This document shows positions 1 to 39,705 of a DNA stretch of 39,705 nt, in pieces. A program made the position numbers and the translations under genes. Positions within the stretch are counted from its first letter, which is position 1. Each line of letters opens with the position of its first letter. Under the pieces are notes generated by a model. It did not search any database, was not told the DNA's origin, and saw only the letters and a program-made list of their open reading frames with translations. The DNA is from a virus (Duplodnaviria > Caudoviricetes). Where the stretch lies: the IMG/VR virus record IMGVR_UViG_3300020148_000034, positions 1 through 39,705 of that record; one strand, written 5' to 3'.

Positions 1-306
1 CTATTCGGTCGGGGTTTCTTTTTGGAGGGCAGCGTTGATGGCAATCGTCCAAGCGTCACCCCAGTCGATATGCTCACCGGCAGCAGCAATGTATCCGCTG
101 TCATCTTCCGCCGATTCTACAGCCCTAACCATTTCATCAGTCGGCTCCCGCATCGCCTCGATGGCCCGCAAAGCCATAAATGGATAATGGTACTGCCATT
201 CCATCATCGATATTTCACCGACACAGGCGCTGATCTTGCGGGGCGCATCCGGGTCTTTCCCATCAGCCCTGCACAGCGCCCGCGCCACTCTCTCCACCAT
301 CGTCAC
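1..306 (-). CDS. Hypothetical phage protein (~100 aa)
   Basis: C-terminal part of ORF 1..576. GTG at 306 overlaps the primase TGA (GTGA coupling); alternative ATG at 300. Reads MVERVARALC...AIEAMREPTDEM, a common small phage protein type. Confidence 0.7.
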   Translation of the reverse strand: MTMVERVARALCRADGKDPDAPRKISACVGEISMMEWQYHYPFMALRAIEAMREPTDEMVRAVESAEDDSGYIAAAGEHIDWGDAWTIAINAALQKETPTE

Positions 307-2987
307 CACGGAATATCCTCCTGCTCGATTTTGTCCATCTGAATGCCGCCCTCGGACAACACAATCCCCGTAGCGAGCATCCCGCTCGATCTCTTTTTCA
401 GCACTACGCCCGGCATGACCTTGAGCCGCTGCGAAAACGTGTTCACCGGCGGCAGGAATTTCTCCGCATGGCCCTGCTCCACCGCCCAGGCCTTGAAGTG
501 CTTGAACAGGTCCGAAGTTCGCTTCCACCCGCCAATGGGTTCGACGGACGCCGGCGCGATGTTCTCCTCGAACCACTCAACCAGCGGATCGAGCCGCAAC
601 CAGCTCGACAGGGCCTCTTGCGAGGATGCCGGCACAGTATAGGACCGGCGTTCGAATAGCCGCCTGGCGCCCTCAATGGAAAATCGCAGAAGCAGATCGA
701 GTTCGTCGTGCCTGATCCGGTCTGCGATATCCTCGATAATCTCATTCTCGGGGATCGGGCGATTGAACCGCACCACCACTAGGCGCCGTTGCAGCCCCCG
801 ATCCAGACCGCCATGGAACCTCGGCAGCGTGTTGGTGGTAAACACATGGATTGCCCGCGGCACGAACGTCACGGCCGAACGATAGAGGTCGCGCCCTTCG
901 ATGGAGTTGCCGGTCACCGCCGCCTTGAACGTTTCCCCGGCGATGGCGTTGGCCGACAGCTCATCGGCCACGTTCGCGGCCTTGCCGGCCAGGTTCACGA
1001 TCCTGCGCTCATCCTCATAGGCGCTCGGCGGGATATGCGACACCGCTCCCTCGGGCAACAGGCATTCGAGCAGCGAGGCAATCGTGGATTTGCCATTTGA
1101 GGCCGTCTCGCCCAGGAACACGAACGCCTTTGGCTGGGGCAAACGTGTGGCAATACCGAACGCCGACGCGCCGAGGATTTCCCCAATCAGGTCAATTTTT
1201 TCGGCCGCGTCAGGATCGTCCCTGAAAGCGCCCATCACGAGCCGGTGCAGATATGAGCCTTCGGGCAGCACATCATCGCGCCCATTCCCATATCGTGCCG
1301 GGATCGTGAACCGAAACCGATCCTCGGGCGAATGTGACCGCAGCGTCACCGCTCCACCCTTGGCGATCTCGATCACCGTATCCGCGCAATTCAGCGCCAC
1401 GCTGGGGCGGTTGAAGAAATCGGGATGCGAAAGGATCGTGCCAACCTCGGAGAGAATGCCGTTAATCATGGTGCGGCCCACCTTGATCGGGTTTTTCCCC
1501 TGTACGGTCACATTGTCATATTTATGTGCGGCGAGCCGCAGGTGCTTGTCGGGGATCGCGCGCCAGCAGGTGGGGCCCCACGCCCAGAAACGTCCATCCG
1601 CGTGAACGACCGGCCCACAATAGTGCTCAAGGGCAAGGCTCATCACTTGGGCGATGTGAACCTCACTGCCATGTTCGATATCGGCTGGTTTAGGGATCAG
1701 GTCGATGGCGTCGGCGCCCACCGGGTCCACCGGCATATTCAGATCGGGCTCGGGCGGCGGCTCTATCGGATCATCAGGCCAGGAGGGGACGGCGGACACG
1801 CGACAATTAAGCATGAAGCCATCGAGCGCGGCTTTGTTCCACTGGTCGCGCACAGCATCGGCGGCGTCCCACCCCTTAGGGACGGGCGTTCCAGCCCGCC
1901 AGTCGGCATAGGTCAGGCAAGCTCCCTTTGCTGCACCAAAGGCGCGTCCGGGTTCTCGGCCGCGTCCACGATCACGCGCATCTGCCCGTCGACCAGCGCC
2001 ATGGGGGCCACCGCCGGATCCTCGTTCACGAACCAGAGGTGCCCCCCGCCCTCCCGTATGAACCATTGCCCCTTTGCTACCGGCAACGCCCCCACCGTCC
2101 GAAACTGCATTTCCTTCATGGCACTCCCTCAATACATCGATGAATTTCAACTCACTGGCGATGCCGGAAAGAATTTCCGCCAGCTCCGCCATGTATTTGA
2201 AGCCTTCCGGGTCCGCGTCGGGCCAGATCAGAACCTTCTTGCCCTTGAGAGCCGACCAATCGGCATACCTTCCGCCATAGACGCCGCCCGCCGCCGAAAC
2301 GGCAATGCGCCCCGTCGCCGCGAATATCGCGTCAACCTTCTTTTCCCCTTCCACCACAATGACCTGTGTGGTTTCTGGCCTGATACGTTCCGCCCCATAA
2401 AGCGGGCGAGGTTTGGGGAACGGGAACCTGGACCAGCACTCCCGCCCATCTGGTAGCCGCACCCAGCAGACCTGCGGCGTCTCCTTCCCGCCATCCGGCA
2501 GGTCATGCCGCAGCACATAGCCGATCAGCGAGCCATCAGCGTGCCGGTATGGGAAAACAGCCGAAGGCTTGATGTTCCCGTTACGTTCACGCTTGGGATT
2601 GTGTAAGACAACATTCCTATTTGGTGCAAGCGTATTGTTGGGAACGAGTAGGGTTATCCCCTTATACGGATCGCGCGCCTCAATTTTCTTCGGCTGGACA
2701 TTCGCCCCGGCAGCGCGATCTCCATTCAAAATCTGGATTGCTTCATGCGTCTCGACGCCCTTGATCTCCTTCACGAAATCGATCACGTCGCCCTTCGCGC
2801 CGCAGCCGAAACAATGATACCGCCAGACGCCATCACGGCCGGGAAAGACGGTAAAGGATGGCGTCCTCTCCTCGTGGAACGGGCAGCAGGTTTCGAACTC
2901 CTGACCGTTGCGGTCCAGCGTCACACCCATCGACAGGGCAATATCCGGTAGCGATACCTCGCTTCTGATCTTGTCGATATCGCTCAC
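303..2987 (-). CDS. DNA primase/helicase: CHC2 zinc finger + Toprim + P4/D5-type SF3 helicase
   Basis: CCPFHEERTPSF...YHCFGCGAKGD zinc finger; VVEGEK, WPDAD and KGWDAAD Toprim motifs; GETASNGKST Walker A; NVADE Walker B; FTTNTLP. Start probably GTG 2987, because the ORF-track start at 3041 runs through an operator. Confidence 0.9.
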   Translation of the reverse strand: MSDIDKIRSEVSLPDIALSMGVTLDRNGQEFETCCPFHEERTPSFTVFPGRDGVWRYHCFGCGAKGDVIDFVKEIKGVETHEAIQILNGDRAAGANVQPKKIEARDPYKGITLLVPNNTLAPNRNVVLHNPKRERNGNIKPSAVFPYRHADGSLIGYVLRHDLPDGGKETPQVCWVRLPDGRECWSRFPFPKPRPLYGAERIRPETTQVIVVEGEKKVDAIFAATGRIAVSAAGGVYGGRYADWSALKGKKVLIWPDADPEGFKYMAELAEILSGIASELKFIDVLRECHEGNAVSDGGGVAGSKGAMVHTGGRGAPLVRERGSGGGPHGAGRRADARDRGRGREPGRAFGAAKGACLTYADWRAGTPVPKGWDAADAVRDQWNKAALDGFMLNCRVSAVPSWPDDPIEPPPEPDLNMPVDPVGADAIDLIPKPADIEHGSEVHIAQVMSLALEHYCGPVVHADGRFWAWGPTCWRAIPDKHLRLAAHKYDNVTVQGKNPIKVGRTMINGILSEVGTILSHPDFFNRPSVALNCADTVIEIAKGGAVTLRSHSPEDRFRFTIPARYGNGRDDVLPEGSYLHRLVMGAFRDDPDAAEKIDLIGEILGASAFGIATRLPQPKAFVFLGETASNGKSTIASLLECLLPEGAVSHIPPSAYEDERRIVNLAGKAANVADELSANAIAGETFKAAVTGNSIEGRDLYRSAVTFVPRAIHVFTTNTLPRFHGGLDRGLQRRLVVVRFNRPIPENEIIEDIADRIRHDELDLLLRFSIEGARRLFERRSYTVPASSQEALSSWLRLDPLVEWFEENIAPASVEPIGGWKRTSDLFKHFKAWAVEQGHAEKFLPPVNTFSQRLKVMPGVVLKKRSSGMLATGIVLSEGGIQMDKIEQEDIPW
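1913..2119 (-). CDS. Nested out-of-frame gene (68 aa) inside the primase gene
   Basis: SD GAGGGAG 4 nt before ATG. 58/68 codons end in G/C versus 27/68 in the primase frame (hand count). The primase frame reads as Gly/Arg-rich shadow sequence here. Confidence 0.65.
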   Translation of the reverse strand: MKEMQFRTVGALPVAKGQWFIREGGGHLWFVNEDPAVAPMALVDGQMRVIVDAAENPDAPLVQQRELA

Positions 2988-3002
2988 GTCAACGTTCCAA
3001 AC

Positions 3003-3021
3003 TGCTAATTTTAAATCAACA
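3003..3021. promoter_or_regulatory. 19-bp palindromic operator, copy 1 (upstream of primase)
   Basis: TGCTAATTTTAAATCAACA; one of 8 related copies. Confidence 0.75.
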
Positions 3022-3109
3022 GTATTTGCCTGAAATTGCAAGGGCAGATGCAGCAGAAGTGCCCATTATCCCGAAAAAGCAGGCTGAGCCGGCAGACGCT
3101 TTCGGCATG

Positions 3110-3535
3110 TCAGCCGCTATTCTCAAATGAGCAGTCGGGGAAAAGCACCGAGGCCAGGTCATCATCGGTTCTGGCGATGCCTGCCCGCCCGCCGAAACGG
3201 TTCACCAGATCGATGAATTGTTGCTGCTCATCGCTCGTCCGTCCGCGCTGGGATTTTGTTTCGACAGCGGCATAGACGGCAAGTTTCCGCCCGACCATCT
3301 CGGCGGTGACGGTGACCGGCGCAAACCCGATCAGGTCGGACATCCCGGCATGGCCGGCCTTGAATGGCCGCCCCTGACGGATCAACACATCACCGGCTTC
3401 GACGCGGACACTCGCCGGGCGCCTGAACTGTTGCGCCTGGCCCACCCACGCCGTGCCGACATTGTTCCGCCAGAGGCGAGCGCCAAGCTCGGTCGCCCGC
3501 TTCATGCAGCGGCGCATGAAATCCGTTTCCTTCAT
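3110..3535 (-). CDS. VRR-NUC domain nuclease
   Basis: LWRNNVG...GMSDLIG...AVETKSQRGRTSDEQQQF...GGRAGIAR, a PD-(D/E)XK VRR-NUC pattern. Confidence 0.85.
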   Translation of the reverse strand: MKETDFMRRCMKRATELGARLWRNNVGTAWVGQAQQFRRPASVRVEAGDVLIRQGRPFKAGHAGMSDLIGFAPVTVTAEMVGRKLAVYAAVETKSQRGRTSDEQQQFIDLVNRFGGRAGIARTDDDLASVLFPDCSFENSG

Positions 3536-3543
3536 GGCTGACC

Positions 3544-3888
3544 TCAGAACGGGATATCATCATCCATGCCGCCCGGCGCCGGTGCCCCGCCGCCACGGTT
3601 CGCGCCCGGCCGTGAGGCCGGAACCGGCTGGCGCTGCCCACCAGACTGACCACCGCCCTGCTGCTGGCCGTCCTGCTCGCGCAGGTCGAAGCACGACAGC
3701 AGCACGGTCTCGCGGTCGGAGTTGACGCCGGCAGGATTGAACGTGCGCTGGAGCAGGATGAAAACCGACCCATCGTCGTTTTTCATCAGCGCTCCGACAT
3801 TCTGATAACGATTCTTGCTCTCGCCCGTGTTGCGGTCGGTATATTCACCAGTCTTGACGGCGATATCCTTAATCTTCCGCGCTGCCAT
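3544..3888 (-). CDS. Single-stranded DNA-binding-like protein
   Basis: Beta-rich N-terminus, Gly/Gln/Pro linker and C-terminal DDDIPF SSB tail. Confidence 0.7.
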   Translation of the reverse strand: MAARKIKDIAVKTGEYTDRNTGESKNRYQNVGALMKNDDGSVFILLQRTFNPAGVNSDRETVLLSCFDLREQDGQQQGGGQSGGQRQPVPASRPGANRGGGAPAPGGMDDDIPF

Positions 3889-4076
3889 TAGAGCGCTCCC
3901 TTAAAAAGTGGATGAAAAAACCCGCCCCACCACAGCAGCGGGACGATGATAAGCACCGAAAGCAGCGCCGCCCATCCATCGGTGGGCTTGCGCGGCTGTC
4001 CGTGCTGGGCAAAGTTCATGCCCAGACTTAGCGCTACGAGTGCAATGTAAATCAGTTGCGGCCATGCCATTCTCAC
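3888..4076 (-). CDS. Small two-TM membrane protein
   Basis: Two hydrophobic segments (WPQLIYIAL..., LLWWGGFF); overlaps both neighbours. Confidence 0.75.
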   Translation of the reverse strand: MRMAWPQLIYIALVALSLGMNFAQHGQPRKPTDGWAALLSVLIIVPLLWWGGFFHPLFKGAL

Positions 4077-4993
4077 TCTCCTAAAACCAACCGGTATCCT
4101 TGCCGGTAGCCCATGTTTTCGACACCGACGCCGGTGCCGGCCAGCTTCACCCTCATCTTGCCGAGGGCGGTTTTCAGAGCGTTGTACATCTTGACGGGCT
4201 CCGGCCCGCCATCGGGATCGTCCTCATACATCGCCGTGAAAATTCGCTCGTTATCGACAGGCATGCCGTTGCCCGCCCAGATCGCGCCGAGAACCTTCTT
4301 CTCCATGGGCTGCAACCCGGCCACGTCAGCCACCACGTCGAGCGTGGGGCGCCAGGTCTCCTGAAAGCAGCACGGGCACCGTATTGGCGCCGGCAGGTTC
4401 ATCGTTGCCGCGAACCGATTGTGCCGCCGCGCGCCGCCCTTGTCGTAGAGTTTGACGGGCGCGGCTTCGCGCAGGTTCTGGATGCGGTTGTTGAGCCGGT
4501 TTCCATCCTTCCAGGTAATGGCCAGATCGGTTTTGCCGTGATGCCAATTCCACACCAGCACATTGAGCCGATAGAAAACCCCATCGATCTCAAGCAACGG
4601 ATATTCGATGCCGGATTGCACCAGTCGCTCCAGCCCCGGCAACGCACGGCGCCCGGTCGAGCGCCAAACCAGATCGCCATTCACCGGCTCGTATTCGAAC
4701 AGCGCCCGCGCCTCATCCTGATCGATCTGGGCGGGCCAGTATTCCGGGCTCAGCCGCACCTCGGCCAGCGACGGGATCGGCGGCAGGCGGCGGCGCTGGC
4801 GATATGACCGTTGATAATCACGCTCGCAGGATCGGCACCACGGCGCCAAACCGTCCTTCCGACCAGTGACAGCACGGAATTCCAAACTGTTTTTTGAAGT
4901 GTTGCATCGCGGGCAACGCTTCGGGAAAACAATGCTACCGATCTGTTTTTCTTGTTGCTGATTTTCAGGCAACGCATCGGGAAAACAATTCAT
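4073..4993 (-). CDS. Zn-finger + degenerate HNH + winged-helix protein
   Basis: ATG 4993 coupled to helicase stop (TGATG). CPRC...WCRSC; VWNWHHG...WKDGNRLNNRIQNLR; CPCC followed by an OmpR/Trans_reg_C-like C-terminus ending GYRQGYRL. Confidence 0.7.
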   Translation of the reverse strand: MNCFPDALPENQQQEKQIGSIVFPKRCPRCNTSKNSLEFRAVTGRKDGLAPWCRSCERDYQRSYRQRRRLPPIPSLAEVRLSPEYWPAQIDQDEARALFEYEPVNGDLVWRSTGRRALPGLERLVQSGIEYPLLEIDGVFYRLNVLVWNWHHGKTDLAITWKDGNRLNNRIQNLREAAPVKLYDKGGARRHNRFAATMNLPAPIRCPCCFQETWRPTLDVVADVAGLQPMEKKVLGAIWAGNGMPVDNERIFTAMYEDDPDGGPEPVKMYNALKTALGKMRVKLAGTGVGVENMGYRQGYRLVLGE

Positions 4994-6390
4994 CACGCCG
5001 CCCTCCCCTTCGCCTGCCGGGCAGTCCAGACGTGCGCGGCCCACTTCTCGGGCGATTTGTACCCGCGCGAGCGCGCCAGGCTGACCAGATCGTCCAGCGT
5101 CTTGGCGCGCGCCTGCTCAACCACGCGCTGGCGGCGTACGGCCTCGATGTCGATCTCCACAAGATCGCCCTCGATCTCGGCCACCTTCCGGGCCTTCACC
5201 TCATAGACGTGCCCGCATTCGGGACACCGCGGCGCCGGATCGTGAGACGCGCCACATTCCGGGCAGGTGCGAACCTTCTCCTCCTGCTCTCCGCCCTTGC
5301 GCTTGCCATTGTTCTCGCCATCGAGCGACCATTCCCGTTCCTCGTCGGGCAGACCGAGGCGCGCAAAGCCGCCGACCAGATCAAGCAGGATCGCCGGCTG
5401 GGGTTTCTTCCGCAGGCCGCGCCCATGGCGCTGGAGGTGCTTGGCCAGCGATTGCGTGGGCGACATGTCCAGTACGCATTCAATCGGCACGTCGCGCCCA
5501 ACCTGGGCCGACATATCGAACCCCTCGCTGAACAGGTTCACGTTCACCAGACCGTCAAGCTGCCGGTCGGCCAGCGCCAGGAACGCCCGGTCCCGGTCTG
5601 CCTGCGGCGTGTTGGCATCGAGCGCGATGAACCGCATGCCGTTCTCGCGGAACTCTGCCGCCATTTCCTCCGCGCGCCGAACCGATGGCGCGAACGCGAT
5701 GGTGCGCAGCCCCGATGCATGCTTGCGCCAGTGCCGTACCGCCCCCGCCATAACGGCCTTGCCCGCAATCAAATCCTCAACCTCGGCGGCGACATACTCG
5801 CCCTTGCGCGTGCGCAGGCCCGACACGTCGATGCCGGCAGGCGAGAAGGCCCGATATTTTGACAGCCTGCCATTCTCGATCAGCCAGCGCGGCGACGGCC
5901 CCATCACCATCGTGTCCCACACAGCCCCGAGCGGCTTACCATCAAGCCGGATCGGGGAACCCGTCAGTCCGATGATCTTGGCACCGGATTTCTTGTAATA
6001 TTCCACCACCCGCGCCCAGCCTTCGGACGCCGACAGGTGCGCCTCATCGATGAACACGTAATCGGCAGGGTGCTTGCCCAACCGGTTTTTCAACGTGTCG
6101 ATGCTGGCGATCTGAATTTTGCGATAGATATTGTGATGGTAGCCGGCGGCAATATAGGAGTAGGCCAGCCCGAACGCTTCGAGCGTGACGGCGGTTTGCT
6201 TGAGCAGCGCTAGCCGGTGGACCGCGAAAATTACGCGCTTACCCGCCGCCTCGATCAGCGCGATCAGGGCGCTGGAGAACACGGTTTTGCCCCACCCGGT
6301 CGGCGCATAGACCAGCACCGAGCCATGGGTGCGCAACGCCACGCGCGTCTCGGTGCGAACCTGATCCTGGTCGGCGGTGAGGGAGATCAT
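4993..6390 (-). CDS. Superfamily 2 DEAH-box helicase with C-terminal Zn ribbon
   Basis: APTGWGKT, FIDEAH, GLTGSPIR, FSEGFD, QRHGRGLR, CPECG x2. Confidence 0.92.
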   Translation of the reverse strand: MISLTADQDQVRTETRVALRTHGSVLVYAPTGWGKTVFSSALIALIEAAGKRVIFAVHRLALLKQTAVTLEAFGLAYSYIAAGYHHNIYRKIQIASIDTLKNRLGKHPADYVFIDEAHLSASEGWARVVEYYKKSGAKIIGLTGSPIRLDGKPLGAVWDTMVMGPSPRWLIENGRLSKYRAFSPAGIDVSGLRTRKGEYVAAEVEDLIAGKAVMAGAVRHWRKHASGLRTIAFAPSVRRAEEMAAEFRENGMRFIALDANTPQADRDRAFLALADRQLDGLVNVNLFSEGFDMSAQVGRDVPIECVLDMSPTQSLAKHLQRHGRGLRKKPQPAILLDLVGGFARLGLPDEEREWSLDGENNGKRKGGEQEEKVRTCPECGASHDPAPRCPECGHVYEVKARKVAEIEGDLVEIDIEAVRRQRVVEQARAKTLDDLVSLARSRGYKSPEKWAAHVWTARQAKGRAA

Positions 6391-7076
6391 GCCGCCACCC
6401 TCTCGTCAGCCGGCCCCGCCCACTGCATAGCGGCGGCTTCAAGCATCAAGGGGAATGACCGCGAGCGGAGCCGCGCCCGCTCGGGGCCCGGCGGCATGCG
6501 ATGCACCTTGTTCCAGCGCCGCCATTCATCAGAGCCGCGTTCGGGCTCCAGGAGCAGGTTCGTCTCGACCAGCTTGGGGAGCTTGCGCAGATACCATCCG
6601 GTGCCCTTGTACTCAGGATGGCCAAACCAGAACGGCTGCACCATCTGCGGCGCCGGCAGGTCGGCTGGCATTCTGGCGCGGGCCAGATCGTTCATTTCGG
6701 GATTTTCGACGGCGACACGCTCGATGGGCGCTTTCCAGCAGGCGGTGAAGATCGACACGCCTTCCTCGAATTCCGCCTTCATATCGTCCCAGGTGCGTCC
6801 GGCAGGCAGCTTTTTGGGCGGCGTCCATATGCCAGGGCCGCTCATCCAGCGCCGGCCAGACCGACAGAGCCGTGTGCATGGCGGGTGGAGGACGGCGAGC
6901 ATGTCCCAGCCTTCATTCAGGATGCCGTCACGCACGTCGCAAACGATATGGCGGTTGCTGCCATCCTCGGCCGGCAGGATATCGCAGGACCAAACGTCAT
7001 GGCCCAGGGCTGCGAACGCCCGCCGGCCGATGCCGCTGGTTTCACAGGCGATCAGGATGCGGAGGGGCTTAGTCAT
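6387..7076 (-). CDS. Phage C5 DNA cytosine methyltransferase-like protein
   Basis: LIACETSG (variant motif I), SCDI, HPPCT (catalytic PC), VENP (motif VI), QPFWFG. Confidence 0.65.
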   Translation of the reverse strand: MTKPLRILIACETSGIGRRAFAALGHDVWSCDILPAEDGSNRHIVCDVRDGILNEGWDMLAVLHPPCTRLCRSGRRWMSGPGIWTPPKKLPAGRTWDDMKAEFEEGVSIFTACWKAPIERVAVENPEMNDLARARMPADLPAPQMVQPFWFGHPEYKGTGWYLRKLPKLVETNLLLEPERGSDEWRRWNKVHRMPPGPERARLRSRSFPLMLEAAAMQWAGPADERVAA

Positions 7077-7387
7077 TTCGACCCCACCACCATGTCCCGA
7101 ATATCCGCTTCGTAAGGCGCCATCTTCCGCAATCGGAAAGCTGCGACGGCCAGGTCGGCCAGCACATCGGCGTCGATCCGCGTATGCACAGTCACTGTCG
7201 CGGAGCCGTCGCTGTTCGGGATGCAGCGGCCAAGGATTTCCTCAATGGCCGCTGCCTGGGTTTCCATCGTCCCGGCCAGCCGCGAGCGTCCGTTGAAGCG
7301 ATCGAACAGCCCCTTGCAAAACCGCAAAGCATCTTCACGCTCGGAAACGGCAAGCTCCGAGTTCAGCAGATCCAGAAACCCGCCCAT
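7073..7387 (-). CDS. Hypothetical protein
   Basis: ATG 7387 just after the Cro-like stop; stop overlaps the next ATG. The upstream part of ORF 7073..7588 is shadow of the Cro-like gene. Confidence 0.65.
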   Translation of the reverse strand: MGGFLDLLNSELAVSEREDALRFCKGLFDRFNGRSRLAGTMETQAAAIEEILGRCIPNSDGSATVTVHTRIDADVLADLAVAAFRLRKMAPYEADIRDMVVGSK

Positions 7388-7389
7388 GG

Positions 7390-7659
7390 TCAGAGGTCCG
7401 GCAACAGGTCGGATGGTTCGAGCGGTCGACCAATGCGGTGGCCAACAGCAATCATTTTTTCCTGCATATTCCCAGAAATCAGACCGCGCTTGTCCTGGAG
7501 GCTGCGCGCTATGTGGGAACGCGTGCAGTTCAGCTCTCTGGCGAGAGCCGATTGGCGAAGCCCCAGCTTGATAAAGCACTTCTGCCACGGCGTTTTCTTC
7601 GCCGGCACCGTATGCCGTGCGGCGTCGGCGCCCCCGCTCGCATCAATTTGCTCATTCAT
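7390..7659 (-). CDS. Cro-like HTH regulator
   Basis: GGAG RBS; LGLRQSALARELNCTRSHIARSL HTH; divergent from the repressor. Confidence 0.75.
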   Translation of the reverse strand: MNEQIDASGGADAARHTVPAKKTPWQKCFIKLGLRQSALARELNCTRSHIARSLQDKRGLISGNMQEKMIAVGHRIGRPLEPSDLLPDL

Positions 7660-7674
7660 GCAAATCGCTCCATT

Positions 7675-7718
7675 TGCTAACTTTAAATTAGCATAATGAA
7701 CAGAACATGCAGCGTCAA
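7675..7718 (-). promoter_or_regulatory. Leftward promoter (TTGACG-17-TATGCT) overlapped by operator copy 2 (7675-7693)
   Basis: -35 at 7713-7718 and -10 at 7690-7695 on the minus strand; operator TGCTAACTTTAAATTAGCA. Confidence 0.75.
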
Positions 7719-7756
7719 CCCTCGTTGCGTTAACTGCGCGGATCACAACGGCCGGC

Positions 7757-7780
7757 TATGATGTTGATTTTTAATTAGCA
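7757..7780 (+). promoter_or_regulatory. Probable repressor-gene -10 box with operator copy 3 (7762-7780)
   Basis: TATGAT at 7757-7762, then TGTTGATTTTTAATTAGCA. Confidence 0.65.
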
Positions 7781-7818
7781 ACGTGGATATGTTCGCCCCC
7801 GACTAGGGGAGTGTTCGC

Positions 7819-8451
7819 ATGGAAAACGATGCGCCGCGTTGGGAAATTGATGGCGATTGGTTCCGCCAAAAACTGGCCGAAGTAAAAAAGTCGCAGAATG
7901 CCCTCGGCCGCCACCTGGGCCTGCACTCGGCCGCCATGACCCTTATGTTCAAGGGCAGGCGCCAGATGAAATTGGAAGAAGCCGAAAAAATTGCGCGCTT
8001 CATCAACGCCTCGACGGATGAGGTGCTGTCTCACGCCGGGGTCAAGCTCGGCGGCGACATCGGGGATATCCCGCTTCAAACCCTGATCGAAGAAGATGGC
8101 CGGCTCGTGCCAGCGCCCGCGCCCATGGCTATCCCGACCGAGACGATGAACCGGCTCAAGGCCAATATCCCGCTCGACCGACGCGGAAATTTCGAGGTAG
8201 CCCAGGTGCGGGCCAAGAAGGGCGGGCTCTGGCCATTGGATGACAACCTCGTCCTCTACGAAACACCCACCACCATGGCGCCAGGGCCGGCCTCGGTCCT
8301 ATCCGTATCCAAGCTGCGCGACGGCGCAACCGTGATCGGCAAGGTGATGGACTGGCGAAAGACCGGCGAGGCAAAAATCATCACGCCGGACGGCAAGGAA
8401 AAGGACGCCAATATCGTAGCATCAAGCCCGGTATTGCTGATCGTTCCGTAA
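7819..8451 (+). CDS. CI-like XRE-family phage repressor
   Basis: SQNALGRHLGLHSAAMTLMFKGRRQMKLEEAEKIA HTH; degenerate S24-like C-terminal domain; GGGGAG RBS. Confidence 0.85.
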   Translation: MENDAPRWEIDGDWFRQKLAEVKKSQNALGRHLGLHSAAMTLMFKGRRQMKLEEAEKIARFINASTDEVLSHAGVKLGGDIGDIPLQTLIEEDGRLVPAPAPMAIPTETMNRLKANIPLDRRGNFEVAQVRAKKGGLWPLDDNLVLYETPTTMAPGPASVLSVSKLRDGATVIGKVMDWRKTGEAKIITPDGKEKDANIVASSPVLLIVP

Positions 8452-8455
8452 AAAT

Positions 8456-8479
8456 TCGGGCTCCACAGTGGGAGCCCGA
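8456..8479 (-). terminator. Intrinsic terminator between convergent genes
   Basis: TCGGGCTCC-acagtg-GGAGCCCGA, followed by ATTTTT on the minus strand. Confidence 0.7.
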
Positions 8480-8497
8480 TCCGTTCTTCCAAATCTT

Positions 8498-8767
8498 TTA
8501 GGCCGTCGCTCGCCCCGGATCGAAATAGCCGGAGCGATATTCATCGTGAGCCAGCGCTCGCTTGACGAACGAGACGAACCGACTTCGCATATCCGCGAGA
8601 ACGACGACCGGCGCCGTGAGGCGGTTGAGAGCGAGGAAGGTTTTCGCATCGAGGATCAGAGGCAGGTCACGGATCGCCAGGACGATCGTGCTGCCGACAT
8701 AAGACAGCGCGCCCAGGCAGATCGAGATGCAGGCAAAAATCAGACTTCGGAACCGATAGAGTTTCAT
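8498..8767 (-). CDS. Small membrane/secreted protein downstream of the tRNA
   Basis: ATG 8767 with GAAAGG RBS; hydrophobic N-terminus MKLYRFRSLIFACISICLGALSYV. Confidence 0.6.
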   Translation of the reverse strand: MKLYRFRSLIFACISICLGALSYVGSTIVLAIRDLPLILDAKTFLALNRLTAPVVVLADMRSRFVSFVKRALAHDEYRSGYFDPGRATA

Positions 8768-8789
8768 CGACTGGCCTTTCGAGGTTGAT

Positions 8790-8862
8790 TGGTTGCGGGC
8801 GCCGAGTTGAACGGCCTGTTCCGGGATATGAGCCCAGCCAGCGCACCCGCGCTTTACCCGCC
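8790..8862 (-). tRNA. Atypical initiator-like tRNA-Met (CAU)
   Basis: Minus strand folds as GGCGGGT-AA-AGCGC GGGT GCGCT-GG-CTGGG CTCATAT CCCGG-AACAG-GCCG TTCAACT CGGC-GCCCGCA-A-CCA. It has a 1:72 mismatch, three consecutive G-C pairs in the anticodon stem and an encoded CCA. Confidence 0.8.
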
Positions 8863-8867
8863 GACGC

Positions 8868-8957
8868 ATTAACCCACACCGCTAATTTCATGTCAACACC
8901 GTTAGCGGATATTGACAGCACCACTCTTCCGCCCGTACTGTTGATTTTAAATTAGCA
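8868..8957. promoter_or_regulatory. Back-to-back promoters with operator copies 4 (8880-8898) and 5 (8939-8957)
   Basis: Minus: TTGACA-17-GTTAAT just before the tRNA. Plus: TTGACA 8912-8917 with TACTGT 18 nt later. Operators CGCTAATTTCATGTCAACA and TGTTGATTTTAAATTAGCA. Confidence 0.7.
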
Positions 8958-8970
8958 GAAGGAGCGAACT

Positions 8971-9870
8971 ATGAACCAGATTTCCACTATCGAGGCAGGG
9001 CCGGCAGACCAGGCTTTCATTGCCGAGCACTTCGATATCCCTGGCGATCTTGCCCCCGGCATCTATCCCGGTATTTCGAACGACGCCTATCACGCCGGGC
9101 CGGGCATTTCCAAATCCGGGCTCTGGACGATCTACACGCAGACGCCGGCACATTACCGGTTTGCTGACCGGGAGGAGAAAGCCGAATTCGATTTCGGCAC
9201 CGCCGTCCACTCGGCCATCCTGGAGCCCGAGACGTTCGAGGATCGCGTGTTCAAAGGCCCTGATGACCGGCGTGGCAACAAGTGGAAGGATGCGCAGGCC
9301 GAGGCCACCAATCTCGGCAAGCTCCTGCTGACCGGCCCGGATTACGAGGCGGTGCAGATCGTGCGCGATGCCGTCCACGCCGACGCCTGGCTGTGCGGCA
9401 TCATCACCGGCGGCAAGCCCATGATCGAGCATTCGGCCTACGCCATCGACCCGGCCACTGGCCTCCTGGTGAAGTGCCGCCCCGATCTTTGCCGGCAGGA
9501 TTTGGGCGTCATCCTCGACGTGAAAACCGCCGCCAGCGCCCACCCAGACGCCTTCGCCCGCGCTGTGGTGAACTATGGCTATCATGCCCAGGAAGCCCAC
9601 TACACCGACACATGGCGGCTGGCTGGCGGCGAGGTCGAGGCCTTCGCGTTCCTCGTGGTCGAGAAGAAAAAGCCGTTCGCCTTCGCTGTCTATGAGTTGC
9701 CGCCGTCCATCGTGGACGAGGGCCGGGCGATTATCTCGAAGGCCATGGCCACCTATGCCGAATGCACCAAGGCCGACCGGTGGCCGGGCTATGCCGAGGG
9801 CGTGCAGGAACTGAGTTTCCAGCGCTGGAGCTACCGCGAGACGGCGGCGCCTGAGTTTGAGGAGGCTTGA
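8971..9870 (+). CDS. recE: RecE/exonuclease VIII-like PD-(D/E)XK exonuclease (DUF3799 type)
   Basis: YHAGPGISKSGL, FGTAVH, KCRPD...LDVKT, YGYHAQEAHY, FLVVEK; lies upstream of recT. Confidence 0.88.
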   Translation: MNQISTIEAGPADQAFIAEHFDIPGDLAPGIYPGISNDAYHAGPGISKSGLWTIYTQTPAHYRFADREEKAEFDFGTAVHSAILEPETFEDRVFKGPDDRRGNKWKDAQAEATNLGKLLLTGPDYEAVQIVRDAVHADAWLCGIITGGKPMIEHSAYAIDPATGLLVKCRPDLCRQDLGVILDVKTAASAHPDAFARAVVNYGYHAQEAHYTDTWRLAGGEVEAFAFLVVEKKKPFAFAVYELPPSIVDEGRAIISKAMATYAECTKADRWPGYAEGVQELSFQRWSYRETAAPEFEEA

Positions 9871-9873
9871 GGG

Positions 9874-10086
9874 ATGGCCTGTACCTGCGCTGACGATATC
9901 GACGTCAAACTGGCCGAGCGAAACACTCGGCTGGAACGAGCAATCATGTTCGGCCCGCACCCGTCCACTGGGCCGCACCTCATGTTGCGGACTGAGCAGA
10001 TCGAGAAGGGGCGCGGAAAGCCGAAGGCGGCGGCGATGTTCATCAATTTCTGCCCGTTCTGCGGCGTGAAATATGCCACCGACTGA
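9874..10086 (+). CDS. Small Cys-rich (zinc-binding) hypothetical protein
   Basis: CTC...FCPFCG; starts 4 nt after the recE stop. Confidence 0.7.
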   Translation: MACTCADDIDVKLAERNTRLERAIMFGPHPSTGPHLMLRTEQIEKGRGKPKAAAMFINFCPFCGVKYATD

Positions 10087-10241
10087 CCCCGGCTCCCTCT
10101 CCCGCATCTTCTGGTCGGCCGCACGACTTCACCGCTGTGGCCGGCCATCACCACACATCAAGCCGGCGCTCTGGCATGTCGCCAAACATGCCCGTGGGGC
10201 GCTCCGTCAAAACGCCATTCGGATTTTAAAGGAGATCATCA

Positions 10242-11186
10242 ATGGCTAGCACCGCTGTCGCAACCCGCAGGCAGAACACCGAGACCTCCGACCTGCAAAC
10301 GAAATCCATCCGGCAGCAGATCGATGACCTGCGCCCCGAATTTGCCAAAACCCTGCCGGCGAACATCCAACCCGACGCATTCGTGCGCAACATCCAGACT
10401 GCGATCCAGCTTCAACCGGAGTTGCTGGAATGTACGCCGCGCTCACTGTTCGCAGCATGCATGAAGGCTGCGAATGATGGGCTAATCCTGGATGGCCGCG
10501 AGGCGGCGCTGATCGTGCGCAATGTAAAGGTCAGCAAGAACCCCGACCGCTACGAGAAACAAGCCACCTACCAACCGATGGTGCAGGGCCTCATGAAGCT
10601 GGCCCGCAATTCCGGCGAGATCAGCAGCATCACCGCCCAGGTTGTCTATAAGAATGACCGCTTTCTCTATGCGCTAGGCGATGATGAGCGGATCGAACAC
10701 GAACCGGCTCCCATCGACCAGGAGCAGGGCGACCCGATTGCGGTGTATGCCATCGTCAAATTGAAGGATGGCACCGTTGTGCGCGAGGTCATGCGCAAAT
10801 CGTCGGTCCTTGCTATCGGCGCTCAGGGCAAGAACGCCTACCAATACGATCCGGGTAACGGAAAGAACTTCGCAGAATGGTGGCGCAAGACCGCGATCCG
10901 CCGCATCACGAAATATATCCCGCGTTCGTCCGACGCCATCGGCAAATTCGCCAACGCGGCCGAGCAGATCGATCAGGATTATGATTGGGACAGCGAGGTC
11001 GCGCGGCCCGCTCCAAAGCCCGCCACCAAGAAGCGCGGCGGCGCGGCAGCGGCACTCAAAACCGTCGCGCCCGAGGTGATCGACCAGCCCGAGCACGACG
11101 AGGAAACCGGCGAGGTTTACGAACCCGATCTGCCCCCTGCGCCACCTGATGAGGCTTATGAGCAGCAGCCAGGGGATGATATCTGA
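10242..11186 (+). CDS. recT: RecT single-strand annealing recombinase
   Basis: LLECTPRSLFAACMKAANDGL, GLMKLARNSG, VVYKNDRF, WRKTAIRRITKYIP; AAGGAG RBS. Confidence 0.92.
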   Translation: MASTAVATRRQNTETSDLQTKSIRQQIDDLRPEFAKTLPANIQPDAFVRNIQTAIQLQPELLECTPRSLFAACMKAANDGLILDGREAALIVRNVKVSKNPDRYEKQATYQPMVQGLMKLARNSGEISSITAQVVYKNDRFLYALGDDERIEHEPAPIDQEQGDPIAVYAIVKLKDGTVVREVMRKSSVLAIGAQGKNAYQYDPGNGKNFAEWWRKTAIRRITKYIPRSSDAIGKFANAAEQIDQDYDWDSEVARPAPKPATKKRGGAAAALKTVAPEVIDQPEHDEETGEVYEPDLPPAPPDEAYEQQPGDDI

Positions 11187-11380
11187 TGGCGTCCGGGCTG
11201 GTCGATATCTCCGTCCAAATCCACCATCGTACCGAGAGGGCAGTCCTTGTCTCGGGCGATGGCAACAAGGACCGCACGGTCTGGATACCTCTCTCGCAAT
11301 GCGAGGTGGAGGACGGCCCGCGCGGCACAGCCACGATCACCATGCCGGAATGGCTGGCTATCGATAAACGCCTTATCTAG
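11186..11380 (+). CDS. Hypothetical phage protein
   Basis: TERAVLV...WIPLSQCEV...ITMPEWLA; coupled to the recT stop. Confidence 0.75.
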
Positions 11381-11403
11381 CCGCCAGTGACAGGAGAAAA
11401 ATC

Positions 11404-11667
11404 ATGGCCGTCGAAGACAGTGTAGCGCAGGACCAACTCCGGGCCTTCATCGAGCGCATCGAGCGGATGGAGGAAGAAAAGGAGGCGATCACCGCCGACA
11501 TCAAGGAAATCTACGCCGAGGCCAAGGGCAACGGCTTCGATACCAAGATCCTGCGCAAGATCATTTCGCTCCGCAAGCGGGACGCCAATGAGCGCATGGA
11601 GCAGGAGGCCCTGCTCGAACTCTATATGTCGGCGCTCGGCATGGTGGAAGCGCCGCCCGAGGGCTAA
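11404..11667 (+). CDS. gapR: GapR-like DNA-binding protein (DUF2312)
   Basis: [17 protein letters not shown]...[27 protein letters not shown] signature. Confidence 0.92.
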
Positions 11668-11969
11668 CGCCCGCTCAAAATATCTGCCAAGGTGCGCCGC
11701 TTCTTCGGAGGCGGCGCAGTCGTTTCGCGCCCCACGACAAAGTCGCCCTTATTCACCGGGTGCTCTTTCCCGATCACGTCCCGATCCCTGCCGTCTCGAT
11801 CCCGCCAGCCCTGCCGGTACGCGCCCAGCGTCAACACCGCCAGCAGCCCGCCAGCGACACCCTGCCAGCCGAACACACGCCAGGCCCAGCCCAGCGCCAC
11901 CCCTGCGACCACAACCCACACCCAGGTCGGCACCCAGCCCAGAACCATGTTTACAAGCCAGTCGATCAT
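11664..11969 (-). CDS. Membrane protein of the lysis cassette
   Basis: Two TM segments and a basic tail; GGAGAG RBS; follows the hydrolase gene. Confidence 0.7.
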
Positions 11970-11978
11970 GCTGCTCTC

Positions 11979-13442
11979 CTAGATATTTCCCAACCGCTCA
12001 TTGAGGCGCCGCGCCTGATCCGGGTTTGACGAATTCGCAATAGCGCGCTCCACGGACGCTCGGTTCGCGGCGTCATATGCCTCGGAGGGCGAATAGCCCT
12101 GATCCCTGTATGCCTGCACCGCAGAGGTGTTTCGTATGGAGCTGGCCTTGGGCGCAGGGACAGGCATCGGCTGCGCGGCCCTGCCCTGCTGCTGCACCGA
12201 GATTGTCCGCTGGGTCCGCGCCAGTTCGGCGCGTTGCGCCGCCAGCCGTTCCTCCAAGGCCTTCACCGAAGCCTCATAGCGGGCGCGCCCGTCGCGCGAG
12301 AGAGGCATCCCCGAGGGTGTCATGCCGCGAAGCTCAATCTCGCCCTGGCGAACCCGCTCCATCAGCCGCGCATATGCCGGGTTCTCCACCTCAACGGTAG
12401 TCGCCAGCGGTGAGGTCGCGGCCGCGATGGCCTGCTGCGCTGGGTTAAAGTCCAGTCCACCGGATGGCATCAATCGATCCTGCGCCTTGGGCGGCTCGTT
12501 CGGGCCGGGCACATCGGAAAGGAAACTGAGCGTTTCCACCGGCCGCGCCGGGCTCGCAGGTCTCGAAGCGACGGAAGGCACTGACGCAACCGTTACGCCG
12601 GGAGCCCGCGCAATCTCGGCGGCGGTGACGGGCCGGGCGCCATCCTGCCCGGCATAACTCTGGGACACACCCACCGGCATCAGCGTGGGGCTCCGAGCGG
12701 CAACAACAGCCGCACGGCTTTGAGCGCCCCCATCTTGCCCGGCATAGGAAATCGCACCGCTGGACAATTGCGGCCGCTGCGCCGCCGCCACGCGCTGCTG
12801 GAGCGCCGCTGCAAGCGCAGGCTCCTGCATGGCCTGCGTGCGCTCGATCGTTTCGGAGATGCCTCGCCCGGAAATCAAATCCGATGTCGTGATGGGGCCG
12901 CGCTGCGCTACCTGCGGGAAAATTCCTGCATAGAGCGATGCCGGATCAGTCGAAACAGGCTGGAGATTGCGCTTCGCCACCGTCATGGCCGAAGGGGTTG
13001 CCGGCGTTGGCGCCGTCTTGGGCGGGGTAACATCGAGCCGGGTGGCGACCGAATTGCCTTGGGCACTATCGGGCACCTGGCCGGAAGCATAGAACCGATG
13101 TCCGCCAATGGTGGCCACATGCTCCATGCTCCGCGCCCAGGACGGCATGGCGTCGCCGGAGAGGAAGTGGTCCGCACCGGGCACTGGATTGGGGATCGTG
13201 CCAGCCTCGACGCCCTGCAAGATACGGTTGGCCTGGGCGCGCAGGGTCTGGCTTTGCTGCGCCTTTACTGCACCGCTACCCGGATTGGTGTGACCGTCGA
13301 AGCCGGACTTGATGACCTGGTCCAGCGTCTGTCCTCGCGCGGCGGCGCGCTGCTTCATCGCCCAGGCGGCGGCGATCATGCCCGCCTCGCCCTCCCCGCC
13401 GGCTTCGGCAATCAGGGTGTTGATGACGGCATCGCTGGCCAT
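11979..13442 (-). CDS. SleB/Hydrolase_2-like cell wall hydrolase (putative endolysin) with long C-terminal extension
   Basis: TLIAEAGGEGEAGMIAA...GADHF...PSWA...IGGHRFY in the first ~120 aa. Confidence 0.75.
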   Translation of the reverse strand: MASDAVINTLIAEAGGEGEAGMIAAAWAMKQRAAARGQTLDQVIKSGFDGHTNPGSGAVKAQQSQTLRAQANRILQGVEAGTIPNPVPGADHFLSGDAMPSWARSMEHVATIGGHRFYASGQVPDSAQGNSVATRLDVTPPKTAPTPATPSAMTVAKRNLQPVSTDPASLYAGIFPQVAQRGPITTSDLISGRGISETIERTQAMQEPALAAALQQRVAAAQRPQLSSGAISYAGQDGGAQSRAAVVAARSPTLMPVGVSQSYAGQDGARPVTAAEIARAPGVTVASVPSVASRPASPARPVETLSFLSDVPGPNEPPKAQDRLMPSGGLDFNPAQQAIAAATSPLATTVEVENPAYARLMERVRQGEIELRGMTPSGMPLSRDGRARYEASVKALEERLAAQRAELARTQRTISVQQQGRAAQPMPVPAPKASSIRNTSAVQAYRDQGYSPSEAYDAANRASVERAIANSSNPDQARRLNERLGNI

Positions 13443-13631
13443 TTATTTCGCCCAGCCGAATTTCCGGGCAAGGGCATAAGCGCACTCGACGCCGGCCGCA
13501 ATGGCCAGACCGATCATCGCCGCGATTTCGGGGTCATTGGCAATCAGATCGGCAAGCTCAGGCGGCAGCACGCCCCTGAAAACCAGGTAGCCGGCCACAT
13601 AGCGCAGTGCGATACGGATAAAGGGTGCCAT
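13443..13631 (-). CDS. Putative holin-like membrane protein
   Basis: GGAGG RBS, ATG 13631; IRIALRY...YALARKFGW; directly upstream of the hydrolase. Confidence 0.65.
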   Translation of the reverse strand: MAPFIRIALRYVAGYLVFRGVLPPELADLIANDPEIAAMIGLAIAAGVECAYALARKFGWAK

Positions 13632-13693
13632 TCCTGCCTCCTTGATTGGAGGCACTATCCCGCCCGATGGTTGGCCCCATCATGGGCCGCGAT

Positions 13694-13948
13694 TTATGGG
13701 GCCAGCCCGCCGCCCAGCACCCATTGCGTCAGCGCCACCAGAACCACAGCGCCCACCACCGTCACGGCCCACCACATGCGTTTCGACCAGCTATTCACCA
13801 CCGACACCAGGCCGTCGATCTTGTCGTAAATGCGCTTCTCGCGCTCCTCGCCCACGGCAACGCGGAGGCTCAGATCGTCCACGCGGGTCTTGAGTGTGTG
13901 CATATCCGCCGCGAGGCGTTCAACCTGGTCCATTATAATGCCTGCCAT
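13694..13948 (-). CDS. Coiled-coil + C-terminal TM protein (XhlA-like, lysis region)
   Basis: Heptad-rich N-terminus and WWAVTVVGAVVLVALTQWVLGGGL. Confidence 0.65.
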   Translation of the reverse strand: MAGIIMDQVERLAADMHTLKTRVDDLSLRVAVGEEREKRIYDKIDGLVSVVNSWSKRMWWAVTVVGAVVLVALTQWVLGGGLAP

Positions 13949-14385
13949 TCTGCCGAGATGTCGAAAGCCTGAACCGCCTCGATGGTGTCGAGGCTGGCAA
14001 TCTGCTCATGCAGCACCGCCTTGCGGTTGAAGGTGGCTTGCACATGATCCCGCACGGCCTCGCCCATAGCGATGATGGTGGCGTTGTCGAGGGGCATGAA
14101 AACGCCAGGCACCACCTCCCAGGTGGGGATTTCATATTCTGGATCGAGCCGGGCCATGGCATAGACCGCCGTGATCTTTGCCTGGCTGTTGGCGTCGGTT
14201 CTGATGGTCGAACCGCGAAAGGCAGCACCGCCGATTTCCATCTGCCACCGGTAGTCATCCAGCTCGGCCAGCTTGCCGGCAATGGCCGTTTCAAGAGTGG
14301 GCGCGGCGGCCGCCTGCTCGGCCTCCCAGGCGGCGATTTCCTGCGGCGTCATTTCGACCTCAACGCCATTCACGATCTTCATCAT
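13933..14385 (-). CDS. Tail fibre assembly-like protein (DUF4376 type)
   Basis: VNGVEVEMTPQE...RWQMEIGG...IRTDANSQAKIT...HVQATF; directly follows the tail fibre. Confidence 0.75.
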   Translation of the reverse strand: MMKIVNGVEVEMTPQEIAAWEAEQAAAAPTLETAIAGKLAELDDYRWQMEIGGAAFRGSTIRTDANSQAKITAVYAMARLDPEYEIPTWEVVPGVFMPLDNATIIAMGEAVRDHVQATFNRKAVLHEQIASLDTIEAVQAFDISAEWQAL

Positions 14386-15740
14386 CCGCGAATACCCTCC
14401 AAAATCACAGCGGTGCCCGCAACCAGTTGCCCACCAGGATTGAGAAGTTGCAACGTGTCGCAGGCCCCGATGCCGATGGTGTGCCGGGCATAGTAAGGCA
14501 GATCAGCACCGCCGCCGTCCGATGCGCCCCCATTGGTGTGGGCGAGCTTGGGCGCGGCATCGTTGAAGTTGAAAATCAGCGTCTCGAATGTTGCCCGCTT
14601 ATAGGCATCCGACGTGCCGATGGTGGCCGAAATGACCATCGATGTAAGTATTGCAGCGGAGCCACCGGCGGCCGAACTGTTTACGTATCCCCACTGGTTG
14701 CGATAGCTGGAAGAGGTCACAACGGCCCCAGCCCCCATCCGCAGCCCGAGCTTGTAATTGTTTATGTCGACCGCCCCGACGCCGGAGATGCGCAGGGTGT
14801 GGAAATCCTCGAGGTCAGTCCAGTCGATCGTGGCGGTGTTGCTGGACACGACGATGCGAGGCCCAATCTGCTCCCACACCGACAAGGTGTTTTTGCGGAT
14901 ATTGAGCTTGGTGGCGGCATCGAACGCCGGGGCGCTCTGGTCAATATCCTTGCGAATTACCGCCGCCAAGACAGCAGCGGTGTCCACAATGATCGGCAGC
15001 GATCCAGCCACCGCATCGATGTTCGTTTCGTTGGCAGCGACTGCGGTAACCTCGCTGGAAATCCCCGAGACGGTAGTGATGTTCGCGGAAATGCCCGCAA
15101 CCGCATTGATGTTCGTGGCGTTTGCAGCCACCGCATCGATGTTCGTTTCGTTGGCAGCGACTGCGGTAACCTCGCTGGAAATCCCCGAGACGGTCAAAAT
15201 CTGACCCGAAATCCCAGCGACGGCAGAAACCTCCGCGCTGATATCAGCCACCTCGGTCACAGGGCCCGATATTCCCGCGACCGTTTGGATATCATCGGCA
15301 ATGGGCGTCAACACGAGAATTCCACCCACCAGCGCGCCAAGATCGGTCGGGTCAGCGGATACCGGCATGACAACGGCCCGGTCAATTTTCTCCGCGAGCT
15401 GCTGATCCCGCATCGTGGCGAGGTCGAGCGCCCGCTCCACATCCTCAGCAAAATAGGGCCCTTGGTTTTCCAGGTCCAACTCCTGCGTGAACGGTGCTTT
15501 GCGGATCAGGACCAGCTCAGACCCGTTCCCGGGAACGTTGAGAACGACATCCCCATTGTCGGCACCAACACCGGTGACGGTATAGTCGGCCCCCAGGGAG
15601 AGAATGGTTTCGACGCCGCCAATCGAGCGCACCACCTCGATATGGGTTTCGTCCAAAATTCGGAACCCATACTCAAATGTCGTGGTGACCCCATTTTCAG
15701 TGTAGGGGCCGGATTTGTTGACCTGGCTGGGGACAGTCAT
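14382..15740 (-). CDS. Tail fibre protein
   Basis: T7-gp17-like N-terminal anchor (NGVTTTFEYGF...DYTVTG...ERALDLATMRDQQ) and 10-residue VAANxxNI shaft repeats. Confidence 0.85.
   Translation of the reverse strand: MTVPSQVNKSGPYTENGVTTTFEYGFRILDETHIEVVRSIGGVETILSLGADYTVTGVGADNGDVVLNVPGNGSELVLIRKAPFTQELDLENQGPYFAEDVERALDLATMRDQQLAEKIDRAVVMPVSADPTDLGALVGGILVLTPIADDIQTVAGISGPVTEVADISAEVSAVAGISGQILTVSGISSEVTAVAANETNIDAVAANATNINAVAGISANITTVSGISSEVTAVAANETNIDAVAGSLPIIVDTAAVLAAVIRKDIDQSAPAFDAATKLNIRKNTLSVWEQIGPRIVVSSNTATIDWTDLEDFHTLRISGVGAVDINNYKLGLRMGAGAVVTSSSYRNQWGYVNSSAAGGSAAILTSMVISATIGTSDAYKRATFETLIFNFNDAAPKLAHTNGGASDGGGADLPYYARHTIGIGACDTLQLLNPGGQLVAGTAVILEGIRG
15005..15194. repeat. Exact 70-bp direct repeat in the tail fibre shaft (15005-15074 and 15125-15194)
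   Basis: Identical sequence at a 120-bp offset, encoding TVSGISSEVTAVAANETNIDAVA twice. Confidence 0.9.
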
Positions 15741-15805
15741 GGCGCGCCTCGATATTGACGAGGGAAGGCTCGCGCGCGATGGTTGGGGCGGAAACGGAGG
15801 CTCCG

Positions 15806-16144
15806 ATGGGCTGGGGGATCAGAATAGCAACGCTGGCAATCGCTGGCATGGCATTGGCGGGATGCACAGCAACCGCCAAGATACAGGGGCAATTTTCGGA
15901 CGGAACCGAAATTTTCACCGGTAGCGCGCAAGGGAAACTCGACGGCTCCGGCACCCTCCAGGTCACCTCCAACAGAGGTCGGAGCTGCGTGGGCAACTTC
16001 GTCTATGAGACGAACCGTCGAGGCGCCGGAACATTCGTTTGCAGCGATGGCAATAGCGGCCCGTTCGAATTCACCAGCACCGGCATGACGGGCGTGGGCT
16101 CGGGCACCATTGGGAACAAAACGTTCGTGTTCACCTTCGGTTGA
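15806..16144 (+). CDS. Small lipoprotein (moron, antisense to the late operon)
   Basis: GGAGG RBS; lipobox LAGC; Gly-rich beta-strand mature domain with two further Cys. Confidence 0.8.
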   Translation: MGWGIRIATLAIAGMALAGCTATAKIQGQFSDGTEIFTGSAQGKLDGSGTLQVTSNRGRSCVGNFVYETNRRGAGTFVCSDGNSGPFEFTSTGMTGVGSGTIGNKTFVFTFG

Positions 16145-16147
16145 GGT

Positions 16148-19100
16148 CTATCGCTTCCGCCCGAGCAGATACTCCAGCGCACCCACATCCTCGCCGTCCA
16201 TCTTCCGCCAGCCCGCATCGATAATCCGGTTCGCCTGCGCCGCCGGGATGCGGGCAGTCACGCCGGCAAGGTTCACGAACGACTTGACCAGCGCGGCGTC
16301 GAACTCGCCCTGCGCTGCCTGCTTTGCCGGCTTCACCATGAGGTCGAGAAGCGAGGCGTATGTGCCGCCCGAAAACCCCTGATAGACCGACACCGCGTCT
16401 CGGATGCCAGGCAGGCCCGCCGCGAACGTGCCGACCATCTGGCCCCCGAGATACATGGCGAGATTTTCATCATCGCCATCATCATCACCGCCGAACAGGG
16501 CACTGCCCGCCGCACCGGCCAGAGCCATGACTGCCGCCTCACCTGCGAGCAGCAACGCCATATCGAACGCATAGGAGAAGGCGGCGCCGACTGTCACCTG
16601 CTCGGCGCGCAGCGTATTGGTGCGCTCGATCATCAGGTTCATCTTGGCGAAGAAATATGAGCCCAGAGTGGTGAACAGCGTCACGAACGCATTCTGCCGC
16701 ACGGTTGCCGACAGGGTGCCGCGCTCGATATTCGCGCGCTCGCTCCACAGGCCAGAGCCCTGGGTGCGGTTGATCGTCATATCGGCATATTGCGCGGCCT
16801 TGGCCTGGTCGCCATTAAACTGCGTCATGCCCTTGGAATAAGCCGCCATCCAGGTCGGAACGTCGACAAGGTAATATTGTGTGTAGAGCATCAGCGACAG
16901 CGAGGCCGGAACAGCATATCGATCCATGAAATCCCGAAACCGCGAGGCCGATGGCGAGGAGATATTCGTCTCGGCCACCATATCCATGAGGTCTTTCTGG
17001 AACACCTCGCGGCGCTCGCCCATAGTGCGGGATTTGGCGATCACATCATTGACCACGTTCACCGGGTCACGCGCATAAGCCATAATCGCGGAGGCCAGAT
17101 TTTTCTTGCCGACGACAACAGCCGATTGCGTCAGGCCAGTGGGCTGGAGCAGCGCAGTTCCTACATTAAAGGCCAGCCGCGACACCGTGAACCCCGAGCG
17201 CAACGTGCGCACGGCGCGGCTCATGAAATCCGAGGCGAACACCTGCCCCACAGCCACGTCCTTGAGCCAGAGCTTCAACGCCTCCTGCTGCTCCTGCATC
17301 CCTGCATCGAGCATGGCCGTCGAAACGCGCTGATCGTTCAGCAGGCGCCAAGTGTTCACGATGGCCTCGGAGAACGCCAGATCATGGATCACCTCATTGG
17401 TGTGCTGGGCAATCACGCCCACATCAAGCAGCAAAGATTGCTGCACATCCTTGACGCGGGTTTCCAGGTGCCCGTTTTTCGTTGCCGCCTTGGCATAGCT
17501 GCCCAGCTTCATCGACTGGATGATATCGGTGTCGCCGTTCAAAGATGGTGTCGAGGCGCCGCCTTGGTCGCTCGCATATTTGATCGGGTAGTATCCGCCG
17601 CGATAGGTGCCGTGCGGCGTCTCCACCGCAACCGCTTCGACCCATTCGGGCGAAACACCAGTGGTGCGTTTCTGCCGCTCATCGATCAGCGGGCGGAACG
17701 TGTCGAGATAATCCCACACCGACTGCACGAAATCCCAATCGCGCTTGTCGAGCAGCCCCTTGACGATATCGACCTCGGCCGGCGTCAGGTGCTGGCGGGC
17801 CTTCTTGTTCGTCAGCCGGTGCAGGTTACCCTCGTTTCCCATATTGAGGGCCATCGAGATCAGATTCCACTTCGAGAACGACCGCCCGCCCAGCGCCGGA
17901 ACTGCCTTGAGCACGGCCATTTCACGCTGCTCCTCCTGGCTATAGACCGAGTATAGCGCCTCGATATTCTTCGCCGCATCGACGCGCATGTCACGCTCGG
18001 TATAGGCCGCATTGTCGATATCGGATTTCAGCAGCTCATATACCGGACCAAGATCGGCCCGGCCGTCCATATGCCGGATCACGGTGGTGGCCGTGGTAAA
18101 GGTCGCCAGATACTGGTTCACCGCGCCCTTGGCCGATTTCTGCCAGCCAGCATCAACCCATGCCTTGGGCTTCACATCGATATTGTCGGTCAGCGCCGTG
18201 ACGATGGCATCGACCGCCGAATTGAACTCGCGCTCCTTCCCGGCAATCAACAGGCGCTGCCACCGGCGCCCGGTGCTTTCGAGATTTTTCAGCGTGTCCA
18301 CCACGCCGCGCAGATCGGCCACCGACAGGGTTTTATACGGCACCCGTGCCGCGTCGATCAGTACCTTGCGCGGGATGGCGATTTCGTTCTCGCGGCCCTG
18401 TTCCACCATGGTTTCCAGATACCGGTTCAAAGCACCGCGGCGATCCTCGACCCGACCGCTCAGTTTGCGGAAATCATACCGCTCGATAATCTCGGCAATA
18501 GCATCTAGGCTTTCGTTCGAGATCGTCTGTTTGCCGTCCTGGGCGCGCCGGCGCTGGATAGCCTTGGATAGCCGCTTTACCAGCCGCTCGGCCTTCTCGA
18601 CCTCATCCTGAATAGCCAGCGCCTCGGAATAAAGTGCATGGTTCAGCAGTTGCCGGCGCTTGGCCTCGATCAGCCGTGCGGCATCATCGTTGAACCGCTG
18701 TGTCGCCTGGTTGGCGCGCTCGACCGGCAGCGACAGGGTCGCAGCGCCGTCTCCTCCCCGCACCGCGCCACGCGCCTGCACCTCAACCCGACGCCGCGCC
18801 CGGTCCATCCACATCTGGTCCCGCGTCACCGTCGCAGCCAGCCGGGCAACCTCGGCAGCAGCTTTCCGCTCGGCGGCGAGGAACCGGCCGGAATTCAGAG
18901 CATCGCGCGTGCGCATCTGCGCCAGCGTGCGCCGGGCCATCTCTTTCGCATCCTTGGCCGTCAGCCCCCGGTCGGTGCCGGCGATCTCGTTCATCGCCTG
19001 CAATTCGGTCGCCAGCTCGCGTGCCCGGCTATCGGTGTGAACCGCCGCCATGGCCTCGCGCTCGACACTGCCGTCGCGCAGCACGTCGCCATGGCGCTCG

Positions 19101-22100
19101 CGCATCACCTTGTCGGTTTCGGCCTCGATAAATTCCTTGCGGTTGGGCGCGCGCTCCATGGCCTGCACCATGGCGTCACCCGACGAGAACCCGAACCAAC
19201 CAGCCGCATCGTCGGGATCAAGCCCACCCTCGACGGCATATACCGTGAACTTGCCGCGCGGCAGCGTGGCCAGAACGCCCTCGCCATAGCGCTCGACCAG
19301 CACATCTTTCGAGAACCGGATATCAGGCATGGCCTCGGGCTGTCCGTCGCCCAGCCAGCGCCGGTTGCCCATCCATTCCATGGCACGATAAACCGGCTGG
19401 GCATTGGTGTTGCGCTCGACCTCCTCACGGACCTTGGCGCGCTCATCCTTGAACCATTTTTCCTTGGCTCGCCGGATTGGCGCCATGGTTTCGGCCAACA
19501 GCTTGCCGGCGGCATCGGCCTTCGCCTGGTCGCGCAGCCGCAGGAAATTCTCGAACTGCTCAGCCGTCATGCCGAGATCGGCAGCGGTCAGTGATACGTC
19601 AGCCCCGATATCGGTGCGCGCCTCCTGAATTTCGGCATCGGTCGCCAGCATGCGGTCGAACACGCCGCGCAGCTCGTCGCTGACATTGACGTTGAGACCG
19701 CGCATCGTGCGGTAGATCGACACCAGCCACGCCCGGAATTTCTCAAACGCCTGCCGCAACGATGGCGAAGGCGCCTTGCCCTCCATGAAATAATGCTCGG
19801 CGGCGCGGGCAAACTGCTCCTGCATGCCGGTATCGATGGCGGCGTCCCTCTCCAGAGAGCCGCTGGTGCCGTTCTCGATGGCCGCGCGCACATCGTCAGC
19901 GGTCACATCGTTACCGGCGTCGCGCGCCACCGCGTCGGCATTCTGGTACCACCAGTCCTTGACGGTCTGGAATTCCCGCGCCATCGGCCCCTCGGGATCG
20001 AGCGCAGCGGCATCCCGGAGAACGGTCAGGAAATAGTGCCCGCTCTCATGCAGGAATGTGCTGAGGTCCGCACGCTGGAACAGCGACACCATTGTTTCGC
20101 CGCCAGCCACGCCCACGCCGGGAAACTGGATGGATCCGCGCCCGCCGCCGGGGAAACCAGCATCGGCTTGAAACAGCGGCATCGAGCCCGGCTGCATTTT
20201 GTTGAAAACAGCCACCGCATCGGCTACAGTAATGTCGCGCCCAGACGTGGCCCCGGCGCCCTCTATGACCCTGCCGTCACTGGTAGCCGTAGAAATAGGG
20301 GCCACATCTACCCCCTCAATCTGATGCAGCTTCCCCACGCCAACGTCGCGGGTCACGCGGTTGACGGCAAATCGCACGGCAATGGCCTTGCCGTCCAGAT
20401 TGAGCGATGCGACCGAATAGGAAAAATCGCCCTGTTCAGCGTAGTTGACGGACGCTCGGAACAGATCGGCCATGTGCGGCGCAAGAGAACGTTTCATCGC
20501 ATTGGCGTTGGCCGAATACCATTTGCGAGCCGACCTCTTGGTGATCTCGACACGCTCTCCGCTGACATTGCTGACCTCGCCCAGCGGCACCAGATCGCGC
20601 GCCTGGGCGTGAGTTTCGACCGGCGCCAGGCTGGATAGCTCCACCGGCTCCAGCAGCACATCAGCGTTCATGCTGGGCGGGATGACACGCCCGCCGCGAT
20701 CTATATCGCTCTGCCTATACCGCCGACCAGCACCTGGTTCGCGGATCATGGCCTCGCGCGTGCCAAAGTCCTTGTTGCGCCCCTTGTTTTCGACAAACCC
20801 CAACCGCGTGTAGAATTCGCGCAGGCGGGACACTGTACCGCCAAAATCGCCCGATGGGGTCAAAGCGATCTGCTTGCCGACAGCATCGGCATATTCGGCC
20901 AGTGCCCGCATGACGCGAGAACCAGAACCCTCGCCTCGCTTGCTGGCGACAATCCTGCTCACCGTGATCCGTTCGGCGGTTTCAGACACATCGAGCGTTA
21001 CGCCGGCTTCGGCGGCAATAGCATGAACCTCGGCCATCGACGCGACAGCGCTCTGCCCATACTCCCGGCCCTGCTCCAACGCTGCCCGAATATCGGCATC
21101 GGCATCGTCCAGCGACAAACCGAGGCCCGCGAGATATTCCTCGATACTCGCCAGCCCATCATCCACCTCGACCACCGCAGGTCCGGCATATTCCGCCTCA
21201 CCCCGCAATTCACGGTCAATGGCATCCAGCAGCGCCCGGCCAATATCGGGCACCTCGCGGCCCTCTGCCATCGCTGCCTGATATTCCAGCGCCACCGGAT
21301 CGTCGGCCAGATAGCCCGCCTCAATCGCGGCGCGCGCCACGTCATCGAAACCATGGCCCTTCCCGCCGTTGAGACCGAACATGTCGCCGGCAGCGCGCAT
21401 CCCGGCCCGCTCCAGTTTCAGGGTTTTCTTGCCCCGCCCGCGCCGGATCACCGCAGCGTCACGCGCGCGCAATTCGCCGCCCGGATCGAGAATGCCGCCG
21501 TAGTCCGAGATAAATTCGAGGATCGTCGGACCACGCTTCTCCAGCCCGACAGCGCGCCGGGCCCGTGCCTCGGCCAGCGTGCGGGTCAGCGCGTCGACAT
21601 TCTTCGGGTCCAGCCCTTCCGGCCGCTCACCCTGAACCTGGGGCAGCGGATACCGCGCCGCGAACTCCTCCGGCGTCAGGCCCATGCGCTCCGCCATGAC
21701 GCGGCGGAATTCCACCATGGGCAGCGCCTCGGCCGTCGCCACATCGGTGGCGCGGCCCGCCGACCGCAGCCGGCCGATCAATTCGTCGCGCTCCTGGTCG
21801 TAGATCGCGCGCAATTCCTCCGCCTCGGCGCGGATCGCCTCGGCCTCGTCCCAAGCCTCCTGCAAGGCATCCTGCGCTCGCGCATTGAATTCCGCCGCTT
21901 CGGTCGCCGTCATCGCGTCGGGCGAGAACACGGAATTTTCGATGATGAATTGGTCATGCGCGGAGCCGGCCATATCCGCCGCCCAGGTGGCGGTCGGGAT
22001 TTTCACATGCCCGCCTATCTCGAATGCCGCCTGCACCTCGGCGCGCGACATGCCGGTGAGATGGTCGGCAAGCTCGAACGGATCGAGCCCCTGGCTCTGG

Positions 22101-23575
22101 AAATATTGGACGAACTGCTCAGCCGGCACGAACAGGTTTTCGGCCCCGGTATTCTGCGTGGCGGCGCGCAGATAGTCGCGGAACGCATCGGGCATGCGGT
22201 TGCGCACCGGATCGGCGGCGGCGCGCTGGGCCATTTCCGTCATGGTCTGCACATGCTGCTCGGCAGCAGGAGCCCGCTCCATAGCCTCGCGTACCCGAGA
22301 CGCGGCCATACCGCCGACCTCGATGGGCGCGGTGACAAACTCGGCCAGACCCTCGATCAGCACGTCCGAGATATTGAACTGCTGCCCGCTGGCCATCTGC
22401 CCGCCCGCCTCGCCACCGGCTCCGAACGCCGCCTGCACGACAGATTGCAGCACCATATTCAGCGCGGGGTTGTTCGCCAGCGTCTCGCCAGCCACGCCGC
22501 CGCTGATCGTGTCCAGCGCGCCAATAATAAGGCCCCGGATTTCGCCGCGCGCCGCCGCATCGCCCATCAGGTCCGCATCGGTGATTGCCGCCAGCGCACC
22601 CTCGGGCGTCGAAATATCAATGCCGCGCTCGGCCATGAACTCGGACGGCGCCAGATAGCGCTCCTGGAGATAGGAGCCGCCGCCCAGAGCCCCAGCGAAG
22701 GCGCTGGGATTTCTGGTGACCGCGCCCACCCCGAAAGCTGCCGCCAGCGATGGCGCCGTTTCCGCCGCCGTCTCAGCAAGGAATGCAACAAAACCCGCCG
22801 GATCCGTGGCGATCACACCCATGAAATTCGTCAGGTCGGCGCCGATGTCCCCGCTCGGCTCCAGCGCACCGATCAGCCCTCGGATTTTCTCAGCGCCTGG
22901 CGACATAGGCGTGGCAGCGATCTTGTCCGCGATCAAGCCAACTTGCTGCTGGTAATAGGCCGCTGCCTGCTGCTGGTCGCCACCGAACATTTCGCTGAGC
23001 CGGGCCGACAGCATGCGCGACCCTGCGCTCCACAAGTCCGTGATCGGGCCGATGGCATTGTCGATTATCTGGCCGGCAGGCCCGACAGTGCCGCGCTCTT
23101 CGGCATAGATGTCGCCAAAGGACCGACCTGCGTCACCCGCGCGCTGCGCCGCCCCCTCGGCCATCCACTGGTTATAGGCCTGCGCCACTCGCATGCCGCC
23201 GCGCTCGATTACCGCGTTCCCGGTTGCCCGCGACAGCGTTTCCCACCAGCCCAGGCCTTCCAGATTATCACGGGCGAGCGCCGCGTTGTCGGGAACGCGC
23301 AGCCATTCAGCCAGGCGCGGAGATTGCGTCAGCACAGTAGAGCGCTTTTTCTCAGCCACGATCTGGTCAAAAACCGAACGCGTTCCCTGATCCTGCACCA
23401 AAGACACCGGCACCGGATTGCCCAGGATCGACCCGGCCTCGCGGGCCAAATTCATGTCAGCGGCAAACTGGTCAGGCTCGGATGGGAACGGCTGATCGAG
23501 GACGATATTAGCCTTGCCGGCGTCGTTCTGTTGCTTGCCAGCCTTCCAGGCTTCATATTCCGCGATAGTGGGCAC
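16148..23575 (-). CDS. Large internal virion/ejection protein (large polyvalent protein type) with GNAT, nuclease-like and HExxH modules
   Basis: 2475 aa; GTG start with GAGG RBS; RGEGSGS...FYTRLGF GNAT motifs; ADLSTFLHESGH...EQFA zincin motif; occupies the T7 gp16-equivalent position. Confidence 0.85.
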   Translation of the reverse strand: MPTIAEYEAWKAGKQQNDAGKANIVLDQPFPSEPDQFAADMNLAREAGSILGNPVPVSLVQDQGTRSVFDQIVAEKKRSTVLTQSPRLAEWLRVPDNAALARDNLEGLGWWETLSRATGNAVIERGGMRVAQAYNQWMAEGAAQRAGDAGRSFGDIYAEERGTVGPAGQIIDNAIGPITDLWSAGSRMLSARLSEMFGGDQQQAAAYYQQQVGLIADKIAATPMSPGAEKIRGLIGALEPSGDIGADLTNFMGVIATDPAGFVAFLAETAAETAPSLAAAFGVGAVTRNPSAFAGALGGGSYLQERYLAPSEFMAERGIDISTPEGALAAITDADLMGDAAARGEIRGLIIGALDTISGGVAGETLANNPALNMVLQSVVQAAFGAGGEAGGQMASGQQFNISDVLIEGLAEFVTAPIEVGGMAASRVREAMERAPAAEQHVQTMTEMAQRAAADPVRNRMPDAFRDYLRAATQNTGAENLFVPAEQFVQYFQSQGLDPFELADHLTGMSRAEVQAAFEIGGHVKIPTATWAADMAGSAHDQFIIENSVFSPDAMTATEAAEFNARAQDALQEAWDEAEAIRAEAEELRAIYDQERDELIGRLRSAGRATDVATAEALPMVEFRRVMAERMGLTPEEFAARYPLPQVQGERPEGLDPKNVDALTRTLAEARARRAVGLEKRGPTILEFISDYGGILDPGGELRARDAAVIRRGRGKKTLKLERAGMRAAGDMFGLNGGKGHGFDDVARAAIEAGYLADDPVALEYQAAMAEGREVPDIGRALLDAIDRELRGEAEYAGPAVVEVDDGLASIEEYLAGLGLSLDDADADIRAALEQGREYGQSAVASMAEVHAIAAEAGVTLDVSETAERITVSRIVASKRGEGSGSRVMRALAEYADAVGKQIALTPSGDFGGTVSRLREFYTRLGFVENKGRNKDFGTREAMIREPGAGRRYRQSDIDRGGRVIPPSMNADVLLEPVELSSLAPVETHAQARDLVPLGEVSNVSGERVEITKRSARKWYSANANAMKRSLAPHMADLFRASVNYAEQGDFSYSVASLNLDGKAIAVRFAVNRVTRDVGVGKLHQIEGVDVAPISTATSDGRVIEGAGATSGRDITVADAVAVFNKMQPGSMPLFQADAGFPGGGRGSIQFPGVGVAGGETMVSLFQRADLSTFLHESGHYFLTVLRDAAALDPEGPMAREFQTVKDWWYQNADAVARDAGNDVTADDVRAAIENGTSGSLERDAAIDTGMQEQFARAAEHYFMEGKAPSPSLRQAFEKFRAWLVSIYRTMRGLNVNVSDELRGVFDRMLATDAEIQEARTDIGADVSLTAADLGMTAEQFENFLRLRDQAKADAAGKLLAETMAPIRRAKEKWFKDERAKVREEVERNTNAQPVYRAMEWMGNRRWLGDGQPEAMPDIRFSKDVLVERYGEGVLATLPRGKFTVYAVEGGLDPDDAAGWFGFSSGDAMVQAMERAPNRKEFIEAETDKVMRERHGDVLRDGSVEREAMAAVHTDSRARELATELQAMNEIAGTDRGLTAKDAKEMARRTLAQMRTRDALNSGRFLAAERKAAAEVARLAATVTRDQMWMDRARRRVEVQARGAVRGGDGAATLSLPVERANQATQRFNDDAARLIEAKRRQLLNHALYSEALAIQDEVEKAERLVKRLSKAIQRRRAQDGKQTISNESLDAIAEIIERYDFRKLSGRVEDRRGALNRYLETMVEQGRENEIAIPRKVLIDAARVPYKTLSVADLRGVVDTLKNLESTGRRWQRLLIAGKEREFNSAVDAIVTALTDNIDVKPKAWVDAGWQKSAKGAVNQYLATFTTATTVIRHMDGRADLGPVYELLKSDIDNAAYTERDMRVDAAKNIEALYSVYSQEEQREMAVLKAVPALGGRSFSKWNLISMALNMGNEGNLHRLTNKKARQHLTPAEVDIVKGLLDKRDWDFVQSVWDYLDTFRPLIDERQKRTTGVSPEWVEAVAVETPHGTYRGGYYPIKYASDQGGASTPSLNGDTDIIQSMKLGSYAKAATKNGHLETRVKDVQQSLLLDVGVIAQHTNEVIHDLAFSEAIVNTWRLLNDQRVSTAMLDAGMQEQQEALKLWLKDVAVGQVFASDFMSRAVRTLRSGFTVSRLAFNVGTALLQPTGLTQSAVVVGKKNLASAIMAYARDPVNVVNDVIAKSRTMGERREVFQKDLMDMVAETNISSPSASRFRDFMDRYAVPASLSLMLYTQYYLVDVPTWMAAYSKGMTQFNGDQAKAAQYADMTINRTQGSGLWSERANIERGTLSATVRQNAFVTLFTTLGSYFFAKMNLMIERTNTLRAEQVTVGAAFSYAFDMALLLAGEAAVMALAGAAGSALFGGDDDGDDENLAMYLGGQMVGTFAAGLPGIRDAVSVYQGFSGGTYASLLDLMVKPAKQAAQGEFDAALVKSFVNLAGVTARIPAAQANRIIDAGWRKMDGEDVGALEYLLGRKR

Positions 23576-23631
23576 CGCTCGACCTCATAGAAAATTCCAT
23601 GCGGCGAGGATGGCCTGTAACGGTTGGCACA

Positions 23632-23778
23632 ATGAAATGGCTGCTCAGAGAGGTCGAACTGCACCCATCCGCGACGCGAACTACCATCGCGCTGTGGAAG
23701 CTAATCGCTTTATGGGTAACGGTGCTCGGCCTGCCTTATCTGGCCATCAAGATAATCGTGGCCCTCAAAGGAGGATGA
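23632..23778 (+). CDS. 48-aa single-TM protein (not in the ORF track)
   Basis: MKWLLREVELHPSATRTTIALWKLIALWVTVLGLPYLAIKIIVALKGG*; alternative in-frame ATG at 23599. Confidence 0.55.
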   Translation: MKWLLREVELHPSATRTTIALWKLIALWVTVLGLPYLAIKIIVALKGG

Positions 23779-23779
23779 C

Positions 23780-23902
23780 ATGACCGAACAAAAATCCGGC
23801 GTGGCCATGGCCGCGAAATGGACCCTTTATGTGTTTCTTGGCCCGATCATCGCCGGGGCCCTACTGGCCTTCGGCGTATGGATTTGGACCTTACTGACCT
23901 AG
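23780..23902 (+). CDS. 40-aa single-TM protein (not in the ORF track)
   Basis: AAGGAGG RBS; MTEQKSGVAMAAKWTLYVFLGPIIAGALLAFGVWIWTLLT*. Confidence 0.7.
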   Translation: MTEQKSGVAMAAKWTLYVFLGPIIAGALLAFGVWIWTLLT

Positions 23903-26149
23903 CAGGAACTCCTCATACTGATCGACCACCTCTTGCTCGGTCGGCTCACGGCCAAGCTCTGCCGCCAGATCGGCGCGGATCGCCGCACGCATATCGATCG
24001 GCACGTCCTGGTAGTCGAGGGCCACCTCGACCGTTGCCCCATCCGGGCGCGTTCCCGCCTGGAATAGAAACCCTTCGCTCTGTCCGCTGCTGAACAGGTT
24101 TGCAAGTCCAGCCAGCGGATTGGGGATGATCCCGGCGCCTTCGATGCGCTTAGGCTGTCCAATCACTACCGGGAGTAGCAAGCGGTTAATCAGCGCCTGC
24201 ACCTCGGTCGGTGTGGGGTTTCGCCCATCATTGGCAGCGCGCAACGCCTCGATCTCTTGGGAGAGAACTTCCTGAAATTGGGCAATTTGCTTCGCCGCTT
24301 CAATCCGCTCATTCCCGGTTTTCCCGGCAACCGTAATGCCAGCCGCCTCTAGCGCCGTGTTGGCCGACGAGAACGCCGATTTCAGCGCCGTCCCTTCCTC
24401 ACGCGCCTTCCGCTGGTCGGTGAGCGCGGTCTGCCGCCACCCATTCACCTTCTCCCAATCGCTGTCGGAGAGCCGGCCCCGATAGGGTAGCAGATCGACC
24501 TCAGAGAATTTCTCCGGGTCGGACGCATAGGCCGTTTGCATCGAATAAAGCAATTCGGTGTCGGTTTCGATTTTCTCGCCGGCCGACACCTTGTCCCAAT
24601 AACTCATCAGGTTCGACATGCCTTCGCGGCCGATCATCGCCTGCACCTCGGGAGAGAACGAGTAGGGCGACACATTTTGCGTCAGCATCTCGGAATAAGC
24701 CGCCTCGACCACAGATTTCCGGGTGGCCTCCTCGTCCTTGGCCGCTGCGTTCATGCGTGAGGTGATAGCTGACCGAGCAACTTCACGCGCCTTCGGATCC
24801 TTGATCCCGGCCAGATAGTTTTCCATATCGGTCCAACTTGGCATCTGGGCCCGCTGGGTGGTGATGCCAGTGGCGGCAACCGCCGTAGAACCCCGCGCAT
24901 TCACCGGCTCGATATGCCAGTTCTCCCACTCCATGGGGAAAGCCAGACCATATTTCCCGGCATTTGCATGCACCCACTCGATCACCTCGGGCGGGGCATG
25001 CTTCAAGGATTTGCCATTATAAGACAAGTCCACCGCCTGCCCATGATTGTGCATCGACCGACCGGGAGGTGCGACCCATTTCCGGGCTTCGGCCTCTGAC
25101 CCATACTTCTGTACCGCCGCGTCCCACAATTCCTGCTGACGCTCGACCGACCGGGCGCCAGACAGAATGCCAAGCCCCTCGAATGGGGCGTCTTCAAAGA
25201 GCGCCGCAAGATTATTGACGAATGCGCCATCGAGCCCGGTCACGTCTTCCGTGCGGCCGGGAACAACAAGCCGTTCGATCAACGCCGTCCGTGCCCGCGT
25301 CGGGCCCTGGCCCTGGTTAGGCCGGCCCGGATCACGGTGGTGGGTGTCAAAGAAATCCGCCGCGGCGCTCATCCCCTGCGCATTGGCAAGCGGCACCTCC
25401 AAGGCCTCATCCAGTTTGAACTGGTGTTCTCCAGTGAGCTGGTCGCGGTATTGGTCGATATAAGCTTTCGCAGCCAAAGGATCGTCGGCCATCATCCGCA
25501 GCGCCACATCATGACGCACGTCCGAAATATATTTCCGCTCCTCCTGCGCCAATCGATCCGCGTCCCATCCAAGAAGCGCCGCCTGTTGGCGTAGTTCCGC
25601 CTGCCCCGCCGCAATATTGAAATCGACCTTCGCCGGCGTCTGCCACGCGGCAAGCGCATCGGATTTGAAGGTTTCCTTCCGCGCCTCGCTGGCATCATTG
25701 ACCCACACTTTGCGCTGCTGAGCTTGATGCACAACCACGCTATCCAGGGTGGAATTTACGCGTGCCGTGGATGCCTGGTTATAAGCCTGTGCAGCGCCAG
25801 GCCGGAGCCCCTCACCAAAAGCCATTCGCTTTTCAGCAAGTTCCCGCTCGAAGGCAACACGTCCATCGACTGCCGCCTTCCCGCTCAATGTCATATAACC
25901 GCCTTCCCCCCACTGCCGCTCCCGAACCCATGCCGCAAGCTGGTTGTCTCGCTCCTTCGCTTCCGCAATATCCTCAAGCTGCTGTAACTCAGCCAATACG
26001 TTGCCCGCCTGCTGCACCCCCTGCCCAAGCTGCTGCATGCCCCGGCCGATCTGCGCGCCAAAATCCTCCCCGCTGGCACGCACTGTAAGCGGCTGCTGGT
26101 AAATGGGCCGCTCGGCAACGGAAGGCGTATAGGTAGGAACACGGGCCAT
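23891..26149 (-). CDS. Internal virion protein with peptidase M15 (VanY-like) domain
   Basis: ATG 26149 (MARVPTY); SGARSVERQ...APPGRSMHNHGQAVD...YGL...ENWHIE (SxHxxGxAxD and ExWH motifs). Confidence 0.85.
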   Translation of the reverse strand: MARVPTYTPSVAERPIYQQPLTVRASGEDFGAQIGRGMQQLGQGVQQAGNVLAELQQLEDIAEAKERDNQLAAWVRERQWGEGGYMTLSGKAAVDGRVAFERELAEKRMAFGEGLRPGAAQAYNQASTARVNSTLDSVVVHQAQQRKVWVNDASEARKETFKSDALAAWQTPAKVDFNIAAGQAELRQQAALLGWDADRLAQEERKYISDVRHDVALRMMADDPLAAKAYIDQYRDQLTGEHQFKLDEALEVPLANAQGMSAAADFFDTHHRDPGRPNQGQGPTRARTALIERLVVPGRTEDVTGLDGAFVNNLAALFEDAPFEGLGILSGARSVERQQELWDAAVQKYGSEAEARKWVAPPGRSMHNHGQAVDLSYNGKSLKHAPPEVIEWVHANAGKYGLAFPMEWENWHIEPVNARGSTAVAATGITTQRAQMPSWTDMENYLAGIKDPKAREVARSAITSRMNAAAKDEEATRKSVVEAAYSEMLTQNVSPYSFSPEVQAMIGREGMSNLMSYWDKVSAGEKIETDTELLYSMQTAYASDPEKFSEVDLLPYRGRLSDSDWEKVNGWRQTALTDQRKAREEGTALKSAFSSANTALEAAGITVAGKTGNERIEAAKQIAQFQEVLSQEIEALRAANDGRNPTPTEVQALINRLLLPVVIGQPKRIEGAGIIPNPLAGLANLFSSGQSEGFLFQAGTRPDGATVEVALDYQDVPIDMRAAIRADLAAELGREPTEQEVVDQYEEFLLGQ

Positions 26150-26171
26150 CAAAGCACCTATCGAAACGGGG

Positions 26172-26690
26172 TCACGCGTACATGCCGATGGTCGGCCGGC
26201 GATACTGGCTATATGCCGAAGATGCACCGCCCAGGATTGTGCTGGCGGCGCCGAGATAACCGGCAGTCTGGCTGGCATCGGCGCCCATGCGGTTTAGCGT
26301 GGCGTCGGCCTGTCCATTCACCGCTTGGACTTCATAGTCGTAGGCTTCACGCGCAGCGTTTTTCCTGATCGTAAGGGCGTCCAGTTCCCCCAGCATCGCC
26401 GTATCCACAACCGTATCCAGCGGAGAGCCAAAGGACAGGTCCACGCCGTTCGCAGCCATTGCCGCCACCTGCTGCCCTTGAAGCGCGGCAATCTGCTGGC
26501 GCTTTTTCTGTTCCTCGCGCGCGCCACGCTCCTGGGCATCTTTGGCCCGCCGACGAGACATTTCCGCGTTCATCTCGGCCACGCGGGCATTATAGCGCTG
26601 GGCATCCGCCTGCGCATTCCCGGCCTGAATTTGCCCCACCGCCCCGATCACCGTGGCGCCGATTGTCAGAATTGTGGCTAGCTCGCACAT
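26172..26690 (-). CDS. Internal virion protein (T7 gp14-like position)
   Basis: MC start with hydrophobic segment, Ala/Gln-rich helix, AANGVDLSFGSPLD. Confidence 0.8.
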   Translation of the reverse strand: MCELATILTIGATVIGAVGQIQAGNAQADAQRYNARVAEMNAEMSRRRAKDAQERGAREEQKKRQQIAALQGQQVAAMAANGVDLSFGSPLDTVVDTAMLGELDALTIRKNAAREAYDYEVQAVNGQADATLNRMGADASQTAGYLGAASTILGGASSAYSQYRRPTIGMYA

Positions 26691-26692
26691 CT

Positions 26693-27199
26693 CTATCGCC
26701 TCAATTCAAAAAGCCGAACCACGCCGCCGCCCTTCTGGGCAATCGGGTCACTGATCTCTGCCCCCAGCCACCGCAGCCACCGGATGGAATTCCGGTTCCT
26801 TGCGTCGATCAGGTTCGCCAGCGTGTCATAGCGGCTCAATAGTTGGTCGCGCCAAAACACTGATCCGCGCAGGAACACGCGCCAATGCTCATCGACCAGA
26901 TCGGTGGCCAGCAGCCAGGCGGAGCCTTTGCGCGTCAAAATATTCAGGGTGCCCACACCAAACATGCCGGCCGGTTCACCATCGAGCAGGAACGTCCAGG
27001 CCTCGGCTGATTTCTCGAACGACATCTCCAGCGCCTCGAATGGCGTGTGCCCGCCCAGCGCCATCACCTCATCCCGATCCGCCTGGCGCATATGGATGGC
27101 GATGGGCGCGATATGCTCATACCGAGCCGGCAGAACGGAGACGGTCACGGGCGGCACCACCTCAACCGTTACGGCCGGCACAACCTCAACCTTAGTCAT
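26693..27199 (-). CDS. T7 gp13-like (GNAT-fold) internal virion/assembly protein
   Basis: ATG 27199 overlaps the upstream stop; MRQADRDEV...LANLIDARNRNSIRWLRWLG. Confidence 0.8.
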   Translation of the reverse strand: MTKVEVVPAVTVEVVPPVTVSVLPARYEHIAPIAIHMRQADRDEVMALGGHTPFEALEMSFEKSAEAWTFLLDGEPAGMFGVGTLNILTRKGSAWLLATDLVDEHWRVFLRGSVFWRDQLLSRYDTLANLIDARNRNSIRWLRWLGAEISDPIAQKGGGVVRLFELRR

Positions 27200-29244
27200 C
27201 GGGCCACCGAGAAATCGGGCATGATCGACAAAATTGTCATGGGCAGCGGGTCTTTCTGCACTACCCAGGTGGAGCCACCCTTGGTCCATTCCCACATCGG
27301 CTTGATCGAGATGTCTCCGGTATAGGCCTGGATTGCCTTGTCCCATGCCTCGCCAGCACGCTGCTTATATTCGAGCAGGTTATCGCGCGCCGGCCCGGTC
27401 CAGATGCCTCGCGTCCGCTCAACCCGCAGCGTGGCCTCGGTGACGGATTTCCATCGCGCCTGCACCGATCCGATCCCTGGCACCTGCCCCATATCGAGAT
27501 CGAGCGTTTCAATCTCTGCCTCATAGCCCAACCCGGCATGGATCACCGAGCCAGAAACGGGCAGCACCACCTTGCCCGTCCCGGCTTCTGCCGTGAGCGG
27601 CGGCATGACATTGCCATCGACCAGCGCCTTGATCGGCTTGCCGGCCAGGTGCGGCAGGAATATCTCGGAGATCGGCGCGCCGCTGTAACTCAGCCCGCTA
27701 TCCACGAAGAACGCTTCTTCGATCCCCACAAACGCTCGCGTGTGCAGCCGCTCCACATAGCGCCTCTGCACCCCTTCGATTTCCCGCCGAACGATAAAAT
27801 AGGGCACGTCTTCCTTGCCCTCGGCAATCACCGCCACATCCTCGAACACGCCATCGGTATATTGGCGGGTCCAGCCCCAGACATCGTGCTCCTTCATATA
27901 AGTCATCGAGACCAGAGACCCATCATCCAGCACGACCCACACGATGGAATATGGCGCCTGCGCATAGGCCCAGGCCTTAATCTCGCGGCCCTCGAACATG
28001 TGGCGCGCCAGGATCGTCAAATCCTTGCCAACGAAACTGTCCTGCGCAAATTCGTAGGAGAAATCGCGCACCACGCCACCGCGCTCCTGCGCGAACAGCA
28101 CCGTGTTGCCGACGATGATCGGCTGGACCTCAGAACAGCCACGATAGCCCTGAGGGACAACCCGCACGGCCTGGGTCAGATATTCGGTATCAGCGCCCGA
28201 TGCGATGAACTCGCCGCCGCTGGTCAGCACCATCAGACCCTTGTAGGCGATCAGTCCACGAACCTCGTTGACCTGTTTCGAGCGAATGCGGAACGTGATT
28301 GCATCGCTTTCCTTGGCTGGCGAGGCGCGCCCGAAATTCTCATAGTTTGCCGATTGCGACAGCCAAACGGCCTGAGGCTCGTTCAGCGTCGAAGCCAGGG
28401 CGAGCCGCTGATCCACGAAAGTGGCAACTCGGGGATACTTCCCCGCACCGTCGAAAGGATTTGTGCCCTTTTGGGGGACATCCGCCAAATCGGGAGCGAT
28501 ATTCTCGTCATCGAAGCTCGTTCCCTCGGTGCCGCCAATATAACCGTAAACGCCATTATCCTCTTTATAGACGATATATCGAACGGCACCGGCCACCGCC
28601 GACCATGTGACGCGGTTCTTGTAGGTGGCAATCGAAAGATTGTTGGCCACCGATGCAATGGCGGATGGAAGACTTTCCTCCCCGCTCTCTGCAATGGCCG
28701 CGACACGGTAGTGATATGTCGTGCCGCCCGATCCCACGATGGCGGACGCTGAAACGCTGGCCGGGGCACTGATGGCCGGGGCGAAGGTCGGCGTCGTAAG
28801 CTGCCAATTGGTGTCAGCCAAACGCCCGAGTTTTCGCGGCGCATGGCCAGTATGGCAGAGATACATCACGTCCGCTTCCTGGATGAACGTCACGCTCTGC
28901 GCGTCGGTATCCGAATACGGCGTGGCAAATTCATAGGGCGATCCGCCGTCGAGCACTACGCCGCCATCGCGGATCACTCGGCAATTCTGGTCGCCATGCA
29001 GCAGGATATATGATTGCTCGGTATTGAACTGGAATGGGATCAGCCGGGCGAGCTTGGTGCTGTCCTTCACCTCGGTGACGAATTCCAGCCCGGCGCGGTT
29101 CGAGACGCCGCCATGAGCATGGATGAACAGGTTCACCGCCGTCTTGAGGCCGGTGGCATACTTCGCCAGATCGACGCGGGCCCACAGTGCGGGGCTCAGC
29201 TCCCCGGCGGTGAACGAGGGCTGATATCCGCGCATGACGGTCAT
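27196..29244 (-). CDS. Tail tubular protein B / nozzle (T7 gp12-like)
   Basis: QPSFTAGELSP...RVD, RLIPFQFNTEQSY, beta-propeller-like repeats, PLPMTILS. Confidence 0.88.
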   Translation of the reverse strand: MTVMRGYQPSFTAGELSPALWARVDLAKYATGLKTAVNLFIHAHGGVSNRAGLEFVTEVKDSTKLARLIPFQFNTEQSYILLHGDQNCRVIRDGGVVLDGGSPYEFATPYSDTDAQSVTFIQEADVMYLCHTGHAPRKLGRLADTNWQLTTPTFAPAISAPASVSASAIVGSGGTTYHYRVAAIAESGEESLPSAIASVANNLSIATYKNRVTWSAVAGAVRYIVYKEDNGVYGYIGGTEGTSFDDENIAPDLADVPQKGTNPFDGAGKYPRVATFVDQRLALASTLNEPQAVWLSQSANYENFGRASPAKESDAITFRIRSKQVNEVRGLIAYKGLMVLTSGGEFIASGADTEYLTQAVRVVPQGYRGCSEVQPIIVGNTVLFAQERGGVVRDFSYEFAQDSFVGKDLTILARHMFEGREIKAWAYAQAPYSIVWVVLDDGSLVSMTYMKEHDVWGWTRQYTDGVFEDVAVIAEGKEDVPYFIVRREIEGVQRRYVERLHTRAFVGIEEAFFVDSGLSYSGAPISEIFLPHLAGKPIKALVDGNVMPPLTAEAGTGKVVLPVSGSVIHAGLGYEAEIETLDLDMGQVPGIGSVQARWKSVTEATLRVERTRGIWTGPARDNLLEYKQRAGEAWDKAIQAYTGDISIKPMWEWTKGGSTWVVQKDPLPMTILSIMPDFSVAR

Positions 29245-29468
29245 TCTTCACCCTCATCCGCAATCTGCATCAGCTTGTGGCGGGCGCGCTCCATGTCCCA
29301 CAGCGCAACCCCACCGTCAGGGTTAGAGGCGGCGAAGTATTCCGCGCCCTCTTCGGTCACCCCGATAATCATGACGCGCTCAAATTTCTGCTCAGCCGCA
29401 AATCCAATCACCCGGTCCGGCGCAATGGGCAGGCAGGTAATGACCGGCAGCGTGACAACCTCGCCCAT
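29241..29468 (-). CDS. Hypothetical protein
   Basis: Coupled to both neighbours; MGEVVTLP...EYFAAS...LWDMERARHKL. Confidence 0.7.
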   Translation of the reverse strand: MGEVVTLPVITCLPIAPDRVIGFAAEQKFERVMIIGVTEEGAEYFAASNPDGGVALWDMERARHKLMQIADEGEE

Positions 29469-30052
29469 TATTTCCGCGCCTCCAGAGCCGCGACCGGCGT
29501 ATCCATGCTGGTGCGGGTTTCATTGGCGTCGGCCACTTCCGCGGAGCCGGTCAGGCGCTCGGCAAGCTGGAAGGCATCGGCCCTGATCTTCGGATCGCGC
29601 GTCAGGGGCATGGCCAGTTTGACAGCCAGATGCCAGCTCAGCGCCTCGACAAACAGCGGCGGAAACTTCGTGGGATCGGCCTGACGGGACGTGTATTTGA
29701 GGTACGCCACCGGCAGATCGGTAAAGATCACCTCGCCCTCGACCTCGTACGGCACGCCGATGGCGTCGGTGTCATCCAACATCAATTCATCGGTGACGCG
29801 ACGAACCTTGAGGCAATCCGAGGGGCGTCGGAACGCCTTGCCCCACTTTCTGGGCTTGGTGTTGATGACCTCGGCAAGCGCTTGGGTTGATCCTGCAAAT
29901 TCCCACGGATAGCGCTGGAGCAATGCATCAAGCGCATGATCGTAAAAAAGGCGGCAAGCCCGAGCCTCGGCGCTTGCCTCGTCAATGGAACTGATCGGGT
30001 TCGCTGCGACGTTCGCCAGCGCCAGATTGCAGATCGAAACTTTGGAGGTCAT
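29468..30052 (-). CDS. Tail tubular protein A / adaptor (T7 gp11-like)
   Basis: SKVSICNLAL...EARACRLFY...YPWEFA...PSDCL...FVEALSWHLA. Confidence 0.88.
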   Translation of the reverse strand: MTSKVSICNLALANVAANPISSIDEASAEARACRLFYDHALDALLQRYPWEFAGSTQALAEVINTKPRKWGKAFRRPSDCLKVRRVTDELMLDDTDAIGVPYEVEGEVIFTDLPVAYLKYTSRQADPTKFPPLFVEALSWHLAVKLAMPLTRDPKIRADAFQLAERLTGSAEVADANETRTSMDTPVAALEARK

Positions 30053-30109
30053 GGCTCACCTTTCGCGGTAAGCCTCTGGTCCGATGGTTGGCGCTGAAAA
30101 TAGCGCCGT

Positions 30110-30433
30110 TTAATCTTCCGGCGGCGGAAGGAAAATCGTCTCGACCTCAAGGATCGCAGAGGGCAGCGTCAGCAGAAACGCCACCATGTCGGGCACCTCG
30201 CGCTGATATTCCGGATCATTGACGATCCGCACGGGCGCCACGTACTGGCCGGCCAGGGAGATGGGATCGCCCACATCATAGCCGTCAGCATCAGGATTGG
30301 TGTTGATGCCGGCGCCGGGCGTGGGGCTGTCGATGAGCCGGGGATCGATGGCGACGCCACCGGCACCCTGATTGTATCCCATGGCAATGATGCGCTGAGA
30401 CGCGGACATGACGAAGAAATTCTGCGTGGCCAT
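30110..30433 (-). CDS. Hypothetical virion-region protein
   Basis: ATG 30433 (MATQNFF) coupled to the upstream stop. Confidence 0.65.
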   Translation of the reverse strand: MATQNFFVMSASQRIIAMGYNQGAGGVAIDPRLIDSPTPGAGINTNPDADGYDVGDPISLAGQYVAPVRIVNDPEYQREVPDMVAFLLTLPSAILEVETIFLPPPED

Positions 30434-31245
30434 CAAATGGCTCCTACTGCGTGGAGATACTCGGAAAACGCATCGCGCATGGCGAGCACCTGAGCGGGCG
30501 AGAGGGATGCGCCCCAATGGGAAATCGCTTCGGTGTTGAGGCCAAAGCCGTTTGACAAGACGCGGCCGGTCCCGAACTCGAAGTTGGTGAGAGCCACAGA
30601 GGCATCGGTGCGCGGGTTGCCACCCACGACCGCGCCATCGTTGAAGTAGCGCCAGGAGGTCGCCCCATCACGCGTCCAGACTTTGTGCTTGGTGTAGTCG
30701 TCGCCGGAGAGGCTGATGGAGGTATCCATATTGCCGCGCAGCGCTGTGTTGGCTGATGCGGAATTGCTGACGCGGGAATTGCCATTTCCGAGGTCGTAGC
30801 TTGTGGAGCCGCCATTCGACAGGTCGGTAAGGTGCCACGCTCCCATGTGAGCGTCGTCTTGGGAGAACAATGCGCCGGTGGCCACGGCCGGGTTGAAACC
30901 ACTGGACAGATACGAAGCGGCACCATCCGGCGTGAAGCCCCGGTCTGGAGCGAACGCTGGGCTGGAAACCGCCGTGCTATTATACTGGTCCTGCTTCCAG
31001 TTCAGCCGCGCCGCCTGGCTATCCGCTGCCGCCCGCACATACAGCACGTCCAGCTTTTCCCACACAGAAGCAGCCTTTAGGGCGACGATGACCTTGTTGA
31101 TCGCAGCCTTGCGCTCTGATGTCGGTGGCGTGGCGAAGCGGGCGAATAGGGCCGAGGCATCGGGGTCGTAAGCCGAAGCAGACGACAGGACCATCGGCCG
31201 CGCAATCCCTCGCCCTACCTTGCGACCGACCGGGCGAACCAGCAT
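30433..31245 (-). CDS. Putative lectin/LamG-like structural protein
   Basis: ATG 31245 coupled; VWEKLDVLY...FAPDRGFTPDGAASYLSSGFNP...GASLSPAQ; beta-rich. Confidence 0.6.
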   Translation of the reverse strand: MLVRPVGRKVGRGIARPMVLSSASAYDPDASALFARFATPPTSERKAAINKVIVALKAASVWEKLDVLYVRAAADSQAARLNWKQDQYNSTAVSSPAFAPDRGFTPDGAASYLSSGFNPAVATGALFSQDDAHMGAWHLTDLSNGGSTSYDLGNGNSRVSNSASANTALRGNMDTSISLSGDDYTKHKVWTRDGATSWRYFNDGAVVGGNPRTDASVALTNFEFGTGRVLSNGFGLNTEAISHWGASLSPAQVLAMRDAFSEYLHAVGAI

Positions 31246-31538
31246 CAGACAGACCGCAGATTTGCGAAGATCGACGCGCCCGAGCCGCCCGCGACAACGG
31301 CGCGATATGCCCCCTCGGGCAGCGAAACGATCATCGCACCGGCAGCGGTCAGGGCAATGGCCCCACTCGCATCCTCGATAGGGATATGGGTCGCGCCATC
31401 CGGGCCGAGCATTTCCAACCCAATCGTGGCCCCGCCGAAGGTGCCGGCAACGGCAAAGCAATAATCGCCGGGGATTTGCAGCAGAACATCGGGGCCAGTC
31501 GCATCAGCCCCGCTCAAAAGAGTGACAGTCGTTTTCAT
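31245..31538 (-). CDS. Small beta-rich structural protein
   Basis: ATG 31538; GTFGGATIGLE...GAYRAVV. Confidence 0.65.
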   Translation of the reverse strand: MKTTVTLLSGADATGPDVLLQIPGDYCFAVAGTFGGATIGLEMLGPDGATHIPIEDASGAIALTAAGAMIVSLPEGAYRAVVAGGSGASIFANLRSV

Positions 31539-31564
31539 GATCCAAGTCCCCGGTGGGTTTCGAT

Positions 31565-31592
31565 GGGCGCCCCGACGCAAGCCGGAGCGCCC
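31565..31592 (-). terminator. Intergenic hairpin (no U-tract)
   Basis: Minus strand GGGCGCTCCGGC-TTGC-GTCGGGGCGCCC. Confidence 0.45.
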
Positions 31593-31613
31593 TACTGACC
31601 GCGAGCGGAACGG

Positions 31614-32006
31614 TCAGATGTCGCCGTTACCCTCGTCGTGATCCCCGCCACCGGCGCCGCCACTGTCATGGGCGCCGTCGCTGTTCTCGCCATCGGTGGC
31701 GAGTTCGATGGCAGCGATGATATCGGCCTTCTTCTTGAGGTCGGTGAGGTCGACGCCGCGTTCAACGGCCAGGGCACGAAGCTGCTCCACCGTCATGCCG
31801 GCGAGCCCGGTATCGGTGTTCTTCGCCCCGCCCTTCTTGCCGTCACCATCATGGTCGAGCGGATCGCCGCCCGGCGTCCAGCCGATGGGTGCCATCCAGT
31901 TTTTGGAGAAGTGCCTGGCGTCGGTCAGGATGAATTCGGCGTCGGTGGTATCCGGGTCGCGGCGCTTGCCGGCATAATAACCCGTCTTGATAGCGCGAAC
32001 TTTCAT
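31614..32006 (-). CDS. Head-region protein with HeH/Rho-N-like motif
   Basis: MKVRAIKTGYY...FSKNWM and MTVEQLRALAVERGVDL...KKADII. Confidence 0.75.
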   Translation of the reverse strand: MKVRAIKTGYYAGKRRDPDTTDAEFILTDARHFSKNWMAPIGWTPGGDPLDHDGDGKKGGAKNTDTGLAGMTVEQLRALAVERGVDLTDLKKKADIIAAIELATDGENSDGAHDSGGAGGGDHDEGNGDI

Positions 32007-32009
32007 GGC

Positions 32010-32441
32010 TCAGACCCCCGAGCCATCGACGGCAGCGACGATGCCAGCCGTGATCTTGCCAGCGGTCGGCGCGGTGCCGGTGACCGTATATTTCAACTGC
32101 GCATAGCGCAGGGACAAGCCCTGGGGCAGAAGTACCCACAGCACCTTGAAGCCAGCCTTGAGATCGGCCAGCAGGAACGTGCCGATGGTGATCGTCTTGT
32201 CCGGGGTGAACGTGGTGGTGCTGTCGAGCTCGATATCGATCTTGAGCGAGGTCAGATTATCGAACGCCTCGACCACCTGGACCAACAGCGGGATTTTCAC
32301 CGACCGGGCCACATCGCGTTCGAGATCGGCGGCGTGACCGTAAACCCTGCCGATGGCGCCGAAGTCCAGGGCATTGGTGGAAGCGGCTGTCGCCGTAATG
32401 GCCTGCGCATCGGAGAACAGAAGCGTTTTGTCGAAAATCAT
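32010..32441 (-). CDS. Capsid cement/decoration protein (Bbp16-like)
   Basis: MIFDKTLLFSDAQAITATAASTN...LRYAQLKYTVTGTAPTAGKITAGIV. Confidence 0.85.
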   Translation of the reverse strand: MIFDKTLLFSDAQAITATAASTNALDFGAIGRVYGHAADLERDVARSVKIPLLVQVVEAFDNLTSLKIDIELDSTTTFTPDKTITIGTFLLADLKAGFKVLWVLLPQGLSLRYAQLKYTVTGTAPTAGKITAGIVAAVDGSGV

Positions 32442-32473
32442 CTTGGTTTCCTTTCCTCAGGAACCGGGGTTGT

Positions 32474-32527
32474 GATGAGCGCAACCATTCGCGCCCATCG
32501 CTGTTGAGTGCTAATTCAAAATTAGCA
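32474..32527. promoter_or_regulatory. Post-capsid hairpin (32474-32499) and operator copy 6 (32509-32527)
   Basis: GATGAGCGCAA-ccat-TCGCGCCCATC and TGCTAATTCAAAATTAGCA. Confidence 0.7.
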
Positions 32528-32533
32528 GTATAG

Positions 32534-33547
32534 TTAAATGACGCGCGCTTCGGTGTTCAGCAGCGCATCGGTTTCGCGCAGGGGGAAATTGCGGTAGGTG
32601 AGCACTTCCTGGCCTTCGAGTTCCTTGGGCACGATGCGCAGGAATTCATTGGCGGCCGTGCCGGTGCCGCCGACCTGCAACCCATCGAGGGCTTCCAAGA
32701 CATCGCGGTTGGCATAGACGGCAATACGGCTGGCCTTGCCGATCTGGCGCCGGCTCTGGAGTTTCCAGTAGGCCTGCCGCATATACTTGTAGAGATCGAC
32801 GTTGCCGGCCATGAGGTCCGAAACATCGATATTGGCGATGCGCGCGACATAGCGCCAGTCCTTCACGGCCATGCCGATGTGCCAGGTGAACAGTTCTTCC
32901 TTCACGTAGAAGGGGTTGCCCTGGTCATCGGTCGCACGCTGCTCACCCTTGTCCTCACGGATGAGGCCGGCCTTCGAGCCTTCGGGATAAAGCAGATGAC
33001 AGGCATGATCGCCCCAGGTCACGAACCAGATGGACGTGTTGTCCGAACCAGTGCCGCCCGCGTCGATAATCTGGTTGCCCGCGCCGCCTCCGCCCTTGGT
33101 CGAGAACCGCGCCGACAGACCCTTGAACTTCTCGGGCGTGGTGGCGGTGTCGTGGTAGAAGATACCGGACGCCATTTCCTGGTTCATGGCTTCGAGGTGC
33201 GCAGCCGCCTCATTGAGCCGGATCTGGGCCGGGTTCTTCGCCCGCTCCAGGACACGCTTGTCCACTGCCGACCGGGCTTCGAGGAAACCCGTGGTGTCGG
33301 TTACCGCCTGCTGGCTGGACTTGGACTGCGGAATGCCCTGGTAGAGCCGACCCCAAGCGGGCGTCGGCAGGCCGGTGCGGATCGCGTGCTTGTGCTGCGA
33401 TCCATCGTTGCATTCCATCGCCATCGCGTCGTCAAGGATCGGGTTCTGCTGCTTGAGAACTTCGATCACCTCACCGATGGCGGGGTCGTTCGCCTTGTGA
33501 ACGTCGATGAGGTTCAGATAGGTGCTCGAAAGAACAGCCATCGTCAT
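32534..33547 (-). CDS. Major capsid protein (BPP-1 Bbp17-like)
   Basis: IRTGLPTPAWGRLYQG, GGTGSDNTSIW, DWRYVARIANID, TDALLNTEARV. Confidence 0.92.
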   Translation of the reverse strand: MTMAVLSSTYLNLIDVHKANDPAIGEVIEVLKQQNPILDDAMAMECNDGSQHKHAIRTGLPTPAWGRLYQGIPQSKSSQQAVTDTTGFLEARSAVDKRVLERAKNPAQIRLNEAAAHLEAMNQEMASGIFYHDTATTPEKFKGLSARFSTKGGGGAGNQIIDAGGTGSDNTSIWFVTWGDHACHLLYPEGSKAGLIREDKGEQRATDDQGNPFYVKEELFTWHIGMAVKDWRYVARIANIDVSDLMAGNVDLYKYMRQAYWKLQSRRQIGKASRIAVYANRDVLEALDGLQVGGTGTAANEFLRIVPKELEGQEVLTYRNFPLRETDALLNTEARVI

Positions 33548-34383
33548 TTACCTTTCGGTTTGTCATCCGGATAAAGGATCGACGCCTTGTCTTTCTCGAC
33601 AGGCACCCCCGGATTTTCGCTGATGGCCGGCACGTCCTCACCGATCATGGCGCCGACCTTGGCCATGAGCCGGATGATTTCGGGGTGGTTCCCCGCCCCG
33701 GAAGTTTCGAGGTATTGTTTGAGCTCGGGCGTCCCGAACCGCGTCACCGCAGCGAGCGCATGGGTCTTGGTCTGGTCCCATTTCGCGCCGCCCATATCGG
33801 GGTCTTTCTGCGCCTGATCCGCCCAGCCATTGATCGTCTTGGCCCAATCTTCCCCGCGCCGGGCAGCGGCGGCGGTCTGGGCTTCGATGAACTTGTCGGC
33901 CAGCATCTGGGCATGACCGCGCGAAAGGTTCAGTTCCTTGAAAACCGGACCGATGGCGTCGAGAAGGGGCTGATCGACCTCGATGCCCTCAGGCATGGTC
34001 AGGTCATATTTTCCATCCTCGGGCACCTGGTTGATCGGGTGTTTGAGGTCGTTTTCGAGGCGGGCCGCGTCGTTTTCTTCCTTGGTCTTGGCGGGGTCAT
34101 CGACATAGGGTTTCCATTCACCCTCGCCTTCGTCGGCGCCATTGGCACCCTCGTCGGCGCTTCCGTCGCTATCGTCGCTCGCTTCATCCGTTGCGTTTTT
34201 CTGAGCAATACCGGCGTCAGAAACCGCGCCGTCTTCGCCACCAGCCGGCTTGTCGTCGGGATACAGCACCGTGGCAGCATCGGCGCCCTCGGCACCAGCG
34301 CCAGTATCGCCACCGCCGGCACCCTCGTCGTCGGGCGCCATCACGGGCGAATTCCACCAGCCTTTACCCTTCGTCCAAAACAT
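33544..34383 (-). CDS. Capsid scaffolding protein
   Basis: Acidic N-terminus; VPEDGKYDLTMPEG; GAGNHPEIIR; directly upstream of the capsid gene. Confidence 0.8.
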   Translation of the reverse strand: MFWTKGKGWWNSPVMAPDDEGAGGGDTGAGAEGADAATVLYPDDKPAGGEDGAVSDAGIAQKNATDEASDDSDGSADEGANGADEGEGEWKPYVDDPAKTKEENDAARLENDLKHPINQVPEDGKYDLTMPEGIEVDQPLLDAIGPVFKELNLSRGHAQMLADKFIEAQTAAAARRGEDWAKTINGWADQAQKDPDMGGAKWDQTKTHALAAVTRFGTPELKQYLETSGAGNHPEIIRLMAKVGAMIGEDVPAISENPGVPVEKDKASILYPDDKPKGK

Positions 34384-34678
34384 GGACCGTCTCCTTTTTC
34401 TCGTCCCTCGCCTGCTCCAGCATCAGCCGGGGATATGCAGTCGGGTCCAGCCGCTCTAACTGCGCCACCAGCCATAGGCCGATGTTCTGCTCGCCAAGCC
34501 GGTGGTTCGTGGCGTCCCGGTCCATCGTCTGGGCGGATCGATACAATCCGCACCGTCCGATGACGGCCATCACGAACCGCCGCCCTTGGGGCAGGTTCAG
34601 AACCGCCTCCAAGTCGAGCATCGCCTGATCGTTCTCGCCGCCAGATGGTTGGGAGATAAAAGGAGGGCGCTCAGCCAT
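34364..34678 (-). CDS. Bbp19-like protein
   Basis: ATG 34678; DLEAVLNLPQGRRFV...GEQNIGLWL. Confidence 0.75.
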   Translation of the reverse strand: MAERPPFISQPSGGENDQAMLDLEAVLNLPQGRRFVMAVIGRCGLYRSAQTMDRDATNHRLGEQNIGLWLVAQLERLDPTAYPRLMLEQARDEKKETVHVLDEG

Positions 34679-34973
34679 CACGATTCTCCATGGCGGCGAT
34701 TTCCCCGGCGATGGCGAAATAAGCAGCGCCGTCGACATAGGTGTCGCGCTTCGTCCGGGGCCCCGTGGCAACGCGGCCAATCTTGGTCAGCACCATGTCG
34801 ATGGCTTCCATCTCGCCAGGGGAGATGGCACGGCGCAGGTGCTTGCGGAACACCGCCTTCAATTCGCCCGCCGCCGCGAGGTTTACCGCTGGCGGGCCAT
34901 ATTCCAGATCTCGGTCACCATTGGTCAGGTTCGCCGCTTCCAGTAGAATATCGACGCGCACAGCCTCGCCCAT
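34671..34973 (-). CDS. DUF6378-like protein
   Basis: ILLEAANLTNGDR...YGPP...KIGR...DTYVDGAAY. Confidence 0.75.
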   Translation of the reverse strand: MGEAVRVDILLEAANLTNGDRDLEYGPPAVNLAAAGELKAVFRKHLRRAISPGEMEAIDMVLTKIGRVATGPRTKRDTYVDGAAYFAIAGEIAAMENRDG

Positions 34974-36667
34974 TACGCGATCCCCAATTTCTGGAGCAGC
35001 GTGCCGGGCGTCGATGCGTCCGTCTCAGCCAGGACCTTCGCGGCCTCGGCACCCTGTTTTGCCGCCGGCATCATGGCGGCGGTATTCTCCGCCTGCGCCG
35101 CCCGCGCCTGTTGTTCGGCCCGCACCTGGCGCGTCTCGGCCACCTTGTCGTCGGAAACCACAATCCCAGAAGGCGTGCCGATCATCTCGGCGTACTGGTC
35201 GATGCCCTCATCCATATCGACCTTGTCGAGCACGTTCGGATTGACCGCTGCTAAATTGCCGGCAAACGCGAACAGCCGTTCGATCCCGCCGGTGGCGACG
35301 GCCTTCTGCGCCTGGGCGAGCATTGAGATATATTCGATTTCCAGCCGCTGCTCGGTCAGTTCCTGCGGCGCGGGCGGCAACTCCCCGCGGCGCTCCATGA
35401 TGGCATAGGTGCGGGCAATCACCGGGGCGAGCTGGTTGCCATAGATGTTTTCGAGCACCGGGCCGAGCGCGAGCAGCTTTTCCTCCTTGCGCTCTGCGAT
35501 CTCGAAATTATTGCGCGGCTGGATACCTTCCATATTGGCGAGCATCAGGAACAGGTCGGCATAAAGCCCGCGCTCAATGCGGCTCTGCACATCCTTGATA
35601 TCCGCTTGAAGCTCCCCGATGCGTAGGTTCACCTGCAACGCAGGCGTGAACCCCTGCCCGGTCGGATCATCGACATAGGTGATGGCGCCGGGCAGCAGGG
35701 ATGCGGGGTTGCTCTTCATGGAGGTGGGCCCCTTCATCGGGGGCTTATGCATCTTCTGGATCGCCTGCGCCTTATCGAGCTGCTCGGTCTGGAGCATCTT
35801 CACATCGGGCAGCACTTCCTCGCCCGGCCCGGTCGCATAGTGATCCTCGGCCGGGAGTTCCCACGGCGGCGCAATGATGGGGTTCTCGTCAAAGCCGGAA
35901 ATCTCCAGCATCCGGTCGCGCTCATCGAGCCCGGTCGCGCCCTCCTCCCAATAGACCGAGGCGAACGGCTTGTTCAGCTTGTCGATCTTGCCGGGGGCCC
36001 GGTCATGACGAGGCTGGACAAGATGGTTGATCGTGAACGGCTGGTCATAATCGCCACGGTCATAGCACCGGCGCACCTGGTAGGAGACATGATCCAGCCC
36101 AAACCGCGCGACGATCCGCTCCACCGACCACGAGAATTCGCGGCAGAGCGTATCAGCAATGCCATCGGCGTTGCGCGCCAGCCAGAACGAACCATGCTGA
36201 AACTGGTTCATGTGAATGGCGGTGCGCTGGTTCTCCACCAGCATCCCACAGGACTGCCCGAACAGCCCGAGATCGCCATAGCCGTAGTGGAAAGCCTTGT
36301 AGAGGTTCGAGCCCTGGAAAATCTCGCGCATGCGCTTTTCCACGGCGTCGATATAGGCTTTCACCGGGCCGAATTCGCGCATCTCGGGGTCGAGCGTGGT
36401 CAGGCGGAACCAAGGACGCGCCGGGCTGGTGATGCCCGAATGCATGCCAGAGGCCAGCGTGCGCAGCGCGAACGATCCGGTGCTGTCGATGATCTTACCG
36501 CGCAGCTTCGCTCCCTGCCCTTTATTCAGGGTGAGGCGCAGCCGCTTGGGAGCAATATTCTCGGCCAGTTCTTTCCACTGGTCCTCATATGGCTGGCGCA
36601 ACGCCTTGAGCGCTTCCTTGCGCCGCTCGGCTCGCTTGCGGATCGAGGTGTCGCCGGGTTCGGTCAT
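34973..36667 (-). CDS. Portal (head-to-tail connector, Bbp21-like)
   Basis: LRTLASGMHSGITSPARPWFRL, ERKEEKLLALGPVLE, IEYISMLAQAQK. Confidence 0.93.
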   Translation of the reverse strand: MTEPGDTSIRKRAERRKEALKALRQPYEDQWKELAENIAPKRLRLTLNKGQGAKLRGKIIDSTGSFALRTLASGMHSGITSPARPWFRLTTLDPEMREFGPVKAYIDAVEKRMREIFQGSNLYKAFHYGYGDLGLFGQSCGMLVENQRTAIHMNQFQHGSFWLARNADGIADTLCREFSWSVERIVARFGLDHVSYQVRRCYDRGDYDQPFTINHLVQPRHDRAPGKIDKLNKPFASVYWEEGATGLDERDRMLEISGFDENPIIAPPWELPAEDHYATGPGEEVLPDVKMLQTEQLDKAQAIQKMHKPPMKGPTSMKSNPASLLPGAITYVDDPTGQGFTPALQVNLRIGELQADIKDVQSRIERGLYADLFLMLANMEGIQPRNNFEIAERKEEKLLALGPVLENIYGNQLAPVIARTYAIMERRGELPPAPQELTEQRLEIEYISMLAQAQKAVATGGIERLFAFAGNLAAVNPNVLDKVDMDEGIDQYAEMIGTPSGIVVSDDKVAETRQVRAEQQARAAQAENTAAMMPAAKQGAEAAKVLAETDASTPGTLLQKLGIA

Positions 36668-36677
36668 GGCCTGGCCG

Positions 36678-36908
36678 TCACGCACCAAGCAGCGTCTTTT
36701 TCTCGGTCGGGGCGAATTCGCTCACGCCACTTCCCGAGGTCAGGATCGTCCTGGCGCCAGACCGGACGCGATCACTGGCGCGCCGGCCCTGCGCGGTAAT
36801 CACCGCCGCACTATCCGGCATGCGCATTGCCGCTGTTTCGGGCGGCAAAACCGGATCGGCCTGCTGCTGCCCACCACCGCCACCGATCAAACACATCATC
36901 GCCATCAC
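36678..36908 (-). CDS. Small conserved pre-portal protein
   Basis: MCLIGGG...TILTSGSGV...KKTLLGA. Confidence 0.75.
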   Translation of the reverse strand: MMAMMCLIGGGGGQQQADPVLPPETAAMRMPDSAAVITAQGRRASDRVRSGARTILTSGSGVSEFAPTEKKTLLGA

Positions 36909-38242
36909 CTCGCAAACGGGTCGTAATCCGTCTGTACGGCGTGATGGTTGGGAGCACCGCGAAGCGTGCGCGGCTGCACGTTGAACGCGAAGGTCAGCGC
37001 CAGCGCGTCGGCAATGTCCGGCGAGCGGCCAAGGCGCTCCTTGATCTTGTCTTTCGGCTCGAGCTCCACGATCCCGGTCGATGGGATTTTGTACGTGGGC
37101 GACACCAGATCGTTTTTCAGCGACAGGTCATCCGGGATTTTGCCGCCCTCCATGATCCAGTCGCGCAGGCGCATCCACATCTCGGTGCGCTTGTTGCGAT
37201 AGCGAGGATCATCGGCCTTGCCGCCAAACTGCACACCCACCACCGTATGGCCCAACTCGCGCAGCCGGGCGACGACGCCGGAGCCATAGCCGCCAGTGTC
37301 ATCGACAAACACAGCGTCAGGCGTGAACGCGGCAATTTCGGTGAGCAGCCGCCCGGTGACCGCCATGGGGTCGGCATTGTCCAGCACGATGGGGGGCCAT
37401 GCAACCAGGCCCTGGCGCCGAATGATCGCCGTCCGGTCCTCGCCGGTATAAGCAACGTCAACGCCGATCACGCGCACCGACGCCTCAAGCTCTTCACGGC
37501 GATAGTGACGCGCGACCGCGTCGGACACCGCGTCGATGGTAATCAGCACATTGTCAGCCGACGCGGTGAAGTCGCACAGGAATTCTTGCCGGTACTGGTT
37601 GGCCGACATGCTCTTGCGCGCATCCGCCAGCTCTTCATCATCGATCAGCGCCGTCTCATCGGCCCGGTACATGCCGGCATACCAGTGCGAGCCGGGCTCG
37701 TTCATGTCGCGCCGCGCCCGCTCATAAAGCTCGAAAAACTGGTCCATGCCCTTCGGTGTGCCAATGAACAGGCACCAGCCCTTGCGGTCGGAGAGGGCCG
37801 GTCGGATGATCTCGGGCCACGTCTCAAGCCGGCAATCGGCAACCTCGTCGATCACGACACCATCGAGATAGATGCCGCGCATCGCCTCGCCGTTATCGGA
37901 TCCATAGAGGCGGATCATCGAGCCGTTCGGGAAGGAGATCGAAAGCTCGCTCTCGTTCACCTTGACGCCCGGCACCTGATAGGCGAACCGCCGTAGGTAA
38001 TCCCAGGACACCTGCTTGGCCTGTTTCAGGTACGGCGCCACATAGGCAAACCTGGCGTTCGGCTTCGTCGTGCGCAGCGCTGCGTCAATCAGCGTGGCAA
38101 TGGCGAGGAAAGTTTTGCCGAAACGGCGATGACACACCAGCACAGAGAAGCGGCGCAGCTTGAGGTGAATTTCGCGCTGCCACTCGTGCGGCACATAGCC
38201 CAGGCTGACGCGCTCGATCACAGCGGCGGAAGCGCTATTCAT
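36905..38242 (-). CDS. terL: Terminase large subunit
   Basis: CHRRFGKT, RGIYLDGVVIDE, FIGTPKG, GVDVA, RSPDIADALALTFA. Confidence 0.93.
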   Translation of the reverse strand: MNSASAAVIERVSLGYVPHEWQREIHLKLRRFSVLVCHRRFGKTFLAIATLIDAALRTTKPNARFAYVAPYLKQAKQVSWDYLRRFAYQVPGVKVNESELSISFPNGSMIRLYGSDNGEAMRGIYLDGVVIDEVADCRLETWPEIIRPALSDRKGWCLFIGTPKGMDQFFELYERARRDMNEPGSHWYAGMYRADETALIDDEELADARKSMSANQYRQEFLCDFTASADNVLITIDAVSDAVARHYRREELEASVRVIGVDVAYTGEDRTAIIRRQGLVAWPPIVLDNADPMAVTGRLLTEIAAFTPDAVFVDDTGGYGSGVVARLRELGHTVVGVQFGGKADDPRYRNKRTEMWMRLRDWIMEGGKIPDDLSLKNDLVSPTYKIPSTGIVELEPKDKIKERLGRSPDIADALALTFAFNVQPRTLRGAPNHHAVQTDYDPFAR

Positions 38243-38525
38243 CCTTGCCACCATCGCTCACCGGATCGTCGGGTGCGCGCGGCACGCCGGTCTCCACCAT
38301 GATGTTGACCGTGCCGGTGTGCTTCATGTCCGCCTGCACCTGCACCGGCAGGAGCTTGGCGTAGAGCTTGTAGAACTCGGTCGGCTCCAACTGTGCCCAG
38401 CGGATGAGCGCCTGGACGCCGCCCAGGCCGTCAAATGCTTCTTCGAGCGCCGCTTTTACTGAGGCGGTGGTTTTGTTGAGAGCGCCGGGAGGACGCCCGC
38501 GACCGCGTGCGCCAGGGTTCGCCAT
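38235..38525 (-). CDS. Terminase small subunit-like protein
   Basis: GRPPGALNKTT...GGVQALIRWA...FYKLYAKLLP; directly upstream of terL. Confidence 0.75.
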   Translation of the reverse strand: MANPGARGRGRPPGALNKTTASVKAALEEAFDGLGGVQALIRWAQLEPTEFYKLYAKLLPVQVQADMKHTGTVNIMVETGVPRAPDDPVSDGGKDE

Positions 38526-38625
38526 GGGTATATCCGAGCCTATTAAATTTCCGGCCCGTTATTCCCGCGCGATGGTTGGTGCCTAAAAATGAGCAGACGG
38601 CGGGGAAAACCCGAATTCCCGGGAA

Positions 38626-38849
38626 AGTGACGCACCCTATTCTATAGGTTCTCTTGTATTTCAAAGACTTAGCCATAAGTGACGCAGTTTCCCATTGTTA
38701 TCGAAATGTGCGCATGTGCATGTGTGGGCGCCTGCGCGCGCATATATTGAAAGTTTTAGGGTTAAGTGCGTCACTTGTAGTGATCCCTATGATTTTAAAG
38801 GGAAAAACCTGATTTCCATGCGTCACTAGTGCGTCACTTGTGCGTCACT
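38626..38849. repeat. Convergent iteron-like array (2x AGTGACGCA, 4x TGCGTCACT); candidate replication origin
   Basis: Octamer cores at 38627 and 38679 (+) and at 38767, 38819, 38830 and 38841 (-), in an AT-richer non-coding region. Confidence 0.7.
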
Positions 38850-38878
38850 CAACGGGTTAGCCGGAATTTCGTGCATCC

Positions 38879-38927
38879 TGTTGATTTTAAATTGACACAC
38901 CTCCTTATTGCTGATTTAAAATTAGCA
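38879..38927 (+). promoter_or_regulatory. Rightward promoter region with operator copies 7 (38879-38897) and 8 (38909-38927)
   Basis: TGTTGATTTTAAATTGACA (contains TTGACA) and TGCTGATTTAAAATTAGCA. Confidence 0.75.
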
Positions 38928-39003
38928 ATATGAGCAACAAACGTGTTGCTGTGGCGACCAGCCACCCAAGCGGGCTGATCTGGTCGAGACGATGGAGAGA
39001 AAG

Positions 39004-39204
39004 ATGGCAAAGCAGTGGAAGCCGACCGCGCGTGTTTATGATCGCAAGATCAAGGACTATGTGACCGTCACCTTGGCAGTCGATATCGATTGGGATGCCA
39101 TCGCAAAGCAGATGGCCGAACAGGCGTGGAGCAATAAGAGCGGCAAAGCCACTCAACTCCACGGCGCCATCAAAGCCAAGATTATCAGTCCCACAAAACC
39201 CTGA
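39004..39204 (+). CDS. Small basic hypothetical early protein
   Basis: GGAGAG RBS before ATG 39004; first gene after the operator pair. Confidence 0.7.
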   Translation: MAKQWKPTARVYDRKIKDYVTVTLAVDIDWDAIAKQMAEQAWSNKSGKATQLHGAIKAKIISPTKP

Positions 39205-39273
39205 ACCCCTTCCCCGAGCGCATCTCCCCGGTGCGCTCCAGCAAGGGATTTCACCCTGCGTAAGGAGGACATT

Positions 39274-39705
39274 ATGACGAAGATCGAAACCAAATACGGC
39301 CAGAAGGTTCTTGTCATCGACAAGACCGACCTGGACGAAACGAACGCCTATGTGGGCGATATCGACGTCACCCAGGAGTTCGACGGCGGCATCGAGATCG
39401 CCGCCGATTTGGGCTGGGTGAGGTTCAGCGCCGCCATCCGGGCCAAGCTCTATATTGTTGCGAAGGCCGGCACGGGCATCAAGGCCGGCGAGGGCATTGA
39501 GGCCGGCGAGGGCATCAAGGCCGGCTGGGGCATTGAGGCCGGCACGGGCATCAAGGCCGGCGAGGGCATCAAGGCCGGCGAGGGCATCAAGGCCGGCTGG
39601 GGCATTGAGGCCGGCTGGGGCATCAAGGCCGGCGAGGGCATCAAGGCCGGCGAGGGCATCAAGGCCGGTCTTTCGATCACCGCCAAGTGGATATCCACTC
39701 GCCTC
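39274..39705 (+). CDS. Hexapeptide-repeat (GIxAGx) beta-solenoid protein, truncated by the window end
   Basis: TAAGGAGG RBS; MTKIETKYGQKVLVIDK...KAGTGIKAGEGIEAGEGI...; open to the window end and absent from the ORF track. Confidence 0.85.
   Translation, partial: MTKIETKYGQKVLVIDKTDLDETNAYVGDIDVTQEFDGGIEIAADLGWVRFSAAIRAKLYIVAKAGTGIKAGEGIEAGEGIKAGWGIEAGTGIKAGEGIKAGEGIKAGWGIEAGWGIKAGEGIKAGEGIKAGLSITAKWISTRL
39463..39669 (+). repeat. 18-bp tandem repeat, 11.5 units
   Basis: (A/G)AG GCC GGC (ACG/GAG/TGG) GGC AT(C/T). Confidence 0.95.

What the first reader, a model, noticed from the sequence alone, without database searches (positions are those of the whole stretch)
1913..2130. A complete gene nested out of frame inside the primase Toprim domain
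Seen: between the Toprim motifs WPDAD...LKFIDVL and PKGWDAAD, the primase frame has ~70 Gly/Arg-rich residues (GRRADARDRGRGREPG) typical of an off-frame read. On the same strand, +1 frame, is a 68-aa ORF (MKEMQFRTVGALPVAKGQWFIREGGGHLWFV...) with SD GAGGGAG. Its codons end in G/C 58/68 times versus 27/68 for the primase frame. The block is bounded by similar sequences, AGGGAG-TGCC and AGGGAG-CT-TGCC. The two TGC codons (2123-2121 and 1919-1917) are 204 nt apart and in frame, so removing the block gives ...FIDVLREC/LTYADWRAGTPVPKGWDAAD. Known: in such primases the last Toprim strand is normally close to the KGWDxxD motif. Inference: a whole gene entered an essential replication gene without breaking its frame. 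It is either tolerated as a loop (dual coding) or skipped by splicing or ribosomal bypass between matched codons, as in T4 gene 60. The small protein could regulate replication.
Basis: partly seen in the sequence, partly recalled or inferred. Interest (0 to 1): 0.85.

Follow-up and report, generated by a model that had tools for sequence, protein, structure and literature searches.

The report
Primase re-fused across a passenger gene
A phage's primase-helicase gene has a conserved 68-amino-acid gene nested inside it in another reading frame, and related phages carry the same small gene between two separate primase halves, so the primase likely rejoined by reading straight through its intact passenger, a probable new route to overlapping genes.

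Summary
The nested gene is real, but splicing or ribosomal bypass is not supported. The 68-codon ORF (2119-1913, minus strand) is under purifying selection. In all 8 other loci where I could read its DNA, it sits at the same point of the same primase gene, which there is split into two coupled genes. The split is common. The 120 best relatives of 195-623 aa are almost all N-halves ending after the last Toprim strand. The junction holds nothing, a winged-helix gene, a Dam methylase or this small gene. The window belongs to one clade of six primases, lying among split lineages, in which the primase frame is open across the small gene. The overlap is a fast-evolving, predicted disordered loop. 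The old N-half stop is gone, and the C-half ATG is now CTG. Most likely a split primase re-fused by reading through its intact passenger. Direction is well supported but not proven (AU p=0.05). A strong Shine-Dalgarno before the CTG may also give a helicase-only product. The small protein's function is unknown.

The parts
303..2987 (-). Primase-helicase gene, 894 aa from GTG 2987 (ORF open from TTG 3041): CHC2 zinc finger, Toprim primase, D5/SF3-type helicase
   Evidence: Pfam PF01807, PF01751, PF19263; PHROG primases; P0005; Foldseek to DnaG and T7 gp4
2724..2984 (-). CHC2 zinc finger
   Evidence: PF01807 E 6e-23, residues 20-106
2340..2354 (-). Toprim glutamate motif VEGEK
   Evidence: Sequence; E-G-E-K invariant in alignment A5
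2211..2225 (-). Toprim DxD motif WPDAD
   Evidence: Sequence; both Asp invariant in A5
2124..2130 (-). Shine-Dalgarno-like site of the nested gene
   Evidence: Duplex -8.0 kcal/mol with anti-SD; -5.0 to -8.4 in the 8 split loci carrying this gene; Arg at this place in 6 of 6 nested primases
1913..2119 (-). Nested 68-aa gene, +1 frame to the primase; small beta-sheet protein of no known family
   Evidence: GC3 58/68; homologues; pS far above pN in its own frame; AF2 pLDDT 75
2100..2102 (-). Site of the N-half stop codon in split relatives (their N-halves end RDDF); a sense codon here
   Evidence: Junction table; L001, L002, L007, L008, L012, L020
1986..2111 (-). Primase-frame reading of the nested gene: predicted disordered loop (primase residues 311-352)
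   Evidence: pLDDT under 50 at model residues 191-228 and 230-232, against a core mostly above 90; 43% identity among nested primases versus 78% and 66% in the flanks
1922..1927 (-). Second SD-like site, 5 nt before the CTG
   Evidence: Duplex -7.6 kcal/mol; +0.6 to -3.2 at the matching place in the 8 split loci with this gene; K-G invariant in 6 of 6 nested primases
1914..1916 (-). CTG overlapping the small gene's TGA; the position of the C-half ATG in split relatives
   Evidence: ATGA overlap in 7 of 8 split loci with this gene, stop + 2 nt + ATG in L008; Leu in 6 of 6 nested primases
1890..1916 (-). Remnant of the C-half N-terminal segment (LTYADWRAG; MT-Y-x-F-x-D-W-x-x-G in split forms, two codons longer)
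   Evidence: ordered in the model, pLDDT 94 at residues 251-260
1857..1880 (-). PKGWDAAD motif with a conserved Asp; lies in the C-half gene in split relatives
   Evidence: Asp272 invariant in A5; absent from all 114 measured proteins of the short search
816..1115 (-). Helicase P-loop region (DUF5906)
   Evidence: PF19263 E 2e-9, residues 643-742

Best explanation
The small gene is conserved and nested in an open primase frame, and the arrangement likely arose when a split primase gene re-fused by reading through its intact passenger, so that one mRNA would make both a full-length primase-helicase with a predicted floppy loop and the 68-aa protein. Steps. (1) SHOWN: in this phage family the primase is often encoded as two adjacent genes, cut after the last Toprim strand, with a stop/start overlap. 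(2) SHOWN: the junction carries interchangeable passengers, or none. (3) SHOWN: in split loci of the RDDF type, both primase halves lie in the same frame (-1 to the small gene), with 2-4 stops between them. (4) INFERRED: mostly third-position changes in the small gene removed these stops until the N-half read into the C-half; the C-half ATG then became CTG through a synonymous change in the small gene's last Ala codon, and two codons of the C-half's start were lost. (5) INFERRED: selection now keeps the primase frame open but hardly constrains its residues, while the small protein stays conserved. (6) PREDICTED: the read-through is a surface loop between the last Toprim strand and the GWDxD helix. 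(7) INFERRED: ribosomes start the small gene at its own SD and ATG. The small protein is most likely an accessory phage protein co-expressed with replication genes and not a primase subunit, since unrelated genes or nothing fill the same slot.
For: 8 of 8 other loci with this gene have it at the same junction with the primase split; three of them (L001, L002, L012) are near relatives. Split without passenger: L016, L017, L035, L046. With a Trans_reg_C gene: L028=L044, L045. With Dam: L038. In the search of 195-623 aa, 113 of 114 measured proteins end 32-43 residues after the DxD motif and none has GWDxD; 6 more of the 120 listed were not measured. The best identity there is 61%, so no truncated member of the nested clade turned up. 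Nested primases form one clade (100/100), sister to RDDF-type split forms (93/83) and inside successive split lineages (97/95, 94/85, 100/99). All 5 other nested inserts can encode the small protein in +1: scores 166-221 against shuffle maxima of 106-122, 25 shuffles each. P0130 is only 9 mismatches from the +1 frame of P0009. Open in 6 of 6 nested lineages, whereas 6 of 6 RDDF-type loci have further stops beyond the N-half stop (Fisher p=0.002, lineages not independent). P0006 against P0258: 22 of 68 residues differ in the overlap, 23 of about 800 elsewhere, and as few as 6 need differ in the +1 frame. The small frame shows pS 0.28-0.82 against pN 0.02-0.38 over 21 pairs. The AF2 core is confident and the insert low-confidence.
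Against: The AU test does not clearly reject a tree with the 16 split forms held together apart from the nested clade (p=0.0502). The base of the larger clade is unresolved in the quick trees. An open -1 frame has probability 0.11-0.22 for any single 68-codon locus by codon usage alone, so the window alone proves nothing. No DNA was obtained for P0006-P0010; their +1 frame is inferred from protein only. The first-position signal among nested inserts is modest (0.49 against 0.40 and 0.32 in the flanks). There is no expression evidence: the one RNA run covers 20 kb evenly and may be DNA. The strong SD before the CTG is not needed by this model.
Confidence: 0.75

Rival explanations
1. Added internal start (compatible with the best explanation): the CTG at 1916 is still used, helped by the SD and by coupling to the small gene's stop. 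It would give a helicase-only C-half beside the full-length protein, much as T7 gene 4 makes a long and a short form.
For: The SD is -7.6 kcal/mol at 5 nt spacing, stronger than in all 8 split loci with this gene. K-G and L are invariant in 6 of 6 nested primases, and K is the only invariant insert residue that needs an A at the small gene's wobble position. CUG starts at 1-2% of AUG in E. coli (bioRxiv 10.1101/063800, passages). T7 makes 63- and 56-kDa forms (PMC2910064, passages).
Against: An ATG was given up for a weak codon. K-G-x-x-L is fairly ordered in the model (pLDDT 73-94), so protein constraint or simple inheritance can explain it. The codon is known only for the window.
Confidence: 0.25
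2. Opposite direction: the small gene entered an intact primase without breaking the frame, and the split forms arose later by gaining stops and a new start.
For: The AU test is borderline (p=0.0502). 110 of the 120 full-length hits are single-chain without the insert, and split versus single state changes at least 6 times on the 33-row tree.
Against: The same split exists with no passenger or with other passengers across the tree. In L003 and L014 the N-half is in another frame with a perfect stop/start overlap. The nested clade is one group inside split lineages. The window keeps apparent vestiges of the split state.
Confidence: 0.12
3. Still functionally split: the full-length reading is incidental, and the working enzyme is an extended N-half plus a CTG-started C-half.
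For: An open frame has chance 0.11-0.22 per locus; the SD before the CTG is strong.
Against: The frame is open in 8 of 8 nested sequences despite 43% insert identity, and no truncated member of the clade was found. With no stop, the ribosome has no way to end an N-half.
Confidence: 0.06
4. The block is skipped by ribosomal bypass between matched codons (T4 gene 60 type) or by splicing.
For: Two in-frame TGC codons 204 nt apart; an AGG lies 5 nt before the second, within the 5-7 nt mini-SD range of the bypass paper.
Against: The codon pair is not conserved in 5 of 5 homologues. There is no stop or rare codon after take-off, and the gap is 204 nt and about 66% GC. The frame is open. Rfam gives 0 hits at E<=1, the folding z-score is -0.02, and Pfam finds no intein domain. 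The relative frame of the halves differs among relatives.
Confidence: 0.03

Closest known systems
Phage genes-in-pieces: Aeh1 nrdA split by mobE; T4 topoisomerase 39/60 split by mobA; split gene 43 (PMC2988022 passages; PMC3045599 abstract)
   Same: An essential replication enzyme is encoded in two parts with a gene between them, overlapping starts and stops, and short new tails on the halves. This describes the split relatives.
   Different: The passengers here are not homing endonucleases and vary (none, winged helix, Dam, 68-aa ORF). In the window the primase is one open frame again.
Re-fused Topo2L of Aeromonas phage clade 7 (bioRxiv 10.1101/2022.08.31.505936, Results read)
   Same: A split gene returns to one ORF and keeps its insert-derived tails. 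The single-chain primases with 53-62 spacing look like this.
   Different: There the passenger was excised before fusion. Here it stays intact and selected, and the host gene reads through it.
Nested overlapping genes by overprinting, e.g. phiX174 E within D (PMC8227390 passages)
   Same: One gene lies wholly inside another on the same strand, in a shifted frame.
   Different: In overprinting the new frame arises inside an existing gene. Here the inner gene is the older frame of the overlap, and the new frame is a linker of the outer, essential gene.
Out-of-frame remodelled genes of E. coli (PMC8788219 passages)
   Same: A gene includes a segment read from another gene's alternative frame; such segments are described as short and disordered.
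   Different: The passages I saw describe no case of two halves of an essential enzyme joined across a whole, still-selected gene. I did not read the whole paper or its supplements.
DnaG / T7 gp4 primase-helicase (Foldseek; PMC2910064 passages)
   Same: Zinc finger plus Toprim primase fold fused to a helicase; T7 also makes a shorter co-linear form.
   Different: The helicase is D5/SF3 or VapE type. A shorter form here would start at a CTG inside the Toprim domain and is untested.

Membership tests
T4 gene 60-type translational bypass | Matched take-off and landing codons, conserved among relatives | tested here: not met
   Cys/Cys in the window only; Y/S, Y/R, Y/S, Y/R, F/R in P0006-P0010
T4 gene 60-type translational bypass | Stop or rare codon right after take-off; unbypassed frame closed | tested here: not met
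   The next codon is His and the primase frame has 0 stops across the block
T4 gene 60-type translational bypass | Short (20-50 nt) gap with an AU-rich part | tested here: not met
   204 nt, about 66% GC; the known range is
T4 gene 60-type translational bypass | Mini-SD 5-7 nt before the landing codon | tested here: met
   AGG lies 5 nt before TGC 1919; such a triplet is common and does not discriminate
T4 gene 60-type translational bypass | Take-off stem-loop | tested here: inconclusive
   Only the whole 241-nt region was folded: z -0.02, with no local hairpin at the take-off codon in the best structure
Group I/II intron or intein | Recognisable ribozyme core or Hint domain | tested here: not met
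   0 Rfam matches at E<=1 over 1700-3200; no intein domain among 5 Pfam hits
Genes-in-pieces (Aeh1 nrdA/mobE type) | Host gene split into two ORFs around an inserted gene | tested here: not met
   Not met in the window (one open frame); met in 8 of 8 other loci with this small gene
Genes-in-pieces (Aeh1 nrdA/mobE type) | Inserted gene is a homing endonuclease | tested here: not met
   68 aa; no Pfam or PHROG family for it or for 6 homologues scanned in Pfam
Genes-in-pieces (Aeh1 nrdA/mobE type) | Halves with new tails assemble into an active enzyme | not testable with these tools
   Tails are visible by sequence (RDDF end, MTY..DW start); activity needs biochemistry
Overprinted nested gene | One ORF wholly inside another, in a shifted frame | tested here: met
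Overprinted nested gene | The inner gene is the new frame: narrower spread, atypical codon use | tested here: not met
   The inner frame has genome-like GC3 (0.85) and occurs without the outer reading in 8 loci; the outer frame has GC3 0.40 and is confined to one clade
Overprinted nested gene | Both products are expressed | not testable with these tools
   Only contigs were available; the RNA run looks like DNA cover
DnaG/T7-type Toprim primase | Zinc finger, Toprim E and DxD motifs, DnaG-like fold | tested here: met
   Foldseek E 2e-5 to P. aeruginosa DnaG and 2.5e-4 to T7 gp4, TM about 0.33-0.36 by query
T7 4A/4B-like internal start | In-frame internal start with its own SD giving a second product | tested here: inconclusive
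   CTG with a strong SD; use not shown

The most novel reading that the evidence does not exclude
One phage mRNA makes three proteins from this stretch: a full primase-helicase that engulfed a whole gene as a loop, the nested 68-aa protein, and a helicase-only form started at the CTG by coupling to the nested gene's stop, so that translating the passenger tunes the primase-to-helicase ratio. This would be the end point of a traceable series: a widespread split Toprim active site, a passenger hotspot between the halves, and re-fusion by read-through.
Probability: 0.2. Interest if true: 0.82.

Novelty: new variant of a known kind. Interest (0 to 1): 0.66.

Why it matters
It points to a way of making nested overlapping genes other than overprinting. 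An old gene is engulfed when a split essential gene re-fuses across it, and the new reading frame is only a linker. The likely intermediates all exist in public data, so the path can be tested step by step. It also shows a large family of alphaproteobacterial phage primases whose Toprim domain is split between two genes, with the conserved GWDxD aspartate on the second chain. I found no description of this split in three targeted literature searches, which cover only an open-access library. In practice, gene callers must pick one frame: on one contig the small gene and a 477-aa C-terminal piece were called, on others the full primase, so such cases are easy to miss.

Tried and rejected
Bypass, splicing and intein were rejected. 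Assembly chimera was rejected. Overprinting of the small gene was rejected. The RNA run X2 holds the insert unspliced but covers 1-20000 evenly at depth 13-21, so it may be DNA and is no evidence on splicing or expression. Function of the small protein: no Pfam or PHROG family. No Foldseek match at E<=0.001 in PDB or BFVD, no usable Atlas hit. VIA-align's best Z was 3.7, to single beta-propeller blades, below significance. The 4 weak long hits of the profile search are repeat proteins and were not counted as homologues. Complex prediction of the small protein with the primase domain gave no verdict and is used neither way. No match to the small protein in GenBank phages or GTDB genomes. L004, L005 and L009 were spurious matches. 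L018, L019 and L051 were too partial to score. DNA for P0006-P0010 could not be found, so dN/dS within the nested clade was not computed. No sigma-70 promoter or terminator in 1500-3300. No second copy of the block in the window. phmmer of the loop region against PDB gave 0 hits. The role of the GWDxD aspartate was not confirmed from papers. Earlier scan notes: no look-alike by sequence; the 7 word hits were other systems.
Full report
Setting. The window is a 39.7-kb phage sequence: terminase, portal, major capsid, T7-like tail and internal virion genes, RecE/RecT, repressor-like gene, helicase, VRR-NUC. Its primase relatives are from Rhizobium, Bradyrhizobium and Mesorhizobium. Four of the five runs holding the stretch are labelled ant metagenome. 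The gene at 2987-303 encodes a CHC2 zinc finger, a Toprim primase and a D5/SF3-type helicase; its Toprim model matches DnaG and T7 gp4.

Observation. The ORF 2119-1913 has GC3 58/68, like other genes of the phage (0.75-0.81), while the primase frame drops to 27/68 over the same stretch. Other assemblies agree base for base and bridge the insert, so it is no chimera.

The small gene is real. Searches gave 3 homologues, 7 short full-length hits among 11 and 8 further loci with DNA; alignment A6 has 18 rows at 39-63% identity, some of them the same protein from two sources. Over 21 pairs of 7 aligned genes, pS is 0.28-0.82 and pN 0.02-0.38 in its frame, and mismatches pile up at its third positions. 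It has no family, and its predicted small beta sheet has no significant structural match.

The key context. In 8 of 8 other loci the small gene lies at the same point of the same primase gene, and in all 8 the primase is split. In six (L001, L002, L012, L007, L008, L020) the N-half runs six codons into the small gene and ends RDDF; the C-half starts at an ATG overlapping or just after the small gene's stop, in the same frame as the N-half, with 2-4 stops between. In two (L003, L014) the N-half stop overlaps the small gene's start and the halves are in different frames. The same cut occurs with no passenger (L016, L017, L035, L046), with a Trans_reg_C gene (L028=L044, L045) and with a Dam methylase (L038), the passengers joined by ATGA overlaps on both sides. 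In L032 the N-half ends there and no C-half follows in the 1.1 kb held. A search limited to 195-623 aa listed 120 relatives: of 114 measured, 113 end 32-43 residues after the DxD motif, none has the GWDxD motif, and 14 end in an RDDF-type tail. Some lie on short contigs, but the ends are uniform. The search limited to 501-1596 aa listed 120 proteins: 55 with short spacing, 55 with the longer spacing (53-62 where printed) that typically includes the Y-x-F-x-D-W segment, 6 with 116-118, and 4 unscored. So this point of the Toprim domain is a labile fission and fusion site.

The nested clade. P0005-P0010 share the long insert. I have no DNA for the five relatives, but their primase-frame residues allow the small protein in +1 far better than shuffles (166-221 against at most 122), all have residues compatible with an ATG at the start and an overlapping TGA at the end, and a separately called small protein, P0130, is 9 mismatches from P0009's +1 frame. 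The primase-frame insert evolves fast: 43% identity against 78% and 66% in the flanks, and 22 of 68 residues differ between P0006 and P0258, which differ at about 3% elsewhere. It never has a stop in 8 sequences. One open frame is unremarkable (chance 0.18 for the window), and the long search can only return open frames. But the short search, which would rank truncated clade members first, peaks at 61% identity, below the up to 77% seen inside the clade. AF2 models the Toprim core confidently and the insert as a low-confidence loop.

Direction. The nested forms are one clade in all three trees. In the careful tree (33 rows, rooted on L038, N-halves only) it is sister to RDDF-type split forms and sits inside three further split lineages. 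The AU test against holding the split forms together is borderline (p=0.0502), so the tree supports but does not prove the order. Vestiges point the same way: the codon pair that gives the N-half stop in relatives is a synonymous variant here, and the C-half's ATGA overlap appears as CTGA followed by the same ACC TAT as in L007.

Mechanism. Most likely (0.75): split primase, passenger between the halves, loss of stops in the -1 frame by changes largely silent for the passenger, fusion, loss of the C-half ATG. One mRNA would then give the full enzyme with a loop and the small protein. A non-exclusive extra (0.25): the CTG keeps an SD stronger than in any split locus with this gene, and K-G-x-x-L is invariant, so a helicase-only product may be made; CUG starts at 1-2% of AUG in E. 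coli (10.1101/063800, passages). Bypass and splicing fail their defining features (features from 10.1101/2022.08.31.505936, Results read). The small protein is best taken as an accessory passenger, since it is replaceable; no function could be assigned. That the GWDxD aspartate is part of the primase active site is recalled from DnaG/T7 motif VI and supported here only by its invariance in 82 rows.

Known and new. Split phage enzymes with inserted genes and new tails are known (PMC2988022 passages; PMC3045599 abstract), as is re-fusion after loss of the insert, nested genes by overprinting (PMC8227390 passages) and out-of-frame remodelling (PMC8788219 passages). Re-fusion across an intact, still-selected passenger, and this split primase family, did not turn up in searches; I saw only listings for most hits, the library lacks most subscription papers, and no supplements were read. 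The scan's own notes held no look-alike. Verdict: real, a new variant of known kinds, interest 0.66.

Noticed in passing
P0139: The primase N-half is fused in frame to most of the small protein: the other possible outcome at this junction, either a real deletion or an assembly error (one contig).
   Followed up: partly
L001:1812-1840, L007:341-370, L008, L012, L020: RDDF-type N-halves end on a run of four T overlapping the stop, which resembles a +1 frameshift site (resemblance to prfB recalled from memory). A shift would give the same N-half/small-protein fusion as P0139.
   Followed up: no
L028/L044:2989-3321, L045, L038:2995-3486: A winged-helix gene (Mesorhizobium prophages) and a Dam methylase occupy the same split-primase junction, with ATGA overlaps on both sides.
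   Followed up: yes
window 303-1750; P0005-P0010, L001, L003, L007: The helicase module after the Pro-rich linker is swapped among D5-like, another DUF5906 type and VapE, even within the nested clade (P0005 and P0010 versus P0006-P0009).
   Followed up: partly
L043 / P0011: A single-chain primase inside the RDDF clade, with 62 spacing and no small gene: a likely re-fusion after deletion of the passenger. The MAG is labelled Actinomycetota though the phage looks alphaproteobacterial.
   Followed up: partly
L032:2120-2992: The N-half ends at the usual place with no C-half in the 1.1 kb to the contig end, where an endolysin-like ORF follows.
   Followed up: no
window 4073-5044 (-): An HNH endonuclease-like ORF whose C-terminal part resembles the winged-helix gene found as a neighbour in L003 and as a passenger in L028; possibly a fusion of two genes.
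   Followed up: no
window 11402-11530 and 15034-15200: Contigs break here in two runs, and one X2 contig differs at 12 listed places in 11436-11514: a repeat or variable segment.
   Followed up: no
window 16148-23575 (-): A 2475-aa protein of PHROG 9880 (unknown function), next to the internal virion genes.
   Followed up: no
window 1-100: Contigs of X1 and X2 run 1759 nt beyond window position 1, and P0001 is recorded on a 670,797-nt contig, which suggests a longer genome and a prophage state.
   Followed up: no
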